Origin: Huintestinicola sp. | GTDB taxonomy: Bacteria > Bacillota > Clostridia > Oscillospirales > Ruminococcaceae | Direction of reading: 5' to 3' | Assembly: GCA_051882495.1 (NCBI GenBank) | Contig: JBJERX010000108.1 | Coordinates: 16,291-80,290 of the forward strand | Length of the DNA stretch: 64,000 nucleotides | Notes under the pieces: generated by a model | What the model saw: the letters and a program-made list of their open reading frames with translations, nothing else | What the model was told of the DNA's origin: nothing | Database searches by the model: none | Part shown: positions 1 through 64,000 of the stretch, one piece after another | Layout of the letters: the number at the start of each line of letters is the position of its first letter | Position numbering within the stretch: the first letter of the stretch is position 1 | Position numbers and translations under genes: made by a program

Positions 1-90
1 GTAATAACGGCCGATTCAAAGTCAGCTCATGAAGCTGATGTATCGGATATCGGTTCGGATATCTCCACAGACTGATAACGGGGGCATATT

Positions 91-861
91 ATGAGATTCA
101 GACCCTGTATTGACATTCATAACGGAAGCGTAAAGCAGATAGTGGGAGGAAGCCTTACGGATAAGGATTCCTCCGCAGAGGAGAATTTCGTATCCTCCTA
201 TGACGGGGGCTATTATGCCCGGCTGTACAAAAGCCGGGGGCTTAAAGGCGGACATATCATAATCCTTAACCCCGCAGGCTCGGAGTATTACGAAGCTGAC
301 AGAAAGCAGGCATTTTTAGCTCTGTCCGAATATCCCGGAGGACTGCAGATCGGCGGCGGCATCAATGCCGAAAACGCCTGTGAATACCTGGAAAAGGGAG
401 CCTCCCACGTAATTGTCACGTCCTATGTTTTCAAAGACGGCAGGATAAGCTTTGAACGTCTGGATAAGCTTGTCAGTGCTGTGGGAGCGGAGCATATCGT
501 ACTTGATCTTTCCTGCCGAAAGCGTGAGGGAGAGTATTATATTGTGACCGACCGCTGGCAGAAATTCACCGATGTAAAGGTGACAAGGGATAATATCCTC
601 ATGCTGAAAAACAGCTGCGATGAATTCCTTATCCATGCAGTTGACGCAGAGGGCAAGCAGAGCGGTATCGAGGATGATATCGTTTCTCTTCTGGGCAGCA
701 CCGAGGGGATCATTTCCACCTATGCAGGGGGAATAGGCTCATATGAGGATATTGAAAGGATAAGGCAGCTGGGGCATGGCAGAGTGAATTTTACCGTAGG
801 CAGTGCCCTGGATATCTTCGGCGGCAGGCTGGATTTTGATAAGATATGTGAAATGGAATAA
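91..861 (+). CDS. hisA: Phosphoribosylformimino-5-aminoimidazole carboxamide ribotide isomerase (His6/eukaryotic-type HisA)
   Basis: 256 aa; N-terminus MRFRPCIDIHNGSVKQIVGGSL is typical of His6-type HisA; QIGGGI and TYAGGI phosphate-binding loops. Confidence 0.9.
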   Translation: MRFRPCIDIHNGSVKQIVGGSLTDKDSSAEENFVSSYDGGYYARLYKSRGLKGGHIIILNPAGSEYYEADRKQAFLALSEYPGGLQIGGGINAENACEYLEKGASHVIVTSYVFKDGRISFERLDKLVSAVGAEHIVLDLSCRKREGEYYIVTDRWQKFTDVKVTRDNILMLKNSCDEFLIHAVDAEGKQSGIEDDIVSLLGSTEGIISTYAGGIGSYEDIERIRQLGHGRVNFTVGSALDIFGGRLDFDKICEME

Positions 862-949
862 GCAGCGATATGTTTCAGAAAGGCAGCCTGTGTTCAGGGA
901 TTTATGCACTCTTGTGCAAATCACTGCAATACTTTGGTGAGATGCGTCA

Positions 950-979
950 TTGACACAAGATGCGTTTTTATGCTATAAT
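950..979 (+). promoter_or_regulatory. Sigma-A-type promoter of the c-di-GMP enzyme gene
   Basis: TTGACA-18 bp-TATAAT with TGn extension, 44 bp before the ATG at 1024. Confidence 0.6.
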
Positions 980-1023
980 CTATTCAAAACCCTTTTTGAC
1001 GAAAAAACAGATGGAGTAAAGCT

Positions 1024-3672
1024 ATGGGTAAGATAAATCATAATGCGTTTCTGACCGAAATGGTCAAATTTGCATCTCTGGATGAGAATCCTGATATCAT
1101 AATAAGTAAACTCCTCCAGTTTATCTGTGAAAAGCTCGATTCGGACAGAGCATATATTTTTGAGCAGAATGAAAACGGCACCTTTGATAATACATTCGAA
1201 TTCTGTCGAGAGGGTGTTACGGCGGAGAAGGATAATCTTCAGGGTTTACCGTATGAGAATATTATTGAAGTCTGGTACAATGAATTCAGACGTTCAAAAA
1301 ATATGCTGATCTATGATATTGAGGAATACAAAGCAGTCAGCGAGGATGGATATAATATTCTCAAGCCTCAGGGGATCGGATCTATTGTAGCGGGACCTAT
1401 AGTCGAAAACGGAGAATACATAGGTTTCTATGGTGTGGATAACCCCCCCAAGGAAGCAATGGCTGATATATCCGAGCTGCTGAATATGATAGAATACATC
1501 ATCAGCATGATGATACGGATAAGAAAGTACGCTCTGTGCCTGAGGGACAGCTCGGAGACTGATCCCCTCACAGGCTGCAGGAACCGAAAGGCTATGGACA
1601 GCCGCTACAGCAGCGAATTAAGCGGAGAAATAGGTCTGCTGATGTGCGATCTTAACGGACTCAAGGTAAAAAACGACAGCGAGGGTCATCTTGCCGGGGA
1701 TAAGTATATCTGCGATCTTGCGGACGTTCTCATGGAGATTTTCGGAAAGGATAAGGTGTACCGTCTCGGCGGTGATGAATTCCTTGCCGTAAAGTCTCCT
1801 GTTACAGAGGATACGATGATAAGCCTCACAGAAGAGGTGCTTGAAAAGTGCAGACAGAGAGATGTCAGCGTGTCTGTAGGAATGGAGTTCAGCGATTCCT
1901 CGGATGTATCCTTCGAGCGTTTGCTGCAGGCTGCGGATAAAAAAATGTACAGCTCCAAAAGAGCGTATTACAGCAGTCAGAAGGTTGACAGACGTGCAAA
2001 GAAGGAGATCAAAAGCGATGTGCTGAATAATATCCTCTTTGAGGCATTTGCGGAAGCTTCGGACAATGTTTATATCTATATGCTGGATATGGGCACAGGC
2101 AGGTCAAGATGGTCAAAAAACTGTGTCGAATATTTTGGCATTCCGTCGGAATATCCGGATAATTCGGCAGAGATGTGGCAGAAGCATGTCCACCCCGATG
2201 ACAGGGAAATGTATCTTGCGGATATTTCAAGGGTATTTGCAGGCGAAGCGTCAAAGCATGCATGCCAGTACCGTGCACTGAACCGCTACGGTGAATATGT
2301 CTGGGTAGAATGCAAGGGCAAGGTCACGGAGGGCACAAACGGCAGTCCTGTGTTTGCAGGACTTATCACCCGTCTTGATAATCAGAACATATACGATTCC
2401 CTTACAGGACTGAAAACCAAGAGCCAATTCTATGGATATGACTTCACTGAGGAGGAAGGTATGGTCCTGCTCCTGGGTGTTGACAAATTCAAGAATGTCA
2501 TCAATACATACGGATATGAGAACGGGGATAAGGTGCTTGTCCAGATAGGCAAGGCTCTGATGCGGGTCAATAATAACAGCTGCAGGGTGTATCGCTTCAC
2601 CGGTGATGAATTCGTATTCGTACTTCCCGGAGGAACAGAGGAAAGTGTAAGGGAGCTGTTCGGCAGGATATGCGGAATGGTGGAAACTGTGACAATGAGC
2701 AATGGTGCAAAGATCGAGCTTTCCCTGTCAGGCGGAGCGGCGAAATACCCGCTGCAGAGCAAAACTGTTGATGAGCTTGTAAATCATCTTGAGCTTGCAT
2801 TGCTACATGTCAAGAAGGAAAACCGCGGATCCGTTGGTTTCTATTCCGAAGAAACGGAGGAAAGGCAGAAGCGATATAATCTCCTTAAGCAGGATCTCAA
2901 GCAGTGCATCACGGATAATTTCAAGGGATTTGAGCTTTATTATCAGCCATGGATGAACAGTAAGGGCGATATGATCGTGGGCTGCGAGGCTCTGTTACGC
3001 TGGAAGGGTGATATAATAAAGGATTCATACCCCGGTGAGTTCATACCTATTCTGGAGGAATCCGATGATATTATTGAGGTCGGACGCTTTGTAATGCAGG
3101 AGGCAATGAAGCAGCAGAAGGAATGGGAGGACAAATTCGGCGAGGTCATTGTCAGCTTTAATGTTTCCTATACTCAGTTCCATGCAGATAACTATGTCCG
3201 TGAGATCGATGAAGCAGCAAAGCGGTTCGGCGTTGATCCGTCCCATATGGTCATAGAGCTTACGGAAAGCTGCAATGTAAAGGATCCTGAGGTTCTTGCA
3301 GATGTATTCAATAAGCTGCGTGAACTTGGTTTCAGGATCGTTCTTGACGATTTCGGCACAGGATATGCATCTCTTGAAATGATAAAAATGCTTCCTGCCG
3401 ATGGTATAAAGATCGAGCATAATTTCGTCAGGGAGCTGGCAAATGAAGGGCATGACATCGACTTTGCTATCATCAAATCCATCCTGCTTCTTTGCAGAGA
3501 GATCGGTCAGCATGTAGTGGTAGAGGGTGTTGAGAATCAGGAGGTGGATGAAATAATCCGCAGCATGAATTCCGGCACAAATGCAGGCTATCTGCAGGGC
3601 TATTATTATTCAAAGCCCATACGCAAACAGGAGTTTGAATACCTGCTGTCCGGTCAGAACAACGGCGGATGA
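1024..3672 (+). CDS. GAF-GGDEF-PAS-GGDEF(degenerate)-EAL diguanylate cyclase/phosphodiesterase
   Basis: DLNGLKVKND..YRLGGDEF intact; PAS3-like VHPDDR..YVWVE; second cyclase motif YRFTGDEF; EAL domain with YYQP, CEALLRW, DDFGTGY and QGYYYSKP. Confidence 0.9.
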   Translation: MGKINHNAFLTEMVKFASLDENPDIIISKLLQFICEKLDSDRAYIFEQNENGTFDNTFEFCREGVTAEKDNLQGLPYENIIEVWYNEFRRSKNMLIYDIEEYKAVSEDGYNILKPQGIGSIVAGPIVENGEYIGFYGVDNPPKEAMADISELLNMIEYIISMMIRIRKYALCLRDSSETDPLTGCRNRKAMDSRYSSELSGEIGLLMCDLNGLKVKNDSEGHLAGDKYICDLADVLMEIFGKDKVYRLGGDEFLAVKSPVTEDTMISLTEEVLEKCRQRDVSVSVGMEFSDSSDVSFERLLQAADKKMYSSKRAYYSSQKVDRRAKKEIKSDVLNNILFEAFAEASDNVYIYMLDMGTGRSRWSKNCVEYFGIPSEYPDNSAEMWQKHVHPDDREMYLADISRVFAGEASKHACQYRALNRYGEYVWVECKGKVTEGTNGSPVFAGLITRLDNQNIYDSLTGLKTKSQFYGYDFTEEEGMVLLLGVDKFKNVINTYGYENGDKVLVQIGKALMRVNNNSCRVYRFTGDEFVFVLPGGTEESVRELFGRICGMVETVTMSNGAKIELSLSGGAAKYPLQSKTVDELVNHLELALLHVKKENRGSVGFYSEETEERQKRYNLLKQDLKQCITDNFKGFELYYQPWMNSKGDMIVGCEALLRWKGDIIKDSYPGEFIPILEESDDIIEVGRFVMQEAMKQQKEWEDKFGEVIVSFNVSYTQFHADNYVREIDEAAKRFGVDPSHMVIELTESCNVKDPEVLADVFNKLRELGFRIVLDDFGTGYASLEMIKMLPADGIKIEHNFVRELANEGHDIDFAIIKSILLLCREIGQHVVVEGVENQEVDEIIRSMNSGTNAGYLQGYYYSKPIRKQEFEYLLSGQNNGG

Positions 3673-3694
3673 TAATATTACGAAGAATAAACAA

Positions 3695-3721
3695 AGAGGC
3701 TGATGCATTGCATCAGCCTCT
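3695..3721. terminator. Bidirectional intrinsic terminator
   Basis: Inverted repeat agaggctgatgca/tgcatcagcctct between convergent genes, with A/T tracts on both sides. Confidence 0.7.
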
Positions 3722-3742
3722 GTTTTTGCTATAGTATCGGAA

Positions 3743-4729
3743 TCAAAGCATATGTGCTCTCAGTTCATCGCCGCTGAGAGGTGAAAGATATGCAGGAGCA
3801 ATATCAAATATAGTCTTGCAGCCGCTTACGCCCTCGCTGCTGAGACGATATGCTGCCCTTGCATATGCAATAAGAACACTGGATGTGAATTCGGGGTTGG
3901 AATCAAGCTTAAGGCTGAATTCGATGGTGTGATTACTGCTGTTGTCCTTGCCTGTTCTGCCGTTGCGGATAACGAAACCGCCGTGAGGAATGCCGCTGTG
4001 ATCTCTCTTAAGCTCCTCCTCGGAAATGAAGTGAACCGTTGTATCATAATCGGAGAAGTAGTTGGGCATATTCTTGATATCGGACTCGATCTGTGCAAGA
4101 TCTGCACCCTCTTCCGCTACAACGAAGCACTCTCTTGTGTGCTTTTCTCTTGTTGTAAGCTCGGGTGTTTCGCCGTTTCTGATCTTTTCAAGTGCGGATT
4201 CAACGGGGATAGTGTACTGCTTGCCGTCCTTAACGCCCTTAACACGTCTGATAGCGTCGGAGTGGCCCTGGCTTACGCCCTTGCCCCAGAATGTGTAATC
4301 CTGACCCTCGGGAAGAACACAGTTGCCGTAAAGTCTCATTACAGAGAAAAGTCCGGGATCCCAGCCTATGGAAATGATTCCCACCTTGCCGGATTCCTTG
4401 GCAGCCTTATCAACATTTGCAAAATGCTCGGGGATCCTTGCATGAGTGTCGAAGCTGTCAACTACATTGAAATACTTTGCAAACTCGGGAGTCTGAACGG
4501 GGAGATCGCTTTTGCTGCCGCCGCAGAGAATGAGAACGTCGACCTCGTCCTTATGGTTTACTGCGTCATCAGCAGAATAAACAGGAACGCCCTCAGTTGC
4601 TATTTTAAGTGTGGAGGGGTCTCTTCTTGTAAAAACTGCTGTGAGCTTTGTATCTGGGTTCTGTCTTACTGCATACTCAACGCCTCTGCCGAGGTTGCCG
4701 TAGCCGAGGATACCTATACGGATAGTCAT
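3743..4729 (-). CDS. ddh: meso-Diaminopimelate D-dehydrogenase
   Basis: 328 aa; GYGNLG Rossmann motif, VDSFDTH, GWDPG, TFWGKGVSQGHSDA and HGG motifs. Confidence 0.95.
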   Translation of the reverse strand: MTIRIGILGYGNLGRGVEYAVRQNPDTKLTAVFTRRDPSTLKIATEGVPVYSADDAVNHKDEVDVLILCGGSKSDLPVQTPEFAKYFNVVDSFDTHARIPEHFANVDKAAKESGKVGIISIGWDPGLFSVMRLYGNCVLPEGQDYTFWGKGVSQGHSDAIRRVKGVKDGKQYTIPVESALEKIRNGETPELTTREKHTRECFVVAEEGADLAQIESDIKNMPNYFSDYDTTVHFISEEELKRDHSGIPHGGFVIRNGRTGKDNSSNHTIEFSLKLDSNPEFTSSVLIAYARAAYRLSSEGVSGCKTIFDIAPAYLSPLSGDELRAHML

Positions 4730-4899
4730 GATCTATACTTCCTTTTCACATTTATTTTCCGAGATCTCGTCCTCTCACCGTCGGACGATCTGCAGGATTC
4801 ATCTTGTGAGACTTCATTGCAGGATCATCATCCGCAGTTCCCTATAAGCCTTTTTGGGAACCCTTTTGAAAGATGCCGGTTCAAGTCTCGCATATTTAT

Positions 4900-4928
4900 A
4901 TATTACCAAACTATTTTGAATTTGTCAA
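4900..4928 (-). promoter_or_regulatory. Sigma-A-type promoter of ddh
   Basis: Minus strand TTGACA-17 bp-TAATAT, leaving a ~165-nt leader. Confidence 0.55.
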
Positions 4929-4970
4929 TAGATTTGCAGAAAAAAACAATACTTCTGTCGGAATGAAAAC

Positions 4971-5002
4971 AAAAAACCGAAGCTGAAAGCCACAGCTCCG
5001 GT
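4971..5002 (-). terminator. Intrinsic terminator downstream of the 387-aa ORF
   Basis: Minus strand accggagctg-loop-cagcttcggt followed by a T tract. Confidence 0.55.
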
Positions 5003-5062
5003 CATATTATCCTGCAAAATATGGAAGTATATATGAAGCCCTGTCTGCTGTATCCTGCAAAA

Positions 5063-6226
5063 TCAGCTGAGATGTATAACAGCAGCTCTTCCCTCGGGGG
5101 AGAATGCATACACGTATTCGGAATTATCATTAGACAGAAGCAGAGGGGCACCTCCTCTGAGGTCGGGAAAATAATTGCCGAGAAGTGAAAGGGTCTCCCC
5201 AAGTCTGCGGAGAGCTTCCTTTGCGGCAGCCTTTCTCTTCTCACCGTTTATCTCGGGGAGGATAGGGCGGATGCTACCGTCCGAATACACTATTACCAGA
5301 CCGCATACAGCCGCTGTTATGGAAATGGGAGCAGCCGTATCGGTGCCAAGTATGTATCTTCCGTCGGTCTCGCATTTATCTGACATTATCTTCATTTTGA
5401 TAAGCATATTGTTATTTGTGATCCAGTATGCATATTTTCCGTGAACGCATACATCGGCAATATTCTCATAAGCATTTTCGCAGATGGGAAAACCGTTCTC
5501 CTCGTGTATCAGAAAGGATCTTCCGTCAGCTGTAAGAGCAGCTGTAAAATTATTATTCAGTGCAAGTGATCTCTTGACGCTTACTCCCGCATCGGAGAAA
5601 TTATCGTCGCTGTTCTCCGCATCGCATATGTCGCTTTCCGTAATATTATACATTCCGCTGAGACTGAATGTGCGTACAGTTTCTCCCTCAGTGTCCGCAG
5701 TATACATCAGCCCGTCGGAGAATATCTCAAAATGTCCGTCACGTGAATACACGTTCCTTGCACTGCAGAATTCACGGAGCACAGGCTCCTTTTCGGGATC
5801 ATCATATACGAATATCCCGCCCTTATCGGATATGTACAGGGTGCATCCCGAAGCATATGCTGCGGAATAAACCTTTGAGGGACAGCGTATCTCCCGTACA
5901 CCGGTTTCCGGAGTAAAGGCAAATCCTCTCGAAGCGGAGCCGTCGGTAAATACGGCAGTGACCCGTGAGCCGTCAAGGGACGCTGCAGCTGTTGAGAGAC
6001 CGTCTCCCGGCTCCACAGGGAATGATATCAGATTAACGGCAAAGGGCTTGACGTCCCCATCCGCCTTTTTTTCGGAAGGTGCAGCTACAGGCTTCGGCAT
6101 ACGCTGTCTTGCCGTTTCATCGGCTTTGCTCTTCCCTTTGCCTGCGGCAGAGATAACGGCACCTGCGGTAAACGCACCTGCAGAAACGGCTCCCGCACAA
6201 AGCAGAGCGATATCCTTAGCTTTCAT
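5063..6226 (-). CDS. Hypothetical protein with N-terminal hydrophobic anchor
   Basis: 387-aa ORF with RBS-like AAGGAG; hydrophobic segment IALLCAGAVSAGAFTAGAVISAA; beta-rich body; no family recognised. Confidence 0.6.
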   Translation of the reverse strand: MKAKDIALLCAGAVSAGAFTAGAVISAAGKGKSKADETARQRMPKPVAAPSEKKADGDVKPFAVNLISFPVEPGDGLSTAAASLDGSRVTAVFTDGSASRGFAFTPETGVREIRCPSKVYSAAYASGCTLYISDKGGIFVYDDPEKEPVLREFCSARNVYSRDGHFEIFSDGLMYTADTEGETVRTFSLSGMYNITESDICDAENSDDNFSDAGVSVKRSLALNNNFTAALTADGRSFLIHEENGFPICENAYENIADVCVHGKYAYWITNNNMLIKMKIMSDKCETDGRYILGTDTAAPISITAAVCGLVIVYSDGSIRPILPEINGEKRKAAAKEALRRLGETLSLLGNYFPDLRGGAPLLLSNDNSEYVYAFSPEGRAAVIHLS

Positions 6227-6510
6227 AATGAAGATCTCCTTGAAATATTTGATTTACGAATCGGTGTAAAGCTGATCCTGTGTCTTTCTATATATTATAT
6301 ATAATAACAGAATACTATGCAAATGTCAAACTGAAAATTTTTTCCTCCGTATAAAAACAGCGTATCGCGGCATGATAATCATATACCGCATGGATAAGCC
6401 ATTATGCTGTTGCTCCCCGATTTGTTGCTGATATAGTATCAGGATAGTCGGCGGAGCAATATTATGACCTGTTCGGTGGTGAATGTTCAATTTTCAGGAG
6501 AGTGAAAAAT

Positions 6511-6663
6511 ATGTTTAACCAGAACAACAATCAGAACAATCAGAATAACAAGCAGTCCTGTCCCTCTGACAAGCAGAATCAGCAGAATTCAAAGAACTGC
6601 CGCAATCAGCAGCAGAACAAGCAGGAACAGCAGAACAGAAAGAACCGTCAGGATTTTGAATAA
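6511..6663 (+). CDS. Small Gln/Asn-rich protein (50 aa), absent from the ORF track
   Basis: AGGAG 10 nt before ATG; MFNQNNNQNNQNNKQSCPSDKQNQQNSKNCRNQQQNKQEQQNRKNRQDFE*; 29 of 50 residues are N or Q; terminator directly downstream. Confidence 0.65.
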   Translation: MFNQNNNQNNQNNKQSCPSDKQNQQNSKNCRNQQQNKQEQQNRKNRQDFE

Positions 6664-6687
6664 TACGTAATACTGACCGATAAACAA

Positions 6688-6715
6688 AAGCCGCTTCGGG
6701 ATCCCGAGGCGGCTT
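6688..6715 (+). terminator. Terminator hairpin after the small Q/N gene
   Basis: aagccgcttcggg-at-cccgaggcggctt. Confidence 0.6.
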
Positions 6716-6751
6716 GATTTATATACAGGTCACCTCTAAAAACCAATGGCT

Positions 6752-6797
6752 AAAGCCATAGCACCTCATCTGCAAGCAGATGAGGTGCTATGGCTTT
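6752..6797. terminator. Long perfect palindrome, probable terminator of the minus-strand operon
   Basis: 22-bp perfect arms aaagccatagcacctcatctgc-aa-gcagatgaggtgctatggcttt, 16 bp from the stop of the 1054-aa gene. Confidence 0.65.
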
Positions 6798-6813
6798 TAG
6801 ATGCGACCATATA

Positions 6814-9800
6814 TTATACTTTCCTGAACATCTGATAAACATAAAATACAATTACAAACAGGAAATTGTACAGCAGTACCTTAGTGACCGTAAGCTCCGG
6901 AAGTGAATTTATGAGAACCATTGTCAGCGTCAGCAGGATTCCCAGGAGAATACTTGCTGCCTGCATGATAAGTCCTCCGGAAATAGTGCCTCTGAGGCGG
7001 TTTGAACCAAGGATAAGGTTTGCAAATGCCGCAAATTTACCCGAGCAGGCAAGTGTAGCGGGACGCTTTGCAACGTACTCCACGGTCTTTTCGTACTGAG
7101 GATGTATCCTGAATGGGATTATCCTGAATGTGGAGGGTGCTACGTCGAACATTTCGGATAGTCTGTTCACGCTTATCATAGAGTCAACGGAGCGGACCAT
7201 TACGGAGATGCGGTTCTTTTCAAGCTGCTTAAGAGCCTGCTTGATCTGATAGGATGGCGTAAGCTCAACTATGAACATTGCCGAGAGCTGTCCCGAGATG
7301 GACAGATAAACGGCTATCTTGTCCCCTTCGGTGTATTCATGCTCCTTTGCGGCTGAGGGAAGTCCCTCAATGCTGTGATTAGCCATAAGCTCACGGTTTC
7401 CAAGGAGTACACGCTTGTTGTTTATCCATCCGCAAAGTCCCATGGAATCCTCATACATATAGCTTTCCACAGGGTTCAGCATCTCGGTCTTTCCCACGAT
7501 AATGTCATAGAACATATATTTAAGTATGCTGCCCGACTGGCTTGTAAGGCTGGCTGCCTGTACGATAGCTTCGTCGATGCTTGTATCGGGGAATGCCTTG
7601 ATGTTTTTCAGATTAATGCTTCCTGCGGGGAAAAGCTGGGAAGCATCAGCCATAATGCTGTTTGTATCGGCAAATTCCTCAATGCTGTCATAGCCGATGA
7701 TCGCTCCCTGATTCTCCGCATATTTCTTGGAGGCCTTGTTCATAGGCATATTTACAACGATCATCATTGCAAAGCAGGAGCACATGCTTATACAGCAGGA
7801 GAATGCGGAAAGTCCCATGCAGAATCCGCCCAGACTTCCGTGTTCGGAGCGTCCTATGAAGCCTGCCAGCACACCGATAAGTGCTGCAGCAATGAAGATT
7901 ATGGGAGAAACTATCTTGCAGAATCTGTCTGCATTATCGCTTGCGTAGGAGGTTTTGAGAAAATCTGTGATGGTTTCCGTTTTCTGCATAGCAGCGAGAA
8001 CGGGGAAATCCATCAGTGAACCATGAGTAAAATCCTGAGCCTTTTCTTCATCGTCAACAATAAAGAGAGCGTAGCGGTCGTTGTCCCCCGAAACAAACTT
8101 AAAGCTTCGTTTCGTTCTGCTTATGATAAGCAGCTTGCCCACGGTATTGAAGATAAGTGCACCGATGGCAACGGGAGTATAGATGTATACAAAGCTGCCT
8201 CGTACCATGTTTGAGTTGGAAAGGGTTATCATTGATGTGGCAAGAGATGCGATAAGGGACAATGCGGAAAGTGTGTCGCAGTCCGCCTTGAAGGATACAA
8301 GCTTCGACATTCCGTTTGCAACGGTCTGGTAGGATATGAATCCTGCAAACACGCCTACAACGGAGTTGATGAACATGAACACATCAGGCTGAGTGTGCTT
8401 ATTGATGATGCTCAGACTGTCGATGATAGGCATGTTCAGGTCGTTTGCCAGAGCGATATATGCTGTGATAAGGAAGCTTATAATAAGGAGCAGCAGTCTT
8501 ACTACCAGCTTGCTTGACTGTCCGTCAAGATGCTCTTGTATAGCGGGGGCGTCTATCAGGCTTTCAAAATCCTCAAGCCCATCCTCCGCACGCACCTGAG
8601 CCTCTTCCTCTTCGGTGTTTTCCTCCTCCTCGCCCATAAGGACGAAATTCTTCACAACATCGCTTCTGCGTTCCTTAAGTGCACTGAGCTTTTCAAGCTC
8701 TGCCTTGTTTTTGTCAAGCTTTATCTGGGAGGTGTCCTGTATCATCTTGTCCGAGAGGTCAAGATCAATGTCGGAGATCGTCTTACGCTCAATGGGAGCG
8801 GCGTTTGCGGGAGCTGACTTTCTCAGCTTCCTGATGCTTTCAAGAAGCTCGGAGTTGCCCGTTGCGGACATATCATCCTCGGATTCCTCCTTGGCAAGGA
8901 GCTTGTTGAACATATCCGTGAAGCCTCGGATAGGGGAAGTTTCTCCACGCTTCATTGAATTTATGCCCTTGCGGTTCTCGTACTCGCTGATGATGTTATC
9001 CACATCGTCGGCTGCGGAGTATTTGTCAAGGGGATTTGCCGCAGGCTTCGGCAGAGGGGCAGATCTCTGGGGCTTCTGCTTCTGTACAGGCTGAACAGTG
9101 ACCTTTTTAGGCTTGCTTGTTTCGTGACCTGTGCTGTACTTATCAGAATAAAAGTCATCCATTTCAAGCTTTTCGGAGAATGAATGCCCCAGAGGTTCAT
9201 CATGTTCAAAGGGTATTTTTATAGGCTTGATGTTGTCAAGCTTTGCTATATCGCTCTCAACGAACAGGGGAGAGCTGCCGTATTTTTTCTCGAAATCATC
9301 GTCATCGTCATCCGCTGTGTGGATGCCCTTGATGTTAAGGTCTCTGAAATCATCGCTGAATCTGTTCTTTACGGGACGCAGCTTGACCTTTTTCTTGCCG
9401 TGCTTGTCCTCGGAGATCTCTTCGCGGGGGGCAGGCTGAGTATGGGTATGAGCTTCTCCTGTCCCTGCTTCATCATGCTTCCGATGAACAGGCTCTTCCG
9501 CAGAAGCAGAAGGCTTGTCCTCAGGCAGCGGAGCCTGAGCAGGAGGCTTCATATGCTGCATCTCTCCGAATATTCCTGCTGAGGGCATTGTTACCTCAGG
9601 GAGATCAGTCATCAGCGGCGGTTCGCTCTTTTCATGGCGGATCACATATTCAGACGCCTTTTCGGCACGTTCAGCTGCAAGCTCCGCCGATGTTTTGAGT
9701 TCATCGGGCATATATTTACGCTCATAGTCGCCGCTGAGTATCTCGTAATCGACTTGTCTGCGTTTTTTTGCTTCATCCTCAGCCTGCTGCTTTTCAGAGG

Positions 9801-9978
9801 TCTGCCTGTCGGCTTCGGCAATGATGCTGCTTTTGTCTCCCGGCGAATAGCTTGCGAGTATATCGTCAAGGGACATGGAGGATGTACCTGCGGCATTGAT
9901 TGATCCCGTATCCGCAGGCTTTTTGGGGGATGAATATTCATTCAGGATATCATCAAGGGAGAATTTTCCGTCAGCCAA
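6814..9978 (-). CDS. Membrane protein: long disordered N-terminus plus degenerate P1B-type ATPase-like C-terminal half
   Basis: GAIIGYDSIEEFADTNSIMADASQLF aligns with GILIKGGEALE..VVFDKTGTL; CSC at the CPC position; SVD at the TGD position; no GDGxND; multiple TM helices. Confidence 0.7.
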   Translation of the reverse strand: MADGKFSLDDILNEYSSPKKPADTGSINAAGTSSMSLDDILASYSPGDKSSIIAEADRQTSEKQQAEDEAKKRRQVDYEILSGDYERKYMPDELKTSAELAAERAEKASEYVIRHEKSEPPLMTDLPEVTMPSAGIFGEMQHMKPPAQAPLPEDKPSASAEEPVHRKHDEAGTGEAHTHTQPAPREEISEDKHGKKKVKLRPVKNRFSDDFRDLNIKGIHTADDDDDDFEKKYGSSPLFVESDIAKLDNIKPIKIPFEHDEPLGHSFSEKLEMDDFYSDKYSTGHETSKPKKVTVQPVQKQKPQRSAPLPKPAANPLDKYSAADDVDNIISEYENRKGINSMKRGETSPIRGFTDMFNKLLAKEESEDDMSATGNSELLESIRKLRKSAPANAAPIERKTISDIDLDLSDKMIQDTSQIKLDKNKAELEKLSALKERRSDVVKNFVLMGEEEENTEEEEAQVRAEDGLEDFESLIDAPAIQEHLDGQSSKLVVRLLLLIISFLITAYIALANDLNMPIIDSLSIINKHTQPDVFMFINSVVGVFAGFISYQTVANGMSKLVSFKADCDTLSALSLIASLATSMITLSNSNMVRGSFVYIYTPVAIGALIFNTVGKLLIISRTKRSFKFVSGDNDRYALFIVDDEEKAQDFTHGSLMDFPVLAAMQKTETITDFLKTSYASDNADRFCKIVSPIIFIAAALIGVLAGFIGRSEHGSLGGFCMGLSAFSCCISMCSCFAMMIVVNMPMNKASKKYAENQGAIIGYDSIEEFADTNSIMADASQLFPAGSINLKNIKAFPDTSIDEAIVQAASLTSQSGSILKYMFYDIIVGKTEMLNPVESYMYEDSMGLCGWINNKRVLLGNRELMANHSIEGLPSAAKEHEYTEGDKIAVYLSISGQLSAMFIVELTPSYQIKQALKQLEKNRISVMVRSVDSMISVNRLSEMFDVAPSTFRIIPFRIHPQYEKTVEYVAKRPATLACSGKFAAFANLILGSNRLRGTISGGLIMQAASILLGILLTLTMVLINSLPELTVTKVLLYNFLFVIVFYVYQMFRKV

Positions 9979-10061
9979 TTCTGTTCCTCCTTGTAATTAG
10001 TATAGAAAAAGCTTTTGGGGCAGTGCCGCACAAAGCTTCTGTGCGTGCTGCAGGGTCAGTA

Positions 10062-11045
10062 TTATTCCGCACTGCGCTGTCTTACGGCTTCGTACATGAA
10101 TATACCTGCCGCAACGGAAGCGTTCAGTGATGTTATCCTGCCGTTCATGGGGAGCTTCACAAGGTGATCGCACTTATCACGGATAAGTCTGCCCATGCCG
10201 AAGCCCTCGGAGCCTATCACCAGAGCAATGCTGCCCGTAAATTCGGTATCGGTATATGCGGCACCCGAAGCGTCTGTACCGTATATCCATACTCCGTTTT
10301 CCTTAAGAGTGTCGATAGCGGCAGCAAGATTTGAAACTCTTGCAACGGGCAGCCAGCTTGCAGCACCTGCAGAGGTCTTGTATACTGTTGCGTTGAGAGA
10401 AGCACTTCTTCTCTTGGGAATAATTATCCCGTCTGCCCCTGCTGCCTCCGCTGTACGGATGATAGCACCAAGGTTATGGGGATCCTCGATCTCATCACAG
10501 ATTATGATAAAAGGCTTTGTACCTTTTTCTGCCGAAACTGCAAGAATGTCCTCAACAGAAACATATTCCGCACAGGCACCGGAAGCGATGACTCCCTGGT
10601 GAGATGCCCCACGGCACATAGCTGTAAGCTTTGCGTCGCTGACATTCTTGATAACAATGCCTTTATCCTTTGCCATGCGGGTTATCATCCCGATGCTGCC
10701 CCCTGCTTCACTGTTCACATAGAGGGTGTCGATAGCCTTTCCCGCCTTGAGAGCCTCGATAACAGGATTTTTTCCCACGATAAGTCCGTACTCATCGCAT
10801 TCCTCCATATCAGGAAGAGCGGGAGATGTATTGCTGCGTTCATAGCCTTCGTTTTCACTGTAGCCGTCATTTCTGCCGGGTCGGCTGTCGTATCTGTTAT
10901 CGGGTCTGCCCTTATCATATCTTACCTTGTCGGAGCGGGAATAGGAATTTCTGTCATTCCTGCCGCCTTTCCTGTTACGGCTGTCCTGTCTGTTTCCTGA
11001 TGAATATCCGCTGTTTCTGCTGCGGTTATCATATTTCTGTGCCAT
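10062..11045 (-). CDS. rlmB: 23S rRNA (Gm2251) 2'-O-methyltransferase RlmB with N-terminal low-complexity extension
   Basis: HQGV, EIEDPHNLGAIIRTA, GSEGFG and SLNASVAAG SPOUT motifs; start moved to MAQKYD (ATG at 11045). Confidence 0.9.
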   Translation of the reverse strand: MAQKYDNRSRNSGYSSGNRQDSRNRKGGRNDRNSYSRSDKVRYDKGRPDNRYDSRPGRNDGYSENEGYERSNTSPALPDMEECDEYGLIVGKNPVIEALKAGKAIDTLYVNSEAGGSIGMITRMAKDKGIVIKNVSDAKLTAMCRGASHQGVIASGACAEYVSVEDILAVSAEKGTKPFIIICDEIEDPHNLGAIIRTAEAAGADGIIIPKRRSASLNATVYKTSAGAASWLPVARVSNLAAAIDTLKENGVWIYGTDASGAAYTDTEFTGSIALVIGSEGFGMGRLIRDKCDHLVKLPMNGRITSLNASVAAGIFMYEAVRQRSAE

Positions 11046-11115
11046 ATAATTTATTCCTTTCGGCACCGCATTTATGCGGTATCGCCTGAATTTAGTCATA
11101 GTTACATATAATATC

Positions 11116-11144
11116 ATTATACTACAAAGCTGAGAACTTTGCAA
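11116..11144 (-). promoter_or_regulatory. Sigma-A-type promoter of rlmB
   Basis: Minus strand TTGCAA-17 bp-TATAAT. Confidence 0.6.
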
Positions 11145-11194
11145 TAGTGATATATACTAAATAACAAAGCTTTTGGACATCGTTATTTGCATAT

Positions 11195-11764
11195 CTATTT
11201 CCGTGATATCGCCCAGCCGAATACACATCCGCATCCGCCGCCGATTATATGAGCCATCTGGGAGATATTATCCTGCACAAACAAACCGTCAAGTATCTCT
11301 CCTCCAAGATAGAACAGTGCCACAAAAACAAAGGTCAGTGGCAGCTGACCGCTTGAATTGTTGGCAAAGGAGCTGAGCAGAATGAGCATAAATGCGATGC
11401 CGCTTGCTCCCAGCAGTCCTGTGGGGAAGAAGATCACATTGATAAGTCCTGTGATAAGTGCGGTGAACAGTATCATCAGCAGGAGCTTTTTGCTGCCGTA
11501 TTTTTCTTCAAGCATAGGCCCTACAAGCAGGATTATCATGAAGTTCCCCACGAAATGGTCGATGCCGCTGTGACCGATAACATGACCGAACAGACGAAAG
11601 TAAAACAGCGGGTCGCTCAGGGGAGCACGGTACACGGAAAAAAGCAGCATATTCGTTTTTCCGCCTGTGATAAGATCAAGTATCAGAGCAGCGAATGCAA
11701 TGATCGCATAGGTAAGTATAACGGGGGAATTGTAGCTGAGCCTCGGAAGCGTGAGCTTTTTCAT
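11195..11764 (-). CDS. Rhomboid-family intramembrane serine protease
   Basis: Catalytic GASG and AHIIGG motifs, GHSGIDHFVGN, six TM segments. Confidence 0.88.
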   Translation of the reverse strand: MKKLTLPRLSYNSPVILTYAIIAFAALILDLITGGKTNMLLFSVYRAPLSDPLFYFRLFGHVIGHSGIDHFVGNFMIILLVGPMLEEKYGSKKLLLMILFTALITGLINVIFFPTGLLGASGIAFMLILLSSFANNSSGQLPLTFVFVALFYLGGEILDGLFVQDNISQMAHIIGGGCGCVFGWAISRK

Positions 11765-11781
11765 AACATCATCCTTTTAAA

Positions 11782-13302
11782 TCAGTATCCGAATCTTTCA
11801 CGGAGCAGCTCCTCCACCTCGTCAATGGGGAGACCTCTTACACGATGGGAGCCGGTGTATTCGGAATTTGTGTATACTATAACATCGCAGGAGCGGTTCA
11901 TACGCTGGAAGGGCGTCCTTGCAACAGCAATCTGTGATACTCTTTCAAGGGGGACGGTCACTGTGTGGAACTGATATCCTGTGCAGTATTTGATGCATAC
12001 ATTGCCCTTGACGATATTCATGCCGTTGGTGCAGTATGAGCCTGCCTTGACGAACAGCAGCCATACGGAGGGTATCTCGGCAAGTACAGTCAGGAAAAAT
12101 ATGAGCCTGTACCATTCATGAAAGAATACAGCCGCAGTGAATCCCAGGAGTATCACGGCGAAAACAAGCAGTGCGGGAGGACCTATGAACCGTCCGATAT
12201 AGCTTATTGCAGGGGAGATGAAGCCCTCCGAGAGATGGAAGCCCGGGAGCAGCATTTCCATTACATTTGCGGGTCTGTCTCCGCTTTGCTTGCCGTAAAG
12301 GCTTTTCAGACCGCATATGGGGACGAACACGGGAAGCTCGTTTTTCTGCTTGCCGTAGCCTGTGCAGCTGATGTGAACGGAAGTCACTCCGAAAAGCTTC
12401 ATCAGCAGATTCTGACGCATATCGGCATAGTTGATGTGGTTTCCGGTAATGAAATACATCCTTTTGACGAAAAGTCCCGATGTAATGATAATAAAGCCGC
12501 CGTGCCGTTCAACGGTGAAATTGATATGCCTGAGGAGGTTGGCTGCAAAGGATATAAGGAATCCTGCACCTATGATAAGGGATATGGTTATTCCCGTGGG
12601 AGGGATGCCCTTCACAAGCCGTGCAACAGTATCGGTAACATCGATGACGGCAGCCATAAGCTGATTCTCAAGGGTATCACCGATAATTTTACCGCTCTGA
12701 GTAAAGAATGTGCCCAGAAGCAGGGTCCCCGATAATGCGGAGGAAAAGAGGAAGGAGAAAACCACAAGGGTCCTCTTTGAAACACGGTAGGCGTAATTGA
12801 AGCCCTTGCTTCTGACAACGCTGCCCACGGGAGGCGTTCTGCCTGCAGTCTCCGCAAGGAGATTGAAAAGAGCGGCTCTGTCCTGCTTGGTTACGGTGAG
12901 CTTTGCGTCGGGATCCTTTTTCCGTCCTGCTTTTGCGTCTGTGTCAATATACAGCTTGACAGCATTCGTCCTTGATAGAATGGGATCTGTTTCCGATGTA
13001 ACTGCACTTACATATTCCGGAGGTATCCTTCTTACTCTGCGTACTGCAAAGCCTGTATCAATATAAATCCCGTCATCCTTGAAAAGGAATCGTGTAAAAT
13101 ACCATCTCCATACTGCTGCACCGAACATGACCGTGACCGCAAGTATATCCCATCCCGCACCCTCAGCCCAGCGGTAAAAATCAAAGCTGAAAGCAACCAG
13201 TCCTCGTATAAGAGGAATGAGCAGCAGCCAGAAATTACGGGAGGTATATCCGATTATGGCCATAGGATGCTGACGCTTTCCCTGTTTTTCGGGTAATAAC
13301 AT
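11782..13302 (-). CDS. YdbT-like membrane protein with bacterial PH domains
   Basis: 506 aa; three TM-hairpin plus bPH_2-like repeats (GFAVRRVRRIP, GLFVKRMYFI..INYADMRQNLLMKLFG, TVPLERVSQIAVARTPFQR). Confidence 0.75.
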   Translation of the reverse strand: MLLPEKQGKRQHPMAIIGYTSRNFWLLLIPLIRGLVAFSFDFYRWAEGAGWDILAVTVMFGAAVWRWYFTRFLFKDDGIYIDTGFAVRRVRRIPPEYVSAVTSETDPILSRTNAVKLYIDTDAKAGRKKDPDAKLTVTKQDRAALFNLLAETAGRTPPVGSVVRSKGFNYAYRVSKRTLVVFSFLFSSALSGTLLLGTFFTQSGKIIGDTLENQLMAAVIDVTDTVARLVKGIPPTGITISLIIGAGFLISFAANLLRHINFTVERHGGFIIITSGLFVKRMYFITGNHINYADMRQNLLMKLFGVTSVHISCTGYGKQKNELPVFVPICGLKSLYGKQSGDRPANVMEMLLPGFHLSEGFISPAISYIGRFIGPPALLVFAVILLGFTAAVFFHEWYRLIFFLTVLAEIPSVWLLFVKAGSYCTNGMNIVKGNVCIKYCTGYQFHTVTVPLERVSQIAVARTPFQRMNRSCDVIVYTNSEYTGSHRVRGLPIDEVEELLRERFGY

Positions 13303-13354
13303 GATCTTCCGTTCCTTTCTGCGTGCCGGCTGCGGGCATTATTTTATCATCAGA

Positions 13355-14149
13355 TCATCCGTTCTGCCTGTGAGTAGGCTTCATCTCGGATATATCGCTG
13401 AAGGACAGCTGCTCACCCTGTTCATCCTCTGACATATCCTCGGGGAATGACAGCTGTACGTATCCTCCGTCGGAATTGTCCGAATAGGAGGATGTATATG
13501 AGTATGCTCCCCTGTCATAATCGTTTGAAACAGGCAGATCGCTGACAGGATTTGCCTCAATGATCTTCTTCGCACGGTTAGAATATCCGTCAAGGACCTC
13601 CTGCTTTTTGTTGCGGGGAGCAGAAAGCATGCTTTTGCCGTCGATCAGCTTCATGACCCTGCGGCTGTCCTTGTCCGAAAGGAACATAAGCACTATCCGT
13701 CCCCCCAGGGCATTGATAGTTATGAAGTTGAAGCCCGTGAATTTCGATAAGGGCATGGATACATATGAGCTGCTCTGTACTGCAGAAAGCTTCATGATGC
13801 GGTGAGTTGTGGAGATAAGCCCTGTGTGAGTGATTATCTCAGAATCGGTGATAGTGTATCGTATCCTCTTGTACCACATAGGAAGCAGGATAAGAATGAA
13901 TATAACATAAACGGCAGCAAAAAGTATCATAAAGAAAATAATGACCTTTTCGGGGAGCGTTATGGTGCTTTCGGGGATATACTGAGGGAATTTGTCGTCG
14001 ATATACTGTCTGAGGAAATCCAGGGCTTTGATGATGATGACAGTAACCACTAATGCAGCTGCCGACAAAAAATGCTTGCCGCGGACATCCGATGTAAAGG
14101 TCTCGTTCACCAGAACTTCTCCTTTCTGAACGTATTTTTTGATATACAC
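13355..14149 (-). CDS. YdbS-like membrane PH-domain protein with acidic C-terminal tail
   Basis: Two TMs then WYKRIRYTITDSEIITHTGLISTTHRIMKLSAVQ (bPH_2 pattern); adjacent to the YdbT-like gene. Confidence 0.7.
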   Translation of the reverse strand: MYIKKYVQKGEVLVNETFTSDVRGKHFLSAAALVVTVIIIKALDFLRQYIDDKFPQYIPESTITLPEKVIIFFMILFAAVYVIFILILLPMWYKRIRYTITDSEIITHTGLISTTHRIMKLSAVQSSSYVSMPLSKFTGFNFITINALGGRIVLMFLSDKDSRRVMKLIDGKSMLSAPRNKKQEVLDGYSNRAKKIIEANPVSDLPVSNDYDRGAYSYTSSYSDNSDGGYVQLSFPEDMSEDEQGEQLSFSDISEMKPTHRQNG

Positions 14150-14252
14150 ATCTATTATAACATATTTTGATAAGTATTACAAGTAATTTTTTCATATGGA
14201 GCTGATACCGTGATAATTCTGTCTTTATCCATATATCAGCGGGCTATTAATA

Positions 14253-14412
14253 ATACTAATTCCAAATCAACCTATAGACAAATCCTCGGATATAATGATC
14301 CAATTCTGCGTCAAGCTCCCTTGCCGGGCAGCAAGCCCGCCTGCGGTCGCTTTCCTTGACTTGGATTATTCTATCTGTCGGCTTTGTCTATAGAACGATT
14401 TGGAATTAGTAT
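14253..14412. repeat. 160-bp palindromic MITE/REP-like element, copy 1
   Basis: 30-bp imperfect terminal inverted repeat ATACTAATTCCAAATC-aac/gtt-CTATAGACAAA; core shared with 18745-18905. Confidence 0.85.
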
Positions 14413-14469
14413 AACTTGCCAAAAAATACGGCAAATTTATATGAAATATCGGAAAATTACATTTTTCTA

Positions 14470-14498
14470 TTGTAATTTCAAAAAAAAGGGTGTATAAT
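14470..14498 (+). promoter_or_regulatory. Sigma-A-type promoter of the DHH gene
   Basis: TTGTAA-17 bp-TATAAT. Confidence 0.55.
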
Positions 14499-14535
14499 AA
14501 ACTTAAGTATTAAGAAAATAAGGGGCTGTTTACAT

Positions 14536-15465
14536 ATGAGACTTGTTACGCGTTCTGACTTTGACGGACTTGCCTGCGGTGCACTCCTCAAGGATGTAGG
14601 GATTATCGATCACTGGAAATTTGCTCATCCTAAGGATCTTCAGGACGGTCTTATCGAAATTACCGAGAATGATTGTCTTGCCAATGTTCCTTTCGTTGAG
14701 GGATGCGGTCTGTGGTTCGACCACCACTCCAGCGAGCACGAGAGAAACGAGCTTAAGGGCAAGTATAAGGGCGAAAGCCGCATTACTCCTTCCTGTGCAC
14801 GAATTATTTATGATTATTACGGAGGCAAGGAGAGATTCTCCCACTACGATGACATGATGGAAGCCGTTGATAAGGTTGACTCAGGAAATCTTACCAGAGA
14901 AGAGATACTCCACCCCGAGGGCTGGATACTTATCGGTTTCCTTATGGACCCCAGAACAGGTCTGGGAAGATGGAGAAATTTCACCATCTCCAATTATCAG
15001 CTCATGGAAAAGCTCATTGACTGCTGCCGTACCATGACCACTGAGGAGATCCTTTCTCTCCCCGATGTTAAGGAGAGAATAGATGTTTACAACGAGCAGA
15101 CTGAAAAGTTCATTGAAATGGTAAGGGCTCATACACGTGTTGAAAGGGATGTTATCATCACCGATCTCCGAGGGGTCGACCCCATCTACAGCGGCAACAG
15201 ATTCCTTATCTACAGCCTCTATCCCGAGCAGAACATTTCTGCGTGGATCGTCAGCGGACGAGGCGGCGAGGGATGCTCCTGTGCCTGCGGATATTCTGTC
15301 CTTAACAGAACCTCCAATGTTAACGTGGGCAGCCTTATGCTGAAATACGGCGGCGGCGGACACAAGGCAGTGGGTACATGCCAGTTCAGCAGCGAAACAA
15401 TGGCGGAGAAGGTTCCCCAGCTTCTTGATGAGCTTGTAAACTACGATAAGTATTACAACGTTTAA
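14536..15465 (+). CDS. DHH/DHHA1 phosphoesterase (exopolyphosphatase-related, oligoribonuclease-like)
   Basis: TRSDFDG, WFDHH and C-terminal YGGGGHKAVG motifs. Confidence 0.85.
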   Translation: MRLVTRSDFDGLACGALLKDVGIIDHWKFAHPKDLQDGLIEITENDCLANVPFVEGCGLWFDHHSSEHERNELKGKYKGESRITPSCARIIYDYYGGKERFSHYDDMMEAVDKVDSGNLTREEILHPEGWILIGFLMDPRTGLGRWRNFTISNYQLMEKLIDCCRTMTTEEILSLPDVKERIDVYNEQTEKFIEMVRAHTRVERDVIITDLRGVDPIYSGNRFLIYSLYPEQNISAWIVSGRGGEGCSCACGYSVLNRTSNVNVGSLMLKYGGGGHKAVGTCQFSSETMAEKVPQLLDELVNYDKYYNV

Positions 15466-15503
15466 TACTAATCCCCCTTTATCTATTAAAGGGGGATTAG
15501 TAT
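15465..15503. terminator. 17-bp perfect hairpin with the same ATACTAAT/ATTAGTAT ends as the 160-bp element
   Basis: atactaatcccccttta-tctat-taaagggggattagtat immediately after the stop codon. Confidence 0.6.
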
Positions 15504-15540
15504 AATTATACAGTCACCTATAGAAACCATATGAAAAACT

Positions 15541-15572
15541 ATCCCGTACAGCGGCTTTCTGCTGTACGGGAT
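15541..15572. terminator. Bidirectional intrinsic terminator
   Basis: atcccgtacagc-8 nt-gctgtacgggat flanked by A and T tracts. Confidence 0.7.
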
Positions 15573-15589
15573 TTTTGCATGTCATGGGA

Positions 15590-15796
15590 TCACTTGCCTG
15601 TTCGCTGCTCCGGGAAGCAGCTGTCCTCCTGATGAAGCTCTGCAGGGGATCTCGTTATCTCATGGGGGTCTCCCATAGCGGCAAAGGGGGCAAACTGGGC
15701 AGCTCTGTCCGATGCCGGCAGAGGAGGGTGGTTACAGGATGTGTGATGGGGAAGATCAATGATATGGTCATACCTCCCTGTATTCTTTCCGAGCAT
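15590..15796 (-). CDS. Short (68 aa) YolD-like N-terminal-motif protein
   Basis: YDHIIDLPHH..HPPL..SDRAAQFAPFAA matches the recalled N-terminus of clostridial YolD-like proteins; GGGAGG RBS; own promoter and terminator. Confidence 0.65.
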   Translation of the reverse strand: MLGKNTGRYDHIIDLPHHTSCNHPPLPASDRAAQFAPFAAMGDPHEITRSPAELHQEDSCFPEQRTGK

Positions 15797-15825
15797 AACA
15801 GTCCTCCCTTTGCGGTTTTTCGGAT

Positions 15826-15854
15826 ATTATAACATGAGAGGGGGGATATGTCAA
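15826..15854 (-). promoter_or_regulatory. Perfect-consensus sigma-A promoter of the YolD-like gene
   Basis: Minus strand TTGACA-17 bp-TATAAT with TGn extension. Confidence 0.75.
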
Positions 15855-15908
15855 TCGGTATAACAAATAATTGTAACTTTTTTCCTATGAGAAAGAATAA
15901 AAATTGTA

Positions 15909-15937
15909 TTGTAAAACAGAAAGGTATATGATATAAT
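15909..15937 (+). promoter_or_regulatory. Sigma-A-type promoter of the ABC permease
   Basis: TTGTAA-17 bp-TATAAT with TGn extension. Confidence 0.6.
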
Positions 15938-15983
15938 ATATGTGTATAACTATAATTCATATAGTTAAGGAGCTGATTATATC

Positions 15984-18686
15984 TTGGCAAGATCCGGAAA
16001 TGGTTTTATAAAGACTGCATTCAGTATTGCCTCACGATTCTTAAAGCATCAGAAAAAGCATACCATCATGACCGTTATCGCCGTTATTCTCGCAACTGCA
16101 TTTATGACTGTCATGCTTACGGCAGTTTCTGTGTACAGTGAGACCTCCCTTAATATATCTAAAGTAAAAAACGGTACTTACGAGATAATATTCTCGGGGC
16201 TTTCAAAAGCGGATATGGTCACTGTCCGCAGTATGGATATATTCGATAAGACTGAGATCTACGGTGCTTCTGTGTATACAAGCCGTACCGATATCGACTT
16301 TGGCCAGTATCAGGATCCCGAAGCCCGGATGGAGTATCTTATCTGCAACGGCATGATCGTTGATGACTGGTTTATGCGTATCGACCCCGACAGCGTTACT
16401 ATGCTTCCCGAAAGCATGACGGCTGTTACCGAGGGACGTCTGCCCGCTGCTGACGGTGAGCTTGTCATTAACCTTACCTATGCCGATTCATGGGGAAATC
16501 CCGAGATAGGCGATACTGTTGAGCTTACCCTGCTTACCTGCGGCTCAAAGGACATCACCACAAAGGAGGGAACAGACCTTTCCGCTGTGCCTTCCGATAT
16601 AACCGATGTGTTCGGCGTGGAAAGTGCAGAGCCTGTAACTCTTACTGTTGTCGGCTATTCAGAGGGCTATAACATCGTCCACTACAGTGATACCCGTCTG
16701 AGATCATACACCATGGCTCAGGATAATCTTATTGCACACTTTGCAGATTTTACCAACGATCTTTACTGGGATCTCCACCATGCTTTCCAGGATAACGGCA
16801 TGGAGATAGATGATTATGACTACAGCTTCAATCAGGAGCTGCTCAATGCCGAGGGAAAGGGAGTTACGGCAAAGTATTATAAAGCCGTTTTCATGCTTCT
16901 GGTCTACCTTGTGGTAGTGTTCCTCATGTTCTGCGTAAGAATGGTTATCGACAATTCCTTTGAGATATCCTCAAAGGAGCGTGTTCAGCAGTTCGGTCTG
17001 CTTAAAGCTGTGGGAGCTTCATCAAAGCAGATATTTATCGTTACTGCCGCCGAGGGACTTATCCTTGCTGCCATAGGTGTGCCTGTGGGTACGGCAGCAG
17101 GCTATCTTGCGTCTGCGGGAGTGTTCTCGGCGATCTGCAGTATTGATGCACTTTCAATGATCTCATCGGCGTATGATCTCAGGGATATGCTGGTATTCAG
17201 CACGCCTCCTTACATTTTCATCTCATCTGTGGTGATCGGTGTTCTCTGGGTGCTGATATCCGCTGTGGGAACGGGAATGCGTGTTATCCGTGCAACACCT
17301 GTAGATGCTATGAGAATGGGCAGCCATAGGGAAAAATTTAAGATCTCAAGGTTCCGTCCCAAGGTAGGAACGGGCAGAGGCTTCATTACCGCATATGCGG
17401 GGCTGAATCTGAAGCGTAACAAAAAACGCTACATCATTACATTGGTTTCCATGACCATAAGCATGTGCTTATTCGCAGGCTTCTCTTATATGCTTGACCT
17501 TGCGGACACAAATCTCCGGAATGAATATGATTTCTCCAGACAGCCCTATCAGTTTTCTGTTAATCTCAGCGTGTTCGATTCCGCCTCCGAGGAGGAAGCG
17601 GTGTCAATGCTTTCCGATTCGGGACTATTTGAGGAGATACAGCGTGACAGTGAGATATACATGCTTGCAGATTCCGATGGGATGTTCGCTGACCCGAAGT
17701 ACCTTAGCAGCGGAAAGATACTCCTGTATATCCACCCTGTAAGCAAAGAGACCTACAACAAATACATCGCAGCGGGAAGCGGAGTATCCTATTCCGACAT
17801 TGAGGAAAATGAGGGTATACTTATCTGCCGTGACACCTACTCCGATGATAAAAGGCTCAAAAAGGAAACGGTGTTCGCATCCTCAGTGGCTGCTTCTGTT
17901 TCGGGAAGACCGGTCATTACATTCACATCCGATATTCTTGACAGGATCACTGTCCCGGTGATAGGCACCTATACTACCGACAATACAATGTATCAGTCCG
18001 TGGGCAGCAGCATTACAGCCATAGCTCCGGAAAGCGTGTATGATAAGCTGTTTGCCGACTGCGGATATATGGATAACAATACATCTGTATATGCTGCTCC
18101 GGACGGAGAGCTGTATTATCTTTACCGCCGTGATATTGCACTTAATGCTAAGCCGGGCAGCGAGGATGAGGCTCTTAATTTCCTCAAGCGTCATTTCTAT
18201 TCCTGCTACACGGACAATCTCACCGATGAAAGCTCAGCTCTGGCACTTCTCAGTACATTCAGGATAGCCGGTTACTTTATTATTGCGGTGCTGACGATGA
18301 TAGCGATCGTAAATATCGTGAATATCATCTCCACAAATGTCCTCAACAGGACTTCGGAGCTGGGGATGCTGAGAGCCTGCGGAATGTCCGACAAGCAGAT
18401 AATGTCTCTTGTAAGATACGAAAGCCTGTCATATGCAATGCTGTCGGCAATTTCCACAGTCCTTGTAATAGTGCTTATGGTGTTTGCGGTGCAGATACCC
18501 TTCAGATACGGTAAGGGTTACGTGGATGAAAATGACCTGACTGTTGCACTGTCGTACGTGGCACCTATGAAGTATGTAGCGATATCTGCAGCTGCAGCGT
18601 TTATAGTAGCTGCACTTGCGTCTGTTCTCCCCGCCAAGCGTATCATTGATACACCCATCGTTGAGACGATACGAAACATTGAATAA
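15984..18686 (+). CDS. FtsX/MacB-family ABC transporter permease with two FtsX domains
   Basis: 900 aa; ERVQQFGLLKAVGAS and NRTSELGMLRACGMS FtsX signatures; two large extracytoplasmic loops; TTG start. Confidence 0.88.
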   Translation: MARSGNGFIKTAFSIASRFLKHQKKHTIMTVIAVILATAFMTVMLTAVSVYSETSLNISKVKNGTYEIIFSGLSKADMVTVRSMDIFDKTEIYGASVYTSRTDIDFGQYQDPEARMEYLICNGMIVDDWFMRIDPDSVTMLPESMTAVTEGRLPAADGELVINLTYADSWGNPEIGDTVELTLLTCGSKDITTKEGTDLSAVPSDITDVFGVESAEPVTLTVVGYSEGYNIVHYSDTRLRSYTMAQDNLIAHFADFTNDLYWDLHHAFQDNGMEIDDYDYSFNQELLNAEGKGVTAKYYKAVFMLLVYLVVVFLMFCVRMVIDNSFEISSKERVQQFGLLKAVGASSKQIFIVTAAEGLILAAIGVPVGTAAGYLASAGVFSAICSIDALSMISSAYDLRDMLVFSTPPYIFISSVVIGVLWVLISAVGTGMRVIRATPVDAMRMGSHREKFKISRFRPKVGTGRGFITAYAGLNLKRNKKRYIITLVSMTISMCLFAGFSYMLDLADTNLRNEYDFSRQPYQFSVNLSVFDSASEEEAVSMLSDSGLFEEIQRDSEIYMLADSDGMFADPKYLSSGKILLYIHPVSKETYNKYIAAGSGVSYSDIEENEGILICRDTYSDDKRLKKETVFASSVAASVSGRPVITFTSDILDRITVPVIGTYTTDNTMYQSVGSSITAIAPESVYDKLFADCGYMDNNTSVYAAPDGELYYLYRRDIALNAKPGSEDEALNFLKRHFYSCYTDNLTDESSALALLSTFRIAGYFIIAVLTMIAIVNIVNIISTNVLNRTSELGMLRACGMSDKQIMSLVRYESLSYAMLSAISTVLVIVLMVFAVQIPFRYGKGYVDENDLTVALSYVAPMKYVAISAAAAFIVAALASVLPAKRIIDTPIVETIRNIE

Positions 18687-18744
18687 TTAAGGAACCTGAA
18701 TAAATCATGCCTAAAGGGTCGGCACGCATCTTGCCTGCAGATTT

Positions 18745-18905
18745 ATACTAATAACCATTTAACCTATGGATAAAATACGGCGGCTATAATGCGTCCACTC
18801 TGCGTCAAACTCCCTTGCCGGGCGAAAGCCCGCCTGCGGTCGTTTTTCTTGATAGAACGCATTCTATCCACCGTCTTTATCCATAGAACAAATGGTTATT
18901 AGTAT
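18745..18905. repeat. 161-bp palindromic MITE/REP-like element, copy 2
   Basis: Arms ATACTAATAACCATTT-aac/gtt-CTATGGATAAA; core ctgcgtcaa.ctcccttgccgggc..aagcccgcctgcggtcg shared with copy 1. Confidence 0.85.
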
Positions 18906-18989
18906 TAATCAGTGCTTCCTTAAAACGGGCAGCGTATTTTCTTTTTGTCAGCTATTCTATAAAATTATATAATTACAGGAGGAATCACT

Positions 18990-19739
18990 ATGGAACTTTT
19001 AAAGGATAAGGTAGCTCTCGTTACCGGCGGAACAAGAGGTATCGGTTATTCCATTGTAAAGACATATCTCGAAAACGGTGCGAAGGTCGTTCTCTGCGGC
19101 TCCAGGCAGGAAACTGCCGATAAGGCAGTGGAAAAGCTCAGGGCGGAGAACTCCGCTTATGAGGTGGAGGGCATCGCTCCCGATCTTACAAGCTATGGAT
19201 CCGTTGAGAAGGCTGTAAAGTATGTTTCGGAAAAGTACGGCAGGATCGATATCCTTGTTAACAATGCAGGAATTTCCGCAAATACGCCCCTTTATAGCTA
19301 TGACCCTGCTGATTTTGACAAGCTTATGCTTATCAATGTAAACTCCTGCTTCTATACAATAAGAGCGGCTGCTCCCATTATGAAGGAGCAGGGCGGCGGA
19401 GTTATTATCAATACATCGTCCATGGTATCCATTTACGGACAGCCTGCAGGTGTGGCTTATCCTACATCCAAATTTGCAGTAAACGGACTTACAAAGTCTC
19501 TTGCAAGAGAGCTTGCAAAGGATAACATCAGAGTGAATGCAGTTGCTCCCGGCGTTACAAATACCGACATGGTGGAAGCTCTTCCCGAGCATACAAGGCA
19601 GTACATATGCTCCTCAATTCCTCTCGGCAGGATGGGCGAGCCTCAGGATATAGCAAACGCTTTTCTGTACCTGGCAAGTGATCTGGGTTCCTATGTCACA
19701 GGCGAGATACTTTCTGTTGACGGCTGTGCAAGAGCCTGA
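18990..19739 (+). CDS. Classical SDR oxidoreductase, 3alpha-hydroxysteroid dehydrogenase (BaiA-like) subfamily
   Basis: TGGTRGIG, GSRQET, APDLTS, NNAG, NTSSMVSIYGQP, YPTSK and GEILSVDG resemble recalled gut 3alpha-HSDH sequences. Confidence 0.7.
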   Translation: MELLKDKVALVTGGTRGIGYSIVKTYLENGAKVVLCGSRQETADKAVEKLRAENSAYEVEGIAPDLTSYGSVEKAVKYVSEKYGRIDILVNNAGISANTPLYSYDPADFDKLMLINVNSCFYTIRAAAPIMKEQGGGVIINTSSMVSIYGQPAGVAYPTSKFAVNGLTKSLARELAKDNIRVNAVAPGVTNTDMVEALPEHTRQYICSSIPLGRMGEPQDIANAFLYLASDLGSYVTGEILSVDGCARA

Positions 19740-19761
19740 CGTATAGACTTAGTATAAGATG

Positions 19762-19803
19762 ATAACGGACTGCTGCAGCGTGGGTGCTGCAGCAGTCCGT
19801 TAT
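19762..19803. terminator. Bidirectional terminator between convergent genes
   Basis: 18-bp perfect stem ataacggactgctgcagc/gctgcagcagtccgttat. Confidence 0.7.
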
Positions 19804-20516
19804 TGTCTGCTCACAAAGTTAATATCTGCAGCCTTTGCCTGCTTCATCAGGTCTTTGGTCTGCAGCTTGTATTTCTTATTGTCTTTAATAAAATATGTAC
19901 CGCACTGCCTGAATTCAAAGCTTACATTATGGCTTATGCATTGTTTTCTGATGTCCAGCACCCAGTCATAATGGAGCGGTCTGGCATTAATATCGGATTC
20001 TCCGCCCACAACCACCAGCTCGATGCCGTCAAGATAGCTTTCCATATCTATCCTTTCAAGCAATGGCTGAGCTGTTATGCATTTGTGCTTTATGGGCAGG
20101 TCTTTGAATATGGACAGCTTATAGTCTGCATTTCTTTGGTTCTCTACGGTACAGCATATGACCACATTGTCATAGCCTTCGCCCCAGTCCTCCGGGATAC
20201 AGGCAGAGAATCTGTCTATCCTTTTTGTCAGGAATAAAAAGGTGCAGTCCTTTCTCTCTTTTATCATTTTCCAGCATTCGGGACGCCATTCATCCGCATC
20301 CTCAATAAAGAAATCCGTTGAAAAGCACAGATATACAATGCCCGGCTTCATTTTATAGGAACCGTTTTTCAGCTTATCCACGGGTTTATAAAAATCCTTG
20401 GTTTTAACAATATCGTTTGTGTTGACTCCTCTTTTGCTGTCTCCCTTATGGATATAGCAATGGAGACAGCCTTCACTGCACCTTCTGCAGCCACGCCACG
20501 GATTCCACATTGACAT
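19800..20516 (-). CDS. DUF5131 (phage Gp37/Gp68-like, radical-SAM-related) protein
   Basis: WNPWRGCRRCSEGCLHCY Cys cluster, FLFLTKR, TVENQ, VVVGGES. Confidence 0.85.
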   Translation of the reverse strand: MSMWNPWRGCRRCSEGCLHCYIHKGDSKRGVNTNDIVKTKDFYKPVDKLKNGSYKMKPGIVYLCFSTDFFIEDADEWRPECWKMIKERKDCTFLFLTKRIDRFSACIPEDWGEGYDNVVICCTVENQRNADYKLSIFKDLPIKHKCITAQPLLERIDMESYLDGIELVVVGGESDINARPLHYDWVLDIRKQCISHNVSFEFRQCGTYFIKDNKKYKLQTKDLMKQAKAADINFVSRQ

Positions 20517-20688
20517 AATGCTACCCTCCTCGGAATCCCAATCGGTTTATCTGTTGGTATTGTAGCATATTCTTTTATATGTGTCAATGGAAATGCAGTT
20601 ATCAGTCAGAGCTTTTGCATGGGGCAGGATATGGAGAGCAGAGAAAGACTTCTGCTGCCCTCACACCTTATGTCCTGCTCATGCAATG

Positions 20689-21957
<1,269 letters not shown>

Positions 21958-22086
21958 TTACCTCCGTTTTCGGTTTATTAGTACGTATATTATTTCCGAT
22001 AGCTTATGCTGTTATTCTGTGACTATCATAATAAACAAAAAGTTTATCAAAAATATGTGTTCTATGTGCAAATAGACAAAAATCAC

Positions 22087-22115
22087 TTGTAATGGTTAAG
22101 AATGTATGTTATAAT
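22087..22115 (+). promoter_or_regulatory. Sigma-A-type promoter of the FapA operon
   Basis: TTGTAA-17 bp-TATAAT, followed by a ~145-nt leader. Confidence 0.55.
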
Positions 22116-22260
22116 AAAAACAGAGAAATCATGACGTATTTTTCCGACAGCAGATCACACCCGGAGCCTTTTTCGGGCAGCTCCGTATATGTATCGGGAA
22201 TCCGGGATGGTGCTGCAGCGGATGTAATACGGCAAATACAGAAAAAGGGAGGCAGGCTAA

Positions 22261-23640
22261 ATGGCAGAGAATGAAAAGAAGATCAACGGGGAAGTTGCTG
22301 TTACAGTAAAGTCCGACTACACTGCTGCGTATATCACTATCTATCCTCCGAAGGAAGGCGGCAGGGATATCACATATGATGAGATAATGGATGCTCTTGC
22401 ACTCAAGGCTGTAAGACATGATCTCAAAACGGAGCTTATCCGCGAGTTGGTGGATAAGAAGCTTTACGACAGGGAAATTATGGTTTCCGGTGCTGTTCTT
22501 CCTATAAATGGAACAAACGGTTCTATCAAGTATAATTATGACAAGGAAGTAAGCCTTGCTCCCGTAGAGGATGAGAAGGGCTTCGTTGATTACAAATCCC
22601 TGGGCAGGATCAGGAATATCAATGAGGGTGATGTCATCGCTGAGATCACAAAGCCTACCATGGGTACGGACGGTATTGACGTAAGAGGTGTGCCCATCAA
22701 GGCTGTTCCGGGACACGAGGCTTCCTACAGCGTAGGCGAGCGTACAAAGCTTTCCGATGACGGACTTAAGATATTAGCTGCAGCTGACGGAAATATATGC
22801 TGGAAGGGCGGAGGCTTCTGTGTTGAGACTACGGTAGTCATTAACGGAGACGTTGATGCGTCTGTGGGCAATCTCGATTTTATAGGAGATATCTCCGTTA
22901 AGGGCGAGGTGCTGGAGGGCTTCACTATCATATCGGCAAAGAATATCATTATCAAGGGCAATGCAAACGGTGCGACTCTTAAGGCGGGAGGCAATGTCAG
23001 CGTAAAGTGCGGCATAATCAATTCCAATGTTACCGCTCACGGCAATATCGAGTGTATGTTTGCCGAGCATTCACGGCTTAAGAGTGACTGCTCCGTTAAG
23101 GCACAGAATCTGGTGCTTTGTGATGTTTACTGCGGCGGAGACCTTATTACAAAGGCTCTTAACGGCGGCAAATACACCTGTCTCGGCGCCATCGAAGCAG
23201 GCAGCATCGGTACTAAGAACTATGCTCCCACAGAGGTGATCGCAGGTGATAATGCTGTTCTTAACAAGGAGAAGGAGGAGGCTGTCAAGCGGCTCTCCGA
23301 GCTTGACGTTATGAACGGCAGACTTAATCAGATACTTGAATTCCTGGCCGCAAAGAAGGCTCAGCTCGGCGCTATCCCCGCAGACAAGGTGGATCTTCTC
23401 CGTCAGTCCGCAAGTACGCTGATGGCAAATCAGGAGGAGCAGAAGCGGCTTACCGCAAGGATAGGCGAGATAGATGCCTCACTTTCCCTGAAGCAGAACC
23501 GTGAGGTAAAGGTAAAGGGAACTATCTATCCCGGAACTAAGGTCACTATCAATGACAGTGTTATGAAATTTGACATTGAGACTGTAAGAGTCAGCGTGCA
23601 TCTTGACGAGAACGGAAATATTACAACGGGTCCGCTATAA
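22261..23640 (+). CDS. FapA/DUF342 family protein
   Basis: VDYKSLGRI..GDVIAEI..PTMGTDGIDVRG, VINGDVDASVGNLDFIGDISVKGEVLEGF beta-solenoid, coiled coil, GTIYPGTKVTI. Confidence 0.85.
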   Translation: MAENEKKINGEVAVTVKSDYTAAYITIYPPKEGGRDITYDEIMDALALKAVRHDLKTELIRELVDKKLYDREIMVSGAVLPINGTNGSIKYNYDKEVSLAPVEDEKGFVDYKSLGRIRNINEGDVIAEITKPTMGTDGIDVRGVPIKAVPGHEASYSVGERTKLSDDGLKILAAADGNICWKGGGFCVETTVVINGDVDASVGNLDFIGDISVKGEVLEGFTIISAKNIIIKGNANGATLKAGGNVSVKCGIINSNVTAHGNIECMFAEHSRLKSDCSVKAQNLVLCDVYCGGDLITKALNGGKYTCLGAIEAGSIGTKNYAPTEVIAGDNAVLNKEKEEAVKRLSELDVMNGRLNQILEFLAAKKAQLGAIPADKVDLLRQSASTLMANQEEQKRLTARIGEIDASLSLKQNREVKVKGTIYPGTKVTINDSVMKFDIETVRVSVHLDENGNITTGPL

Positions 23641-23652
23641 TGAGGTGATGAT

Positions 23653-23976
23653 ATGGATGCTGTAAAGGAAAATCCGGTTGTAAAGAAAATGACTGAGGAT
23701 ATTATAAGGATATGCGATCCCTTTCTCATATTCTATGTCTCCGGCAAGACCAACAAAAAGGGTGAGCTTACAGGCTTCAAGCTTTGTGTTGTAACGGATG
23801 ACAGCTACACCCCGGAATCTTTGGAAACAAAGCTTCTGTTGGAAACAGAGTGCGAGATCCCCTGTGATTTTATCGTATATAATGCGTCTGACTGGAATGA
23901 TTATGCTGAGGACGACTGTTCCTTTGCTTATCGTGTGGATAACGGCGGGGTGCTTTTATATGGCAAGAAGCAGTAA
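23653..23976 (+). CDS. Degenerate minimal nucleotidyltransferase (MNT)-fold protein
   Basis: Overall MNT pattern (..CDP.LI.., CVV, IPCDFIVY, SFAY..GVLLY), but GS and DxD catalytic motifs are absent. Confidence 0.65.
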   Translation: MDAVKENPVVKKMTEDIIRICDPFLIFYVSGKTNKKGELTGFKLCVVTDDSYTPESLETKLLLETECEIPCDFIVYNASDWNDYAEDDCSFAYRVDNGGVLLYGKKQ

Positions 23977-24397
23977 TAAAAAGGGTGACAGCAAACGGTA
24001 TTACGACTGGGTATATCATGCGGTGCTGGACAGGATGGCTGCGGAGCGTCTCTGCGATGACCCGAAGCTTTATTATACTGCGGCGTTTCATTGTCAGCAG
24101 TGTATAGAGAAGGCATTGAAGGGCTTCCTCCTTTTCAAGTGCAGGCGGTTATTCGACGGGCACAATCTTACATGGCTCTGCAAGCAGGCTGCTATGATGG
24201 ATGAGAGTTTCGTTCAGTGGATAGATAAAAGTGTTATCCTGAACAGGTATTATATCGAAACAAGGTACCCTGCCGATATACCTCTCAATATTTCCGATGA
24301 TACCATGGTGTCATTGATGTCCATAAGCGGGGATATGCTGGATTTCATCTGTGAAGCTATCAAATTTGATTTCAAAAGCTATCATAAGCACAAGTAA
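23960..24397 (+). CDS. HEPN-domain protein
   Basis: AAFHCQQCIEKALKGFL, GHNLTWL, LNRYYIETRYP; ATG at 23960 overlaps the MNT gene by 17 nt. Confidence 0.85.
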   Translation: MARSSNKKGDSKRYYDWVYHAVLDRMAAERLCDDPKLYYTAAFHCQQCIEKALKGFLLFKCRRLFDGHNLTWLCKQAAMMDESFVQWIDKSVILNRYYIETRYPADIPLNISDDTMVSLMSISGDMLDFICEAIKFDFKSYHKHK

Positions 24398-24411
24398 AGG
24401 ATATATATATT

Positions 24412-25233
24412 ATGATAATAGATTTTCATGTTCATGCCTTTGCAGATGCATTGGCATCGAGAGCTATGGAAAAGCTTATTGCCTGCATAGCGGATTCGGG
24501 TCTGCCCTATCCCGCAGTGAGCTATTCCGACGGCACTGTAAAGGGAGCGTTGGATATGCTTTCGAGAAACGGAATCGACAAGGCGGTGCTGCTTCCTGTG
24601 GCTACAAAGCCCTCTCAGTTTGACACGGTCAATGAGTGGTCACGGGCTGAGGCTGAGAAGGACAGCAGGTTAATTCCCTTCGGAGCGGTCCACCCGGATG
24701 ACGAGAATATCCACGCTCATCTGGAGGAGCTTGTACAAAGGGGATACAAGGGCATTAAGCTCCATCCCGATTATCAGGGCTTCTATGCCGATGAGGAACG
24801 GATGATGCCTATCTACCGCAGATGTGCCGAGCTGGGACTTATTATCGTGTTCCACACGGGTACGGATGCCATGTCTCCCCATGAGATCCACGCTACTCCT
24901 CAGATGATGGCGAGGGTATTTGACAAGGTGGACGGTCTTACCGCGGTGCTTGCTCATATGGGCGGTCTTGACTGCCATGATGATGCTGTTAGGCTCCTTG
25001 CAGGAGGTCCTGCGTATTTCGATACCGCATATATGAACGGTATGTCCCCCGAACGGTTCACGGAGCTTGTAAGGGCATACGGGGCAGACAGAGTCCTCTT
25101 CGCTTCGGACTGTCCGTGGAACGATTCTGCCGATGATCTGGCTCTGGTAAGAGGGTCATTCCTTTCAGGCGATGAAAAGGAAAGGATACTTGGTCTTAAT
25201 GCGGCAGGACTGCTGGGTATACAGGCAGACTGA
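24412..25233 (+). CDS. Amidohydrolase_2-family metal-dependent hydrolase
   Basis: DFHVH, GIKLHPDYQGF, VFHTG, LAHMGG, FASDCPW. Confidence 0.85.
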   Translation: MIIDFHVHAFADALASRAMEKLIACIADSGLPYPAVSYSDGTVKGALDMLSRNGIDKAVLLPVATKPSQFDTVNEWSRAEAEKDSRLIPFGAVHPDDENIHAHLEELVQRGYKGIKLHPDYQGFYADEERMMPIYRRCAELGLIIVFHTGTDAMSPHEIHATPQMMARVFDKVDGLTAVLAHMGGLDCHDDAVRLLAGGPAYFDTAYMNGMSPERFTELVRAYGADRVLFASDCPWNDSADDLALVRGSFLSGDEKERILGLNAAGLLGIQAD

Positions 25234-25388
25234 TTATTTACAAATTAAATATTATTATAAGCAAAAGTGTTACGATAACGTTTTTGATTATGTCTCAGAT
25301 GACTCATTTTTGATGTGATTTGTGCAAAATGTGTTGAATTTGGTCAATTGGTAACAATAATTAGTTACAATTTGGTTAAATTAACATA

Positions 25389-25417
25389 TTGCTAATTTTT
25401 TGCTAAAATGATATAAT
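25389..25417 (+). promoter_or_regulatory. Sigma-A-type promoter of the pilC operon
   Basis: TTGCTA-17 bp-TATAAT with TGn extension. Confidence 0.65.
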
Positions 25418-25509
25418 ATTAGAAGTATCTGAATTATGCTCGTGACTTTGTGAAGGCAGACGCAGGGTGCGGGTGTTCAGGGTTTATTTTTCGGAGGTGT
25501 AGAATATAA

Positions 25510-26700
25510 ATGAAGACTTTTATCTATACGGCAACCGACGTTCAGGGCAATACTGTCAAGAACCAGAAGATGAATGCCGAAGATGTAAACGACTTCCTCG
25601 AGAAAATCCATGAAAAAGGTCTGTTCTGTTCCGAGTATAAGGAGGCAAGGGCAGGTAAACAGAATATGCACAAGTTTACCACCAAGGAACTGGCTTACGA
25701 CTGCCGTCAGTTATCCGCCATGCTTACTTCGGGTCTTACTCTTGTAAAGAGTCTGGACATCATGCAGAAGGAGCAGGAAAAGGAGGGTCCCCGTCAGATC
25801 TATCGTGAGATCTACGAGTCCGTTCAGAAGGGTTCATCCTTCTCAGACGCTCTGAAGGCACAGCACGGTGCATTTCCTAACTTCTACGTATCAATGGTAC
25901 AGGCGGGTGAATCCTCCGGTAACCTGGATATGGTTATGAAGAAAATGGAAGAGCAGTACGCAAACGATGCAAAGCTCACTAATAAGATCAAGAGCTCAAT
26001 GATGTATCCTATCATCCTTGCTATTCTCTGCGTTGCTGTCGTTATCGCACTTTTTACCTTCATCATGCCTACTTTCAAGGATCTGCTCACAGAAGAGGAT
26101 ATGAAGGGCCTTACCGGTGCTCTGTTCGCATTCTCGGATAACCTTAAGGCATATTGGTATATATACATAATGGTCGTATGCGGCCTTGTATTCGCTATCA
26201 AGTACAGCCTCAAGATCCCCGATGTAAGAATGAAGTATGATGAGCTTATCATCAAGATGCCCGCTGTCGGTCCTCTGGTTGTCAAGATTTATACAGCTCG
26301 CTTCGGAAGCACACTCGCTTCACTTTATTCCTCAGGTATCCCCATGGTTGAATGTCTTGCAAAGTCCTCCAACATCCTCAATAACCTCTACATCTCCAAG
26401 AAGTTTGAGACTGTTATTGACGAAGTTAAGCAGGGCGAGGCACTCTCGGTTTCCATCCAGAGAACACAGATATTCGAGTCAATGTTCTGCTCCATCATCT
26501 TCGTAGGTGAGGAGTCGGGTGCTCTCGATACCATCCTTGCTAAGTCTGCTGCCTTCTATCAGGAAGAAGCCGATGAAGCTGTTACACGTCTTGTAGGTCT
26601 CATTGAGCCTGTCATGATCATTATCATGGGTGTTGCAATCGGTACTGTTATCGCAGGTATCCTCCCCGCTATCTACAACTCCATGGGCAACATTTCCTAA
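25510..26700 (+). CDS. pilC: Type IV pilus platform protein (PilC/GspF family)
   Basis: RQLSAMLTSGL, MVQAGESSGNLD, SSMMYP, VGEESGALD, LIEPVMI. Confidence 0.92.
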   Translation: MKTFIYTATDVQGNTVKNQKMNAEDVNDFLEKIHEKGLFCSEYKEARAGKQNMHKFTTKELAYDCRQLSAMLTSGLTLVKSLDIMQKEQEKEGPRQIYREIYESVQKGSSFSDALKAQHGAFPNFYVSMVQAGESSGNLDMVMKKMEEQYANDAKLTNKIKSSMMYPIILAILCVAVVIALFTFIMPTFKDLLTEEDMKGLTGALFAFSDNLKAYWYIYIMVVCGLVFAIKYSLKIPDVRMKYDELIIKMPAVGPLVVKIYTARFGSTLASLYSSGIPMVECLAKSSNILNNLYISKKFETVIDEVKQGEALSVSIQRTQIFESMFCSIIFVGEESGALDTILAKSAAFYQEEADEAVTRLVGLIEPVMIIIMGVAIGTVIAGILPAIYNSMGNIS

Positions 26701-26764
26701 GAGGAACAAAAAAGTATAACCGCAGGATATCCTGCTCAATTAAAAATATAAAGAAATTTGTGAG

Positions 26765-28336
26765 GTGACGAGAATGCTTTCATTTGATATTACAGACAGA
26801 CACGTCCGCATCATCCGCGGAACCGAGGCACGAAACAGAATCAGAGTTTCTTCTGCTTCAACAATCGACCTCGATGAAGGTCTGATCGTAAACGGTCATA
26901 TAAAAGATATTCCCAAAATGGCAACCATGATCAACGATGAGCTCAAGGCGAGAAACATGGCAGACAAGGAGGCAGTTGTTACTATCTCCTCCAACCTTGT
27001 TATCTTCAAGGAGCTTCGTATCCCTAAGGCTAAGACAAATTCCCAGATGCTTACAATGGTAACAAACCAGATGCAGCATACAATGGGTATCGCAGAGGAC
27101 TACTCCATTTCCTACTCCGTTGCCGGTGAGGTTGAGGAGGAGGGCGTTCAGGCTCTTAAGATCCTTGCAACAGCTTGTCCCTTCGAAGTCGTTGACAGCT
27201 TCAGAAAGGTATTCCAGATGCTCAGCATCTCACTTAAGTCTGTAGTTGTTTCCTGTAACGCTATTTCCAGACTTATCCTCAGCGATAAGAAGGTAACTTC
27301 CAAGATGCCTATGCTGGTAGTACAGGTTGACCCCAACTTCGTAAGCCTTAACCTCTATGAGGACAATCAGCTTTCATTCGCACGTTTTGCATCTATCGAC
27401 GCTGTGGACTATGACAACTCCGAGGACTACGTTTTCGAGGCTGTACACGAGAACATTCACAGAATGCTCCAGTTCCACAAGCAGAGAAATCCCGAGAATC
27501 CTATTCAGAACGTTGTATTCTACGGTGATACCTCCGAGTACATCAGACTTACAAACACTCTGGAAAATATGGACGTTTCCACAAGCCTTCTCGGTGTTCC
27601 CAACAACATCGCAGGCTATGAGAACATCGAGTTCCAGTCCTATGCGAATGCCATCGGTGCTATGTTCAGATCCAACAAGGAGAATGAGCGTATCAACCTT
27701 CTGGAAACTGACGCATCCGCAGGTAAGACAAATGCAGGTGCATCCTTCCTTGCTGCTGTAGGTGCAGCATTCGGTATCTCGGCTGTAGTTGTTGCTGCAG
27801 TATGGTTCGGTATGAATGTTATGATCAACGGCAACCAGGCAGAGGTAGCAAAGATCGATGAGTGGATCAACAGTGAAGAAACTCAGACGCTTCTTACAAA
27901 GGTTGATGATACTCAGGCTAAGATCGACAAGGTAAATGCATTCAAGGCTACTCTCCAGCTTGCTAAGGATAACTTCGATACTAAGGTTGACTTCAATGAG
28001 GAGCTCCTTATGGAGATCGCTACCATCGTTTCCGAGAACGGTGCAGAGCTTGACGAATTCACCTTCGGCTCCGGTGAGATCACTATCAAGTGCATCACAG
28101 AAGATGTCCTTGCTGCTGATAAGGTTGCAAGAGCTGTGGATGAGGTTATGCTCAAGGACGACCAGAAGAAGTTTGAAAACCTTATTTACACAGGTTTTAA
28201 GCGTAATGACAATCAGCAGGATGAAGCTTCCGATGTAACCGAATATGAATTTGAAATGACCTTCATGGTTCATCCCAATGAGATAGAGGCTCCTGAGGAA
28301 GAAACTGCAGAAACAGCGGAAGGCGGTGAAGAATAA
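26765..28336 (+). CDS. pilM: PilM-PilN fusion alignment protein
   Basis: N-terminal actin-like domain (LSFDITDR..), then one TM, a coiled coil and a PilN-like domain; follows pilC. Confidence 0.75.
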   Translation: MTRMLSFDITDRHVRIIRGTEARNRIRVSSASTIDLDEGLIVNGHIKDIPKMATMINDELKARNMADKEAVVTISSNLVIFKELRIPKAKTNSQMLTMVTNQMQHTMGIAEDYSISYSVAGEVEEEGVQALKILATACPFEVVDSFRKVFQMLSISLKSVVVSCNAISRLILSDKKVTSKMPMLVVQVDPNFVSLNLYEDNQLSFARFASIDAVDYDNSEDYVFEAVHENIHRMLQFHKQRNPENPIQNVVFYGDTSEYIRLTNTLENMDVSTSLLGVPNNIAGYENIEFQSYANAIGAMFRSNKENERINLLETDASAGKTNAGASFLAAVGAAFGISAVVVAAVWFGMNVMINGNQAEVAKIDEWINSEETQTLLTKVDDTQAKIDKVNAFKATLQLAKDNFDTKVDFNEELLMEIATIVSENGAELDEFTFGSGEITIKCITEDVLAADKVARAVDEVMLKDDQKKFENLIYTGFKRNDNQQDEASDVTEYEFEMTFMVHPNEIEAPEEETAETAEGGEE

Positions 28337-29061
28337 TGAGCATGAAGCTTTCATACAGAGATAAGGTAATTATCATTATTGCTACTGTACTCGTAGTGCT
28401 TATTGCAGGATTCTTCGCTTTCCTTAAGCCTCAGTACGGCAACCTCCAGACATCTAAGGCTCAGCTCACTGCAAAGCAGAGCGAGCAGGCAACTATTCAG
28501 GCAAAGATCGATACACTTACTTCACTTGAAGAAACACTCAAGACAATCATTAAGGACGTTGAGGAGCTTCAGAAGGACTTCGTAAGTGAAAAGGAATACG
28601 GCACAACATATGCTGTAGGCGAATACCTTACAGAGCTTCTGGCAGAGACAGATCTCACTGTAGTAAGCACTACATACACAACAATGAGTTCTGTTCCTCT
28701 TTCTGCTTACTATTACGAGCTTGAACCTGTAGCTTACCAGCTCAAGATGGATTCCGACATCAACAATGAGCTTCCTCCCGAGGTCGGATATGTGTTCAAC
28801 AATACATATCCCTCAGCTCCCCAGGATGTTATGGTCTGCGGAACAACAGTCACCATTGCTTATGAGTGCTCTCCCGATATTACGGAAGTGCTCAAGGCTC
28901 TCAACATCATCTCCGAGCATGATAAGACAATCTACCTCACTACCGCTTCCAGCAAGATCGAATACAGCGAAGAAGACGGCGGCGGAGAAGCTAAGGGCGA
29001 GGGCGAGCTTGTCATTGAGGTTTACGAGATCTATCCTATGGATGTTGATTCCGTAAAGTAA
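28336..29061 (+). CDS. PilO-like alignment protein
   Basis: MKLSYRDK, one N-terminal TM, coiled coil; stop/start overlap with pilMN. Confidence 0.65.
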   Translation: MSMKLSYRDKVIIIIATVLVVLIAGFFAFLKPQYGNLQTSKAQLTAKQSEQATIQAKIDTLTSLEETLKTIIKDVEELQKDFVSEKEYGTTYAVGEYLTELLAETDLTVVSTTYTTMSSVPLSAYYYELEPVAYQLKMDSDINNELPPEVGYVFNNTYPSAPQDVMVCGTTVTIAYECSPDITEVLKALNIISEHDKTIYLTTASSKIEYSEEDGGGEAKGEGELVIEVYEIYPMDVDSVK

Positions 29062-29081
29062 TCTGAACTATAATGCATTAC

Positions 29082-29112
29082 ACCCGAAAAAACAGAATTT
29101 GCTTTTTCGGGT
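29082..29112 (+). terminator. Hairpin between pilO and the minor pilins
   Basis: acccgaaaaa/tttttcgggt inverted repeat; poor U tract. Confidence 0.35.
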
Positions 29113-29190
29113 TGGAATGCTTTATGGAAAACACTACAATGTTAAGGTCAGGTAGATTATTTGTTAAATTATAATGAAAGGCGGTTAATT

Positions 29191-32100
29191 ATGGCAAAGC
29201 TAAGTCGAAAGCCAAAGGCTGTAAAGGGTGCAGTGCTGATAATGGTACTTACCGTACTTGCAGTAATGCTCATTATGCTTGCAGGTGCGATCTCCATCGC
29301 TGCAAATGCGAGCAAGTCAGCCCTGGTTAAACATTCACAGACCCAGTCCTACTATTTTGCTAAGTCCTCGGTGGATATGATCCTTGATACTCTTCTGACG
29401 GACAACGGAAACGTTGAAGGAAGTAACGGCACAAGTCATGACCTTTCCCTCGGCGGCAAATCTCAGGGTCTTGTGCTTCAGGAAGCCATGATCGGTGAAC
29501 TGGATTTCTCAGACCCTAGCAACATGACATATGACATTACAAAATCGCTTACTCCTTCATATATCCATGACAACACAGGTTCAATGATCCCCAACCCCGC
29601 TGTCAGAAACAAGAATAACTTAATTGAATTTGAAGTAACAGGAGATTCTCTTAAATCTCTTGGTATGGACGATGATACAGCTTACGCAAAGGTTACAATG
29701 GAGCTTATCTACTGCGTATATGCAGGTATTGACGGCTCAGGAAACCCAGCGGACTTTGAAAAGAAGAATTCTGATTCAACTGCTGTCAAGGGCAAGTCCA
29801 CAGGTAAGATCCAGCTTGACCCTGAAGCAGCCGATACAGACTTTATCAGAGGCATGAATGTTAAGCTTACGGTTGAAGCTTACTCAGGCGACACAAGCGG
29901 CGAGCAGCCTACCTATGTATCCGTATTTATCGGTCCCGAGTATCAGGTTCCCGATATCAACGGTAAGGGTGCAAGCTCACCCGGAAGCGTAAACAACAAT
30001 GCTAACGGAAGTATCTTCGGCGGTATCACAACAGGCGGCGACTATTTCTGGAACAACGTTGGTGATATCTACGACAGCGTTTTCATTAACGGTGAGTTAA
30101 GAGTTGAATCCCAGAAGAACTACTATCTCGGTCAGTCTCAGTCTATTGTTGTAAACGGAAAGCTTACAGCAGCCAATAATCAGACCTTTATGGGTGTTGA
30201 TTTGGAGCAGGTAGGTGACGAGGACAGAGACCATCCCTTCATTTTTGTAAACGGAGAGGTTACCGGAAGCGGATGTACACTTATTTTCGGCAGCAAGAGT
30301 CAGACCTATAGAAATATAGATCTTATCTGCCGCAGCCTTACTCTCACAGGTCAGGGCGTGTATGTAGCAGGCGATACATATATCGCTGATAAGCTTGACA
30401 CAAGCCAGCAGAACAACCCCATAAGCAACGGCACTGTTTTCGACGGAGATCTCTATATAGCTGACCGTACAGGTGCATCTCATATCTTCTTCAGCAATGC
30501 CGATACAGTAAAGCCTAATTTCAACAATGCAATTACCAACAGCGGTATAGATTTTTCACAGCTGGGCTTATCCGGCAACGGAAACCTCTTTAATGGTCTT
30601 AACAACATGAGAGATGCATCAGGACTTCTTACATGTCTTAATAGGCTCTGCTCGGGAGATATCTATTTCCTGTTTGATATGGTAAATGATGATACAAATC
30701 TTAGTGCATCAGACAGACCCACTAAGGAAGGTAAATTCAACTGGAGCCCCAACTGGGATCCCACTACACCCGGTGACTATACCATCGGATGCCGTGATCT
30801 TGGACTGATCTACTATACTATAATGCTTTATCAGGATTTCTGTATGAGAGAGCCTACAGCAATATACGATACCACATACGATCAGATCCTGGCTAAGCTT
30901 CACCCTATTTCCAGCAAGGAGCATGTATGGCTTGCCCCCGATGATTATACTAAGGCATCAACACCTGCTCATACATTAACTAACAATGTTAACAATGCAC
31001 TTACCGATCCCGCTGAATACTCATTAGGTATGTATGCTCTGAATACCTATTTTTCAGGCTGGAATCAGGAGGGTTATTATGAGCCCTACATCGTAGAAGG
31101 CATGAAGTACATGATCCAGGTAGATGATATCATCAGTGCGGATTATGTATTTGAAAATGTTATGGATTCCATCACAATGACTCCCGATACATGGAACTTC
31201 AGCTACGGTATTGTTGATAAGCCGCCTCTTTCCTACAAGATAGAGGTTGAGGATGAGCCTGAATTCAAGATCAATGTTACACTTCCTAAGGGTAACGCAT
31301 CCAAGAGGCTTGATACTTCTGATTCTGAGGTAATGGCAGGCTATAATCCTTCCGAACCTGATGACGTTCCCAGCAGATACGGTATGAACCGAACTATTAT
31401 CAAGGTCACAACCCTTATGAACGAGTTCAGAGACAACATTCTCATTAATAACGGAAAGTTTGTTCCCGAGAACCCAAATGTTGGAAAGAACTACTTCCTC
31501 AGATATGTATGGGAGGTTCCGGACGGAACCACAGGTCACTTCAAGACTGAGGATGCAAAGTTCACCATATACGATCGTACAAAGAACGACTTAGCCTCTG
31601 AGTACTGGTATGACTATCTTGAAAACATCGCTCTTGATATGGCAAAGCTTCATAATCAGCACTTTGCGGACAGCTCTGTAAAGCTTAACGGTGAACAGTA
31701 TTTCAATGCATTATTTGAACTGTTTAACGGAGTAAAGGGTATAGATAATGTAAACGGAAAGAAGGGCTCTGTAGCCGGTCAGCCAATTGACCACTACTAT
31801 TCGCCCGGAACTCCTATTAACGACGGCACACCCGGAGCTGAGCACAAGCCGTGGGATAAGCAGGTAACCGACCTGAACGGTAACAGCAGATACCTTGGTC
31901 TTTCAGGATATGATAAGATCACCTGGGATGACAACATCAAAAATATCGACTTTGTTTCATCAGTAGACAGAGTAATGGCTAATGTACCCGGCATTACCTT
32001 CAGCAAGGCAGGAGATCTCTCATCCTTTGGCACCGGTGTTACTATTTACGATTCCTCACAGTTCAGAGAAGGAAATGTTACATACATCGATCCTTCAGCA

Positions 32101-32712
32101 ACTCCTGTAATCTATTTGCAGCCGGGCAGCTATGCAGGTAATCTGGTCAAGACCGGTACAGGTGAGCTTACTATCCTTATGGACGGTGACTACTACTTGA
32201 ACAAGTTCTATATCATGGATGAGGACTTCTATACAAATGTTCAGCAGGTAAGCGGAAGTAAGGATCACACAGGCTACGAACAAGCGGGAACTAAAGAAAC
32301 CGGCGGTTATCTGGCTAATTATCACGATGTCCAGTATCCGAACATCAAGATATATCTTGGCGATAAGCTTTCCTCTGCATATGTCGGCGGTTCAGCAAGA
32401 TCCACATTGATCAACACACAGAACGGCGGCGTACTTGAAGGCTACTACTATGGTCCTTATGCATCCATGAATCTTCAGGTAGGTCACTCCAACAGTTCAA
32501 ATTTCCGCTATCACACAAGTCGTACAGATTCCAACCTTCACAAAGATTATAATATCAGTATGGATGTTGTTGGAAGCTTGTTCATCGGTGATCTTTCTGT
32601 CAGAAACAACCTTAATATTATCTACGTAGAACCTGATAAGACCAGAGGCTACGAGGATGGTAAGGCATTCATCCCATGGACAGTATCCTCCCTTGGCTAT
32701 GGAAGAGGGTGA
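29191..32712 (+). CDS. Giant (1,173 aa) PilX/GspK-like minor pilin, candidate tip adhesin
   Basis: Class III signal MAKLSRKPKAVKG|AVLIMVL lacking Glu5, as in K/X pilins; large G/N/D/Y-rich extracellular region; start moved to ATG 29191. Confidence 0.7.
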   Translation: MAKLSRKPKAVKGAVLIMVLTVLAVMLIMLAGAISIAANASKSALVKHSQTQSYYFAKSSVDMILDTLLTDNGNVEGSNGTSHDLSLGGKSQGLVLQEAMIGELDFSDPSNMTYDITKSLTPSYIHDNTGSMIPNPAVRNKNNLIEFEVTGDSLKSLGMDDDTAYAKVTMELIYCVYAGIDGSGNPADFEKKNSDSTAVKGKSTGKIQLDPEAADTDFIRGMNVKLTVEAYSGDTSGEQPTYVSVFIGPEYQVPDINGKGASSPGSVNNNANGSIFGGITTGGDYFWNNVGDIYDSVFINGELRVESQKNYYLGQSQSIVVNGKLTAANNQTFMGVDLEQVGDEDRDHPFIFVNGEVTGSGCTLIFGSKSQTYRNIDLICRSLTLTGQGVYVAGDTYIADKLDTSQQNNPISNGTVFDGDLYIADRTGASHIFFSNADTVKPNFNNAITNSGIDFSQLGLSGNGNLFNGLNNMRDASGLLTCLNRLCSGDIYFLFDMVNDDTNLSASDRPTKEGKFNWSPNWDPTTPGDYTIGCRDLGLIYYTIMLYQDFCMREPTAIYDTTYDQILAKLHPISSKEHVWLAPDDYTKASTPAHTLTNNVNNALTDPAEYSLGMYALNTYFSGWNQEGYYEPYIVEGMKYMIQVDDIISADYVFENVMDSITMTPDTWNFSYGIVDKPPLSYKIEVEDEPEFKINVTLPKGNASKRLDTSDSEVMAGYNPSEPDDVPSRYGMNRTIIKVTTLMNEFRDNILINNGKFVPENPNVGKNYFLRYVWEVPDGTTGHFKTEDAKFTIYDRTKNDLASEYWYDYLENIALDMAKLHNQHFADSSVKLNGEQYFNALFELFNGVKGIDNVNGKKGSVAGQPIDHYYSPGTPINDGTPGAEHKPWDKQVTDLNGNSRYLGLSGYDKITWDDNIKNIDFVSSVDRVMANVPGITFSKAGDLSSFGTGVTIYDSSQFREGNVTYIDPSATPVIYLQPGSYAGNLVKTGTGELTILMDGDYYLNKFYIMDEDFYTNVQQVSGSKDHTGYEQAGTKETGGYLANYHDVQYPNIKIYLGDKLSSAYVGGSARSTLINTQNGGVLEGYYYGPYASMNLQVGHSNSSNFRYHTSRTDSNLHKDYNISMDVVGSLFIGDLSVRNNLNIIYVEPDKTRGYEDGKAFIPWTVSSLGYGRG

Positions 32713-32717
32713 GCAGC

Positions 32718-33200
32718 ATGACTAAAACTAAAATGACAAAGGGATTTACGCTGGTTGAGGTTATCGTTGCCCTTGCGATCCTCGGAGTTCTTTCGGTATC
32801 GCTGGCTACGATGGCTGCATCCCTTAAATCCTACACAATAACCAATAACCAGCTCTTTGACCGTGATAATGAGCAGCAGCAGTATGTTGAGAACGGGATC
32901 AAATCAGACGGCTCCAACTCTGCAGTTTATGTATCGGTGGACAGAGACCTGGCAACAAAAAATGACACATACAGAACACAGTATGCAGACTCCAGATTCG
33001 ACAGTTCTCAGGACATATTCTTCGATATGCAGGCTACAGGCGGCAATACTGCCGCTCTGAACGGCACTGCGAATATCTACGAGCACTGCGTTGTATACCA
33101 TGTATACGACATTGAGGACGGTCACGTAAATACTGCCGACAATGATTCCCTTAAGCTGGATTATTACTATTTCAGTGCAGATGCGGAAGCGTATGAGTAA
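32718..33200 (+). CDS. Minor pilin (PilV/GspI-like position)
   Basis: MTKTKMTKG|FTLVEVIVALAIL; 160 aa from ATG 32718. Confidence 0.85.
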   Translation: MTKTKMTKGFTLVEVIVALAILGVLSVSLATMAASLKSYTITNNQLFDRDNEQQQYVENGIKSDGSNSAVYVSVDRDLATKNDTYRTQYADSRFDSSQDIFFDMQATGGNTAALNGTANIYEHCVVYHVYDIEDGHVNTADNDSLKLDYYYFSADAEAYE

Positions 33201-33209
33201 GGGGGCAGC

Positions 33210-34001
33210 ATGATGAAAAAGATCAAGGCATTTACCCTGATTGAGCTTATTGTCGTAATGGCAATTATGAGCGGTCTCATGCTTGCGATCATGAAGATCT
33301 TTGATCCCGTTAACGCACTTTACGCTGATACGAAGGTCATTTCGCATCAGCGTGAAGTTGAAAGCGGTATTGCTCAGTATATCTGCGAGAATGTCAGAAA
33401 TGCAAGCAGCATAGGTGTTTATCAGGGAAGCAGCTATACAGCACAGTCTGCTGTAAACGCTTTCCTGGCAAATAACCCTACCGATTATAAGGGCAAACCT
33501 ATTGACGCAAAGCAGATCGATGTGATCGGCATCATTTACGACAAGGATTTCGCTTATCAAGGTAACACCTACAAGGGTCGTGTGATCAGAAAGCGTCAGG
33601 ATGCAACATATACATTCAATGAGAGCGTTTTCAACAGCGACGGTTCAACTGATTTCTATGTAGCCATGGGCGATGCTTATTACGGCACAGCCGATTACTA
33701 TGTACAGATCACAGATTTCTCAGCAGCAGGTATGAGTATCCAGGTTGACAGCGATTACTTCTATGGCAACAACCGCGACAGATACCTTACTAAGACTGAC
33801 AGCGGCTCAATAACAACTAATCTTTCAAAAAGATCTCTTAAGTTCGAGAATCCCAACATCAAGGTAAACGGTTCAACAGGTTCAGATAAAGCAAACTTTA
33901 CTTACATCATTGATGACAGCGGTTTCGACGATGAGGTCGGCTCAAGAACAAAGCAGCAGAACACTTATATAGTGTTCTTTAAGGATCAGTTCTATACGTA
34001 A
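33210..34001 (+). CDS. Minor pilin (PilW/GspJ-like position)
   Basis: MMKKIKA|FTLIELIVVMAIM; 263 aa. Confidence 0.85.
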   Translation: MMKKIKAFTLIELIVVMAIMSGLMLAIMKIFDPVNALYADTKVISHQREVESGIAQYICENVRNASSIGVYQGSSYTAQSAVNAFLANNPTDYKGKPIDAKQIDVIGIIYDKDFAYQGNTYKGRVIRKRQDATYTFNESVFNSDGSTDFYVAMGDAYYGTADYYVQITDFSAAGMSIQVDSDYFYGNNRDRYLTKTDSGSITTNLSKRSLKFENPNIKVNGSTGSDKANFTYIIDDSGFDDEVGSRTKQQNTYIVFFKDQFYT

Positions 34002-34020
34002 CTTACTCTGTCAGGCAATA

Positions 34021-34058
34021 AAAAATCCCGTGCCGTTCTGCACGGCACGGGGATTTTT
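34021..34058. terminator. Bidirectional terminator
   Basis: aaaaatcccgtgccgt..acggcacgggattttt between convergent genes. Confidence 0.75.
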
Positions 34059-34064
34059 TACTGT

Positions 34065-35072
34065 TCATCCCTTGGGGAACAGCCCAAGGTAAAGATCAAT
34101 AAGATAACCGTTTATGAATGCCGCAATGGCAAGTCCGATTATCAGAAATGGTCCGAAAGCAAATACATTGGAATCCTCTTTCTCCGGATCCGATCTGGAT
34201 TTCAGGATGATTCCGTAGATCGCTCCAAGAAAAACTGCGATAACTCCGGCAGTTATGGTTGGTTTAAGTCCAAGCATAAGTCCTCCGGCAGCCATGAGTA
34301 TAACATCTCCCATTCCGAAGCCGTACACAGGGCCTTCTTCCTTGATCGCATTTTCAAGCTCGTTTTTGCGGGCTGCAAGCTTCTTATATCTCGGGTCGGA
34401 CTCGGAAATGGTGCTCAGATTCTTTTTTACACCTCTTAATTCCTTACGCTCCTCGCTTACAAAAAGATTGTAGAAAAGGGGAGTAAGTACAAATCCGAAT
34501 ACCAGAAGAACAAGACTTACGGAAAGCATTCCGTAGATCCCATCACGAAGATCCGTTTCAGGCAAACGAAGAAGTGCTCTTCCGTTTGACTGCTTTATCA
34601 TAGCCATTATTTGTGTGGCAAGTGCGATTATTCCCGTGTAAACAAGGACGGAAACGCACATTTCACGGTTGTCGATATCCTGGAAGCAGAGAACGATCAA
34701 TCCGCAGATGAATAAACTCAGCATCACAGGATAAAGACCATACTCAATAACGTCGTATCTCATGAAAACTCCTACAAACAGAAGTCCTGTCATGGATTCG
34801 ATTATCATGTATCTGGGGGTTATCCTTGCTCCGCAGGCTCTGCACTTTCCCTTGAGTATCAGCCAGGAAAGCACCGGTATAAGATCATAACGCTTGATCT
34901 CCGTTCCGCAGGTCATACAGTGGGAGTTACGCTTGACAAGGGATTCACCAAGGGGAAGTCTGTAGATGCATACATTCAGAAAGCTTCCGATTGTGATACC
35001 GAAAAGGAATACGATAACCATCATGGTCACATTATAAATGAGCTCGATGGTCTCAACACTGAGATTCGCCAT
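34065..35072 (-). CDS. pilD: Prepilin peptidase/N-methyltransferase
   Basis: IGSFLNVCIYRLP, SHCMTC, GKCRAC, first catalytic Asp in QDID, GFGMGDV, FAFGPFL. Confidence 0.93.
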   Translation of the reverse strand: MANLSVETIELIYNVTMMVIVFLFGITIGSFLNVCIYRLPLGESLVKRNSHCMTCGTEIKRYDLIPVLSWLILKGKCRACGARITPRYMIIESMTGLLFVGVFMRYDVIEYGLYPVMLSLFICGLIVLCFQDIDNREMCVSVLVYTGIIALATQIMAMIKQSNGRALLRLPETDLRDGIYGMLSVSLVLLVFGFVLTPLFYNLFVSEERKELRGVKKNLSTISESDPRYKKLAARKNELENAIKEEGPVYGFGMGDVILMAAGGLMLGLKPTITAGVIAVFLGAIYGIILKSRSDPEKEDSNVFAFGPFLIIGLAIAAFINGYLIDLYLGLFPKG

Positions 35073-35324
35073 TTTATCAGTCTCCTTTGATTATGAAAAT
35101 TCAGCCTTTTTACGGGCTATGATATATATTAGCATATAATTCAGCTTTTTTCAAGGGATTTGCCCATAATTTGCAAAACTTGACGGCTTTATGCCGTTCA
35201 GACATAAAGCTTCCGTTCAGCTATCCGCAGTATGCGGAACGGAAGCATATCCGATGACGATCTCCATAAGCTTCGGCAGTTCGGATATATAATTTCCAGG
35301 TCTGCGGAGAAGGAGCTATGCAAA

Positions 35325-37016
35325 ATGAAAAATACACCTATCGGTCAGTACATGGTCAATGAGGGAATCATTACCGAAGAGCAGCTGCAGACAGCCCTTG
35401 ACGCCAAGAAAAATGACAATACCCCCGGTAAATTTTTCGGTGATTATGTTGTTGAGCTTGGCTATGTTACCGACGTTCAGTTCGGACAGGTCCTGGCACG
35501 TAAGAACAACCTTACTTTCATTGACCTGGATGATCCCGAGACCCCAATCGATGTTGAAGCCGTAAAGAAGATACCTGAGGCACTTGCAAGAAAGCATACG
35601 ATCATTGCCATCAAGGTCACAGGTAAGCGTCTTACAGTTGCATCCTACGACCCTGTTAACTTCTATATTTTCGAGGATATCAAGGTTACAACGGGTATGG
35701 ACGTTGTTCCCGTTCTCGCAACTAAGGCAGCTATCACCAAGGCTATCGGAAAGATATACTCCAACGCTAACGTTTCAAACGTTATCGACTCCGTTGAGAA
35801 TCAGTTCCAGAATGATACCGGCCTTTCAGATGCGGAACTTGAAGCTGCTGAGCGTATTGATAATGCTCCTATCGTTAAGCTCTGTACAACTATCGTCGAA
35901 AACTCCTTCCGTGCAGGTGCGACGGATATTCATATCGAGCCCTTCAAGACCTATACACGTATCCGTATCCGTGTTAACGGCGACCTTGTTGAGCTTATGA
36001 ACGTTTCAAACGTTGTACATAACTCGCTTATCACACGTATCAAGATCATTTCCGGCATGAACATCGCCGAGAAGCGTGTTCCTCAGGACGGACGTTTCAC
36101 TCAGGTAGTTGACGGAACCACTCTTGATGTCCGTGTATCTAACCTTCCTACTGTAAACGGCGAAAAGTGCGTTATCCGTATCCTGGCAACAGGTGATGTT
36201 GGTGTAAGAAAGATCACCGATCTTGGTATGACTGACTATAACTATCAGAGATTTGCAAGAGCTATCAAGGTTCCTCAGGGCGTGCTCCTGGTTACAGGAC
36301 CTACAGGTTCAGGTAAAACAACTACACTTTATGCCGCTCTCGGTGAGCTTGCTAAGCCAAACGTTAACGTTATTACCGTAGAGGACCCTGTCGAAAAGAA
36401 TATCGAAGGTATCAACCAGTGTCAGGTTAATACCAAGGCAGGTATGACATTCGCCGCTGCCCTCCGTTCTATCCTCCGTCAGGACCCGGATATCGTAATG
36501 GTCGGAGAAATGCGTGACCAGGAAACAGCCGAGATCGCTATCCGTGCTGCTATCACCGGTCATATGGTGCTTTCCACACTTCATACAAACGATGCTGCTT
36601 CCACAGTAACCCGTCTGGTAGATATGGGCGTTGCTCCCTACATGGTTGCAACTTCACTTATCGGTATCGTTGCACAGAGACTTTGTAAAAAGGTCTGCCC
36701 CGAGTGTAAAACTCCCCGTGTTTCCAATGAGGAAGAGAACGAGCTTATGGGTATCGCCGAGTCCATCACCATCTATGACGCATGCGGATGCCCCAAGTGC
36801 AATAACACAGGCTATACAGGCCGTACCGCTATCCATGAGATCCTTCTCTGTACACCTAACATGGCTCAGCTCATCGCTGCTGACGGTAAGGTTGACCAGA
36901 TCAGTGCACTTGCCCGTTCCGAGGGCTGCAAGCTTCTTCGTGATAACGTATCCGAGCTTGTTCAGGAGGGTACAACTACTATTGATGAGCTTGTAAAGCT
37001 CACATTCGCTATCTGA
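35325..37016 (+). CDS. pilB: Type IV pilus extension ATPase with MshEN-like N-terminus
   Basis: GATDIHIEP, VPQDGRF, GPTGSGKTTT, LRQDPD..GEMRD, TGHMVLSTLHTND, CPEC/CPKC Zn motif; AGGAG RBS before ATG 35325. Confidence 0.95.
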   Translation: MKNTPIGQYMVNEGIITEEQLQTALDAKKNDNTPGKFFGDYVVELGYVTDVQFGQVLARKNNLTFIDLDDPETPIDVEAVKKIPEALARKHTIIAIKVTGKRLTVASYDPVNFYIFEDIKVTTGMDVVPVLATKAAITKAIGKIYSNANVSNVIDSVENQFQNDTGLSDAELEAAERIDNAPIVKLCTTIVENSFRAGATDIHIEPFKTYTRIRIRVNGDLVELMNVSNVVHNSLITRIKIISGMNIAEKRVPQDGRFTQVVDGTTLDVRVSNLPTVNGEKCVIRILATGDVGVRKITDLGMTDYNYQRFARAIKVPQGVLLVTGPTGSGKTTTLYAALGELAKPNVNVITVEDPVEKNIEGINQCQVNTKAGMTFAAALRSILRQDPDIVMVGEMRDQETAEIAIRAAITGHMVLSTLHTNDAASTVTRLVDMGVAPYMVATSLIGIVAQRLCKKVCPECKTPRVSNEEENELMGIAESITIYDACGCPKCNNTGYTGRTAIHEILLCTPNMAQLIAADGKVDQISALARSEGCKLLRDNVSELVQEGTTTIDELVKLTFAI

Positions 37017-37100
37017 TTTATTCATATTACAGTATCATAGATTCAGACAAAGTATATTGCAGCTATGCTGTTACAATATTATCAAATGGAGGTAAAACAA

Positions 37101-38201
37101 ATGGATATTGATATCGAAAAAAGATCGGACAGAGTGGTTATCAATATTGATAAGATTCTGGACGAGGCTCGTGTACTGGGATGCTCTGACGTGCATTTCA
37201 CTACCAAAATATCCCCCATTGTAAGACTTCACGGCTCACTCCGTAAGCTCAGCTCTTATCCCGAGATGACTGACGGTGCTATTATGAAGCTTGTTGAGCA
37301 GATGACAGGCGGAAGAAACATCGAAAATATCAAGAATAGGATCGATACAGACTTCTCCTACGTAACACGAAGAGGTTACCGTCACAGAGTTAACGTATAT
37401 CATCAGAGAGGTGACACAGCCATCGCTATCCGTCTCCTGAGAAATGATATCCCTACTCTTGAAGATCTTGACCTGCCCCCCGTTCTCGGTGATTTCGCAA
37501 TGCGTCCCAGAGGACTTATCCTCGTAACAGGACCTACAGGTTCCGGTAAGTCAACAACTCTGGCTGCTATGATCGACTTTGTAAACATCAACAGATCAGC
37601 TCACGTTATCACAGTTGAGGACCCTATCGAGTATATTCACGAGCATAAGAGATGTATGATAAACCAGAGAGAGGTCGGAGACGACGTTGAGTCCTTCGCA
37701 CTTTCACTCCGTGCCGCACTCCGTGAAGACCCCGATGTTATCCTCGTAGGAGAAATGCGTGACTACGAAACAATCAACGCTGCCGTAACTGCCGCTGAAA
37801 CAGGTCACCTTGTTATGAGTACACTTCATACAACCTGTGCAGCCGATACTATCAACCGTATCATCGACGTATTCCCCGCTCACCAGCAGGGTCAGATCCG
37901 TACACAGCTTGCAACTGTTCTCGTAGGTATCTGTGCTCAGACGCTTATTCCCCGTGCTGACGGCAAGGGACGAGTTGCTGCTCTTGAGATCCTTAATGCA
38001 ACCGACTCCATCAAGGCTATGATACGTGATAACAAGGTCCACCTTATCCAGACTGCTATCCAGACCGGACGCAAGGACGGAATGGTATGTCTCGATCAGG
38101 AGCTTGCACGTATGACTAAGGAAGGCATCATCACTGAGCTTCATGCCCGTGAAAAGAGCCTTGACATCGCAGAGTTCGAGCGTTATCTCAAGGCACTGTA
38201 A
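37101..38201 (+). CDS. pilT: Type IV pilus retraction ATPase
   Basis: GPTGSGKSTT, EDPIEY, LREDPDVILVGEMRD, AAETGHLVMSTLHT, QIRTQLA; GGAGG RBS before ATG 37101. Confidence 0.95.
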   Translation: MDIDIEKRSDRVVINIDKILDEARVLGCSDVHFTTKISPIVRLHGSLRKLSSYPEMTDGAIMKLVEQMTGGRNIENIKNRIDTDFSYVTRRGYRHRVNVYHQRGDTAIAIRLLRNDIPTLEDLDLPPVLGDFAMRPRGLILVTGPTGSGKSTTLAAMIDFVNINRSAHVITVEDPIEYIHEHKRCMINQREVGDDVESFALSLRAALREDPDVILVGEMRDYETINAAVTAAETGHLVMSTLHTTCAADTINRIIDVFPAHQQGQIRTQLATVLVGICAQTLIPRADGKGRVAALEILNATDSIKAMIRDNKVHLIQTAIQTGRKDGMVCLDQELARMTKEGIITELHAREKSLDIAEFERYLKAL

Positions 38202-38621
38202 TTATTACAGCTTGTTTACAGAAATTATTCGTTATCTTTGGTGCGTCGGGACACGATTTTTACATATTTTTTACACATCCTTGAAAATGTGTAATAATTA
38301 TTGTGCATGATGCACTAAAGATTAACGTTTATCGCTGATTTTGTTGAATTTAATGTATTTATGTAATTTTTCGGGTTTTAAGTTGCAATATGTGAATAAA
38401 AAATATAATGTGTAATAATTAAATATTTACATGTCATGTTATGATAATGAAAAAACACTTTACAAAATATTTGAAATCGGAAAAATTGCAAAAATTAGTG
38501 ATTGACAGATTGCGGCAACTAAAGTTTTTGGTGAAAACGACGGAAAGAGTTGGCAAAAAAATGCCGTATATGAAAAGATAACCAAATTCACAAAATTAGA
38601 GAAAAAAATATCTAAAAAGTA

Positions 38622-38650
38622 TTGACTTTTAGATTTGAATGTACTATAAT
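38622..38650 (+). promoter_or_regulatory. Strong sigma-A promoter of the pilin pair
   Basis: TTGACT-17 bp-TATAAT. Confidence 0.7.
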
Positions 38651-38737
38651 GATATCAAGGTCAGAGGATAAAACAAATATCCTTAAAGCCAAGATACATT
38701 GGTACTAAACTTCTATACTATTACAGGAGGGAGTCCA

Positions 38738-39421
38738 ATGAGCAGTAAAGCTTCTAAAGGAAGCAGAAGAGTACTGAAAGCGTTTACCCTTCTTGAGCTT
38801 GTAATTGTAATTGCTATAATCGGCATTCTTGCCGGAATCGCAGTTCCGAACTTCATAACGTTCAGAAGAACGGCTAAGATCGATGCGGCAAATGCAAATG
38901 CTCAGGAGGTTTTCAATGCGGCACAGAATTATCTGGTTAGCCTTGAAGTAAACGGCAGAGATGCATCTAAGTACTTCGGCAAGGATGGCTCAACTAAGCT
39001 CGGCTATATCTTCGTAGATTACGGGTTAGGCAAGCAGAGATCAAGCGTACCTGCCGATGAAGAAGGAGATACTGTTAAGACCAGTGATATCCTCGCATGT
39101 GCTACAGGTGCTGTACCGGCAAACGTTAAGGATGCCTGCGACGGAATCACAGCAAATCTTTCAAGTGAGGTTGAAGGCAGCTGGCTCGTAGCAGTTTATC
39201 CCGATACATATACGGTAAAGTATGTTGTGTTCTCCAATGAACCTTGCAAGTCTTCAGGTTCCGGCTGTATGTACAATGTTGATGCAGTTGAGGCAGTGGG
39301 TATGCCGGACACAGGAACACTGTATACCGGAAAATACGGATATGCTACTGCAGGAACTCAGGAGTATGAGCTTAAAACAAATCCTGATAATGCATTCACA
39401 GGTCAGTACCCAATCCCATAA
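38738..39421 (+). CDS. Type IV pilin (227 aa)
   Basis: AGGAGG RBS; MSSKASKGSRRVLKA|FTLLELVIVIAIIGIL. Confidence 0.9.
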   Translation: MSSKASKGSRRVLKAFTLLELVIVIAIIGILAGIAVPNFITFRRTAKIDAANANAQEVFNAAQNYLVSLEVNGRDASKYFGKDGSTKLGYIFVDYGLGKQRSSVPADEEGDTVKTSDILACATGAVPANVKDACDGITANLSSEVEGSWLVAVYPDTYTVKYVVFSNEPCKSSGSGCMYNVDAVEAVGMPDTGTLYTGKYGYATAGTQEYELKTNPDNAFTGQYPIP

Positions 39422-39495
39422 TTATGTATAACTGAAAGCAAAAGGCTTTCTGCTTATAAAAAACAAAAAACATATTTAAGAAGGAGGAATTTCCA

Positions 39496-40014
39496 ATGAG
39501 AAATTCAAAGATGAAGGGCTTCACACTTATCGAGCTCATCGTTGTTATCGCAATCATCGGCGTACTCGCAGCTATCCTCGTACCTTCCATGATCGGCTAC
39601 GTTAAGGATTCCAAGTACTCCACAGCTAACTCCAATGCTAAGCTTTGCTACACATCCGCTGCTAACTGGTTCACAAAGTGCGATGCTAACGGCAAGTCCT
39701 GCACAATCGCTGAGAACACTTGGGTAGACGTTGATAACGCTACTCTCGGTTCAACAGTAAGCATTGATGATGTTGACTTCGATGGTACAAACCAGGCTGA
39801 CCTTCAGGATTGCCTCACAGCTCTCATGGGTGGTGCCGGAACAAAGTCCGGTTCTACATCTGTAAACATCGGCAAGTCCAATGGTCCTAAGTACACAAAC
39901 TGGACATCTGCTTCTACAGGTAGTACTGCTGTTATCATCGGTACATATCCCGTTGAGAACTCTGCTGCTAAGGATGCTTCCGCATCTATCGGCTGGCACG
40001 GCACAAGAACCTAA
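39496..40014 (+). CDS. pilA: Type IV pilin, probable major pilin
   Basis: MRNSKMKG|FTLIELIVVIAII; AGGAGG RBS; codon choice of a highly expressed gene (ttc, atc, gct, aac); strong terminator follows. Confidence 0.85.
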   Translation: MRNSKMKGFTLIELIVVIAIIGVLAAILVPSMIGYVKDSKYSTANSNAKLCYTSAANWFTKCDANGKSCTIAENTWVDVDNATLGSTVSIDDVDFDGTNQADLQDCLTALMGGAGTKSGSTSVNIGKSNGPKYTNWTSASTGSTAVIIGTYPVENSAAKDASASIGWHGTRT

Positions 40015-40051
40015 TCTTATTTAAGATTACGATTCTAAAGCTTAAATGATC

Positions 40052-40086
40052 AGCTCCCTATCGGATTTCCGATAGGGAGCTTTTTT
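40052..40086 (+). terminator. Intrinsic terminator of the pilin transcript
   Basis: agctccctatcgga/tccgatagggagct followed by a T tract. Confidence 0.85.
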
Positions 40087-40178
40087 CGTTGAATAAGGCT
40101 TTTGGCTTGACTATTTAATAAAGATATGGTAAATTAGTATTAGAGTTTCATTGCAGGATAATGCTGAGGAGTGCTAAA

Positions 40179-41144
40179 ATGAAAAAGGGACAGAGCATGA
40201 GGAAACGAATTTTTGATATTATTCAGATAGGCAGCAAGGGAGACTTCCCCAGCGTCGCTTTTGATATGTTTATTGTGACTGTTATAATCCTGAATATTCT
40301 TGTTATGTTCCTGGAGACATATGCTGAGCTTGCTCCCTTATATCATGCTTTCAAAATAATCGAGGCGGTCACGGTAGGTGTTTTCTGCATTGAGTACGCA
40401 CTACGCATCTGGACGGCGGATTTTTTATATCCGGATGAGAAAAAGGGCAGGGCAAGGCTGAAATTCCTCGTTTCTTTTGACGGGATAATTGACCTTCTTA
40501 CAATACTTCCCTTCTTTTTCCTGTCCGGCTTCATCGTGTTCAGAATGCTTAGAGTCGTGCGTATTTTTCATCTGTTCCGTATAAATGCCCAGTATGATTC
40601 CTTTCATATCATTACAACAGTTCTTAAAGAAAAGAAAAATCAGATCATATCATCTGTGTTCATAATAATCATACTGATGCTTGCATCCTCTCTTGGCATC
40701 TACCATGCGGAGCATGACGCACAGCCCGATGTATTCAGAAATGCTTTTTCGGGGATATGGTGGAGCATGGCAACGCTGCTCACCGTCGGATATGGTGATA
40801 TATACCCGGTTACGGTAATCGGCAGACTTATGGGAATATGTATTGCTTTTCTTGGTGTGGGTGTTGTTGCCATACCTACAGGTATTATCAGTGCCGGCTT
40901 TGTGGAGCAGTATACAGCAAAACAGCATTCCGACAAGAAATTCCGTGATATCAAGAATATAGGCGAGATATTAATAGATGGAGCGTCCGAGCTTCTCGGT
41001 CTGTGCGTTGGTGATGTGCAGAAGAATTACAGTATGAGAATAATGATGGTCATTCGTGGGGAGCTTACTGTACTGCCGTCGGAGAATCTTGCCTTGCAGG
41101 AGAATGATATAATAATTGTGGATTCGGAGCGTCTTGTTGAATAA
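40179..41144 (+). CDS. Voltage-gated-type K+ channel (ion transport protein) with C-terminal TrkA_C/RCK_C-like domain
   Basis: S4-like FRMLRVVRIFHLFRI; selectivity filter TVGYGD; C-terminal MVIRGELTVLP..LQENDIII. Confidence 0.85.
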   Translation: MKKGQSMRKRIFDIIQIGSKGDFPSVAFDMFIVTVIILNILVMFLETYAELAPLYHAFKIIEAVTVGVFCIEYALRIWTADFLYPDEKKGRARLKFLVSFDGIIDLLTILPFFFLSGFIVFRMLRVVRIFHLFRINAQYDSFHIITTVLKEKKNQIISSVFIIIILMLASSLGIYHAEHDAQPDVFRNAFSGIWWSMATLLTVGYGDIYPVTVIGRLMGICIAFLGVGVVAIPTGIISAGFVEQYTAKQHSDKKFRDIKNIGEILIDGASELLGLCVGDVQKNYSMRIMMVIRGELTVLPSENLALQENDIIIVDSERLVE

Positions 41145-41149
41145 AAGAA

Positions 41150-41174
41150 AAAACGGTATTACGCATACCGTTTT
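41150..41174. repeat. 25-bp target-site duplication, left copy (itself a terminator hairpin)
   Basis: aaaacggtattacgcataccgtttt, identical to 41509-41533. Confidence 0.9.
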
Positions 41175-41508
41175 CAGTCTGTCGAAAAACTCGCTTAGTG
41201 AAACAACTCCTCAAAAGTAGGCGGAGTTAAAGTTTCGCTGGGTCCTTTTCAAAGGCTTGCGGGTTTCCAAAGGGCAGGACCCTTTGGTTGCCGTCCGCAG
41301 ACGGCGAAATCCCCTTTCCTTCAAAAAACGGAGAGAGGGGTGAGAAATGCGACAGCATTTCGAGGGTAGGCGTACAAGACCGCCTCCCCTTCTTTCCTTT
41401 TCCTCAACATTTCCCTTCAAAACGTTCCGGTGGAACGTTTTGAAAGAAGCAAACTTTGTCCGGGATTCATGCACAATTACCGATTTCCGATTCTTTTTCA
41501 ACAGATTG
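41175..41508. mobile_element. 334-bp non-autonomous MITE, IS1182-like ends
   Basis: Terminal inverted repeats cagtctgtcgaaaaa / tttttcaacagattg (13 of 15 match); 25-bp flanking direct repeat; several internal hairpins; no credible ORF. Confidence 0.8.
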
Positions 41509-41533
41509 AAAACGGTATTACGCATACCGTTTT
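41509..41533. repeat. 25-bp target-site duplication, right copy
   Basis: Exact copy of 41150-41174. Confidence 0.9.
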
Positions 41534-41553
41534 TTGATATTTCTGAAACTATA

Positions 41554-42825
41554 TCATAACCTGTCAATCACAGCCTGTGCAGCGATATATATTGTGTGCT
41601 CATCGGCGTTGATAAGTCTGCCGTTTTCCAGAACGGGCTTTCCGTCAATGATCACTGTATCAACTTCGCTGCCGTTTGCAGAGTATACAAGTGCTGCTGC
41701 AAGGTCATTTCTGGGATAGAACTGTGGCTTTTCGATATCTAGGATAGCGATATCCGCAATATATCCCTCCTTGATAAGTCCAAGATCTGCGATTCCAAGA
41801 GCCTTTGCTCCGTTAACGGTTGCCATTTTCAGCACTTCTCTTGCGGAAACGTCTGTGGGAATACCTGTCATGCCCTTGTGGATAAGTGCGGCGGTATTCA
41901 TGTCCGAGAACATATTGTTTGTATTGTTGGATGCCTGTGAATCCGTTCCCATGCAGACATTTACTCCCGCCTCAATAAGCTTAGGTATGGGTGCAAAGCC
42001 GTTTGCAAGCTTAAGATTGCTCTTGGGATTATGGATAACACTGACGTTTTTCTCCGCAAGTATCTCAATATCATGGTCGGAAAGATGCACGCAGTGAGCT
42101 GCAGCTGTTGGGATATCGAAAAATCCCATACTGTTCAGATATTCAACGGGGGAGCAGCCGTGCTCCTTGATGCAGCTTTCCACCTCATTCCTTGTTTCGG
42201 AAAGATGGATGTGGAACGTCATGCCCAGCTCATGTGCCTTTTCTACAAGGAAACGCAGATACTTTTCTCCGCAGGTGTAAATAGCATGAGGACCAAGCTT
42301 GAAGCTGAAACGGCTGTTATCTGCATATGCTTCTGCTTCATCAAGCTGCTCATTCAGACGTCGGATCCCTCCCTCGTCATTTTCATCGGAACCTACAAGG
42401 CCTCGGGACATTACACCGCGCATGCCAAGCTTATCCGCTGCGGCAATGGTCATTTTGGGGAACATATGCATATCCATAAAGCAGGTAGTTCCCGATTTCA
42501 GCATCTCCGCAAAGGTGAGCATGGCTCCGTTATAGGCGTCCTCACCTGTAAGCATGTCCTCACGGGGCATGATGCTCTTGAAAAGCCATTCGTCAAAGGT
42601 CAGATCGTCCGCAAGGTTTCGGAATACGGACATATATGTATGGGTATGGCAGTTTATCAGTCCGGGAATGGCAAGCTTTCCGTCTCCGCAGATGACCTTG
42701 TCAGCTGTGAATCCCCCGGGAGCTGTGCCGATAGAAGCTATCCTTCCCTCCGAGATGAAAATGTCACCCCGTGCGATATTGAAGGTTTCATCGGTATAGT
42801 TAATATTGCTGAGCAGAATATTCAT
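41554..42825 (-). CDS. mtaD: 5'-methylthioadenosine/S-adenosylhomocysteine deaminase
   Basis: PGLINCHTH, HIHLSET, AAAHCV, HNPKSNLKLANG, GTDSQASNN; start set at MNILL (GAGGA RBS). Confidence 0.8.
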   Translation of the reverse strand: MNILLSNINYTDETFNIARGDIFISEGRIASIGTAPGGFTADKVICGDGKLAIPGLINCHTHTYMSVFRNLADDLTFDEWLFKSIMPREDMLTGEDAYNGAMLTFAEMLKSGTTCFMDMHMFPKMTIAAADKLGMRGVMSRGLVGSDENDEGGIRRLNEQLDEAEAYADNSRFSFKLGPHAIYTCGEKYLRFLVEKAHELGMTFHIHLSETRNEVESCIKEHGCSPVEYLNSMGFFDIPTAAAHCVHLSDHDIEILAEKNVSVIHNPKSNLKLANGFAPIPKLIEAGVNVCMGTDSQASNNTNNMFSDMNTAALIHKGMTGIPTDVSAREVLKMATVNGAKALGIADLGLIKEGYIADIAILDIEKPQFYPRNDLAAALVYSANGSEVDTVIIDGKPVLENGRLINADEHTIYIAAQAVIDRL

Positions 42826-42857
42826 TTTATCAGTCCTCATTTTATTAGTATGGTCAT

Positions 42858-42886
42858 ATTATACCATAGGTTTGTGTTTAAGTCAA
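42858..42886 (-). promoter_or_regulatory. Sigma-A promoter of mtaD
   Basis: Minus strand TTGACT-17 bp-TATAAT. Confidence 0.65.
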
Positions 42887-42893
42887 TGCAAAA

Positions 42894-42923
42894 TAAAAGC
42901 CGATGCAGCAATGTGCATCGGCT
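42894..42923 (-). terminator. Terminator of the minus-strand pilin
   Basis: agccgatgca/tgcatcggct stem with a T tract on the minus strand. Confidence 0.7.
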
Positions 42924-42942
42924 CTTGATGTTGATTGATAGG

Positions 42943-43458
42943 TTATCGTGATCTGCCCCATACCAGAGGAGAAGACTTATCCTTTGAAGCGGAATTCTCC
43001 ACAGGATAGTTTCCGATTATGGTGTGGTCCTGTGTAGCTGACCACTGGGCGAAGGTTACTCCGTTTTTGGGGTCCATATCAATATAAACTGTACCGGAAC
43101 GAACACCGGCACCGTTGCCCATATATACTATCAGGTTAGTTGTCAGGTCATTAACTGTTCCGTCAAAGGCGATGTCCTCATACACGTTGCCCTGATATCC
43201 CAGTGAACCTGCAATGTTTCCCAGGGGGATAGTTACAGCTAAACGCTGCGAGGGATTATTTCCTGTGTTGTCACACTGTGTGAACCAATTCATAGATGTA
43301 GAATATGCAAGCTTTGCGTTTGTATTGGCTGTGGAGTATTTGGAATCCTTGACATATCCTATCATTGTGGGAACAAGGATAGCTGCCAGAACACCGACTA
43401 TGGCAATTACAACGATCAGTTCAATAAGAGTAAAACCTTTGAAGCGGGTATTTTTCAT
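42943..43458 (-). CDS. Type IV pilin, paralog of the 39496 pilin
   Basis: MKNTRFKG|FTLIE; first 44 mature residues are 40/44 identical to the 39496 pilin; shared C-terminal IIGxYPVENSAxKD motif. Confidence 0.9.
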   Translation of the reverse strand: MKNTRFKGFTLIELIVVIAIVGVLAAILVPTMIGYVKDSKYSTANTNAKLAYSTSMNWFTQCDNTGNNPSQRLAVTIPLGNIAGSLGYQGNVYEDIAFDGTVNDLTTNLIVYMGNGAGVRSGTVYIDMDPKNGVTFAQWSATQDHTIIGNYPVENSASKDKSSPLVWGRSR

Positions 43459-43694
43459 AGAAATCCCTCCTTGAAATATTAGGACTGTGCGGTAACGTAA
43501 ATATATCTCTTATACGTTTAAGTATATTATATACAACATCTATCGACAAGTCAATAGATTTACGGAAATTTGATGTATAATTTTATGAATGTTTTTTGTG
43601 TAATTTTTGTAATAATGTATAATTTCTATATATTTACAGCAGATCGACCCGTGGTAAGACATAGGTGTCATCGGTACAAAATTTTGATTACCTC

Positions 43695-43723
43695 TTGCCA
43701 TACGGAGAATTTGCATGTATAAT
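43695..43723 (+). promoter_or_regulatory. Sigma-A promoter of ahcY
   Basis: TTGCCA-17 bp-TATAAT. Confidence 0.6.
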
Positions 43724-43773
43724 ATATATACAGAAATATATCTACAGATGTTTATCGAAAGGATGTTTTATTT

Positions 43774-45021
43774 ATGTCAGCAAGCGAAATAAGAAATCCC
43801 GATCTATGGGAGAGCGGTGCAAGAAAGATACAGTGGGTAAAGCAGAATATGCCCCTCCTTCGCTCCCTTGAAAAGGAATTTTCCGAAGAGAAGCCCTTTG
43901 CAGGCCTTAAGATAGCTCTTTCCGTACACCTTGAAGCTAAGACAGCTTATCTCTGCAAGGTGCTTGCAGCAGGAGGTGCGGATATGTATGTTACAGGCTC
44001 CAATCCCCTTTCCACACAGGATGATGTTGCTGCGGCTCTTGTTCATGACGGACTTAAGGTTTTTGCATGGTATGACGCTACCGATGAGGAGTATCACCGC
44101 CATATCAGCCGTGTTATTGAAGCAGGACCCAATATTATTATAGATGATGGCGGCGATCTTGTGCATCTTATCCACACAGAATATACCGAGCTTATTCCCG
44201 GTGTTATCGGCGGATGCGAGGAGACCACTACAGGTATAATCCGTCTTATCGCCATGAACAGGGAGGATCAGCTTAAATTCCCTATGGTTCTTGTAAATAA
44301 TGCAGACTGCAAGCATCTTTTCGACAACCGTTACGGCACAGGTCAGTCTGTATGGGACGGCATCAACCGTACAACCAACCTTATCGTTGCAGGAAAGAAT
44401 GTGGTGGTTGCGGGTTACGGCTGGTGCGGCAAGGGCGTCGCAATGAGAGCCAAGGGCTTTGGTGCAGATGTTATCATTACTGAGGTTGACCCCATTAAGG
44501 CTATGGAAGCAGTTATGGACGGGTTCAAGGTCATGAAGATGGAGGAAGCAGCTCGTATCGGTGATTTCTTTATTACAGTTACAGGCTGCGAAGGCGTTAT
44601 TACGGAGAAGTGCTTCGAGGTCATGAAGAATGGTGCTATATGCTGCAACGCAGGTCATTTTGACTGCGAGGTAGACGTTGCATGGCTCCGTGAGAATGCG
44701 GTGGAATCCTGGACTGCACGAAACAATATCATGGGCTACAAGCTTGGTAACGGCAGAAGCATATATGTTATCGCTGAGGGCAGACTTGTGAATCTTGCTG
44801 CAGGCGATGGTCATCCCGCAGAGATAATGGATATGTCCTTTGCTGTACAGGCAATGAGTGCAAGATATATCGTTAAGAACAAGGATAAGCTTGACAGCAT
44901 GATAATTGATGTTCCCCGTGAGGTGGATGCAGAGATAGCAAAACGCAAGCTGAATGCATGGGGTATCGAGATAGATGCACTTACTCCCGAGCAGGAAGCA
45001 TATCTTAACGCAGGACTTTAA
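43774..45021 (+). CDS. ahcY: Adenosylhomocysteinase (short, 415-aa type)
   Basis: VHLEAKTA, GSNPLSTQD, DDGGD, EETTTG, KHLFDNRYGTGQS, GYGWCGKG, EGRLVNL, GHPAEIMDMSF. Confidence 0.95.
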   Translation: MSASEIRNPDLWESGARKIQWVKQNMPLLRSLEKEFSEEKPFAGLKIALSVHLEAKTAYLCKVLAAGGADMYVTGSNPLSTQDDVAAALVHDGLKVFAWYDATDEEYHRHISRVIEAGPNIIIDDGGDLVHLIHTEYTELIPGVIGGCEETTTGIIRLIAMNREDQLKFPMVLVNNADCKHLFDNRYGTGQSVWDGINRTTNLIVAGKNVVVAGYGWCGKGVAMRAKGFGADVIITEVDPIKAMEAVMDGFKVMKMEEAARIGDFFITVTGCEGVITEKCFEVMKNGAICCNAGHFDCEVDVAWLRENAVESWTARNNIMGYKLGNGRSIYVIAEGRLVNLAAGDGHPAEIMDMSFAVQAMSARYIVKNKDKLDSMIIDVPREVDAEIAKRKLNAWGIEIDALTPEQEAYLNAGL

Positions 45022-45044
45022 TTCATATATACAGGTGAAGCAAT

Positions 45045-46250
45045 ATGCAGGAAAAAAATCGAAGCTCACAGAAGCAGGGCAGTGCTGCAAAGACTGCAGA
45101 GAAAAAAACTGAGGAGCGTATCTGCGGTATATATAAGAAATGCAGCGGATGTCAGCTGAGAAATATGTCTCATGAGGAACAGCTGCGTTTCAAGCAGGTC
45201 AAGGTCGAAAGGCTTATGGGAAAGATATGCCGTCCCGAGGGGATAATCGGCATGGATGACCCGTACAACTATCGCTGCAAGGTACAGTGCGTATTCGATT
45301 TCCGCAGCGGAAAGGCCGTTTCGGGAGTGTATCAGTCTGCAAACGGCTCTGTTGCGGCAACAGATGATTGTCTGCTCAATGACAAAAGGGCAAACGAGAT
45401 AGCGGCAGAGATCAGAAGGTTGGCTGTTAAGATGAAAATATCCGTATATTCATCCTTCAGCGGCTCGGGCTTTCTCCGCAGCGTCATGATAAGAAAGGCA
45501 CATAAGACAGGAGAGATACTCTGCGTTATCAATGGCACAGCCTCCGATTTCCCCCGGAAGCATGCTTTTTCAGAGGCACTCCGGGAGAAGTGCCCCGATA
45601 TAACATCGGCAGTATTCGGAGCGTCATCACCTGACAGGATAATGCCTGCGGACAGATATGAGGTGCTTTTCGGCAGGGGATATATTGAGGATATTATCTG
45701 CGGCAAGCGGTTCAGGATATCGCCGAAGTCATTCTGCCAGGTGAATCCGTCACAGGCTGAGATACTTTACAGCACAGCAATGAAGTATGCTAAGCTTACT
45801 AAGGATGATACGGTAATAGACGCATACTGCGGTATAGGAACCCTTACACTTATGGCTGCGGAGAGAGCGGGCAAGGTGTATGGCTGTGAGATAAACCGTG
45901 CAGCAGTCAATGACGCCATTATCAATGCAAAGCTTAACGGGGCGGAGAATGTTCAGTTCATCTGTGAGGATTCGGGAAAGTTTTTGGAGGAATTCAACGA
46001 CAGCGGATTAAAGGCTGACGCTGTAATACTTGACCCTGCAAGAGCGGGGGCTGACAGAAGATTCCTCAGCGAGCTTGTAAAGCTATCCCCTGAGAGAATA
46101 GTATATATATCATGCAATCCCGAGACACAGACGAGGGACGTGTTCTATCTTATCAAGAACGGGTATAAGGTAAGGAAGCTGACACCTGTAGATATGTTCC
46201 CGTTTACGAGTCACGTTGAAACGGTATGCTTATTGTCCAAGCAGAAGTGA
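45045..46250 (+). CDS. rlmD: 23S rRNA (uracil1939-C5)-methyltransferase
   Basis: CSGCQ 4Fe-4S motif, SFCQVN, DAYCGIG, LDPARAG, YISCNP, DMFPFTSHVE. Confidence 0.9.
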   Translation: MQEKNRSSQKQGSAAKTAEKKTEERICGIYKKCSGCQLRNMSHEEQLRFKQVKVERLMGKICRPEGIIGMDDPYNYRCKVQCVFDFRSGKAVSGVYQSANGSVAATDDCLLNDKRANEIAAEIRRLAVKMKISVYSSFSGSGFLRSVMIRKAHKTGEILCVINGTASDFPRKHAFSEALREKCPDITSAVFGASSPDRIMPADRYEVLFGRGYIEDIICGKRFRISPKSFCQVNPSQAEILYSTAMKYAKLTKDDTVIDAYCGIGTLTLMAAERAGKVYGCEINRAAVNDAIINAKLNGAENVQFICEDSGKFLEEFNDSGLKADAVILDPARAGADRRFLSELVKLSPERIVYISCNPETQTRDVFYLIKNGYKVRKLTPVDMFPFTSHVETVCLLSKQK

Positions 46251-46330
46251 TCGGATATGGGCATTGATGCGGTTTTTGTGAACAGGCTCCGGTCAATTCT
46301 TTATTATCCCAAAGGAAAGGGTGAAAATAA

Positions 46331-47203
46331 TTGAAAGGCATTATTCTTGCAGGCGGTAAAGGGACACGGCTTTACCCCAATACTATAGTTGTTTCAAAGC
46401 AGCTTCTTCCGATCTATGATAAGCCGCTTATCTATTATCCGTTATCGGTTCTTCTTCTGGCTGATATCAAGGAAATACTTCTTATCTCCACTCCCGAGGA
46501 TACTCCGAATTACAGGAAGCTCCTTGGAGATGGTTCACGGATTGGTATATCTATAGAATACAGGATACAGGAAAAACCACGTGGTCTTGCCGATGCGTTT
46601 ATTATCGGTGCGGATTTTATAGGCAATGACAGTGTATGCCTTGTTCTGGGGGATAATGTTTTCTACGGACAGTGCTTCTCTTCAATGCTCATGGACGCAC
46701 AACAGCAGATATGTAACGGAGGAGCAGCCATTTTTGGATATCCCGTTGCAAATCCCAGAGAGTTTGGTGTTGTGGAATTTGACAAAAACAACAAGGTTAT
46801 TTCCATTGAGGAAAAGCCTGCTGTTCCAAAGTCCAATTATGCTGTCCCGGGATTGTATTTCTATGATAATCACGTTGTTGAGATCGCCAAAAGCATCAAG
46901 CCATCTGCCAGAGGCGAGATAGAGATCACTTCCGTCAATAACTATTATCTTGAACACAATATGATGAACGTTACGCTCATGGGGCGAGGTATGGCATGGC
47001 TGGACACAGGCTCGCCAAAGGGCATGCTCAAGGCTGCGGAATTTGTCCGGACCGTTCAGGATATGCAGGGCTTTTATATTGCCTGCATAGAGGAGATCGC
47101 ATGGCGAAGAAGATTTATTACAACAGAGCAGCTTCACGCTATTGGCGAGGAGCTTAAAATGACCGAGTACGGAAAATATTTATTATCGCTTTCGGAGGAG
47201 TAA
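46331..47203 (+). CDS. rmlA: Glucose-1-phosphate thymidylyltransferase
   Basis: GIILAGGKGTRLYP, SKQLLPIYDKP, QEKPRGLA, SARGEIEITS, WLDTG. Confidence 0.95.
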   Translation: MKGIILAGGKGTRLYPNTIVVSKQLLPIYDKPLIYYPLSVLLLADIKEILLISTPEDTPNYRKLLGDGSRIGISIEYRIQEKPRGLADAFIIGADFIGNDSVCLVLGDNVFYGQCFSSMLMDAQQQICNGGAAIFGYPVANPREFGVVEFDKNNKVISIEEKPAVPKSNYAVPGLYFYDNHVVEIAKSIKPSARGEIEITSVNNYYLEHNMMNVTLMGRGMAWLDTGSPKGMLKAAEFVRTVQDMQGFYIACIEEIAWRRRFITTEQLHAIGEELKMTEYGKYLLSLSEE

Positions 47204-47205
47204 TT

Positions 47206-48225
47206 ATGACTATTATAGTAACAGGCGGAGCAGGCTTTATCGGAGGAAATTTCGTTCACTATATGCTGAAGAAATACCCCGATCACAGGGTGATCTGCGT
47301 TGACTGCCTGACCTATGCGGGAAATCCTGAGACTCTTGCTCCTGTTATGAATAACCCGAGCTTCCGCTTCTGCAAGGTGGATATCACCGACAGAGAGGCT
47401 GTGAACAAGGTGTTTGAAGAGGAAAAGCCTGATATCGTTGTCAATTTTGCTGCGGAAAGCCACGTTGACCGTTCCATTGAGGATCCCGGAGTTTTCCTGA
47501 CTACCAACATCATCGGTACTCAGGTAATGATGGATGCCTGCCGCAAATACGGTATAAAGAGATATCATCAGGTTTCCACCGACGAGGTATACGGCGATCT
47601 TCCTCTTGACCGCCCCGACCTTTTCTTCACCGAGGAAACTCCCATACATACCTCAAGCCCTTACAGTGCATCAAAGGCAAGTGCCGATCTGCTTGTCCTT
47701 GCGTATCACAGGACATACGAACTGCCTGTGACAATTTCACGCTGCTCCAATAACTATGGTCCATATCATTTTCCCGAGAAGCTTATCCCCCTTATGATAG
47801 CAAATGCACTGCATGACAAGCCGCTGCCTGTTTACGGCAAGGGTGAGAATGTGCGTGACTGGCTGTATGTTGAGGACCACTGTAAAGCTATCGACCTAAT
47901 TATCCACAAGGGCAGAGAAGGGGAGGTCTACAATATCGGCGGTCATAACGAGATGAAAAATATTGATATTGTTAAGATGATCGTCAAGGCTCTCGGGAAA
48001 AGCGAGGATCTTATTACCTTTGTGGCTGACAGAAAAGGTCACGATAGGCGTTACGCCATTGACCCCACAAAGATACATACCGAGCTGGGATGGCTCCCCG
48101 AAACAAAATTTGAGGATGGTATTCAGAAAACTATCAGCTGGTATCTTGACAACAGAGAATGGTGGGAGCATATCATTAATGGCGAATATAAGGAATACTA
48201 TAAAAAAATGTATAGCTGCAGGTAA
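47206..48225 (+). CDS. rmlB: dTDP-glucose 4,6-dehydratase
   Basis: VTGGAGFIG, AAESHVDRSI, STDEVYG, YSASKA, NNYGPYHFPEKLIP, GHDRRY. Confidence 0.95.
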   Translation: MTIIVTGGAGFIGGNFVHYMLKKYPDHRVICVDCLTYAGNPETLAPVMNNPSFRFCKVDITDREAVNKVFEEEKPDIVVNFAAESHVDRSIEDPGVFLTTNIIGTQVMMDACRKYGIKRYHQVSTDEVYGDLPLDRPDLFFTEETPIHTSSPYSASKASADLLVLAYHRTYELPVTISRCSNNYGPYHFPEKLIPLMIANALHDKPLPVYGKGENVRDWLYVEDHCKAIDLIIHKGREGEVYNIGGHNEMKNIDIVKMIVKALGKSEDLITFVADRKGHDRRYAIDPTKIHTELGWLPETKFEDGIQKTISWYLDNREWWEHIINGEYKEYYKKMYSCR

Positions 48226-48334
48226 GGCCGCACCCTGTCTGCAGCACGTTATTAAGTATCAATTAAGATAAAACGCAAAGCAGAAGGAGACGACACTGAT
48301 TTCCTCCTCTCTGCAGCTTTTTTTTGAATATGGG

Positions 48335-48363
48335 TTGACTTTTTTTGCGGATTAGTATATAAT
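48335..48363 (+). promoter_or_regulatory. Sigma-A promoter of the CDP-sugar operon
   Basis: TTGACT-17 bp-TATAAT, ~200 nt upstream of rfbF. Confidence 0.7.
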
Positions 48364-48564
48364 AAAATCGAGTATTATTGTTTAACGCTAAGTTCAAATC
48401 GTTTAATAGACAGATCCGGCAGAAGAGAAGCTGATTGTTTGCCTTATCCGTTTTATCCTTGGCGGCTTATGTTGAGTTCCGGAATTATGGTAATTCCGTT
48501 CCGATAATTATGATGATGGTGGTTTGCAAAGACCCAAAAAAATAACAGTAGGGAGATAAAAATT

Positions 48565-49344
48565 ATGAAAGCAGTTCTTTTAGCAGGAGGACTGGGAACA
48601 AGAATTTCCGAGGAATCCCAGTACAAGCCCAAGCCTATGATCGAAATAGGCGGAATGCCTATTCTGTGGCATATAATGAAGGAATATTCCTATTACGGAT
48701 TTAACGATTTTATCATCTGTGCAGGCTATAAGCAGCACGTTATAAAGGAATGGTTCGCAGATTATTTCCTGCATACCTCCGATATAACCTTCGATTTTAC
48801 CGAAGGCAACAAAATGGTTATACATAACATGAAGGCAGAGCCCTGGAGGGTCACAGTGGTGGATACGGGGCTTAATACAATGACAGGCGGCAGAATAAAG
48901 CGTATCCGGCCCTATATCGGCAATGAGACATTTATGATGACATATGGCGACGGCGTATGCGATGTGAATATTACCGAGCTGCTTGAGTTCCATAAGAGCC
49001 ATGGAAAGACTGCAACACTGACCGCTGTAATGCTTGAGCAGCAGAAGGGCGTACTGGATATCGGCGGCGACAATGCTGTCCACTCCTTCAGAGAAAAGGC
49101 TGCGGGAGACGGTGCACCTATTAATGCGGGATATATGGTGCTTGAGCCTGAGATCTTCGATTATATTGACGGTGATGATACCGTATTTGAGAAAAAGCCT
49201 CTGGAAACACTGGCGGCAAAGGGAGAGCTTATGAGCTATATGCACAAGGGCTTCTGGCAGTGCATGGATACAAAGCGTGAAATGGATATGCTTGAAAAGC
49301 TCCTTGCCACAGGACAGGCACCCTGGAAAAAATGGGAGGACTAA
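48565..49344 (+). CDS. rfbF: Glucose-1-phosphate cytidylyltransferase (DdhA)
   Basis: LAGGLGTRISEE..KPKPMIEIG, DTGLNTMTGGRIKR, TYGDG, GFWQCMDT. Confidence 0.95.
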   Translation: MKAVLLAGGLGTRISEESQYKPKPMIEIGGMPILWHIMKEYSYYGFNDFIICAGYKQHVIKEWFADYFLHTSDITFDFTEGNKMVIHNMKAEPWRVTVVDTGLNTMTGGRIKRIRPYIGNETFMMTYGDGVCDVNITELLEFHKSHGKTATLTAVMLEQQKGVLDIGGDNAVHSFREKAAGDGAPINAGYMVLEPEIFDYIDGDDTVFEKKPLETLAAKGELMSYMHKGFWQCMDTKREMDMLEKLLATGQAPWKKWED

Positions 49345-49349
49345 GCTCA

Positions 49350-50420
49350 ATGGACCTTAAAAGCTTTTACAAAGGGAAAAAAGTCCTCATAACGGGGCAT
49401 ACAGGCTTCAAAGGCTCATGGCTTTGCAGGATACTTGCAGGCTTCGGAGCGGAGGTGACAGGCTATTCTCTTACGCCCCCAACATCCCCCTCGCTGTTTG
49501 AGCTTGCGGAGGTTGAAAAGGACATCACTCACATTGTGGGGGATATCAGAGACCTCGACAGCCTTAAAAAAGTATTTGAGGAAAAGCGTCCCGAGATAGT
49601 TCTTCATCTTGCGGCTCAGCCTATTGTAAGGGAGAGCTATAGGAATCCCCTTGATACCTATGAGATAAATGTTATGGGCACAGCCAATATCCTGGAGTGC
49701 GTCCGTCTTACCGACTGCGTCAAGTCCTTTCTGAATGTTACTACCGATAAGGTTTATCTCAATCGTGAGTGGGAATGGGGCTACCGTGAGACAGACGAGC
49801 TGGATGGCTATGACCCTTATTCCAACTCCAAATCCTGTTCCGAGCTGGTGACACATTCATATAAAAACAGCTTTTTCTCCGACGGCAGAACAGCCATTTC
49901 CACCGCCCGTGCGGGAAATGTTATCGGCGGCGGAGATTTTGCTTCTGACAGAATAATCCCGGACTGCATCAGAGCAGCAGAAAAGCATGAGGATATAATC
50001 GTCAGAAATCCTTTTTCAACACGTCCCTATCAGCACGTTCTGGAGCCGCTTTTTGCATATCTGCTCATTGCTGCAAAGCAGTATGAGGATATCTCCTATG
50101 AGGGATATTACAATGTTGGTCCCGATGATAACTGCTGCTTTGAGACAGGCAGGATAGTTGATCTCTTTACTGAAAAATGGGGAGATGGTATCAAGTGGGT
50201 CAATAAGTATGACGGCGGACCTCACGAAGCTAATTTCCTGAAGCTTGACTGTGCTAAGATAAAGACTAAATTCGGCTGGAGACCTACCTGGGAGCTTCCC
50301 GAGACTATGGATAAAATAGTTGAGTGGACAAAGCTTTATATCAGCGGGGCATCTGCCATTGAGCTGAAAGAATGTATGGACAGGCAGATAAATGAATTTA
50401 TGGAACAGATGAATAAATAA
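49350..50420 (+). CDS. rfbG: CDP-glucose 4,6-dehydratase (DdhB)
   Basis: ITGHTGFKGSWL, HLAAQP, TTDKVY, DPYSNSK, RAGNVIGGGD, RPYQHVLEPL, HEANFLKLD. Confidence 0.95.
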   Translation: MDLKSFYKGKKVLITGHTGFKGSWLCRILAGFGAEVTGYSLTPPTSPSLFELAEVEKDITHIVGDIRDLDSLKKVFEEKRPEIVLHLAAQPIVRESYRNPLDTYEINVMGTANILECVRLTDCVKSFLNVTTDKVYLNREWEWGYRETDELDGYDPYSNSKSCSELVTHSYKNSFFSDGRTAISTARAGNVIGGGDFASDRIIPDCIRAAEKHEDIIVRNPFSTRPYQHVLEPLFAYLLIAAKQYEDISYEGYYNVGPDDNCCFETGRIVDLFTEKWGDGIKWVNKYDGGPHEANFLKLDCAKIKTKFGWRPTWELPETMDKIVEWTKLYISGASAIELKECMDRQINEFMEQMNK

Positions 50421-50441
50421 TTTTGAAAGGAATCGTATAAA

Positions 50442-51788
50442 ATGAGCAAGTGGAATACCGAAGCAGAGGCAAGAGATCAGATAAAGGCTCTTGTTGCTGA
50501 TTATTACCATAACTTTAAGGAAAATAAGGCTCCCTTTGAAAAGGGCAACAGAATAAGCTATGCATCAAGAGTATTTGATGAAAAGGAAATGTGTGCACTT
50601 ACCGATGCTATGCTTGATTTTTGGCTTACCACAGGCAGATTTGCCGATGAATTTGAGAAGGAGTTTGCAAAGTGGATAGGCGTAAAGCATGCACATCTTG
50701 TAAACAGCGGTTCTTCCGCAAATCTTATTGCATTTATGGCACTTACCGCACCTGAGCTTGGCGACAGACAGATAAAGAGAGGGGACGAGGTCATTACTGT
50801 AGCCTGCGGCTTCCCCACAACTGTCACACCTATTCTTCAGTACGGGGCAGTGCCTGTTTTCGTTGATGTGACCGTTCCTCAGTATAACATTGATGTGAAC
50901 GCACTTGAAGCGGCTCTCAGCGATAAGACCAAGGCTGTTATGATAGCACATACGCTGGGAAATCCCTTTGACCTTAAGGCTGTAAAGGCATTCTGTGATA
51001 AGCATGGTCTCTGGCTTGTAGAGGATAACTGCGACGCTTTGGGCACACAGTACACCATTGACGGTGAGACACGCTTCACAGGCACATGGGGAGATATAGG
51101 CACATCAAGCTTCTATCCTCCTCACCACATGACTATGGGCGAGGGCGGCTGTGTTTATACCAATGACCCCAAGCTTTCAAGACTTATCCTTTCTTATCGT
51201 GACTGGGGAAGAGACTGCATCTGTCCTTCGGGCAGGGACAATTTCTGTAACCATCGTTTTGACGGACAGTTCGGTGAGCTTCCTCAGGGCTACGACCACA
51301 AGTATGTTTACAGCCATTTCGGATATAATCTTAAGGTTACGGATATGCAGGCAGCTGTAGGCTGCGAGCAGCTGAAAAAGTTCCCTTCATTTATTGAGAG
51401 ACGCCGTCACAACCATGACAGGCTCCTTAAGGCTCTTGAATGCGTAAGCGACAAGCTTATCCTTCCCGTTCCCGCCGAGAACAGCCGTCCTTCCTGGTTT
51501 GGCTTCCTCATTTCCGTTAAGCCCGAAAGCGGCAGGACAAGAAACGAGGTCACAAAATATATTGAATCCCACAATATTCAGACAAGACTGCTTTTCAGCG
51601 GCAACCTTATCAAGCACCCCTGCTTCGACCAGATCAGAGGCACAGACGCTTACAGGATTGCAGGCAGCCTTGAAAATACCGATTTTATTATGAATAACAC
51701 CTTCTGGGTGGGGGTTTATCCCGGTATGACAGATGAGATGATAGATTATATGGCTGAAGTTATTATTGAGGCTGTGAAGTATGAATGA
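50442..51788 (+). CDS. rfbH: CDP-4-keto-6-deoxyglucose 3-dehydrase E1 (DdhC)
   Basis: SFYPPHHMTMGEGG has His in place of the aminotransferase Lys; GRDCICPSGRDNFC..YDH fits the E1 Fe-S ligand pattern. Confidence 0.92.
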   Translation: MSKWNTEAEARDQIKALVADYYHNFKENKAPFEKGNRISYASRVFDEKEMCALTDAMLDFWLTTGRFADEFEKEFAKWIGVKHAHLVNSGSSANLIAFMALTAPELGDRQIKRGDEVITVACGFPTTVTPILQYGAVPVFVDVTVPQYNIDVNALEAALSDKTKAVMIAHTLGNPFDLKAVKAFCDKHGLWLVEDNCDALGTQYTIDGETRFTGTWGDIGTSSFYPPHHMTMGEGGCVYTNDPKLSRLILSYRDWGRDCICPSGRDNFCNHRFDGQFGELPQGYDHKYVYSHFGYNLKVTDMQAAVGCEQLKKFPSFIERRRHNHDRLLKALECVSDKLILPVPAENSRPSWFGFLISVKPESGRTRNEVTKYIESHNIQTRLLFSGNLIKHPCFDQIRGTDAYRIAGSLENTDFIMNNTFWVGVYPGMTDEMIDYMAEVIIEAVKYE

Positions 51789-52767
51789 TACAAAGAAAAC
51801 CGTAAGCGTGGTAATTCCTACCTATAATGAAATAGAAAATGTTCAGGCAGTTGCAGATGCGGTAGTGAAAGAGTTAACGGATAATCTGCCCGAGTATAAC
51901 TATGAGCTGCTGTTTATCGATAACAAGTCCACTGATGGTACAAGAGATGTTATCAGAAAGCTCTGTTCCGAAAATCCGTGTATCAAGGCTATTTTTAATA
52001 TAAAGAATTTTGGACCCGACAATTCTCCGTATTATGGTCTGCTTCAGGCAACGGGTGACTGTGTGATCCCATTTAGCGCTGATTTTCAGGATCCTATTGA
52101 AATGATACACAAAATGGTTCGAGAATGGGAAAAAGGAAATAAGGTAATAACAGCAATAAAGCAAACAAGCCGTGAAAACAAGCTGCTGCGTTTCTTAAGA
52201 ACAATTTATTATAAGTTGATCCGCAAAATATCAAGCACCGAGATAATAGAACATTTTACAGGTTTCGGACTTTATGATCGTTCATTTGTGGATATACTTC
52301 GTTCGATAAATGATCCAGTCCCGTTCTTCAGAGGGGTTGTGGCAGAGTTCAGCGACAGTCGGTTGGAAATGCCCTATGAGCAGCAGAAAAGAAGAGCGGG
52401 GAAGAGTCATATAAGATTTTTCACTCTATACGATATGGTAATGAGGAGCATAACCTCGTATACAAGGATAGGTTTGCGCATAGCTACGCTTATTGGATTC
52501 GGAACTGCAGCAATTTCGCTGCTGGTTGCTGTTATTTACTTTATATATAAGCTTTTAAATTGGGATAGCTTCAATACGGGTATGGCTCCTGTTGTTATTG
52601 GCATATTCTTCTTCAGTTCAATACAGCTTGCATTTCTCGGACTGATGGGAGAATATGTTATGAGTATAAATAACAGGATAATTAACAGACCATTGGTAAT
52701 AGAAGCTGAAAGAATAAATTTTGTCAGCTCCGAAATAACAACCTTATCGGATAAAGACAGCTTATGA
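51781..52767 (+). CDS. GT2 polyprenyl-phosphate glycosyltransferase (GtrB-like)
   Basis: VVIPTYNE, FIDNKSTDGT, SADFQDP, RRAGKS, two C-terminal TMs. Confidence 0.85.
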   Translation: MNDTKKTVSVVIPTYNEIENVQAVADAVVKELTDNLPEYNYELLFIDNKSTDGTRDVIRKLCSENPCIKAIFNIKNFGPDNSPYYGLLQATGDCVIPFSADFQDPIEMIHKMVREWEKGNKVITAIKQTSRENKLLRFLRTIYYKLIRKISSTEIIEHFTGFGLYDRSFVDILRSINDPVPFFRGVVAEFSDSRLEMPYEQQKRRAGKSHIRFFTLYDMVMRSITSYTRIGLRIATLIGFGTAAISLLVAVIYFIYKLLNWDSFNTGMAPVVIGIFFFSSIQLAFLGLMGEYVMSINNRIINRPLVIEAERINFVSSEITTLSDKDSL

Positions 52768-52800
52768 TAATATATGATATGTCACGGAGGCATAAAATTG

Positions 52801-53859
52801 ATGAATGCACAAATAAAGCTGCTTGACTGTACTCTCAGAGATGGCGGATTTGCTCTTGAAGATGCGGAAAAAAATAATATTTCTGCAGGCACATTTTCAG
52901 AGGATGATAGGAATCATATAGCACAGAAGATGACAGAAAGCGGTGCGGAAATAATCGAGCTTGGAGCTATTGAGGTCACTCCTTCCGACAGAAAAGGCTT
53001 TGCCATTTACCCGGATATCGAAAGCATCTCTGCTGTGATGCCTCCGAAAAAGAACAGCAGCCAGCTTTATGCAGGCTTTTTCAGGGGGCCCGACAGACCT
53101 CTTGAGGAAATCCCGCCCTATTCCGAGAATATGCTGGAAGCTGTAAGAGTTTGTCTCAGATATTCCGAGCTGAGGAAATCCCTTGATTACTGTAAGGGAC
53201 TATGCGAAAAAGGATATAAAGTATTTATTCAACCAATGGTCACTGCACGCTATACGGATGAGGAGCTTTCTCTTCTTACCCAAGAGGCAAACTCTATGGG
53301 AGCATATGCTCTGTACTTTGTGGACAGCTACGGCTTTATGACCGAGGAGGATGTGGCGTATTATTTCGGACGATTTGACCGTGAACTTGCCCCCTCAATC
53401 AAAATAGGCTTTCACGCCCACAATAATATGGAAATGGCACTGCCCAATGTATTGTCCTTTATAAAAAATTGCGGAAGCAGAGAAATAATTATTGATTCCT
53501 GTGCCGACGGTATGGGACAAGGCACGGGCAATCTCCAGACCGAGATAATTATGAATTATCTCAACAGGATGTATGGCAAGAACTACTGCCTAGATAAGGT
53601 CTTCGATGTATGTGAGACTATAGGGAAATTTAATTCAAACAGGCTTTGGGGTTACCTGCCTGCAAGATTTATTCCTGCTGTGAATGGCACCGCCTACAAA
53701 TATGCCTTGGCATTAAAAAATAAGTATGGAATGAGCCTCGCAGAAATACACAGCATTCTCAGCAATATCTCTGAAGAGCTGAGATACAGATATACTCCCG
53801 AAAATGCAGAAAAGCTTGTTATTGACAGTGGGATCTATGTAAATAAGGATGGTAAATAA
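52801..53859 (+). CDS. DRE-TIM (HMGL-like) aldolase, 4-hydroxy-2-oxovalerate aldolase-like
   Basis: LLDCTLRDGG, YFVDSYG, GFHAHNN metal site, GMGQGTGN. Confidence 0.8.
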   Translation: MNAQIKLLDCTLRDGGFALEDAEKNNISAGTFSEDDRNHIAQKMTESGAEIIELGAIEVTPSDRKGFAIYPDIESISAVMPPKKNSSQLYAGFFRGPDRPLEEIPPYSENMLEAVRVCLRYSELRKSLDYCKGLCEKGYKVFIQPMVTARYTDEELSLLTQEANSMGAYALYFVDSYGFMTEEDVAYYFGRFDRELAPSIKIGFHAHNNMEMALPNVLSFIKNCGSREIIIDSCADGMGQGTGNLQTEIIMNYLNRMYGKNYCLDKVFDVCETIGKFNSNRLWGYLPARFIPAVNGTAYKYALALKNKYGMSLAEIHSILSNISEELRYRYTPENAEKLVIDSGIYVNKDGK

Positions 53860-53861
53860 GT

Positions 53862-55529
53862 ATGACTGTTGCCGAATATATCGTTAGCGAGATGATAAAA
53901 TGCGGTGTAACAGATGCCTTTGGTATACCGGGTGGAGTTATATTAAAGCTGCTTGCTGCAATGAAAAAAGCAGAACCGGTTCTAACTCCTCATCTGACAT
54001 ATCACGAGCAGACAGCAGGCTTTGCGGCTCTCGGTTATGCTCAGTCAAGCGGAAGGTTAGGTGTTGCTTATTCAACAAGAGGACCTGGTATTACCAATAT
54101 GATTACCTGTATTGCTGAAGCATATCAGGAATCGCTGCCCGTGCTGTTTATCACAGCTCATGGCAGGCGGATGGAGAATAATGTAAGATTTAACGATAAT
54201 CAGGAGCTTGAAGTAGTCAGCTGCATTTCAAAATTCACCAAATTTGCAGCTAATGCCGATACTCCCCACGATGCAGCTAAAATGCTCAAAAAAGCAATTA
54301 ACATTGCGGTGAGTGGAAGAAAGGGACCTGTTTTTCTTGATTTTGCGGCATCCGTTTTCGATAATGAGATTTCTGACGTACCCGAAGAGCATACGGTTTT
54401 GGAGGATAATAGCTCTGTTTCAAAAGCTGCAGATAATGCGACGAAGTTGCTTTCCTCTGCAAAGCGTCCGATATTGCTTATTGGTGACGGACTTAGATAT
54501 TATTCAAAGGACAAACTTAAGAAAATTGCAGAAACACTTAAGATCCCCGTGCTTTCAAGCAGAGGTTCTCAGGATCTTTTGGGAGGCTCGGAGTATTATT
54601 TCGGGTATGTGGGCAGCCACGGTGTAAGATACAGCAACTTTATCCTTTCAAAGGCAGACCTTATCATTGCTGTGGGAAACAGAATGGCATTCCCTCTAAA
54701 CTCGGCAAGCTTTTCTCCTGTTATCAATAATGCAATCATATTCAGAGTGGATATTGATGAAAATGAGCTGAGCCGTCATATTCCTAATGAATATGCTTTT
54801 GCTTGTGACGGCGGAATGTTTCTTGAACTGCTTATGGGGAAGTATCATTTTGAACAAGGCACCGAAGGCTGGCTTGACGTTTGTCGATGCCTTAAAAGAG
54901 AGCTTATTGATGAGGACTGCAATGAAACAGTAAGAAGACTGTCATCATTCATGTCTGCACAGTCTGCCGGAAAGCATTATGTCTGTGATGTTGGAAATAA
55001 TGAATTCCTGTTTTCAAGGGCATATGAGTACATTGGCTCAGAAGATAGTATATGCTGCTCAAAATCCTTCGGTACCTTAGGTTCTTCTATAGGACGTGCT
55101 ATTGGTGTATATTATGCATCCGGCGGAGAAGTTATCTGTGTATGCGGAGATCAGGGCTTTCAGTATAATTCACAGGATCTGCATTATATTTCTCAATGGA
55201 AGCTTCCAATCAGGATAGTTTTACTGAACAATTCCCGCTCGGGAATGATAGCAGATCACGAAAAGAATGTGCTGGGTGATATGAGAATTCATATTGATGA
55301 AGGATCGGGCTACAAAACTCCTGATTTTGCCAAGGTTGCTCAATGCTACGGTATAGAGTATACATCAGATCAGGATACTGCCTGTATGGATAATAATGAA
55401 CCTTTGCTTTATGAGATAAAGTCTGACGAGTGCGGTATCCTTTCACCTTCTTTACCAAAAGGAAATCCCTGTCAGGATATGTTCCCTCTTCTTGACAGAA
55501 ATAAATATGAGTATCTTGATAAACTTTGA
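53862..55529 (+). CDS. Acetolactate-synthase-like ThDP enzyme (YerE-like carboligase)
   Basis: FGIPGG, HEQTAGFAA, RGPGITN, GRKGPVFLD, ThDP motif CGDQG..LLNN; glycan-locus context. Confidence 0.8.
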   Translation: MTVAEYIVSEMIKCGVTDAFGIPGGVILKLLAAMKKAEPVLTPHLTYHEQTAGFAALGYAQSSGRLGVAYSTRGPGITNMITCIAEAYQESLPVLFITAHGRRMENNVRFNDNQELEVVSCISKFTKFAANADTPHDAAKMLKKAINIAVSGRKGPVFLDFAASVFDNEISDVPEEHTVLEDNSSVSKAADNATKLLSSAKRPILLIGDGLRYYSKDKLKKIAETLKIPVLSSRGSQDLLGGSEYYFGYVGSHGVRYSNFILSKADLIIAVGNRMAFPLNSASFSPVINNAIIFRVDIDENELSRHIPNEYAFACDGGMFLELLMGKYHFEQGTEGWLDVCRCLKRELIDEDCNETVRRLSSFMSAQSAGKHYVCDVGNNEFLFSRAYEYIGSEDSICCSKSFGTLGSSIGRAIGVYYASGGEVICVCGDQGFQYNSQDLHYISQWKLPIRIVLLNNSRSGMIADHEKNVLGDMRIHIDEGSGYKTPDFAKVAQCYGIEYTSDQDTACMDNNEPLLYEIKSDECGILSPSLPKGNPCQDMFPLLDRNKYEYLDKL

Positions 55530-55543
55530 TCGGAGGAACGTTT

Positions 55544-57301
55544 ATGTATATCGAAAATATCAGCAGTCCAGCAGATTTGAAAAAGCTATCAATGGATGAA
55601 TGTGAAGCTCTTGCTTCCGAAATTCGTTCAATGCTTATAAAAAAAGCTTCTATTAATGGCGGACATCTTGCTTCTAATCTGGGTATGGTCGAAGCAGCTA
55701 TAGCTCTGCACTATGTATTTGACTCACCTTCCGATAAGATCATATTTGACGTTTCTCACCAGTGCTATACCCATAAGATACTTACCGGCAGAAAAGCTGC
55801 ATTTACTGATGTGGATAAATACTCCTCGGTAAACGGCTATACAAATCCTGATGAAAGTGAGCACGATCTGTTTAAGGTAGGTCATACTGCAACATCCATA
55901 AGCCTTGCCTGTGGTCTTGCAAAGGCAAGAAACATCAGAGGCGGTAAAGAAAGCATTATTGCAGTTATCGGAGATGGTTCGCTAAGCGGAGGAGAAGCTT
56001 TTGAAGGGCTTGATTTCGGCGGTTCTGATATTGAGGGTAATTTTATTGTGCTTTTCAATGACAATCAGATGTCTATTGCGGAAAATCACGGCGGCATCTA
56101 CAATAATCTTGCTCTGCTCAGAAATACTGAGGGAAAAGCTGAAAATAATCTTTTTAAGGCCTTTGGATATGACTATATTTTTGTTAAGGATGGCAACAGT
56201 ATAGTGCAGATTGTGAATGCACTCAGAGAGGCAAAAGAGCTTGACCACCCTGTCGTTGTTCATATATGCACGGTAAAAGGAAAAGGCTATGACTTTGCCG
56301 AAAGCCACAAGGAAAGCACTCATTGGGTAAAACCCTTTAATATTGACAGCGGACTTGAAAAAAATCCTTTTAACGGAGAACGCTACGACAGGCTCATGCG
56401 AGATCACCTAATCGAAAAAATGGAAGAGGATCCCAATGTAGTTACAATGATAGCTGCTGTCCCCGATTCGCTCAATTTTACTGCCGAACACAGAAAAAAG
56501 GCAGGGAAGCAGTTTGTTGATGTAGGTATTGCAGAGGAGCATGCTGTTTCTATGGCGGCTGGTCTTGCAAAGAATGGCTGCAAGCCCGTTTTTGCCACAA
56601 TGTCTACATTCTTCCAGAGGACATATGACCAGATATCTCAGGAACTATGTATCAACAATACGCCTGTCACTCTTCTTGTAATAAATGCTTCTGTTTATTC
56701 AGTAAATGATATTACTCATATTGGAATATTCGATATTCCAATGATGTCAAATATACCGAATCTTGTGTATCTTGCTCCCACAAATAAACAGGAATATCTT
56801 GCCATGACGGACTGGAGTATAGATCAGCAGCAATATCCGGTAGCAATAAGAGCACCCAGAAACGGTGTGTATAATGCAAAGGACGATGTTGACACCGATT
56901 ACAGCTGTCTTAACAAATATAAGGTCGTTACAAAAGGTGAAAAGGTTGCTGTCCTTGCATTAGGAAGCTTTTTCCAGTTGGGCGAGGAGATTTTGAAAAA
57001 AATTTCAGACAGCCTTGGTTTTGTACCTACACTGATAAATCCGAGATATATCACGGGTATTGATAACGAGCTTCTTGAAAGACTGAAAAAGGATCATGAT
57101 GTCGTTATTACTCTGGAGGACGGCGTTCTTGACGGCGGATGGGGTCAGAAGATAGCATCATTCTATGGTAATTCTGAAATGAAGGTACTGAATTATGGAC
57201 TGAAAAAAGAATTCCTCGACAGATATGACTTGAACAAGGTCATGACCGAGAATCGCCTCATACCTGAGCTTATCCTTGAAGATATCAGGGGAATTCTTTG
57301 A
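55544..57301 (+). CDS. DXS-like ThDP carboligase 1 (short type, 585 aa)
   Basis: GGHLASNLG, FDVSHQ, GDGSLSGG..NDN, IAEEHA, TFFQRTYDQ; GGAGG RBS before ATG 55544. Confidence 0.85.
   Translation: MYIENISSPADLKKLSMDECEALASEIRSMLIKKASINGGHLASNLGMVEAAIALHYVFDSPSDKIIFDVSHQCYTHKILTGRKAAFTDVDKYSSVNGYTNPDESEHDLFKVGHTATSISLACGLAKARNIRGGKESIIAVIGDGSLSGGEAFEGLDFGGSDIEGNFIVLFNDNQMSIAENHGGIYNNLALLRNTEGKAENNLFKAFGYDYIFVKDGNSIVQIVNALREAKELDHPVVVHICTVKGKGYDFAESHKESTHWVKPFNIDSGLEKNPFNGERYDRLMRDHLIEKMEEDPNVVTMIAAVPDSLNFTAEHRKKAGKQFVDVGIAEEHAVSMAAGLAKNGCKPVFATMSTFFQRTYDQISQELCINNTPVTLLVINASVYSVNDITHIGIFDIPMMSNIPNLVYLAPTNKQEYLAMTDWSIDQQQYPVAIRAPRNGVYNAKDDVDTDYSCLNKYKVVTKGEKVAVLALGSFFQLGEEILKKISDSLGFVPTLINPRYITGIDNELLERLKKDHDVVITLEDGVLDGGWGQKIASFYGNSEMKVLNYGLKKEFLDRYDLNKVMTENRLIPELILEDIRGIL
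57068..57295 (+). repeat. 228-bp direct repeat, copy 1 (3' end of DXS-like 1)
   Basis: 227 of 228 bases identical to 60137-60364 (offset 3,069 bp), compared by eye. Confidence 0.95.
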
Positions 57302-57337
57302 TTATAATCCTATTGATAAAGGAGTAACTGCATAGAA

Positions 57338-58333
57338 ATGAAAGATATAACTATATTAGTTACAGGTGCCACGGGTTTATTGGGCTATAATCTTGTTAAT
57401 CAATTGATTGACAGGGACGTAAAAGTAATTGCATTGGGAAGAAGCGAAGAAAAGCTTCGTAACTGCTTTAACGAACATATCGGAAAAGATTATTTTTCAT
57501 ATATAGCGTCTGATATTTCCGGGCTAAAGTTACCTATAGATGAACCAATCGATTGTATTTTTCACGCAGCAGGATCGATTGAATTGAAAACAATAGTCGA
57601 GCAACCAATGAATATTGTAAATCCTAACAGTTTAGGCACTATTTCCTGCTTGGAATTCTTAAAAGAACAAGAAATAAGGAGCGGTAAAAGAGGAAGACTC
57701 ATTTACTTCTCCAGTGAAGCAGTATATGGTAAAAGCAGCAATGATAGACGGGTCACAGAGGAGGATACGGAAATATCCGATTCGCTTACAGTCCAAAGAT
57801 CACCCTACTCACATTCCAAAAGGATCGGAGAAGTAATTGTAAACGGCTATCACAAGCAATATAACACCGATTCATTGAGTGTGAGACTTTCCTGGGTATA
57901 TGGAAATGCAAAAATCAGACCCAAGCAAGCACTGTTTGATTTTATTCAAACCGCTCTTGAGGGAAATGATATAATAATCAGAAACGCCAACACTCCCAGA
58001 CGAGATAATATCTGCATGAAGGATGCTATGGAAGCATTGATCTGTATAGCTCAGAAGGGAACGGCAGGGGAGGCTTATAACATTTCTTCAGGCGGAGACT
58101 GCGGCAATTTCGCGTCGGCTGCCGAGATCGCAGAGATCGTTGCTGATATTGTAAACAGCAAACAGTATTCACCCAAGCCTGTACATGTGCTTTACGAAAA
58201 TGAATTATCCAAAAGAGAAGGCGGGATTATTATGGACAATTCCAAGCTTAAAATGCTGGGATGGGACATAACAACTGGACTTCGTGATGGAATTGAAAAG
58301 TTAATAGATGAGGTAAGAAACAATGTATATTGA
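57338..58333 (+). CDS. Extended SDR (NAD(P)-dependent NDP-sugar reductase/epimerase)
   Basis: VTGATGLLG, SSEAVYG, YSHSK catalytic YxxxK, RLSWVYG. Confidence 0.85.
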   Translation: MKDITILVTGATGLLGYNLVNQLIDRDVKVIALGRSEEKLRNCFNEHIGKDYFSYIASDISGLKLPIDEPIDCIFHAAGSIELKTIVEQPMNIVNPNSLGTISCLEFLKEQEIRSGKRGRLIYFSSEAVYGKSSNDRRVTEEDTEISDSLTVQRSPYSHSKRIGEVIVNGYHKQYNTDSLSVRLSWVYGNAKIRPKQALFDFIQTALEGNDIIIRNANTPRRDNICMKDAMEALICIAQKGTAGEAYNISSGGDCGNFASAAEIAEIVADIVNSKQYSPKPVHVLYENELSKREGGIIMDNSKLKMLGWDITTGLRDGIEKLIDEVRNNVY

Positions 58334-60110
58334 AAAGATCAACAGTCCCGCGGACTTAAAAAAATTATCAATTGATGAGTGTAAGGTATTAGCAGATGAG
58401 ATGAGGCAGACACTGCTAAATAAACTAAGCGTTACAGGCGGACATCTGGCACCGAATCTTGGTGTCGTTGAGGCAGTGATAGCATATCATTATGTTTTCG
58501 ATTCTCCCTATGATAAAATCGTTTTCGATGTATCCCATCAATGCTATCCTCATAAGATGCTCACAGGAAGAATGGAAGCTTATACAAAGCCTGAGAAATA
58601 TTCATCTGTAACAGGATTTACTGAAATTACTGAAAGCGAACACGACTTTTTTACTGTAGGTCATACTTCAACCTCAATCAGTCTCGCCAGCGGTATGGCT
58701 AAGGCACGAGATCTGAAGGGTGACAAAGAGAATATAATTGCATTTATCGGAGACGGCTCATTAGGCGGTGGTGAAGCATTTGAGGGACTTGATTATGTGG
58801 CCTCTGAAATAAATAGCAATTTTATTATCATATTAAATGATAATGGAATTTCCATAGCTGAAAATGTAGGTGGGCTGTATAAGAACTTAAAAGAACTCCG
58901 CGATACAAACGGTACTTCTCAAAACAATATATTTAAGGCTCTGGGACTTGATTATAGGTTTGTAGAAAATGGAAATGATATTCCTTCTTTAGTAGAAACA
59001 TTGCAGGAAGTTAAGGATATTGATCATCCGGTAGTAGTGCATATTTGTACAGTTAAGGGTTATGGATATACATATTCGGAAAGTAACCCTGAGATGACTC
59101 ATTGTCTTAATAAACCTTTCGATATTGAAAAGGGTCCTGATTTTACTCCATTTAAGTTTGTTGAAGGAAAGAATGAAAGATATGATTATATAATCAGAGA
59201 ACACCTTATTGACCGAATGAAAAAAGATCCTCTTATTACCACAATTATGGCATCAACAATGTACTGCCTTTCTTTTACGAAAGATAAGCGGGAAGAAGCC
59301 GGAAATCAGTTTGTTGATGTAGGGGCGGTAGAGGAACATGGTATTGCGATGACTGCCGGCGTAGCACGAAATGGAGGCAAACCTGTATTCGTAACTGCAT
59401 CTACTTTCTATATGCGAACATATGACCAGATATCTCAGGAATTATGTATAAATAAATGCCCTGCTACATTAATTGTAGTCAATGCTTCCGTGTATGCAGT
59501 TGATGATGTTACACATACTGAAATATTTGATATCCCTATGATGTCAAATATACCGAATCTGGTATATCTTGCTCCCACAAACAAGCAGGAATATTTAGCA
59601 ATGTTGGATTGGAGTATAGATCAGACAGAGTATCCTGTTGCAATTCGTCAGCCTAGAAATGGTGTTTTCTATGCTAAGGGTGAAGTGGATAAGGATTATA
59701 GCGATCTAAATAAGTATAAGATTGAAATATGCGGCAGCAAGGTTGCAATTATTGCCCTGGGAGAATTCTATCAGTTGGGAGAATCAGTTGTCGATTTATT
59801 AGAGAAAAGAACAGGAATAAAAGCTACACTAATAAATCCCAGATATATAACCGGAATTGACGAAGCACTGCTGAGAAGTCTTCCTGAAACGCATAGTTTG
59901 ATAGTAACACTTGAAAGCGGCTCACTGAACGGAGGATTTGGAGAAAAAATTGCATCTTTCTATGGACCTGATAACAGAGTAAAAGTTCTTAACAGAGGTT
60001 TGAAAAAGGAATTCCTTGATACGGTTCATATGAGTACTGCGAAATTACTGGAAGATTTGCGCCTGACAGACGAGTTACTATGTGATGATATTGAAAGCTG
60101 TCTGAATTGA
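58323..60110 (+). CDS. DXS-like ThDP carboligase 2 (595 aa)
   Basis: GGHLAPNLG, DVSHQ, GDGSLGGG..NDN, AVEEHG, TFYMRTYDQ; clear paralog of DXS-like 1. Confidence 0.85.
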   Translation: MYIEKINSPADLKKLSIDECKVLADEMRQTLLNKLSVTGGHLAPNLGVVEAVIAYHYVFDSPYDKIVFDVSHQCYPHKMLTGRMEAYTKPEKYSSVTGFTEITESEHDFFTVGHTSTSISLASGMAKARDLKGDKENIIAFIGDGSLGGGEAFEGLDYVASEINSNFIIILNDNGISIAENVGGLYKNLKELRDTNGTSQNNIFKALGLDYRFVENGNDIPSLVETLQEVKDIDHPVVVHICTVKGYGYTYSESNPEMTHCLNKPFDIEKGPDFTPFKFVEGKNERYDYIIREHLIDRMKKDPLITTIMASTMYCLSFTKDKREEAGNQFVDVGAVEEHGIAMTAGVARNGGKPVFVTASTFYMRTYDQISQELCINKCPATLIVVNASVYAVDDVTHTEIFDIPMMSNIPNLVYLAPTNKQEYLAMLDWSIDQTEYPVAIRQPRNGVFYAKGEVDKDYSDLNKYKIEICGSKVAIIALGEFYQLGESVVDLLEKRTGIKATLINPRYITGIDEALLRSLPETHSLIVTLESGSLNGGFGEKIASFYGPDNRVKVLNRGLKKEFLDTVHMSTAKLLEDLRLTDELLCDDIESCLN

Positions 60111-60388
60111 GTCAAATCTTTTCAGAGTATGTTAATGAGCTTCTTGAAAGACTGAAAAAGGATCATGATATCGTTATTACTCTGGAGGACGGCGTTCTTG
60201 ACGGCGGATGGGGTCAGAAGATAGCATCATTCTATGGTAATTCTGAAATGAAGGTACTGAATTATGGACTGAAAAAAGAATTCCTCGACAGATATGACTT
60301 GAACAAGGTCATGACCGAGAATCGCCTCATACCTGAGCTTATCCTTGAAGATATCAGGGGAATTTTTAACAATTGGCACACTGTATGA
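60107..60388 (+). pseudogene. Duplicated C-terminal fragment of DXS-like 1
   Basis: Encodes ELLERLKKDHD..EDIRGI from the 228-bp repeat; no catalytic domains. Confidence 0.85.
60137..60364 (+). repeat. 228-bp direct repeat, copy 2
   Basis: One mismatch versus 57068-57295 (g57101 / a60170). Confidence 0.95.
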
Positions 60389-60397
60389 TGCGGCAAT

Positions 60398-60571
60398 GCT
60401 CCCGTACTTATAGGAGTATTCCTTCTCGGCGGAATTCAGCTTTTCTTTATCGGACTGCTGGGCGAATACATAATGTCAATAAACACCAGAGTCATGAACA
60501 GACCTTTGGTTATTGAAGAAAAAAGACTGAATTTTGATGATCCTCATGATGAAAAAGAGGACAGAGAATAA
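60398..60571 (+). pseudogene. 3' remnant of a second GtrB-like GT2 gene, absent from the ORF track
   Basis: APVLIGVFLLGGIQLFFIGLLGEYIMSINTRVMNRPLVIEEKRLNF..* parallels APVVIGIFFFSSIQLAFLGLMGEYVMSINNRIINRPLVIEAERINF of 51781-52767; in-frame stop at 60386-60388, no start. Confidence 0.85.
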
Positions 60572-60609
60572 TTTCGGTCATAATATTTCCGTATGAGGGA
60601 GCTGAACCA

Positions 60610-61086
60610 ATGCAATCAATAAAGCAGTTTTTAAAATTCGGCATAGTCGGATTATCCAATACTCTTATTTCGCAGATCATATACATGATAGCAGTCTCCC
60701 TTGGTGCTCACTATCTTGCAGCCAGCGTGATCGCTTTCATTATCAGTGTGCTGAATGCATTTTTCTGGCAGAATAAATTTGTTTTCAAGGAGGAAGAGGA
60801 CAAGGAGAAAAGAGTATGGTGGAAGGTTCTTCTGAAAACCTATGCAGCTTACGCCTTTACGGGTCTGCTGCTGAATAATCTTCTCCTGATAATGTGGATA
60901 GACCTTATCAGGATCGAAAGCTTCACTCCTGCACTCACTGATCTTGTGAACAGCTTCGGTATCAATATAAGCAATCATGATCTGGCTGTTGATATAGCTC
61001 CTCTTCTTAATATTGTTGTGAATGTGCCCATTAACTTTGTGATTAATAAATTCTGGGCTTACAGGCAAAAAAAGGTTGCATCTTAA
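60610..61086 (+). CDS. GtrA-family lipid-linked sugar translocase
   Basis: QFLKFGIVGLSNTLI, NAFFWQNKFVF, INFVINKFWAY; four TMs. Confidence 0.9.
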   Translation: MQSIKQFLKFGIVGLSNTLISQIIYMIAVSLGAHYLAASVIAFIISVLNAFFWQNKFVFKEEEDKEKRVWWKVLLKTYAAYAFTGLLLNNLLLIMWIDLIRIESFTPALTDLVNSFGINISNHDLAVDIAPLLNIVVNVPINFVINKFWAYRQKKVAS

Positions 61087-61282
61087 AGACATGCTGTCTC
61101 AGATGTTTAGTCAGATGATGTATTATGGTGGTAATCAGAGCTGATTTATAGCATTCTTTGTCGGAAATCATTACTTATATTTGCGAGCAAATACAGCTTT
61201 GTTTTCCGGAAAACGTTAAAAAGTATGTGTTGATACGACATAGTGCCGTTTAGACCAAATTGTTTATTTATGAGGTGAATTT

Positions 61283-63775
61283 ATGTTTTCGGATCTGGAT
61301 AAAAGCTCGGCGTATATCCTTCGCAGATCTTTTAAGGAAACATCTCTGGATGTATGCGATGAAGATACTTTGAAATATTCCGCTCTGTATGAGGATCTGC
61401 TGAGAAAAAAGGACAGCATTGACAAACAGGGATATATTGCACCCGCATTGCTTCCTATAGGAAAAGATGGTGTGGTCAATATTCGTCTGCTGCTTCCTTT
61501 TGAAGGAGTTCATTTTATAAATATGGCATATATGGTCATTCTTGGCAGAGTACCCGAAAAAGCGGCTATGGACTCATTGCAGAAAGCATTGGCTGCAAAC
61601 AGCAGCAAGGAAGCTAAGATAAAGATCCTGAGAACAATAGGATCTTCCAATGAAGCTAAGTCCCGGGGAGCGATCCTTACGGGTTATGACAAAGTAAAAA
61701 CTTCCCAGCTTTACAGATATCAGGATATGGAGTTCATAGAGAATGCATATATAAGGATCCTTCTGAGAAGGCCCGATGACAAGGGCAGAAAACGCTTTCT
61801 TTCCATGCTCAGATCACCCGAATACTCTCCTGCCGAGATATTATACACGCTCCGTCATTCCCCCGAAGGTGAAAAGCATGGCGTTGAGATCGTAGGTCTG
61901 GAAAATGACTACCGCAGGAGAATGAAACGTAAAAAGATTATGAGTATACCTGTGATAGGCAGGTGTATAAGATATATCTCACGGCTCCTCGGTGTAAACA
62001 GGAGAATACTTGCTCTGAAAAATGAGATCAGTTATTTGTGGGATAAGCTGTATAGCAGCAGATCGGCTCTTGATGACAGGATCAATTCGTTAACTCTGCA
62101 GCTTTCCGATAGGATAGACGCAGGAAACAGAAAAACTGCAGCACTTGAAAGACAGATCAGGGAACAGACAGGCAGAATAAACAAGCTTGCCAAGCAGTAT
62201 GAGACGGAAAACGATAGACTTGCGGAGCTTGCCGAGCGGTATGAGACGGAAAATGACAGACTTGCGGAGCTTGCCGAGGAGTATGAGACTGCCAACAGCA
62301 GGCTTACTGAGCTTGCCGAGCGGTATGAAAATGCCAACAGTAGATACAAGGAGCAGTATAAGTCTGTAGAAAGCCGTTTAACGGAGCTAGATGACTTTAC
62401 CCATCAGACAGACAGCATTATTGGTGAACTGAATAAGACACAGGATGAACATTATAAACTTCTGAACGAGCAGTCTGATGTCATCACCCGTCTGTCTGAG
62501 GAATCAGACAGGAGAAGCACTTTCTACGAGACACGCTTCGGAGAGCTTGATGGCTATACCCACCAGATCGGGGATAATGTCAATGCTCTGAACAGCTCAA
62601 TGGAGCGTTATGGCAATACACTGAACGATCAGTCCGCTGCAATCACACGCCTGTCTGAGGAATTAGACAGGAGAAGCAGTTCTTATGAGAGCAGCTTCAG
62701 AGAGCTTGACGGCTATACCCACCAGATCGAGGACAATGTCAGTGATCTGAACAGTGTATCAGAGAGTTATGGTAATTTGCTGAATGAACAGTCCGATGCC
62801 ATCACCCGTCTGTCGCAGGAATTAGACAAGAGAAGCACATCCTATGAGAGCAGCTTCGGAGAGCTTGACGGCTATACTCATCAGATAGGCGGAAACGTTG
62901 CTGATATCAATAAAGCACTGTCCAACTATGACAACATTCTGTCGGAATATGTTAATGAGGATAAAAAGACCATTCAGATGCTCCTTGCAGAGATATTCAA
63001 GCTGAAAACAGAAATTAAGGCTCTGAAAAACGGCGGGGTAAGAAACGCTGAAGCAGCTCCAAGTCAGAGTGAGGAGACTGCTCCTTCCGCTGTACCCGCT
63101 TCCGATGTGTATAGTGCAATAGAATACTTTGATTTTGAAAATCATTTCAGAGGAAGCAGAGAGCACGTCAAGTCTGTTCAGAAGATCTATCTCCCATATT
63201 TTGAGGGCAGGAAGAATGTGCTTGACCTTGGCTGCGGAAGAGGTGAATTCACCGAGCTGCTCAGGGACAATAATGTGGGCGTTACAGGCGTGGATATGTA
63301 TGAGCCTTATGTTGAATATATGAGATCTCTGGAGCTGCCTGTGGTTCTTGATGATGCAGTTGCTTATCTGAGTCGTCAGGAAAGCACTGACGGAATCTTC
63401 ATGGGACAGGTGGTAGAGCATTTGTCCGTTGATCAGATCGTGACAATATGCAATATGGCGTATGAAAAGCTTGAGGAAGGCAGCTGCCTTATTATGGAAA
63501 CTCCTAATCCAAAATCTCTCGCGATTTTTACAGAGTGCTTTTATATGGATCCTTCCCATCAGAAGCCTGTGCATCCCTTTACACTGAAATATATTGCTGA
63601 AAAGGCAGGCTTCACAAAGGTGGATATCCTTTATACAGACAGCAGCAGACTGCCATTCAGTATACCTAAGATCAAAGAAGACGAGCCTGATTTTGATAAG
63701 TTCAATGAGGCTATGCAGAGAGTGTCCGAGCTTTTATATGGCAGTCAGGATTACGCTGTGATCGCAAGAAAGTAA
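61283..63775 (+). CDS. DUF4214-like x2 / repeat coiled coil / class I SAM methyltransferase (WbdD/WsaE-like glycan chain terminator)
   Basis: FINMAYMVILGRVP and FIENAYIRILLRRPD repeats; long heptad-rich linker; FENHFRGSRE, VLDLGCGRGEF, QVVEHL, ETPNP, FYMDPSHQKP, QDYAVIARK. Confidence 0.75.
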   Translation: MFSDLDKSSAYILRRSFKETSLDVCDEDTLKYSALYEDLLRKKDSIDKQGYIAPALLPIGKDGVVNIRLLLPFEGVHFINMAYMVILGRVPEKAAMDSLQKALAANSSKEAKIKILRTIGSSNEAKSRGAILTGYDKVKTSQLYRYQDMEFIENAYIRILLRRPDDKGRKRFLSMLRSPEYSPAEILYTLRHSPEGEKHGVEIVGLENDYRRRMKRKKIMSIPVIGRCIRYISRLLGVNRRILALKNEISYLWDKLYSSRSALDDRINSLTLQLSDRIDAGNRKTAALERQIREQTGRINKLAKQYETENDRLAELAERYETENDRLAELAEEYETANSRLTELAERYENANSRYKEQYKSVESRLTELDDFTHQTDSIIGELNKTQDEHYKLLNEQSDVITRLSEESDRRSTFYETRFGELDGYTHQIGDNVNALNSSMERYGNTLNDQSAAITRLSEELDRRSSSYESSFRELDGYTHQIEDNVSDLNSVSESYGNLLNEQSDAITRLSQELDKRSTSYESSFGELDGYTHQIGGNVADINKALSNYDNILSEYVNEDKKTIQMLLAEIFKLKTEIKALKNGGVRNAEAAPSQSEETAPSAVPASDVYSAIEYFDFENHFRGSREHVKSVQKIYLPYFEGRKNVLDLGCGRGEFTELLRDNNVGVTGVDMYEPYVEYMRSLELPVVLDDAVAYLSRQESTDGIFMGQVVEHLSVDQIVTICNMAYEKLEEGSCLIMETPNPKSLAIFTECFYMDPSHQKPVHPFTLKYIAEKAGFTKVDILYTDSSRLPFSIPKIKEDEPDFDKFNEAMQRVSELLYGSQDYAVIARK
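62184..62351 (+). repeat. Four 42-bp (14-aa) coding tandem repeats
   Basis: Units start at 62184, 62226, 62268 and 62310 (agcttgcc..); consensus ELAERYETENDRLA. Confidence 0.9.
62384..62947 (+). repeat. About 3.5 copies of a 159-bp (53-aa) coding tandem repeat
   Basis: ELDGYTHQ-type unit starts at 62384, 62543, 62702 and 62861. Confidence 0.9.
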
Positions 63776-63788
63776 GGTGAGGGCTTGT

Positions 63789-64000
63789 ATGATTAATGTT
63801 GAAGAGATAAAAAATTCGTCTCCTGAGGAAAGAATTCTATGCGAGCTCATCGAGACCGATCTGATGGGAGTTATCCTTGATGAATGCTGCACGGAGGACG
63901 AGCTGGGCATGATAATAAACGCAGTACATCTCTATAATAGAGCCTGCGGCGGCAATATCAGGATATTTTCGGTCGGAAAGCATAACAATACGCCGTATAT
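63789..64000 (+). CDS. 5' part of a gene running off the window edge (product unknown)
   Basis: ATG 13 bp after the previous stop; open to the window end: MINVEEIKNSSPEERILCELIETDLMG.. Confidence 0.55.
   Translation, partial: MINVEEIKNSSPEERILCELIETDLMGVILDECCTEDELGMIINAVHLYNRACGGNIRIFSVGKHNNTPY

Follow-up and report, generated by a model that had tools for sequence, protein, structure and literature searches.

A ten-gene operon in a gut bacterium related to the Oscillospiraceae (formerly Ruminococcaceae) is, judged from its sequence, best explained as a working sugar-decoration module. Very probably it makes a rare surface sugar with extra side-chain carbon, most likely a C-4-branched CDP-3,6-dideoxyhexose whose side chain exceeds C2, which would then enter a polyprenyl-phosphate route through GtrB and GtrA. 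We consider the shared core of this reading, a C-4-branched CDP-deoxyhexose made from pyruvate units by an aldolase, ThDP enzymes, and an SDR, to be quite probable. The preliminary description proposed a candidate pathway for a novel sugar; the pathway logic itself, the combination of an aldolase, a YerE-like enzyme, and a reductase, is already published (PMC9306805). Although the general recipe dates from 2022, the aldolase and both DXS-like enzymes are of kinds without earlier description. No report of such a sugar from Oscillospiraceae-type bacteria was found in the literature searched.

The operon lies within a 64,000-nucleotide stretch of DNA, here called the window. An ORF check gave ten intact, tightly packed ORFs on the + strand over 48565-61086, with the same coordinates as the preliminary description, which had also correctly placed all ten behind one promoter (Table 1). 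This promoter is the best promoter-like match within 48000-61400, is preceded by a hairpin and T-run after rmlB (as read from the letters), and is followed by a leader of ~200 nt in which no Rfam match or unusual fold was found. The spacing from rfbF to DXS-like 2 lies between a 13-nt overlap and a 36-nt gap, in agreement with the close packing described before. The 499-nt gap upstream of GtrA contains two gene remnants, one from duplication of a DXS 3′ end and one from the C-terminal part of a GtrB gene, both absent from the first reading. The SDR and DXS-like 2 genes together are a recent 3,069-bp insertion between 238-bp repeats.

Table 1. Features of the operon and its surroundings (positions in the window)
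Feature	Position	Strand	Evidence or remark
rmlA + rmlB (dTDP-glucose pathway), context	46331..48225	+	directly upstream; ends in terminator-like hairpin
Predicted sigma-70-like promoter	48335..48363	+	TTGACT-17-TATAAT, 11/12; in front of operon
rfbF/ddhA, glucose-1-phosphate cytidylyltransferase	48565..49344	+	TIGR02623, 380 bits (cut-off 300)
rfbG/ddhB, CDP-glucose 4,6-dehydratase	49332..50420	+	TIGR02622, 442 bits (cut-off 278)
rfbH/ddhC (E1), PMP- and [2Fe-2S]-dependent CDP-4-keto-6-deoxyglucose 3-dehydrase	50442..51788	+	NF011936, 717 bits (cut-off 423)
GtrB-like GT2, polyprenyl-phosphate sugar transferase	51781..52767	+	PF00535; best NCBIfam PgfS and ArnC, both below cut-off
Class II pyruvate aldolase, HMGL (DRE-TIM) fold, non-DmpG subfamily	52774..53859	+	PF00682; database gene call starts 52801
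AHAS/YerE-like ThDP enzyme	53862..55529	+	three TPP domains, GDQG...NN ThDP motif
DXS-like carboligase 1 (predicted), "short DXS" PRK12315 type	55526..57301	+	NF008968, 856 bits; database gene call starts 55544
Direct repeat copy 1 (DXS-like 1 3′ end)	57061..57298	+	238 nt; 98% identical to 60130-60367; spacing 3,069 nt
Extended SDR (NDP-sugar type), presumed side-chain ketoreductase	57338..58333	+	PF01370
DXS-like carboligase 2 (predicted)	58323..60110	+	NF008968, 809 bits; 62% identical to DXS-like 1
Direct repeat copy 2	60130..60367	+	within orphan remnant ORF 60095-60388; duplicates DXS-like 1 C-terminus
Second GtrB gene remnant, C-terminal 60 codons	60389..60571	+	31/48 residues identical to GtrB residues 267-314
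GtrA-family membrane protein, presumed flippase	60610..61086	+	PF04138, 73 bits; sole GtrA in genome

Strong family matches show RfbF as the source of CDP-glucose, RfbG as the enzyme that converts it to CDP-4-keto-6-deoxyglucose, and RfbH (E1) as the one that takes off the 3-OH. RfbH is matched by the Yersinia E1 structures 3bcx/3bb8 (E = 4e-152) and retains the SFYPPHHMTMGEGG His motif and the C-x-C-x7-C cluster motif. E1 requires a reductase (E3/DdhD), and RfbF/G/H alone are insufficient for the 3,6-dideoxy ketosugar, so the earlier statement that these three enzymes give CDP-4-keto-3,6-dideoxyglucose was incomplete. No E3 was found in the locus or elsewhere in the draft genome (148 contigs, 96% complete), and thus 3-deoxygenation rests on some other reductase. 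Since no E3 is encoded, a general ferredoxin or flavodoxin system would have to supply E1 with electrons.

We surveyed 63 nonredundant loci with full flanks around orthologues of the AHAS-like enzyme. The aldolase is next to the orthologue in every locus, rfbF is present in 60/63 and rfbG in 55/63, and the DXS-like enzymes are optional (31/63). In 60 of these 63 independent loci the aldolase and ThDP genes are linked as a pair to rfbF/rfbG, a gene grouping beyond chance, and this linkage spans at least seven named phylum-level groups. Among gut bacteria such as Roseburia, cassettes of a related kind are common. The ThDP enzyme implies the aldolase while the converse does not hold, and the aldolase orthologues are always found with rfbF/rfbG. 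A typical cassette carries a single AHAS-like enzyme, either by itself or together with one transketolase (TK)-superfamily enzyme, and a single reductase is present both in loci without a second ThDP enzyme (23 of 24) and in those with one (30 of 39). Two near-identical Bacteroidales loci, L046 and L048, have aldolase and ThDP genes that are 95% identical in DNA, but an SDR, a split TK, and a GtrB in one are exchanged for a classical SDR, a DXS-like enzyme, and a GtrB in the other. This exchange points to the TK-superfamily step as downstream tailoring that alters the final sugar. The DXS-like gene and a reductase move as a two-gene unit. Two DXS-like genes occur together in only one of the 63 loci, and because of this and of the recent insertion of DXS-like 2 with the SDR, the earlier argument from three ThDP enzymes to a very long chain was an over-reading, even though a branched 3,6-dideoxyhexose whose side chain goes beyond C2 remains the most likely product.

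The closest solved relatives of the AHAS/YerE-like enzyme are 5ahk, which we take to be PpYerE, and JanthE (8rph), both above E. coli AHAS I. The DXS-like enzymes resemble DXS and the "short DXS" NF008968/PRK12315 (PDB 9kpq) in having all three domains (PF13292, PF02779, PF02780) and in keeping the DXS ThDP/catalytic residues H49, H80, D152, N181, H299, E370, R398, and H431. Unlike DXS, they have N in place of the GAP-binding R420 and M (in DXS-like 1) or A in place of Y392, and they have lost a loop of about 43 residues. Those in cassettes share an acceptor signature, N420, N/D427, and R/K478, whereas all 11 non-cassette relatives vary at these positions, and three of the four non-cassette relatives whose neighbors were scanned adjoin a MerR regulator. 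DXS-like 2 has an 81% identical orthologue in a Gemmiger locus (L038). The genome also encodes a separate canonical DXS. The SDR has no characterized close relative; its best solved-structure match has E = 2.6e-19, and the matches listed include no synthase for CDP-paratose or CDP-abequose and no CDP-tyvelose epimerase.

A YerE-type order of steps had been assumed earlier, but comparative genomics favors, tentatively, an order in which the aldolase acts first, on the keto sugar. The HMGL-fold aldolase would attach pyruvate, through its methyl carbon, to the CDP-sugar at the C-4 ketone, leaving a sugar-bound 2-oxoacid branch (-CH2-CO-COOH) like that of shewanellose, and the AHAS-like enzyme would decarboxylate this branch to an aldehyde. 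A DXS-like enzyme would then use DXS-type chemistry to transfer an acetyl unit from pyruvate to the branch aldehyde, and the SDR would reduce the ketone so formed. This would yield a ~C10 CDP-3,6-dideoxy-4-C-(dihydroxybutyl)-type hexose, and DXS-like 2 may supply extra variation.

By sequence the aldolase is outside the DmpG/ErwI type, as it scores under the 4-hydroxy-2-oxovalerate aldolase family cut-offs and has Phe at the position of the DmpG catalytic His21, and the locus has no DmpF/ErwJ aldehyde supplier. At least 11 loci (tblastn at 1e-2) contain aldolase orthologues (about 50% identity) with rfbF-rfbG and no ThDP enzyme, and each one checked has a 2-oxoacid reductase from one of two unrelated families, 2-Hacid_dh or Ldh_2. 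One of them, L063, reads rfbF-rfbG-aldolase-2HADH-AT3-GtrB-GtrA-GT87-like, with no further enzyme to resolve the 4-ketone. The gene context of these loci, from which alone they were read, suggests that the aldolase adds pyruvate directly onto the 4-keto sugar. In the aldolase tree, ThDP-free and ThDP-linked members are interleaved (26 label changes), making one common reaction likely. The aldolase-first order is favored by these ThDP-free loci, by the features of the aldolase, by the one-way dependence of the ThDP enzyme on it, by a reductase number that stays at one with or without a second ThDP enzyme, and by the L046/L048 exchange. It also presents DXS/transketolase enzymes with an aldehyde, the kind of acceptor native to them, and has a parallel in shewanellose, a known 4-C-(pyruvate-derived) 6-deoxy sugar (PMC4052302). 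Against it, JanthE is a ketone-accepting YerE-like enzyme, and DXS-like 2 is left without an obvious substrate. Furthermore, no HMGL-fold enzyme is known to take an NDP-ketosugar as its electrophile, and the sole experimentally tested precedent makes the free 4-hydroxy-2-oxoacid first and then ligates it with ErwE (PMC9306805).

That published order, part of the "unifying scheme" of Steitz 2022 for erwiniose, caryophyllose, and gastriose (PMC9306805), is a serious contender, though we think it rather doubtful here. The aldolase would condense pyruvate with a small aldehyde to a free 4-hydroxy-2-oxoacid, which the AHAS/YerE-like enzyme would decarboxylate, ligating the resulting acyl anion to CDP-4-keto-3,6-dideoxyglucose at its C-4 ketone. 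The SDR, acting like YerF/ErwF, would reduce the 1′-ketone to give an erwiniose-type sugar, which the DXS-like enzymes might extend further unless they act on another ketone. The gene set parallels the erwiniose cluster in its ddh genes, aldolase, ThDP enzyme, and reductase, and ErwE was shown to accept 4-hydroxy-2-oxoacids and a cyclic ketone but not pyruvate (PMC9306805). Among solved structures, 5ahk and the YerE-like JanthE lie closest to the ThDP enzyme. That this enzyme never occurs without the aldolase also fits an ErwE-like enzyme dependent on a long donor. However, this order has no aldehyde source, needs a DmpG/ErwI-like role from an aldolase that is not their orthologue and is missing the catalytic His, and leaves the ThDP-free loci unexplained. 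It also gives the DXS/TK-like enzymes no aldehyde acceptor, and it predicts a second ketone, usually with a second reductase, wherever a DXS-like enzyme is present, which is not seen among the 63 loci.

The missing aldehyde could instead come from the DXS-like enzymes themselves, decarboxylating a 2-oxoacid (pyruvate, hydroxypyruvate, or 2-oxobutyrate) upstream of the aldolase and so replacing ErwJ. Their intact catalytic and ThDP residues, altered GAP-binding residues, and optional presence fit such an accessory supplier, but the L046/L048 exchange of the module with its reductase and GtrB indicates a late, product-changing step, and the DXS-like gene is paired with a reductase. Transketolase-superfamily enzymes also normally keep the carbanion until an acceptor binds and release no aldehyde, and we regard this role as improbable. 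A plain 3,6-dideoxyhexose of the paratose, abequose, tyvelose, or ascarylose type, with the SDR as the 4-ketoreductase it could in principle be and the aldolase/ThDP genes belonging to unrelated metabolism or to a decaying locus, as the two remnants and recent rearrangement might hint, is very improbable given the ten intact ORFs, the overlapping coding regions in one operon, the widespread linkage to rfbF/rfbG, the SDR matches, and the separate canonical DXS.

In the preferred reading, the GtrB-like enzyme would then load the sugar onto undecaprenyl phosphate, GtrA would flip it, and a GT-C would transfer it to a surface glycan. A candidate multi-spanning GT-C lies 9 kb downstream on the same contig, with a weak match (PMT_2, 27 bits). 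This arrangement resembles Gtr-type glycosylation (GtrA/GtrB/GtrC; ArnC; CsbB-YfhO; PgfS) in pairing a GT2 that has a C-terminal membrane anchor with GtrA in one operon and in having the GT-C candidate. It differs in that weak match and in the predicted CDP-sugar donor, a kind not described, to our knowledge, for GtrB-type enzymes.

The erwiniose cluster of Pectobacterium atrosepticum SCRI1043 (ErwI aldolase, ErwJ acetaldehyde dehydrogenase, ErwE ThDP enzyme, ErwF reductase, and ddh genes; PMC9306805) likewise builds on a CDP-4-keto-3,6-dideoxyglucose core, with a single glycan locus that encodes a pyruvate aldolase, an AHAS-like ThDP enzyme, and an NAD(P)H reductase. As predicted here, the sugar made is branched at C-4 and its side chain exceeds C2. 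Unlike that cluster, the present system has an aldolase from another HMGL subfamily, one or two DXS-like carboligases, no ErwJ and no E3, and its host is Gram-positive, with GtrB/GtrA export rather than direct O-antigen assembly; the order of steps may also be reversed. The yersiniose A pathway of Yersinia pseudotuberculosis (DdhA-D, YerE, YerF) shares the RfbF/G/H core, including the E1 motifs, and a ThDP enzyme and reductase acting at C-4. There, however, YerE takes pyruvate directly with no aldolase, whereas the ThDP enzyme of the present type never occurs without one, and DdhD/E3 is missing here. In the caryophyllose module of Mycobacterium marinum (MMAR_2331 aldolase, MMAR_2332 ThDP enzyme, MMAR_2333 GT), a ThDP enzyme likewise sets an aldolase-derived long side chain on a 3,6-dideoxyhexose, but the aldolase is of the HpcH/citrate-lyase family instead of the HMGL fold, the module lacks a DXS-like enzyme, and its sugar ends up in a lipooligosaccharide. 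Shewanellose, for which we know of no assigned genes, matches the aldolase-first product in having as its C-4 branch a pyruvate unit attached via its methyl carbon. Known from its structure alone in Shewanella putrefaciens A6, 2-acetamido-2,6-dideoxy-4-C-(3′-carboxamide-2′,2′-dihydroxypropyl)-D-galactose (PMC4052302), it differs in being an amino sugar of Gram-negative source whose branch is neither decarboxylated nor extended.

The ten genes at 48565–61086 form an operon on the forward strand, as the preliminary description had proposed: all ten ORFs are intact, and from rfbF to DXS-like 2 they overlap or lie no more than 36 nt apart, as tightly spaced as claimed there. No other site of the region resembles a promoter as closely as the one suggested at 48335 (TTGACT-17-TATAAT), which is preceded by a hairpin and T-run 3′ of rmlB. 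We rejected a regulatory RNA in the 200-nt leader because this stretch matches no Rfam family and its folding is not unusual (z-score +0.45). ORF families were assigned by Pfam and NCBIfam profile matches, and the identities of RfbF, RfbG, E1 (RfbH), the GT2, and GtrA are established.

Genes, repeats, and remnants of the operon, with the profile matches on which the gene families rest
Feature	Position	Strand	Match or identity
rfbF, glucose-1-phosphate cytidylyltransferase		+	TIGR02623, 380 bits (cut-off 300)
rfbG, CDP-glucose 4,6-dehydratase		+	TIGR02622, 442 bits (cut-off 278)
rfbH/E1, 3-dehydrase		+	NF011936, 717 bits
GT2 of GtrB/PgfS/ArnC-like type		+	PF00535
Aldolase, HMGL fold		+	Pfam/NCBIfam
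AHAS-like ThDP enzyme, three domains		+	PF02776, PF00205, PF02775
DXS-like 1		+	NF008968, 856 bits (cut-off 510)
SDR, extended type		+	Pfam/NCBIfam
DXS-like 2		+	NF008968, 809 bits (cut-off 510)
GtrA		+	PF04138
Direct repeat, 238 nt, copies 3,069 nt apart	57061–57298 (3′ end of DXS-like 1) and 60130–60367		98% identical
Remnant of a second GtrB, last 60 codons	60389–60571		65% identical to the intact GtrB

A relative of the Oscillospiraceae, the host has no close kin in the collections (best named enolase match 76%, Huintestinicola sp.), and all window proteins tested are singletons at the 90% identity level. Aldolase orthologues with 45–86% identity are numerous in metagenomes, and the 79 genome loci that we fetched come from Lachnospiraceae, Oscillospiraceae, Phascolarctobacterium, Acetobacterium, Bacteroidales/Prevotella, Elusimicrobia, Spirochaetes, and Melainabacteria. 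Per species the cassette is rare: among 399 sampled Clostridia genomes, only the window's own carries an aldolase orthologue, the other matches being 525–570-aa paralogues. With this single carrier, the class-level sample is unusable for co-occurrence statistics, and linkage was counted in 63 nonredundant loci with full flanks around the gene for the AHAS-like enzyme. There the linkage is conserved, with the aldolase nearby in all 63 loci, rfbF in 60, rfbG in 55, rfbH in 17, GtrB in 33, and GtrA in 18. The second ThDP enzyme is DXS-like in 31 loci and a split transketolase (TK) in 8, and 24 have neither; besides the window, two DXS-like enzymes occur in one locus only, from a Gemmiger MAG (L038). 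Roseburia relatives of DXS-like 1 (>70% identity), in near-identical versions, are indexed in more than 600 blocks of the assembly collection, and the cassette order there is rfbF-SDR-rfbH-aldolase-ThDP-DXS-like-rfbG. Cultured carriers are Phascolarctobacterium faecium DSM 14760, Acetobacterium tundrae DSM 9173, and Butyrivibrio sp. AC2005. The 525–570-aa aldolase paralogue (~30% identity; family f10, e.g., L075:2633–4246) has a fused C-terminal domain of ~200 aa and, being found in 21 of the 399 Clostridia genomes, is much commoner than the cassette aldolase. In some of the metagenome loci (L165, L181, and L191), it is a related protein, Ald2, that precedes the ThDP enzyme in place of the aldolase.

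Judged by its sequence, RfbH is a genuine E1: it matches Yersinia E1 structures with E = 4e-152 and keeps both the active-site His that replaces Lys and the C-x-C-x7-C [2Fe-2S] motif, with SFYPPHHMTMGEGG and DCICPSGRDNFC aligning with Yersinia E1 3bcx. Its usual partner E3 (the DdhD/AscD flavin-[2Fe-2S] reductase) was found neither in the operon nor in the host genome, where PF00175 is matched by two ORFs only, of 286 and 263 aa, both on other contigs, and E3 was also not seen in the related rfbH-containing loci. Thus, 3-deoxygenation must draw on another electron donor.

By its profiles and residues, the aldolase is no orthologue of DmpG/ErwI. Its scores lie far below the cut-offs for 4-hydroxy-2-oxovalerate aldolases (NF006049, 101 bits against 229; TIGR03217, 86 bits against 286), and it keeps R13, D14, and the HxH metal ligands while lacking the catalytic His21 of DmpG (RDGSHA becomes RDGGFA, with Leu at that position in 12 of 12 aligned relatives). 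The acylating aldehyde dehydrogenase DmpF/BphJ/ErwJ is absent from the operon and from the recurrent neighbor families of the related loci. In at least 11 loci, an aldolase orthologue accompanies rfbF-rfbG and no ThDP enzyme is present, and each such locus checked has a 2-oxoacid reductase (2-Hacid_dh or Ldh_2, which are unrelated families) and an Acyl_transf_3 protein. One of these, L063, reads rfbF-rfbG-aldolase-2HADH-AT3-GtrB-GtrA-methyltransferase-GT87-like, and from this gene content nothing besides the aldolase would be able to resolve the 4-ketone. Loci without ThDP enzymes, with the AHAS-like enzyme only, and with an additional DXS-like or TK enzyme are intermixed in the aldolase tree (26 label changes), and this interleaving makes one common reaction likely.

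The AHAS-like enzyme has the HEQ motif with the catalytic Glu and the GDQG...NN ThDP motifs. Among solved structures only, its best scores are separated by a small margin: 173 bits for 5ahk, 166 for JanthE 8rph, and 155 for E. coli AHAS I. With rfbF nearby in 60 of the 63 loci, the context is compatible with the C-4 ketone of the CDP-ketosugar as its acceptor, and 5ahk and JanthE, as the nearest solved relatives, favor the order of steps that also has experimental precedent, in which a free 4-hydroxy-2-oxoacid is made first and is then ligated by the YerE-like enzyme. An AHAS-like orthologue without the aldolase would have pointed to a YerE-like pyruvate user, and none that is convincing was found in 80 metagenome loci, the sole candidate being on a 3.3-kb contig. 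The aldolase thus occurs without the ThDP enzyme but the ThDP enzyme not convincingly without the aldolase, which fits an aldolase acting first on the CDP-4-ketosugar. Our literature search found nothing on an aldolase acting on CDP-ketosugars. We regard the published order as possible, if on the doubtful side, and we tentatively prefer that the aldolase acts first, a choice that falls just short of an even call.

If the aldolase does act first, it would join pyruvate to CDP-4-keto-3,6-dideoxyglucose to give a 4-C-(2-oxo-2-carboxyethyl) branch, which the AHAS-like enzyme would decarboxylate to an aldehyde. A DXS-like enzyme would then move an acetyl unit from pyruvate to this aldehyde, the SDR would reduce the ketone so formed, GtrB would load the sugar on undecaprenyl phosphate, GtrA would flip it, and a GT-C would attach it. 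Most of the 63 loci have one reductase whether or not the second ThDP enzyme is present, so an aldehyde intermediate used by a carboligase fits better than two independent ketones. Under both orders we predict a sugar of about C10–C12; the difference lies in C-1′ of the branch, which would be a methylene if the aldolase acts first and a carbinol in the published order. DXS-like 2 is not accounted for by either order.

Both DXS-like proteins fall short of the DXS equivalog TIGR00204 (460 and 429 bits; cut-off 466), pass NF003933 (636 and 611 bits; cut-off 395), and also pass NF008968. They keep all ThDP and catalytic residues of E. coli DXS. At R420, R478, and Y392 (E. coli numbering), which we take to be the GAP-binding residues of DXS, R478 is kept, R420 is Asn, and Y392 is Met or Ala. 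The DXS loop 199–245 is reduced to 14 residues, and the loss of a loop of ~43 residues is common to the whole "short DXS" family NF008968, which is also present in Bacteroides thetaiotaomicron and Lactococcus lactis. A canonical DXS with a full N-domain lies elsewhere in the host genome (contig C88). N420, N/D427, and R/K478 are common to all 23 cassette DXS-like proteins, and 11 noncassette members of NF008968 are hypervariable at 392, 420, 427, and 478; by these residues the cassette proteins are a coherent subfamily, with an acceptor that is defined and other than GAP. Three of the four noncassette members whose neighbors were scanned adjoin a MerR regulator; in other Clostridia genomes (L107, L109, and L112, ~8 kb into each locus), "short DXS" homologues with 56–61% identity lie beside MerR-family regulators outside glycan loci. 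The family may consist of aldehyde-scavenging carboligases. "Short DXS" (PRK12315) proteins are routinely annotated as DXP synthase, and a nonisoprenoid role for them is likely. The literature search returned no paper on PDB 9kpq (a "DXS," ~60% identical) and none that treats DXS-like genes of glycan loci in Roseburia.

In two near-identical Bacteroidales loci, L046 and L048, the rfbH-aldolase-ThDP stretch is 95% identical in DNA, and an SDR + split TK + GtrB module in the former is swapped for a classical SDR + DXS-like + GtrB module in the latter. From this swap it follows that the TK-superfamily enzyme acts downstream of both the aldolase and the AHAS-like enzyme, moves together with its reductase, and alters the final sugar enough to require another GtrB. 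In a Lachnospiraceae locus (L030:11029–16158), a second, distant AHAS-like enzyme (27% identity) replaces the DXS-like/TK enzyme, which suggests that the second step is open to any ThDP carboligase. In the window, the SDR and DXS-like 2 appear to have been inserted recently as a reductase + carboligase module because the 238-nt direct repeats bracket the 3,069-bp segment, and this is a two-gene unit like the reductase + carboligase unit exchanged in Bacteroidales. Recombination between the repeats could excise the segment. Gene remnants lie in the 499-nt gap that precedes GtrA, and the GtrB remnant among them is evidence for a former DXS-GtrB-GtrA order as found in Bacteroidales loci.

The GtrB-like GT2 shares the locus with GtrA, the only one in the host genome. 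A candidate GT-C of 684 aa lies at C108:86337–88391 on the same contig, with a weak PMT_2 match (27 bits) and ~10 membrane segments followed by a soluble domain; two YfhO homologues are found elsewhere in the genome. Past the window, the glycan region goes on (C108:80300–88391; L092:3068–11392) with two GT1 genes, an AlgX-like SGNH protein, an MBOAT (DltB/AlgI-like), and the PMT_2-like multi-spanning protein. Directly 3′ of GtrA, 61283–63775 encodes a protein of 830 aa that matches DUF4214, contains a long coiled coil, and ends in a SAM methyltransferase, and a second DUF4214 domain forms the C-terminus of the downstream GT-C candidate. Upstream of the glycan region, 25510–43458 holds a type IV pilus cluster (PilM-like, T2SSF, two T2SSE ATPases, and several N-methyl pilins) with a 1,183-aa ORF without a Pfam match.

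Taken more widely, gut anaerobes may have an undescribed route to C-branched "higher" sugars, with an aldolase working on an NDP-4-ketosugar, a branch point at a 2-oxoacid, and exchangeable modules, a reading we hold with less than even confidence. A DRE-TIM aldolase would join pyruvate directly to the NDP-4-ketosugar, and the sugar-bound 2-oxoacid would be either reduced (in the loci with a 2-hydroxyacid dehydrogenase or Ldh_2) or decarboxylated to an aldehyde by the AHAS-like enzyme. Two-gene modules of a reductase and a DXS-like or split-transketolase carboligase would then lengthen the aldehyde by C2 units, the window being a rare double-module variant. If so, the 238-bp repeats around the second module could permit its loss or gain and hence strain-level glycan variation. 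That the chemistry is ordered unlike any described pathway is a real, if somewhat less than even, chance. To our knowledge, the sources of long C-branched deoxysugars known so far are a few Gram-negative bacteria and mycobacteria, in which these sugars shape antigenicity and immune evasion. The cassette would bring such chemistry, in the same or reversed order, into abundant gut commensals, and a previously undescribed surface sugar of the human microbiota would be directly accessible through the cultured carriers. For biocatalysis, the ThDP carboligases, which would be new, and perhaps a pyruvate aldolase that accepts ketones would also be of interest.

In the known systems, an aldolase makes a 4-hydroxy-2-oxoacid, a YerE-like ThDP enzyme (ErwE, MMAR_2332, or MyGE) couples this acid to CDP-4-keto-3,6-dideoxyglucose, and a reductase then completes erwiniose, caryophyllose, or gastriose (Steitz et al. 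2022; PMC9306805). The branched-sugar interpretation of the preliminary description stands in outline, and its core idea is not new, as the pathway logic is already in that paper. The remark that no such sugar seems to be described from Ruminococcaceae-type gut bacteria agrees with our literature search, which found no report of the sugar or the cassette in Clostridia or Roseburia. Shewanellose is a 4-C-(pyruvate-derived) 6-deoxy sugar (PMC4052302), so a pyruvate-derived C-4 branch exists in nature. The locus is a variant of this known kind of pathway, marked by an aldolase outside the DmpG type, modules of DXS-like carboligases, the lack of an E3, and a route through polyprenyl phosphate in a Gram-positive gut anaerobe.

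Follow-up and report, generated by a model that had tools for sequence, protein, structure and literature searches.

A CDP-dideoxysugar operon with an aldolase-like protein and a GDQ-motif ThDP enzyme: a possible route from pyruvate to C4-branched sugars

The window, that is, the whole stretch of 64,000 nucleotides analysed here, carries a sugar operon whose host is a rumen-type relative of Ruminococcus, a Ruminococcus-like Oscillospiraceae bacterium. The genes follow one another in the order rfbF-rfbG-rfbH, polyprenyl-phosphate GT2, aldolase-like gene (ALD), ThDP enzyme, DXS-like, SDR, DXS-like and GtrA-like, with these features:

48335..48363, + strand: candidate sigma-70-type promoter, near-consensus TTGACT-17-TATAAT (11/12, called by consensus match alone), in the 340-bp gap 5′ of rfbF
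48565..49344, + strand: rfbF, glucose-1-phosphate cytidylyltransferase (TIGR02623, 380.5 bits against a cut-off of 300)
49332..50420, + strand: rfbG, CDP-glucose 4,6-dehydratase, giving CDP-4-keto-6-deoxy-D-glucose (TIGR02622, 442 bits against 278)
50442..51788, + strand: rfbH (E1), CDP-4-keto-6-deoxyglucose 3-dehydrase (NF011936, 716.7 bits against 423)
51781..52767, + strand: GT2 polyprenyl-phosphate glycosyltransferase, PgfS/ArnC-like (PF00535, E 9e-26; full-length but sub-cut-off matches to NF047588 and NF007986)
52801..53859, + strand: ALD, divergent DRE-TIM/HMGL-like pyruvate-aldolase-like protein of 352 aa (metal ligands and Arg kept, catalytic His replaced by Phe17)
53862..55529, + strand: ALS/YerE-like ThDP enzyme of 555 aa (GDG of the ThDP motif replaced by an unusual GDQG)
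55544..57301, + strand: DXS-like paralogue 1 (ORF opens at TTG 55526, likely start ATG 55544; INAS, without the DRAG arginine)
57061..57298, no strand: left copy of a 238-bp direct repeat (copies 98% identical)
57338..58333, + strand: extended SDR, nucleotide-sugar type (PF01370, E 5.7e-37)
58323..60110, + strand: DXS-like paralogue 2 (VNAS at the DRAG position)
60107..60388, + strand: 93-aa fragment, duplicated 3′ end of DXS-like paralogue 1
60130..60367, no strand: right copy of the 238-bp direct repeat
60610..61086, + strand: GtrA-like small membrane protein (homologues in related loci L017 and L021 match PF04138)

The promoter-like site at 48335..48363 is the likely start of the operon. 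RfbF, RfbG and RfbH, whose genes are assigned by curated family models above their cut-offs, would lead to CDP-4-keto-3,6-dideoxy-D-glucose; the E3 reductase that RfbH requires was not found within the operon. The final product is predicted to be a CDP-activated C4-branched 3,6-dideoxyhexose, which would be transferred to a polyprenyl phosphate carrier by the GT2 enzyme, with the GtrA-like protein as its putative flippase partner, and end as a decoration of a surface glycan.

The ORF of ALD spans 52774-53859 with a TAA stop at 53857-53859, and the likely start is ATG 52801, with GGAGG 9 nt before it. DCTLRDGG occupies residues 9-16 and HAHNN residues 205-209 of the 352-aa protein. ALD matches HMGL-like PF00682 (E 6.9e-18) and has 3,486 homologues in the protein collection at E ≤ 0.001; given this number and the Pfam and NCBIfam E-values, the matches of ALD and of the ThDP enzyme are not due to chance. 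The AF2 model of ALD (pLDDT 90.8) displays the DRE-TIM barrel and C-terminal helical domain of DmpG, BphI and ErwI, and its top Foldseek matches are 4lrs, 3dxi, 8ih7, 4jn6 and 1nvm (E about 1e-14 to 1e-13), with Claisen condensing enzymes, lyases and carboxyltransferases of the DRE-TIM superfamily at similar E-values. The best PDB sequence match is 3dxi (E 3e-23 with the family profile), the N-terminal domain of the putative aldolase BVU_2661 of Bacteroides vulgatus, which has the DCTLRDGG[Y/F/L] signature in common with ALD but belongs to a longer sister family (~540 aa). ALD lies outside the characterised 4-hydroxy-2-oxovalerate aldolase family, since it scores 85.9 bits with TIGR03217 (cut-off 286) and 100.6 with NF006049 (cut-off 229). 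The description of ALD as a DRE-TIM aldolase in an earlier, sequence-only reading of this DNA is therefore correct for fold and superfamily and fails for membership of the HOA-aldolase family.

At about 17-20% identity, ALD resembles DmpG, BphI and HsaF (1nvm, 4lrs, 4jn6, 8ih7) in its barrel, helical domain, Asp/His/His metal site and enolate-stabilising Arg. Residues R13, D14, H205 and H207 align with R17, D18, H200 and H202 of DmpG and are invariant in the family, so that the pyruvate/metal site, with its Asp/His-x-His ligands and Arg, is by alignment retained. The invariance of the metal ligands and of at least 77 positions argues that ALD is a working enzyme. DmpG His21 (BphI H20), four residues past the Arg, is the catalytic base for the aldehyde-derived hydroxyl. 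In contrast to these aldolases, ALD has Phe17 at the aligned position; among 39 orthologues this residue is F, L or Q and in no case H, and it is Y in the long sister family and 3dxi. The hydrophobic LLLPGIG stretch of DmpG, part of the aldehyde pocket, is likewise replaced in ALD by a stretch in which P97 and D98 are invariant and R95 is mostly conserved (27/39 orthologues). An invariant W-G-Y285 is a candidate equivalent of the C-terminal catalytic Tyr (DmpG Y291, BphI Y290), in a region before which the sequence alignments end. Finally, no acylating aldehyde dehydrogenase partner (DmpF/BphJ/ErwJ) was found in the window operon, and the annotated ORFs next to ALD in related loci are of other gene types.

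Between the TAA of ALD and ATG 53862 of the ThDP gene lie only the two letters 'gt', and the two genes are possibly translationally coupled. The sequence-only reading had reported this 2-bp spacing, the DCTLRDGG and HAHNN motifs and the ALS-like ThDP neighbour, all of them exactly. The three domains TPP_enzyme_N, M and C (PF02776, PF00205 and PF02775) are matched at E 9e-30, 8e-23 and 4e-21, and the cofactor-activating Glu is present (the Glu of HEQ aligns with 5ahk, 8rph and 6lpi). The best solved relatives are 5ahk (PpYerE, 173 bits) and 8rph (166 bits), which we take to be JanthE from its CDG motif; E. coli AHAS I (6lpi) follows by a small margin at 155. The three-domain architecture and the CDP-keto-sugar context, with rfbF/G/H upstream, are those of PpYerE, JanthE and YerE/YerF of Yersinia pseudotuberculosis (yersiniose A). 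Unlike the window system, however, YerE takes pyruvate alone and needs no aldolase, and where JanthE has CDG the window enzyme reads GDQG. The window enzyme shares this replacement of the canonical GDG, with the NN retained, with every one of its 28 ALD-partnered orthologues.

The two DXS-like paralogues score 460.4 and 428.8 bits with TIGR00204, both below the cut-off of 465.95, while the true DXS of the genome, on another contig (C88), reaches 616 bits and has DRAG where the paralogues read INAS and VNAS. Judged by this alignment, they lack the phosphate-binding DRAG arginine that contacts the GAP phosphate in true DXS. In related loci an SDR gene lies 3′ of the ThDP gene; its product is 38-47% identical to the window SDR, which shares 60% identity with the SDR preceding the DXSb homologue of L021.

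The sequence-only reading had further proposed that a 4-hydroxy-2-oxoacid is formed by the aldolase and passed on to C4 by the ThDP enzyme. This mechanism is not new, because Steitz et al. published it in 2022 as a 'unifying scheme' for erwiniose, caryophyllose and gastriose (PMC9306805). In the erwiniose pathway, ErwI and ErwJ make 4-hydroxy-2-oxopentanoate, which ErwE, an enzyme that does not accept pyruvate, transfers to the keto sugar before reduction by ErwF; MMAR_2331 and MMAR_2332 play the same roles for caryophyllose (PMC9306805). In Mycobacterium marinum, knock-outs of the caryophyllose locus are cited as losing the branched sugar (PMC9306805).

The window operon resembles both systems. 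Like the erwiniose pathway of Pectobacterium atrosepticum, it combines CDP-4-keto-3,6-dideoxyglucose genes with a DRE-TIM aldolase-type protein, a ThDP enzyme of the ALS family and a reductase using NAD(P)H, and the product class proposed for it, a C4-branched deoxy sugar, is the same. Like the M. marinum locus (MMAR_2331 aldolase, MMAR_2332 ThDP enzyme, MMAR_2333 GT), it places aldolase, carboligase and GT next to deoxy-keto-sugar genes, although the caryophyllose host is an actinobacterium and the glycan a lipooligosaccharide. The same gene pair, which the earlier reading suggested looking for in both loci, is not what they contain: ErwI is a true HOA aldolase of the BphI-like kind, partnered by the acetaldehyde dehydrogenase ErwJ, and MMAR_2331 is reported in the aldolase/citrate-lyase family, whose fold is unrelated to DRE-TIM (PMC9306805). 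The window differs from the erwiniose pathway also by GDQ for GDG in its ThDP enzyme, by the added DXS-like paralogues and by the fact that the same ALD occurs elsewhere beside 2-oxoacid reductases without a ThDP enzyme.

This last point emerges from a comparative set of 41 loci with an ALD at least 45% identical to that of the window. They carry rfbF in 37 cases and rfbG in 35. A ThDP enzyme is present in 28, accompanied by an SDR in 25 and by a DXS-like gene in 12 of these; in 24 of the 28 the ALD gene precedes the ThDP gene by no more than 250 bp, which bears out well the functional link between the two. In 11 other loci a 2-oxoacid reductase takes the place of the ThDP enzyme (PF02826 in eight and PF02615 in two by Pfam, a weaker BLAST match in L041), and in none of the 41 do the two occur together. 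SDR and DXS-like genes are missing from the 11 reductase loci, save for a weak extra SDR-like gene near L011. Four of these (L013, L020, L033 and L038), annotated gene by gene, hold only rfbF, rfbG, the reductase, ALD, Acyl_transf_3, glycosyltransferases and a flippase, with no other enzyme able to consume the 4-keto group. On the ALD tree the two contexts are intermixed: well-supported branches force at least four switches, and the reductase-context ALD of L032 is sister to the ThDP-context ALD of L026, with rfbF-rfbG-ALD upstream in both. Across 39 orthologues, no residue tells the two contexts apart. The module is found in rumen and gut Lachnospiraceae, Oscillospiraceae, Bacteroidales, Elusimicrobia and Spirochaetes; the window locus shows a widespread module, related to the 2022 scheme yet distinct from it.

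With rfbF-rfbG, ALD and a reductase in 11 loci devoid of a ThDP enzyme, a free 4-hydroxy-2-oxoacid would have no route onto the sugar, which suggests that the acceptor in the aldol reaction is the keto sugar. The reading preferred here, though at slightly less than even odds, has ALD attach pyruvate to the CDP-keto-sugar at its C4 ketone; the resulting sugar-bound 2-oxoacid would then undergo reduction, or decarboxylation and extension. ALD, as a metal-dependent DRE-TIM enzyme, would form the pyruvate enolate and direct it to C4 rather than to a free aldehyde, giving a tertiary alcohol with a -CH2-CO-COOH branch, in effect a sugar-bound 4-hydroxy-2-oxoacid. Because addition to a ketone is unfavourable, a 2-oxoacid-consuming enzyme would pull this product forward. 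In the reductase loci a D-2-hydroxyacid or Ldh_2 dehydrogenase would yield a lactate-like branch, whereas in the window and the 28 related loci the GDQ-motif ThDP enzyme would act on the side chain by decarboxylation, giving an aldehyde or acyloin. The DXS-like paralogues may then add a C2 unit from pyruvate to the sugar-borne aldehyde, and the nucleotide-sugar-type SDR may reduce the ketone so formed. The gene order rfbF-rfbG-ALD-ThDP-SDR(-DXS) in Bacteroidales, Elusimicrobia and Spirochaetes agrees with this reaction order. A natural sugar bearing the side chain predicted from ThDP processing is not known to us. A precedent for the type of product is the 4-C-(3′-carboxamide-2′,2′-dihydroxypropyl) branch of shewanellose, which places pyruvate C3 on C4 of a 6-deoxy sugar (PMC4052302). 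The -CH2-C(OH)2-CONH2 group at C4 of this Shewanella putrefaciens A6 sugar, compared by structure alone, is the skeleton expected from a pyruvate aldol on a 4-keto-6-deoxy sugar, although shewanellose is a 2-acetamido sugar of a gammaproteobacterium; a literature search found no paper on its biosynthesis.

The main rival is the published scheme itself, which we regard as somewhat unlikely here. It would have ALD join pyruvate to a small free aldehyde from general metabolism, the ThDP enzyme decarboxylate the free 4-hydroxy-2-oxoacid and transfer its acyl-anion equivalent to C4 of CDP-4-keto-3,6-dideoxyglucose, and the SDR reduce the 1′-ketone to an erwiniose- or caryophyllose-like product. Experiments have established such a route for ErwE, MMAR_2332 and MyGE, all of them encoded next to an aldolase gene (PMC9306805), and the window holds all four component types: keto-sugar genes, aldolase-like protein, ThDP enzyme and SDR. 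The adjacency of ALD and the ThDP gene fits it too, as do the closest structural relatives of ALD, which are aldehyde-using pyruvate aldolases. By analogy with the experimentally supported clusters, ALD would act on free aldehydes and the ThDP enzyme attach the chain; in its YerE-like relatives the keto sugar is the acceptor and not part of the donor, and the ThDP-SDR pair looks like YerE-YerF. The reductase loci could also be explained otherwise: the SDR-like gene near L011 or 4-ketoreductases elsewhere in the genome could act on the sugar, and the 2-hydroxyacid dehydrogenase could work upstream of the ALD step and provide a different 2-oxoacid donor. As it stands, however, the scheme leaves the 11 rfbF-rfbG-ALD-reductase loci without ThDP enzyme or sugar ketoreductase unexplained, and has to contend with the intermixing of both contexts on the ALD tree at identical conserved residues, with the missing catalytic His and sub-cut-off scores of ALD, and with the absence of an ErwJ/DmpF-type aldehyde supplier among the annotated ORFs next to ALD. 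Nor does it give a role to the frequent DXS-like genes, since products of the DXS type are ketones, not aldehydes. Of what the sequence-only reading had proposed, the type of chemistry, a pyruvate aldol to a 4-hydroxy-2-oxoacid, is probably right, while neither the small-aldehyde acceptor nor an erwiniose- or caryophyllose-type product finds support.

It is improbable that ALD is not the pathway aldolase at all, acting instead as a Claisen-type enzyme (acetyl-CoA and keto sugar giving a carboxymethyl branch), as a decarboxylase or lyase, or as a non-catalytic partner of the ThDP enzyme. The breadth of the DRE-TIM superfamily, with its similar fold-search E-values, and the loss of the His typical of the aldolase branch would suit this idea; the best sequence and structure matches are nevertheless pyruvate aldolases, and the invariant positions speak for catalysis. 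Moreover, the partner of ALD is in some loci a 2-oxoacid reductase, from either of two unrelated families, and in others a ThDP enzyme of the 2-oxoacid-decarboxylase type; this alternation favours a pyruvate-derived 2-oxoacid as the ALD product. Least probable is the reverse order, named by Steitz et al. and ruled out there for ErwE only (PMC9306805), in which the ThDP enzyme, as YerE does, puts a pyruvate-derived acetyl on C4 and ALD extends the branch by adding the metal-chelated α-hydroxy methyl ketone to an aldehyde: it yields the same 3-hydroxyacyl branch as the published scheme and would account for the divergence of ALD from free-acid aldolases, but the reductase loci offer ALD no acetyl branch, the partner enzymes imply a 2-oxoacid product and the pyruvate-binding Arg is kept, as is the metal site.

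Branched higher sugars are antigenic and seldom encountered, and they are difficult to detect by chemical means. To our knowledge, long C4 branches have a single established route, the aldolase and YerE-like scheme published in 2022, and no description of such sugars from Lachnospiraceae, Oscillospiraceae, Bacteroidales, Elusimicrobia or Spirochaetes was found in the literature. On the preferred reading, with ALD acting on the nucleotide sugar, the DCTLRDGG[F/L/Q] DRE-TIM family could plausibly represent an unrecognised class of nucleotide-sugar C-branching enzymes, pyruvate aldolases for which the C4 ketone of CDP-4-keto-6-deoxy (or 3,6-dideoxy) glucose serves as the electrophile and whose sugar-bound 2-oxoacid is reduced, or decarboxylated and extended. 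If so, the aldol addition to a non-activated sugar ketone, creating a chiral tertiary alcohol, would be a new enzyme reaction of interest to glycobiology and biocatalysis. It would also imply that gut and rumen bacteria have a hidden family of branched higher sugars, made by a modular route, with an acidic lactate-like branch formed by reduction or an extended one formed by GDQ-motif ThDP and DXS-like enzymes. Surface sugars of gut commensals would become predictable from sequence, and the missing biosynthetic logic of shewanellose-type sugars might possibly be supplied. The GDQ-motif ThDP enzymes and arginine-less DXS-like enzymes are in themselves new candidates for the ThDP carboligase toolbox.

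In the sister ALD-long family (~540 aa), a HAD phosphatase often adjoins, which is easier to reconcile with a free phosphorylated aldehyde than with a sugar as acceptor; the ThDP enzyme linked to this family has the canonical GDG and comes with the HAD phosphatase or a FabG-like reductase. In the window, the SDR and DXS-like paralogue 2 form a cassette flanked by the two copies of the 238-bp direct repeat.

The genes from rfbF to a GtrA-like gene form a tightly packed series on one strand, with a near-consensus promoter-like site upstream of rfbF. Their order is as follows:

From 48565, rfbF
From 49332, rfbG
From 50442, rfbH
From 51781, a PgfS/ArnC-like GT2 gene
52774-53859, ORF of ALD, a divergent DRE-TIM/HMGL-like pyruvate-aldolase-like protein (probable start ATG 52801, with GGAGG 9 nt before it; 352 residues; TAA at 53857-53859)
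53862-55529, ALS/YerE-like ThDP enzyme (ATG at 53862, two bases past the ALD stop; 555 residues; three ThDP-enzyme domains)
55544-57301, DXS-like 1
From 57338, extended SDR
58323-60110, DXS-like 2
60107-60388, duplicated DXS 3′ fragment (93 residues, a copy of the DXS-like 1 C-terminus)
From 60610, the GtrA-like gene

The sequence-only reading had placed a DRE-TIM aldolase 2 bp upstream of an acetolactate-synthase-like enzyme. Its motifs in ALD (DCTLRDGG, residues 9-16; HAHNN, residues 205-209) and the spacing are confirmed by the ORF coordinates, by the match of ALD to the Pfam HMGL-like family PF00682 (E 6.9e-18) and by the ThDP domains of the neighbor, whose similarity to acetolactate synthase models is broad but below threshold. 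The presence of a PgfS/ArnC-like GT2 and a GtrA-like protein indicates that the sugar is delivered as a polyprenyl-phosphate sugar and the decoration added outside the cytoplasm. Within the operon (48565-61086) there is no gene for an E3 (AscD/RfbI-type) reductase to accompany RfbH (E1). By its AhcY, which shares 88% identity with that of a ‘Ruminococcus sp.’ MAG, the host belongs to the Oscillospiraceae and resembles Ruminococcus; its genome spans 2.93 Mb in 148 contigs.

A ‘unifying scheme’ for sugar branching by an aldolase and a ThDP enzyme was proposed, and partly demonstrated, by Steitz et al. 2022 (PMC9306805). The aldolase uses a free aldehyde, and the ThDP enzyme attaches the resulting 4-hydroxy-2-oxoacid to C4 of the sugar. 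In Pectobacterium atrosepticum, 4-hydroxy-2-oxopentanoate comes from ErwI, a BphI-like aldolase, and ErwJ, an acetaldehyde dehydrogenase; ErwE, a ThDP enzyme that does not accept pyruvate, moves the hydroxy-oxoacid to the keto sugar, as demonstrated with a ketone analogue, and ErwF reduces the ErwE product to give erwiniose (PMC9306805). The same logic extends to MMAR_2331/2332 (caryophyllose), MygI/MyGE (gastriose) and a Rhodopseudomonas palustris cluster (PMC9306805). The mechanism advanced for the present locus from sequence alone is identical to this scheme and was thus already known in 2022 (PMC9306805). As a reading of the locus it is partly supported and, in the form given, not novel. 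Literature searches returned nothing relevant on 3dxi, DXS-like polysaccharide genes or nucleotide-sugar aldolases, nor on clusters combining CDP-glucose, aldolase and acetolactate synthase genes.

Judged by its sequence, ALD belongs to neither published aldolase type. Its scores are 85.9 bits for TIGR03217 and 100.6 bits for NF006049, well under the respective cut-offs of 286 and 229. Aligned with DmpG (1nvm), AmnG (8ih7) and 4lrs, ALD retains the Arg and the Asp/His/His metal site, while the His located four residues past the Arg in these proteins is Phe in the window ALD and F, L or Q across 39 ALD orthologues, H being found in none. In BphI and DmpG, the His at this position serves as the base for the hydroxyl that derives from the aldehyde. 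The hydrophobic stretch LLLPGIG of DmpG corresponds to an ALD stretch in which P97 and D98 are invariant and R95 is mostly conserved (27/39 orthologues). Closest to the confident AF2 model of ALD (pLDDT 90.8) are HOA aldolases together with the uncharacterised Bacteroides vulgatus ‘putative aldolase’ 3dxi, which has the DCTLRDGG signature in common with ALD. No aldehyde dehydrogenase partner occurs in the window or among the annotated ORFs beside ALD in related loci.

A scan of species-representative genomes yielded 80 loci, 41 of which have an ALD 45-60% identical to that of the window. Their hosts include Lachnospiraceae, Oscillospiraceae, Bacteroidales, Elusimicrobia and Spirochaetes of the rumen and gut. 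ALD orthologues are carried, for example, by Acetobacterium tundrae DSM 9173 (L009) and Ruminococcus flavefaciens (L020), and cultured carriers are A. tundrae and Butyrivibrio sp. WCD2001 and AC2005. Genes rfbF and rfbG are present in 37 and 35 of the 41 loci, respectively, and a ThDP enzyme in 28; its gene follows ALD within 250 bp in 24 of these 28 loci, 25 of which have an extended SDR and 12 a DXS-like gene. Another 11 of the 41 lack a ThDP gene and encode a 2-oxoacid reductase no more than 5 kb away from ALD, and at 2 of the 41 the contig ends just past ALD. ThDP enzyme and reductase occur together in none of the 41. In most ThDP-containing relatives rfbH is missing, so the sugar branched there would be of the 6-deoxy and not the 3,6-dideoxy type. 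What separates rfbG from ALD is not an aldehyde supplier, as had been considered, but a variable glycosyltransferase gene. One locus from an Acetatifactor MAG (L039:10001-15573) has two ALD paralogues, one directly after rfbG (55% identical) and the other directly before the ThDP gene (48%).

The reductases of the loci devoid of a ThDP enzyme come from two unrelated families, namely PF02826 (D-2-hydroxyacid dehydrogenase) in L004, L006, L011, L013, L016, L020, L033 and L038, and PF02615 (Ldh_2) in L002 and L032; that of L041 is a weaker match, seen by BLAST only. Across these loci there are no SDR or DXS-like genes, save a weak extra SDR-like gene at one of them. Four were annotated individually and contain only rfbF, rfbG, the reductase, ALD, Acyl_transf_3, glycosyltransferases and a flippase. 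An Acyl_transf_3 gene lies beside ALD in 9/9 reductase loci with annotated neighbors. The idea that their ALDs are a separate paralogue with another function is ruled out by the tree and by residue comparison. In the maximum-likelihood tree, ALDs of reductase and ThDP contexts are intermixed, with at least four switches forced by well-supported branches, and the Bacteroidales locus L032 (Ldh_2) is sister to L026 (ThDP enzyme and SDR), the rfbF-rfbG-ALD arrangement being identical in both. No alignment column discriminates the two sets.

Since the partner of ALD is either a 2-oxoacid reductase or a 2-oxoacid-decarboxylase-type ThDP enzyme, the ALD product is very likely a 2-oxoacid derived from pyruvate. 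At the reductase loci, nothing else is encoded that could act on the RfbG product, CDP-4-keto-6-deoxyglucose, and a free hydroxy acid would have no route onto the sugar there. The most economical reading, although a tentative one, makes the C4 ketone of the sugar the aldol acceptor. ALD would join pyruvate to this ketone, giving a tertiary alcohol that bears a -CH2-CO-COOH branch. Use of a ketone as electrophile is common among DRE-TIM enzymes, as in isopropylmalate, citramalate and homocitrate synthases. The natural sugar shewanellose, 4-C-(3'-carboxamide-2',2'-dihydroxypropyl)-6-deoxy-GalNAc, has exactly the skeleton of the proposed branched sugar (PMC4052302). The unfavourable ketone aldol would be pulled onward by an irreversible follow-up step, a need that would explain the obligatory pairing of ALD with a consuming enzyme. 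For the reductase loci, the predicted product is an acidic 4-C-(2-carboxy-2-hydroxyethyl)-6-deoxyhexose. In the window, the ThDP enzyme would decarboxylate the branch to a sugar-borne aldehyde or acyloin, to which the DXS-like enzymes would add a C2 unit before reduction of the ketone by the SDR; all steps past the keto-sugar are proposed by inference.

The published scheme, with an aldolase acting on a free aldehyde and ThDP-dependent transfer to the sugar, remains a serious rival, if a somewhat less likely one. It has experimental precedent, and the best solved relatives of the window ThDP enzyme are YerE-like (PpYerE 5ahk, 173 bits; JanthE 8rph, 166 bits), a membership that is based on PDB relatives only, 8rph having been assigned to JanthE from its CDG motif; the score of E. 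coli AHAS I is only slightly lower (155 bits). Further points in its favor are the likeness of the ThDP-SDR pair to YerE-YerF, the weak SDR-like gene at one reductase locus, and a sister family of long ALDs accompanied by a ThDP enzyme with the canonical GDG and, in many cases, by a HAD phosphatase, which would suit a free phosphorylated aldehyde. The two schemes differ in the expected product: addition of pyruvate to the sugar ketone predicts a methylene directly on C4, the published scheme C4-CH(OH)-CH2-. On balance, the locus is most aptly classed among the known acyl-branched-sugar clusters, as a variant of them, and a new reaction of ALD on the nucleotide sugar itself is a credible, unproven possibility.

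The long ALD proteins (L043-L080; for example L080:9998-15341 and L072:5341-11321) are of the 3dxi/BVU_2661 type, with ~540 residues, the signature DCTLRDGGY and about 30% identity to ALD. They carry a ~200-residue C-terminal alpha/beta domain; a fold search with a folded long ALD gave TIM-barrel matches only, none identifying this domain. Their neighbors are the ~600-residue canonical-GDG ThDP enzyme, a HAD phosphatase or FabG-like reductase, an extended SDR and rfbF/G/H.

The ThDP partners of long ALDs keep GDGS, whereas GDQG replaces the GDG ThDP motif in the window enzyme (residues 429-432; 55145-55160) and in 28/28 ALD-partnered orthologues (L001-L040). On the evidence of this motif, which is comparable to the CDG of JanthE, the GDQG enzymes are a distinct, undescribed ThDP-enzyme subclass. 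The two DXS-like proteins, about 62% identical to each other, have INAS and VNAS at the position of the GAP-phosphate-binding DRAG of true DXS, and both are missing ~45 residues of a DXS-specific insert. Neither is the MEP-pathway DXS of the cell, as the true DXS lies on contig C88 of this genome (616 bits). Going by these sequence features, they would fit the C2-addition role proposed for pyruvate addition to the sugar.

The dTDP-glucose pathway genes rmlA and rmlB (46331-48225) directly precede the CDP-sugar operon, and the 340-bp gap between the two gene sets holds a strong promoter-like site; rmlC and rmlD were not seen within the window. Downstream, the SDR and DXS-like 2 cassette is flanked by the two copies (57061-57298 and 60130-60367; 98% identical) of a 238-bp direct repeat. 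This repeat accounts for the DXS 3′ fragment and would fit a recent insertion of the cassette, or its possible excision, via homologous recombination.

Follow-up and report, generated by a model that had tools for sequence, protein, structure and literature searches.

Two DXS-like genes within a glycan operon

We identified two DXS-like paralogues, A and B, within a glycan operon in the window (the whole stretch of 64,000 nucleotides that was analysed; Table 1). The original prediction had described two short DXS-fold proteins of 585 and 595 aa in such a setting. Both open reading frames were recovered (A with an ATG start at 55544, a stop at 57301 and a GGAGG 6 nt upstream; B at 58323-60110), every quoted string was found in the translations, and the family assignments of the neighbouring genes bear out the glycan context. 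Paralogue A reads INAS..NDITH at the DRAG..DGxTH site; the translations contain LLVINASVYSVNDITH and LIVVNASVYAVDDVTH, and differ in the paired strings VGIAEEHA versus VGAVEEHG and STFFQR versus STFYMR. A TTG at 55526 was rejected as an alternative start for A, as the N-termini of homologues give it no support. Nor is B a decaying copy, given its intact open reading frame, full set of catalytic residues and own conserved clade. A remnant copy of the 3' end of gene A, 98% identical to positions 57061-57298, is also present.

Table 1. Features of the glycan operon in the window.
Feature	Positions	Strand	Evidence
RmlA glucose-1-phosphate thymidylyltransferase, first glycan operon gene	46331..47203	+	TIGR01207 446 bits, above cut-off
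RmlB dTDP-glucose 4,6-dehydratase	47206..48225	+	TIGR01181 502 bits, above cut-off
RfbF glucose-1-phosphate cytidylyltransferase (makes CDP-glucose)	48565..49344	+	TIGR02623 380 bits, above cut-off
RfbG CDP-glucose 4,6-dehydratase	49332..50420	+	TIGR02622 442 bits, above cut-off
RfbH / E1-type CDP-6-deoxy-4-keto-glucose 3-dehydrase	50442..51788	+	NF011936 717 bits, above cut-off
GT2 polyprenyl-phosphate sugar transferase (PgfS/ArnC-like)	51781..52767	+	Pfam Glycos_transf_2; NCBIfam PgfS and ArnC best, both below cut-off
HMGL-like class II pyruvate aldolase (BphI/DmpG/ErwI-like)	52774..53859	+	PF00682; NCBIfam 4-hydroxy-2-oxovalerate aldolase best, below cut-off
YerE-like ThDP carboligase (acetolactate-synthase fold)	53862..55529	+	TPP_enzyme_N, _M, _C; below every ALS cut-off
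DXS-like paralogue A (PRK12315 / DXPS-like subfamily)	55544..57301	+	NF008968 856 bits; TIGR00204 460.5 bits; AF2-9KPQ TM 0.92
SDR, presumed side-chain ketoreductase (YerF/ErwF role)	57338..58333	+	Pfam Epimerase
DXS-like paralogue B (VNAS..DDVTH; distinct, rarer sister clade)	58323..60110	+	NF008968 809 bits; B clade SH-aLRT 100%
Remnant copy of gene A 3' end (last ~77 codons)	60130..60367	+	Direct repeat D2 alignment
GtrA-family membrane protein (lipid-linked sugar translocation)	60610..61086	+	PF04138 73 bits

The genes for the acceptor CDP-4-keto-3,6-dideoxyglucose (RfbF, RfbG and RfbH) are all present and score above their cut-offs, and RfbG is 63% identical to the last SDR of a Roseburia cassette. 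A strong promoter-like site (11/12 matches) was identified at 48335-48363. The HMGL-like aldolase, whose PDB matches are 4-hydroxy-2-oxovalerate aldolases, is found beside the YerE-like carboligase, whose best solved relative is 5AHK (P. protegens YerE), and together with an SDR that has orthologues at 35-43% identity in most cassettes; this combination matches that of an acyl-branched CDP-deoxyhexose cassette. By gene content, the cassette follows the published logic for acyl-branched sugars (erwiniose, caryophyllose) with an extra enzyme, and the DXS-like genes are the only enzymes additional to that scheme. An acylating acetaldehyde dehydrogenase of the ErwJ type is absent from 46331 to the contig end.

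Relationship to canonical DXS

Both proteins contain the DXP_synthase_N, Transket_pyr and Transketolase_C domains (Pfam), and are 62% identical to each other. They have the three-domain fold in common with canonical DXS (E. coli 2O1S, D. radiodurans 2O1X/6OUV; TM 0.79-0.87), but are only ~30% identical to it and ~35 aa shorter. Both miss the whole-protein cut-off (465.95 bits) of TIGR00204, the curated DXS equivalog (EC 2.2.1.7), A by 5 bits (460.5) and B with 428.8 bits. Both pass NF008968 (cut-off 510 bits; A 855.8, B 808.7), and also NF003933, a DXS equivalog. A and B are thus members of the DXPS-like subfamily (NF008968 / PRK12315; PDB 9KPQ).

The solved structure 9KPQ ('A ThDP-dependent enzyme belonging to the DXPS-like subfamily', released on 2025-08-20) is in the same subfamily as A (phmmer 777 bits, 58% identity, TM 0.92 with an AF2 model of pLDDT 83.9). 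The Arg of the DRAG motif is missing from 9KPQ as from A and B, but 9KPQ differs in having FWGT at this site and in the loss of R478 (RVPATD). Proteins of this type are encoded away from sugar clusters, some of them with a MerR regulator or a flavodoxin as neighbour, and we found no relevant functional paper in the literature on 9KPQ or on bacterial DXPS-like, DXS-like or DXS paralogues.

In a quick LG+G4 phylogeny with SH-aLRT support, including bona fide DXS, the canonical clade (25 rows, SH-aLRT 100) leaves A and B outside. A and B are sister clades, joined with 100% support and nested within PRK12315-type proteins. A separate canonical dxs was found in the same genome (616 bits to TIGR00204 although truncated; motif GIDRAGIVGEDGETHQG), adjoining an ispA-like gene, and dxr is also present; A and B, in contrast, are not beside ispA and are not the only dxs homologues of the genome. 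All 8 other PRK12315 carriers of the same family likewise have a canonical dxs. The proposal that A and B are not MEP-pathway DXS enzymes, made in the original prediction, is therefore strongly supported, because a separate dxs and dxr are present, both proteins score below the TIGR00204 cut-off and fall outside the canonical clade, and R420, Y392 and R99 have been lost.

Active-site residues

According to the DXS mutagenesis literature, R420, R478 and Y392 (E. coli numbering) form the GAP phosphate site, with the DRAG Arg (R420) contacting the phosphate of glyceraldehyde-3-phosphate. We aligned 122 A-type, 17 B-type and 23 canonical sequences in this numbering. H49, H80, GDG151-153, N181, H299, E370, R398 and H431 were 100% conserved in all three groups, in keeping with the predicted retention of the ThDP and His motifs, and these include the residues for ThDP/Mg binding and cofactor activation (G151, D152, G153, N181 and E370). 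The donor chemistry of A and B is probably that of canonical DXS, the decarboxylation of pyruvate.

The acceptor site, as had been predicted, is changed. Y392, D419, R420 and G428 are 100% conserved in canonical DXS (R99 91%), but are replaced in both A and B: A-type proteins have N420 (99%), S422 (100%), D428 (100%), M/L392 (97%) and D/E99 (90%; n=122), and B-type proteins N420, A392 and D428 (each 100%) and E/D99 (83%; n=17). The phosphate site is thus incomplete, with R420 replaced by N, and Y392 by M/L (A) or A (B). R478, the second phosphate-binding Arg, was overlooked in the original prediction and is 100% kept in A and B. This retention is specific to them, as R478 is not kept in other PRK12315 members, and because of it the partner may carry a negative charge, as a phosphate, a carboxylate or the CDP diphosphate would. 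R478 has been named as a phosphate-site residue elsewhere (PMC11387542).

In DXPS, H431-D427-R99-H49-H299 form a gating network that stabilises LThDP, and E. coli variants of this network generate a 2-carbon product (bioRxiv 10.1101/2025.10.24.684457). The network is not intact in either paralogue: R99 is D in A and E in B of the window (ungapped local alignment), D427 is retained in B but is N in A, and H431, H49 and H299 are kept in both. The pocket carries the substitutions Y392 to M/A, D419-R420 to V/I-N and Y476 to A/Q. The alignment shows that the active-site changes are not due to chance. The expectation that A and B differ from each other holds at the level of sequence, as they are sister clades with fixed differences near the active site (392, 427, 432-433 and 476); different acceptors, the further part of that proposal, would be possible.

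Distribution of the cassette

On every contig long enough to show the neighbours, we found A/B-type genes adjoining an aldolase, a YerE-like enzyme and an SDR; these contigs came from Roseburia, Lachnospiraceae MD1, C. butyricum, Butyrivibrio AC2005, a Coprococcus MAG and metagenomes. Throughout the contexts that we examined, both paralogue types were part of one cassette, together with RfbF, RfbG, usually RfbH and these three genes, and on contigs of sufficient length B-type genes shared the contig with an A-type gene. Linkage to the cassette is limited to the A/B clade within PRK12315: it was found at 0/44 loci of relatives with 43-60% identity in named genomes, which rules out a general role of PRK12315 proteins as sugar enzymes. 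A search via the aldolase in 400 sampled genomes of the class yielded no orthologous cassettes, only a distant 530-aa family.

In sister cassettes, the DXS-like slot is occupied by a split transketolase, which keeps the donor-site His residues and lacks H461, D469 and S385, ruling out an ordinary pentose-phosphate enzyme. The slot is empty in two further cassettes (L131 and L132), and the aldolase-YerE module of L131 is 79% nucleotide-identical to that of L129, which bears a DXS-like gene. We found no clustering of the aldolase or YerE-like sequences by accessory type (A, A+B, transketolase or none), a pattern that suits a shared aldehyde being supplied, or tailoring at a late stage, no less than a new building block.

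Proposed role of paralogues A and B

A unifying scheme has been proposed for erwiniose, caryophyllose and gastriose, with the ErwI aldolase, the ErwJ acetaldehyde dehydrogenase, the YerE-like enzymes (ErwE, MMAR_2332, MyGE) and the ErwF reductase (PMC9306805). The window cassette resembles these clusters in combining genes for CDP-4-keto-3,6-dideoxyglucose, a BphI-like aldolase, a YerE-like carboligase and a reductase. It differs in having one or two DXS-like enzymes instead of ErwJ, and in its Gram-positive Clostridia host and GT2/GtrA lipid-carrier export. In a literature search that combined erwiniose, caryophyllose or yersiniose with Lachnospiraceae, Clostridium or Roseburia, none of the papers listed named any of the three sugars.

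On balance, we favour the view that A and B are accessory DXPS-like (PRK12315) ThDP enzymes, recruited into a cassette for a CDP-activated C-4 acyl-branched 3,6-dideoxyhexose, to which they would deliver an acetyl-level C2 unit. Most likely they help to make an unusual branched sugar, specifically its carbon side chain, and not isoprenoid precursors. The fold, the residues kept and lost, the phylogeny, the cassette linkage and the presence of a housekeeping dxs and dxr are observed, and the donor, acceptor, order of steps and product are those that we infer. RfbF, RfbG and RfbH would produce CDP-4-keto-3,6-dideoxyglucose; the aldolase would join pyruvate and an aldehyde into a 4-hydroxy-2-oxo acid; the YerE-like enzyme would decarboxylate this and ligate it to the C-4 ketone; the SDR would reduce the new side-chain ketone; and GT2, GtrA and downstream genes would account for lipid-carrier export and attachment of the sugar. 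A and B would retain ThDP and Mg binding and 2-oxo acid activation, with pyruvate the most likely donor, but would have lost GAP binding, and decarboxylation would no longer be held back until GAP arrives. They would therefore pass the C2 unit, as CH3-CO- or, once protonated, as acetaldehyde, to a carbonyl partner other than GAP during side-chain construction. This step would be optional, with sister cassettes using a hydroxyacetyl unit from their acceptor-site-modified split transketolase and minimal cassettes omitting it; B, which would stem from an old duplication and has fixed pocket changes of its own, would perform a second, different C2 step. Against this reading, the product of a DXS-type ligation is a methyl ketone and not an aldehyde, such that the published aldolase step would need an extra reaction. 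The kept R478 and the lack of co-divergence described above also count against it. The original idea that A and B supply methyl-terminated polyol precursors is plausible and compatible with the cassette, and two other roles would fit equally well: providing a free C2 aldehyde, or transferring C2 directly to the keto sugar.

A more specific sub-case of C2 delivery, which we regard as rather unlikely, is that A is an ungated pyruvate decarboxylase giving acetaldehyde to the aldolase, the task of ErwJ in the erwiniose cluster; B would then decarboxylate another 2-oxo acid (e.g. 2-oxobutyrate or the aldol product), making a second aldol round possible. Such a role is consistent with the lack of an ErwJ-like gene, unlike in the erwiniose cluster (PMC9306805), with the broken LThDP-holding network (R99 to D/E; D427 to N in A) and with the 2-carbon product of the E. 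coli network variants (bioRxiv 10.1101/2025.10.24.684457). The DXS-like enzyme is moreover dispensable in near-identical cassettes, its type shows no co-divergence with the aldolase or the YerE-like enzyme, and the same-slot split transketolase could likewise release glycolaldehyde. However, the strong conservation of H49, H299, H431, the N420/S422/D428 set and R478 is unexpected in an enzyme without an acceptor, and the relatives under MerR control look like consumers of aldehydes, not producers.

Direct tailoring, in which A and B move acetyl from pyruvate onto a CDP-sugar ketone (at C-4, or at C-1' after the YerE-like step), seems improbable. For C-4 branching the cassette already has its YerE-like enzyme, no sugar genes accompany the closest relatives (9KPQ type), and we know of no described sugar with a second tertiary-alcohol branch. 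The proposal draws on transketolase-superfamily enzymes catalogued as branching keto sugars in antibiotic pathways, where E1-type (alpha-KADH2; KbDH-alpha/beta) enzymes do so and split-gene transketolases have been proposed to for miharamycin and amipurimycin (PMC12247030). These resemble A and B in being C2-transferring ThDP enzymes of deoxy-keto-sugar pathways, and split transketolases occupy the same slot in the sister cassettes, where they too lack the sugar-phosphate site; but the antibiotic-pathway enzymes are two-subunit proteins of actinomycete clusters, whereas A and B are single-chain and DXS-type, with action on keto sugars hypothetical. The DXS-like enzyme is also accessory to an otherwise complete cassette, its pocket is enlarged as judged from the substitutions, and the kept R478 could bind the CDP diphosphate.

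Finally, it is highly improbable that A and B are true DXS isozymes providing additional DXP, whether for the synthesis of isoprenoids, thiamine or PLP or as a sugar precursor: they pass NF003933 and NF008968, A is only 5 bits short of TIGR00204, and R478, H49, H431 and R398 are retained, but R420, Y392, D419 and R99 are lost (with D427 to N in A), both lie outside the canonical clade in a genome that already has dxs and dxr, their linkage to the branched-sugar cassette is strict, and PRK12315 members occur in genomes without dxr (Enterococcus pallens, a Limosilactobacillus and L. johnsonii).

Precedent and implications

For the favoured role in C2 delivery, AniP/siAniP of anisomycin biosynthesis offers a precedent, as a DXPS-clade enzyme whose donor is different and whose acceptor carries no phosphate: G3P is rejected, and non-phosphorylated D-glyceraldehyde is accepted (PMC11387542). 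Like A and B, it is a DXPS-clade ThDP enzyme with substrate-recognition residues unlike those of DXS; it differs in using an aromatic 2-oxo acid donor, in having Asp at the R478 equivalent and in its Streptomyces secondary-metabolite cluster (PMC11387542), whereas A and B keep R478 (100%) and sit in a glycan operon.

More tentatively, the cassette-linked clade could be a new class of sugar-pathway ThDP enzymes that, together with the aldolase, lengthen the side chain of a C-4-branched deoxyhexose step by step. If so, one paralogue would mean one extension and the pair A+B a chain that is longer or ends differently, the split transketolase of the sister cassettes would be the hydroxylated counterpart, and gut Clostridia would display combinatorial, chemically undescribed higher-carbon branched sugars.

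The name DXS, which current NCBI-type annotation gives such proteins, is very probably wrong for the cassette-linked clade, and distorts MEP-pathway inference and surveys of DXS as a drug target. The logic of acyl-branched sugars, so far shown in Gram-negative bacteria and mycobacteria, appears to reach commensals that are abundant in humans and in the rumen (Roseburia, Butyrivibrio, Coprococcus, C. butyricum), whose version carries an extra, swappable C2-transfer module. The predicted, undescribed surface sugars could matter for immune recognition and phage adsorption, and DXS-fold enzymes that have new acceptors and escape GAP gating would be attractive carboligation biocatalysts.

Two DXS-like genes within a glycan operon

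Domain and family profile searches resolved a single co-directional glycan operon around the two DXS-like paralogues (A and B), bearing out the glycan setting of the original prediction: RmlA/RmlB, RfbF/G/H, a GT2 and GtrA are encoded in one unit, whose order at the 3' side is DXS-like A, SDR, DXS-like B and GtrA. A and B are 62% identical and each contains three DXS domains; every sequence string quoted for them was recovered in the translations. The gene directly 3' of GtrA encodes a protein of 830 aa that combines DUF4214, a long coiled-coil with internal repeats (ELAERYETENDRLAELAE; LNEQSDAITRLSEELDRRS...ELDGYTHQI) and, at its C terminus, a class I methyltransferase domain. Further downstream on the same contig lie a GT1 and, past the window, an SGNH/MBOAT pair, in which an AlgX-like SGNH protein bearing an Ig domain precedes an MBOAT O-acyltransferase; the two are likely to O-acylate the glycan, as the last members of the same operon. 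The 5' side carries unrelated type IV pilus genes, with two T2SSE ATPases and several N-methyl prepilins, broken up by an ion channel and an amidohydrolase.

Features of the window and of retrieved loci (L-numbers, in their own coordinates)
Feature	Location	Remarks
Glycan operon	46331-61086	co-directional
RmlA, RmlB	within 46331-61086
RfbF, glucose-1-phosphate cytidylyltransferase	within 46331-61086	TIGR02623
RfbG, CDP-glucose 4,6-dehydratase	within 46331-61086	TIGR02622
RfbH, E1 3-dehydrase	within 46331-61086	NF011936
GT2, PgfS/ArnC-like	within 46331-61086
HMGL-like aldolase	within 46331-61086	top relatives 4-hydroxy-2-oxovalerate aldolases
ThDP enzyme, acetolactate-synthase fold	within 46331-61086	nearest solved relative 5AHK, Pseudomonas protegens YerE
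DXS-like A	55544-57301	585 aa, intact ORF, ribosome-binding site
DXS-like B	58323-60110	595 aa, intact ORF, ribosome-binding site
Direct repeat, 3' end of A	57061-57298	238 nt
Direct repeat, just 3' of B	60130-60367	238 nt
830-aa protein	61283-63775
Type IV pilus genes	35232-40014, 42943-43458
SGNH/MBOAT pair	L098:3918-7307	window contig
Split transketolases	L125:12780-14545, L128:12513-14251, L133:12743-14490	N + C subunits
Non-sugar PRK12315-type loci (examples)	L020:9118-9525, L055:11850-12263, L030:8452-8973
NUDIX hydrolase	L203:10455-11042	Butyrivibrio sp. AC2005
HMGL-like + YerE-like cassettes	L140:7009-9697, L145:2824-6911

Relationship to housekeeping DXS

A check for a separate housekeeping dxs returned a canonical copy on another contig of the source genome, C88, which scores 616 bits against the canonical profile TIGR00204 despite being cut by the contig end, contains the motif GIDRAGIVGEDGETHQG and adjoins an ispA-like prenyl-diphosphate synthase gene; dxr was also found in this genome. 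A and B fell under the TIGR00204 cut-off and far over that of the DXPS-like subfamily profile NF008968 (PRK12315). In a phylogeny of 99 sequences (quick LG+G4 search, in which deep branches are less certain), canonical DXS, including the genome's own, formed one clade (SH-aLRT 100%), and A and B lay outside it in a 100%-supported clade nested in PRK12315-type proteins, resolving as sister groups (98% for A, 100% for B). The C88 dxs, dxr, profile scores and tree thus strongly support the proposal that A and B are not DXS enzymes of the MEP pathway.

The A model (AF2, pLDDT 83.9) matched PDB 9KPQ with a TM of 0.92, an entry titled by its depositors 'A ThDP-dependent enzyme belonging to the DXPS-like subfamily'; true DXPS structures match at ~30% identity. 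PRK12315-type genes were present in 9/151 genomes of the same family, and all 8 other carriers also have canonical dxs. We found no dxr in genomes of Enterococcus pallens, a Limosilactobacillus and Lactobacillus johnsonii that bear PRK12315-type genes; Lactococcus lactis, a control genome, passed NF008968 and gave no dxr match.

Active-site residues of A and B

We aligned 23 canonical, 122 A-type, 17 B-type and 37 other PRK12315-type sequences on E. coli DXS numbering, with position 99 read from an ungapped local alignment (LTGR, 20 residues, ESE). None of the groups varies at H49, H80, G151-D152-G153, N181, H299, E370, R398, D401 or H431, and the retention of cofactor and catalytic residues speaks for A and B being active ThDP enzymes, predicted still to make a C2-ThDP intermediate out of a 2-oxo acid. 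In canonical DXS, Y392, D419, R420 and G428 are invariant and R99 is found in 91%; R420 and Y392 are GAP phosphate contacts. All four invariant residues are replaced in both clades, with M/L392, V/I/A419, N420 (99%), S422, N427 (99%), D428, I432, A476 and D/E99 in A-type sequences, and A392, I/V419, N420, S422, D427, D428, T432-E433, Q476 and E/D99 in B-type sequences. The alignment indicates that these changes are a real, fixed trait of two clades rather than noise, confirming the changed acceptor site.

Since position 99 is acidic in A and B, and residue 427 is Asn in A, GAP gating has very probably gone from both, along with the phosphate contacts R420 and Y392. R478 is found in 100% of A-type and B-type sequences and is not kept in other PRK12315 members; its strict conservation, with that of N420, S422 and D428, may point to a partner that is specific and possibly anionic. 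In E. coli DXPS, an H431-D427-R99-H49-H299 network holds lactyl-ThDP until GAP binds, and variants of this network yield a two-carbon product (bioRxiv 10.1101/2025.10.24.684457). A characterised precedent for a non-G3P acceptor in the DXPS clade is AniP, which has altered recognition residues, rejects G3P and takes D-glyceraldehyde (PMC11387542).

Distribution and history of the cassette

Close A homologues (>70% identity) are common in Lachnospiraceae, all named DXS. Wherever the contig is long enough, A homologues have RfbF, RfbG, usually RfbH, the aldolase, the YerE-like enzyme and an SDR as partners (hereafter the cassette), differing in order alone, across Roseburia, Lachnospiraceae MD1, C. 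butyricum, Butyrivibrio sp. AC2005, a Coprococcus MAG and several metagenome contigs. B-type genes form a rarer clade and, on long-enough contigs, are paired with an adjacent A-type gene within one cassette. None of 44 loci of 43-60% identical PRK12315 relatives, from Treponema, Bacteroidaceae, Melainabacteria, Collinsella, lactobacilli and others, had cassette neighbours, indicating that the sugar role is specific to the A/B clade; gene context is the strongest clue to this role.

The PRK12315-type genes outside sugar clusters (L018-L061), from gut bacteria of many phyla, adjoin a MerR-family regulator in 6/44 cases and a flavodoxin in 3/44, and may have a carbonyl-stress function. Within the AC2005 cassette, the DXS-like gene is overlapped at its stop by a gene for a NUDIX hydrolase, whose substrate may be the nucleotide sugar or a diphosphate intermediate.

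A copy of the A 3' end, 98% identical, follows B, so that the SDR-B pair is bracketed by direct repeats, a trace of recent recombination that could also mediate loss of SDR-B. In other A+B cassettes the genes run SDR-B-A, and the aldolase and YerE-like genes of the window are nearest those of A-only cassettes, which together suggest that an SDR-B(-A) module moved by recombination into an A-only cassette.

Predicted function in side-chain construction

Steitz et al. (PMC9306805) demonstrated a branched-sugar scheme for erwiniose, and argued it for caryophyllose and gastriose, in which ErwI, a BphI-like aldolase, joins pyruvate and an aldehyde into a 4-hydroxy-2-oxo acid, YerE-like enzymes (ErwE, MMAR_2332, MyGE) ligate this decarboxylatively to CDP-4-keto-3,6-dideoxyglucose, and the reductase ErwF completes the branch. 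The window cassette has all these parts bar ErwJ, the acetaldehyde source in the erwiniose cluster, and has the DXS-like genes in addition.

Judged from sequence and context, A and B would pass an acetyl-level C2 unit to a partner other than GAP in side-chain construction, and this may proceed in three ways. They may ligate it to a small aldehyde or anionic carbonyl compound, the product then forming part of the 2-oxo-acid donor; this is close to the predicted carboligases supplying methyl-terminated polyol precursors, a plausible role that is compatible with the cassette. They may instead release acetaldehyde for the aldolase, taking the role of ErwJ. Finally, they may transfer the unit directly onto the CDP-sugar ketone, with a parallel in transketolase-superfamily enzymes that transfer, or are proposed to transfer, onto keto sugars in antibiotic-sugar pathways (PMC12247030).

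Both the DXPS-like subfamily (2025 PDB entry) and the branched-sugar scheme (published) were already known. We found no description of their union, or of the A/B pair, in the searchable literature, with most subscription journals outside its scope.

An exchangeable accessory enzyme

Scanning metagenome contigs with the aldolase, we identified A-type DXS-like genes in the accessory slot of four cassettes (L122, L124, L127, L129), split transketolases in three, and an empty slot in two (L131, L132). The split transketolases keep donor-side H26, H66, H261, H473 and E411, with H100 in 2/3, but, at the sugar-phosphate acceptor site, are without H461, D469 and S385, which makes them no less atypical than A and B; they would be a hydroxyacetyl counterpart of A/B C2 delivery. 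The aldolase-YerE modules of L129, with a DXS-like gene, and L131, with none, share 79% DNA identity, and neither the aldolase nor the YerE-like enzyme clustered by accessory type among the surveyed cassettes, indicating that the DXS-like enzyme is an optional, exchangeable module.

We additionally identified more distant CDP-3,6-dideoxyhexose cassettes encoding a 535-540-aa HMGL-like protein and a YerE-like enzyme, with a 3-dehydroquinate-synthase-like gene (L140) or an HAD phosphatase gene (L145) between them. These may represent other side-chain chemistries, possibly with phosphorylated or cyclised precursors.

Follow-up and report, generated by a model that had tools for sequence, protein, structure and literature searches.

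A 228-bp direct repeat in a surface-glycan operon of Huintestinicola sp. is probably the scar of a recent local rearrangement. The repeat lies in a 64,000-nt window (assembly GCA_051882495.1; contig JBJERX010000108.1, positions 16,291 to 80,290 of the forward strand). A repeat search and pairwise alignment bore out the near-perfect match reported in a preliminary description of this DNA: the two copies (R1, 57068 to 57295; R2, 60137 to 60364) are identical at 227 of 228 bases and start 3,069 bp apart. The lone mismatch (G at 57101, A at 60170) leaves exact runs of 33 and 194 nt. Exactly two copies were present genome-wide (i.e., R1 and R2). Because only one repeat of ≥97% identity in the 2.93-Mb assembly is longer, the match is far beyond chance. 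We refer here to the repeat as R and to the segments left of R1, between the repeats, and right of R2 as U, L, and D, respectively. The features of the region are as follows.

53862 to 55529, + strand: ALS/YerE-like ThDP enzyme, 555 aa (Pfam TPP_enzyme_N/M/C), an upstream member of the operon.
55526 to 57301, + strand: DXS-like 1 (DXS1; Pfam DXP_synthase_N, Transket_pyr, and Transketolase_C), the last 234 nt of which contain R1.
57068 to 57295, + strand: R1, the native copy, covering DXS1 codons NELLERL...EDIRGI, with a 3' context that aligns with G005 and L025.
57338 to 58333, + strand: SDR, 331 aa (Pfam Epimerase/GDP_Man_Dehyd), overlapping the start of DXS-like 2 by 11 nt.
58323 to 60110, + strand: DXS-like 2 (DXS2), 595 aa, a paralog of DXS1 (62% aa identity).
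60111 to 60136, no strand: linker of 26 nt from the DXS2 stop to R2, the last 7 nt of which resemble those before R1.
60137 to 60364, + strand: R2, a displaced 228-bp copy of the DXS1 3' end, identified by alignment and a genome-wide copy search.
60107 to 60388, + strand: chimeric open reading frame (ORF) of 93 aa (linker, R2, and eight codons of the GT2 remnant), with no Pfam match.
60365 to 60571, + strand: 3' remnant of a GtrB-like GT2 gene, ~65 codons, in the same frame as R2 as seen from the codon-by-codon register.
60610 to 61086, + strand: GtrA-like flippase gene (Pfam GtrA_DPMS_TM), the first intact gene past the scar, with the remnant just upstream.

In every related locus, HMGL-like and DXS-like genes were neighbors of the ALS-like gene. 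DXS1 comprises 591 aa when read from a TTG codon and 585 aa from the ATG at 55544 (i.e., the start assigned by the gene caller); its orthologs in the same-genus genome G005 and in the related locus L025 had 87% aa identity. The SDR was always located immediately 5' of the DXS2 type (83% aa identity in L025; 59 to 61% in L034 and L042) and is a candidate YerF/ErwF-type side-chain ketoreductase by analogy with published pathways (PMC9306805). The DXS2 orthologs (L025, L027, L028, L031, L034, and L042) formed a group with 78 to 91% aa identity, apart from the DXS1 type (74 to 87%). The putative product of the operon is a 3,6-dideoxy sugar, CDP-activated and acyl-branched, which would be delivered by a GtrB/GtrA-type route.

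The two copies differ in how they are embedded. At R1, the DXS1 3' end, its stop codon, and the downstream spacer all aligned with G005 (80% nucleotide identity) and L025. R2 lacks the first 513 codons of DXS1 (i.e., the 5' 1.5 kb), as well as the last two codons and the stop; it begins mid-gene, 26 nt past the DXS2 stop, and continues in frame into the GT2 remnant. At the mismatched site, R2 has the older base (A at 60170, matching L025 and G005), and R1 has G. Judged from these alignments, R1 is the native copy and R2 is a truncated extra copy out of context. One copy in a conserved native context and another that is truncated and displaced is the configuration expected of a scar.

The neighbor of R2 is also truncated. 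Only the last ~65 codons of the GtrB-like GT2 gene are left, with an internal in-frame TGA at 60386 to 60388. The remnant had 65% aa identity to the C terminus of the intact GT2 at 51781 to 52767, and its last 35 codons had 71% identity to the GT2 of genome G011. Because R2 is joined to this truncated gene, the repeat site is a patchwork of gene fragments. The joint between R2 and GT2 did not appear in the preliminary description. The fusion is in frame (chance expectation, 1 in 3), which could hint at a fusion that was once expressed. The 93-aa chimeric ORF was not called in the Logan contig beginning at 60335 and is probably not a gene. A scan for promoters and terminators yielded fewer sites than in shuffled sequence, and the only hairpin was a weak one inside R.

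Beyond the ends of the two copies, the likeness is faint. On the left, TGATAAC before R1 and TGTTAAT before R2 share 5 of 7 bases (TG.TAA), a match with a chance of ~0.03 by our own binomial estimate. On the right, CTT and TTT share 2 of 3 bases (TT). Both comparisons are between the present-day flanks of R1 and R2, and any microhomology at the joints is putative. The 26-nt linker did not resemble the spacers between DXS2 and DXS1 in loci with the other gene order and contained no ribosome-binding site.

We infer the following order and type of events. In an ancestor in which DXS1, SDR, and DXS2 were already old neighbors, 228 bp of the DXS1 3' end would have been copied to a spot 26 nt past DXS2, and the same event or a second one would have deleted the DNA from there to approximately codon 255 of the downstream GtrB-like GT2 gene. 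This may have occurred through tandem duplication of the 3,069-bp R-SDR-DXS2 unit and a later deletion that began where the second R ends and reached into GT2, through a single replication template switch with templated insertion, or, formally, through an equivalent circle integration; these three routes cannot be told apart from the sequence alone. Both new joints would be illegitimate, with a few bases of microhomology at most, and R2 and the 93-aa ORF would have no function of their own.

The absence of R2 from a relative with the same gene order was observed directly. L025 has the DegT-GT2-HMGL-ALS-DXS1-SDR-DXS2 order and the R1-SDR joint of the window at ~79% DNA identity. It is collinear with window positions 50305 to 60107, with 70 to 87% identity in every 300-nt bin (i.e., even divergence), and the likeness ends at the DXS2 stop, with no R2 beyond. 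The DXS1-SDR-DXS2 order is shared with L025, and the repeat arrangement with R2 is not. R2 was missing from all other related loci read and was seen in this one genome only, and no cassette-free form with the flanks joined was found. Both DXS types occurred together in five more lineages (L027, L028-30, L031, L034-37, and L042), three of which (L027, L034-37, and L042) had an intact SDR directly 5' of the DXS2 type; of the other two (L028-30 and L031), one had a truncated SDR and one had none. The DXS1 type directly followed the DXS2 type, in the place of R2 here, in L027, L028-30, L034-37, and L042. Across the related loci, we observed the orders DXS1-SDR-DXS2 and SDR-DXS2-DXS1, split arrangements, and gene stumps. 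Because the gene order is kept in L025 without R2 and the DXS types recur in five lineages, these comparisons identify SDR and DXS2 as an old, native part of the branched-deoxysugar pathway rather than a recent Campbell-type gain.

An exact 55-nt core of the repeat had no match in JGI metagenome contigs or GTDB representative genomes, and an exact look-up of the full-length DXS1 returned no record; the U-R-D form was found in neither search. Among 24 same-genus genomes, a close DXS1 was present in G005 only, a close DXS2 in none, and no near-ancestral state was detected. The pre-event state (i.e., an intact GT2 after DXS2) was not found in a closer relative among the genomes and databases searched. 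The GtrA neighborhoods of G005 and G012 were of no help here because neither has a GT2 upstream of gtrA.

We also checked the junctions in the raw data. Logan contigs (k = 31) from SRR30616815, SRR30616808, and SRR30616802 were 100% identical to the window, and each stopped or began precisely 30 nt into a repeat copy (the U contig at 57097, the L contig at 57266 and 60166, and the D contig at 60335). Because the contigs break at the repeat borders, all four repeat/flank junctions are present in the raw data outside the assembly; contigs of k = 31 establish these junctions and not the U-R-L-R-D order.

Recomputation agreed with the preliminary description that the repeats bracket SDR and DXS2 and that homologous recombination between the copies would delete this gene pair while keeping DXS1 open. 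In the predicted deletion product, which has 591 aa counted from the ATG at 55544, the ...EDIRGIL end of DXS1 gives way to ...EDIRGIFNNWHTV, with a new 9-residue tail. DXS1 orthologs have C-terminal tails of differing length and sequence, so this one would probably be tolerated, and DXS1 would probably be functional after the deletion. A 228-bp repeat of 99.6% identity with a 194-nt exact run is well above the minimum for efficient RecA recombination. As a side effect of the rearrangement, RecA could act on R1 and R2 to delete or amplify the 3-kb SDR-DXS2 segment; its loss by this means would be incidental and one-way.

A recent Campbell-type gain, as suggested in the preliminary description, would require a chromosome with a fusion of DXS1 and the GT2 remnant (..GIFNNWHTV) that took up a circular R-SDR-DXS2 molecule by one crossover in R. 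The structure formally equals the single-crossover outcome of such a circle, and the A in R2 versus the G in R1 means that the copies could stem from two alleles. This history is nevertheless very unlikely, as it requires three events (prior deletion, illegitimate circle formation, and integration), and the DXS1-SDR-DXS2 order and R1-SDR joint are common to L025 with even divergence at ~79% identity. Both DXS types, and mostly the SDR too (intact in three of the five other lineages), are conserved pathway members. The G+C content was 0.35 to 0.41 over positions ~55000 to 61700, with no step across the unit; the bracketed 3,069 bp contained only the SDR and DXS2 genes and no recombinase gene; and plasmid and phage records contained no close match to the unit, only distant DXS homologs. 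Alternatively, R2 may be a leftover of an ancestral SDR-DXS2-DXS1 order, in which a duplication put a DXS1 copy in front and gene conversion homogenized the remaining stretch. The lineages with the DXS1 type directly after the DXS2 type have it at R2's place, and the window resembles an intermediate of gene-order permutation by duplication. However, such a relic would have to be old, because L025 already has the same order at ~79% nucleotide identity without it, yet R2 differs from R1 at only 1 of 228 positions. The linker, which is unlike DXS2-DXS1 spacers and has no ribosome-binding site, and the need for two more sharp-ended deletions also make this origin quite improbable.

An assembly artifact or strain mixture, in which a graph loop was threaded from a U-R-D strain and another L-bearing form, must also be weighed because the genome is a short-read scaffolded MAG (N50, 34 kb; 100-N gaps; no retained repeat of >280 bp). 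A 194-nt exact run exceeds the largest word sizes usual in short-read assemblers. The assembly path was thus probably chosen from read pairs, and the k = 31 contigs support the junctions only. Yet the L-to-R2 junction (i.e., the linker plus mid-gene DXS1) is real in the raw data, where contig L017 ends at 60166, and because this junction has no place in a normal locus, some molecule must carry R after L. Moreover, no path that takes in each unique segment once is simpler than U-R-L-R-D, and the G/A difference shows two distinct copies, leaving only a slight chance of an artifact. The repeats may also have been kept by selection as a population switch, with RecA excision or amplification of SDR and DXS2 varying the sugar side chain. 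Their length and identity, the open DXS1 in the deletion product, and the variable tails of DXS1 orthologs would all suit such a role, and partial pathways may be viable because L028-30 and L031 have no intact SDR. Selection for switching is nonetheless very unlikely: a deletion could not be reversed, given that the 3-kb circle encodes no means of replicating or integrating; R2 was seen in one genome only and is missing from L025; and the gene-debris setting suggests an accidental origin more than a conserved device. That a RecA-driven device deletes or amplifies the ketoreductase and DXS2 genes within gut or rumen populations, and so modifies the side chain on a branched surface sugar, is highly improbable; if true, glycan variation would arise here from programmed gene loss, with no site-specific recombinase.

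As a rearrangement scar, the repeat is itself of little importance. It would illustrate how small illegitimate events reshuffle the gene order and content of these glycan operons, which fits the shuffled orders and gene stumps of the related loci. Neither the 93-aa ORF nor the GT2 stump should be annotated as a gene. If the organism is cultured or the region cloned, occasional loss of the 3-kb SDR-DXS2 segment is to be expected. The richer biology lies between the repeats, where two conserved DXS-like ThDP enzymes belong to a branched-sugar pathway, a separate finding.

Remnants of segmental (tandem) duplications and microhomology joints in bacterial chromosomes, among which we count the gene fragments that border surface-polysaccharide loci, share several properties with this site: a short stretch copied almost identically from the end of a nearby gene, illegitimate joints (here with putative few-base microhomology), truncated neighbors, and a bracketed unit without mobile-element genes. 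The present case differs in that the insertion is just 228 bp with two new joints, from which the route is not reconstructable in one genome. Campbell-type insertion-duplications likewise have direct repeats of a homologous segment around intervening DNA (here, 227 of 228 bases), which recombination could reverse. Here, by contrast, the genes between the repeats are native, relatives that lack the second copy conserve them too, vector, plasmid, and integrase functions are absent, and it is the left copy rather than the right one that has the ancestral downstream context.

The genes inside the repeat pair, rather than the repeat itself, resemble known pathways for acyl-branched deoxysugars, namely those for yersiniose (YerE/YerF) and erwiniose (ErwI/ErwJ/ErwE/ErwF) (Steitz et al. 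2022, PMC9306805). In common with these pathways are a CDP-hexose 4,6-dehydratase, an E1-like DegT enzyme, an HMGL-type aldolase, an ALS/YerE-like ThDP enzyme, and an SDR reductase. The operon described here, whose product is putative, differs from them in having two extra DXS-like ThDP enzymes within the conserved set and an attached GtrB/GtrA-type delivery pair.

The preliminary description had claimed a near-perfect direct repeat, and our alignment confirmed that its two copies, R1 (57068-57295) and R2 (60137-60364), agree at 227 of 228 bases and begin 3,069 bp apart. The sole mismatch (G at 57101; A at 60170) splits the match into perfectly identical stretches of 33 and 194 nt. R1 and R2 are the only two copies in the genome, and, when the entire 2.93-Mb assembly was compared with itself, they ranked as the second-longest repeat at ≥97% identity. 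The pair lies in an operon whose genes, from 49332 to gtrA at 60610, are all on the + strand.

Features of the operon (window coordinates)
from 49332, + strand: CDP-hexose 4,6-dehydratase-like SDR
from 50442, + strand: E1-like DegT enzyme
from 51781, + strand: GtrB-like GT2, intact
from 52774, + strand: HMGL-type aldolase
from 53862, + strand: ALS/YerE-like ThDP enzyme
55526-57301, + strand: DXS-like 1
57338-58333, + strand: SDR (between the repeats)
58323-60110, + strand: DXS-like 2 (62% amino acid identity to DXS-like 1)
60365-60571: GT2 3' stump (~65 codons; internal TGA at 60386-60388), directly upstream of gtrA
from 60610, + strand: gtrA

R1 covers the 3' end of DXS-like 1 up to two codons short of the stop codon. 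R2 starts 26 nt past the DXS-like 2 stop, mid-frame of a would-be DXS1 (i.e., the DXS-like 1 type), and is joined directly and in the same frame to what is left of a second GtrB-like GT2 gene, its final ~65 codons. This stump, absent from the preliminary description, is 65% identical to the C terminus of the intact GT2 at 51781, with the codon register intact around the ...NW......G.AP motif. Given that a linker, a DXS1 fragment, and a GT2 stump follow one another, the region 60111-60609 is a patchwork. A chimeric 93-aa ORF runs across these segments and had no Pfam match; the stump should be left out of the gene annotation. Farther downstream, an 830-aa methyltransferase-domain gene (61283-63775) contains two sets of tandem repeats, of 42 bp (62184-62328; 3 copies found, 82 to 90% identical to the first) and 159 bp (62462-62938; 3 copies, 73 to 80%).

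The source assembly is a short-read, scaffolded MAG (N50, 34 kb; 100-N gaps). The 194-nt exact run exceeds the word sizes usual in short-read assemblers, and the repeat was thus probably bridged by read pairs. We compared the window with Logan k=31 contigs from three runs (SRR30616815, SRR30616808, and SRR30616802). These were 100% identical to the window, and all their ends at the repeat lay precisely 30 nt within its borders (upstream contig, end at 57097; SDR and DXS2 contig, 57266-60166; downstream contig, start at 60335), which is how a word graph is expected to behave where a sequence occurs twice. All four repeat/flank junctions are present in the raw data, while k=31 contigs do not prove linear order.

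In a genome of the same genus (G005), the region from the 3' end of the DXS1 orthologue (80% nucleotide and 87% amino acid identity to DXS-like 1) through its stop codon and into the spacer before the following gene aligns with the R1 side and not the R2 side. An ENA metagenome contig (L025) is collinear with window positions 50305-60107 in the order DegT-GT2-HMGL-ALS-DXS1-SDR-DXS2, at 70 to 87% identity in each 300-nt bin, a level that does not jump at either border of the bracketed unit. The likeness stops at the DXS2 stop codon, where IS66 debris follows, and no R2 is present after DXS2 in L025. Because L025 shares the gene order but not R2, the DXS1-SDR-DXS2 order is much older than a repeat differing at 1 of 228 bases. 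The geometry in the preliminary description stands, whereas its proposal of a recent Campbell-type gain does not. At the mismatch site, both L025 and G005 have A, suggesting that R2 kept the older base and that R1 later acquired an Ile-to-Val change, or that R2 came from a sister allele. A separate repeat family of ~165 to 180 bp, which looks MITE-like, is scattered at 97 to 99% identity over many contigs of the source genome (C12, C45, C52, C59, C83, C104, C142, and others), including the window (14251-14415 and 18742-18905). A copy in L025 (L025:12156-12320; 86% identical to that at 14251-14415) sits between two IS66 transposase ORF fragments and may have split that gene.

The linker/R2 joint (TGTTAAT) matches the sequence before R1 (TGATAAC) at 5 of 7 bases, and the R2/GT2 joint has at most two bases in common; both joints are illegitimate. 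In the simplest histories, either a 3,069-bp unit (R-SDR-DXS2 plus 26 nt) would have been duplicated in tandem, creating the linker/R joint, with a later deletion that began where the second R ends and reached into the GT2 gene, or a single replication template switch would have copied 228 nt and skipped the 5' part of GT2. Integration of an R-SDR-DXS2 circle, the route in the preliminary description, would give the same end structure; however, it requires three events and an earlier chromosome lacking the unit, of which an exact look-up of full-length DXS1 and searches with the repeat core in JGI metagenome contigs and GTDB representatives found no trace. R2 could also be all that remains of an older DXS1 copy downstream, held identical to R1 by gene conversion, given that DXS1 sits just after DXS2, exactly in R2's place, in four lineages. 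Against this, L025 lacks such a relic, the linker is unlike DXS2-DXS1 spacers, and near-perfect identity would have had to persist over a long time. A local accident fits the bracketed unit, which holds the SDR and DXS-like 2 genes alone and thus no recombinase, the even G+C content (0.35 to 0.41 from about 55000 to 61700), and the plasmid and phage collections, which yielded distant DXS homologues only. In our reading, the repeat pair is probably an ordinary scar of rearrangement in a glycan operon prone to recombination.

A repeat of 228 bp at 99.6% identity should be ample for the 3 kb between copies to be deleted occasionally, or amplified by unequal exchange, in a RecA-dependent manner. 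Deletion would take out the SDR and DXS-like 2. The product, recomputed by joining R1 to the post-R2 sequence, agreed with the earlier prediction: DXS-like 1 stays open and ends in ...EDIRGIFNNWHTV instead of ...EDIRGIL, a tail six residues longer. Because tails differ among DXS1 orthologues in both length and sequence, the altered enzyme would probably remain functional. The loss would be irreversible, as an excised circle could not maintain itself. The suggested sugar switch is unlikely.

The DXS types form two orthologue groups (identity within DXS1, 74 to 87%; within DXS2, 78 to 91%; across, ~60%) of a family common in gut anaerobes. We rejected the SDR and DXS2 as an accessory cassette because every locus with a closest DXS2 relative (72 to 91% amino acid identity) also holds the DXS1 type, aldolase, ALS-like enzyme, and CDP-sugar genes; gene order alone differs. 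The order is SDR-DXS2-DXS1 in related loci L027, L028-30 (SDR truncated), L034-37, and L042 (a MAG labelled Gemmiger sp.), and the two DXS genes are separated in L031. Wherever intact, the SDR is directly upstream of the DXS2 type. It is reduced to 119 aa in L029 and L030 (L029:9652-10011), not called in L028 (L028:9604-10001), and missing in L031 (420-nt gap, L031:1834-2254); gene stumps and shuffled order are frequent in this locus family. In the CDP-deoxysugar loci of gut anaerobes (window 55526-60110, L025, L027, L028, L031, L034, and L042), both ~590-aa groups are always accompanied by an HMGL-type aldolase and a YerE-like enzyme. Megaplasmids such as C. acetobutylicum pSOL1 carry distant relatives with a DXS annotation. 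The operon context matches that of acyl-branched deoxysugar pathways already described, whose enzymes include an aldolase, a ThDP enzyme of the YerE/ErwE type, and a reductase of the YerF/ErwF type (PMC9306805). By analogy with these pathways, the SDR between the repeats is a candidate side-chain ketoreductase.
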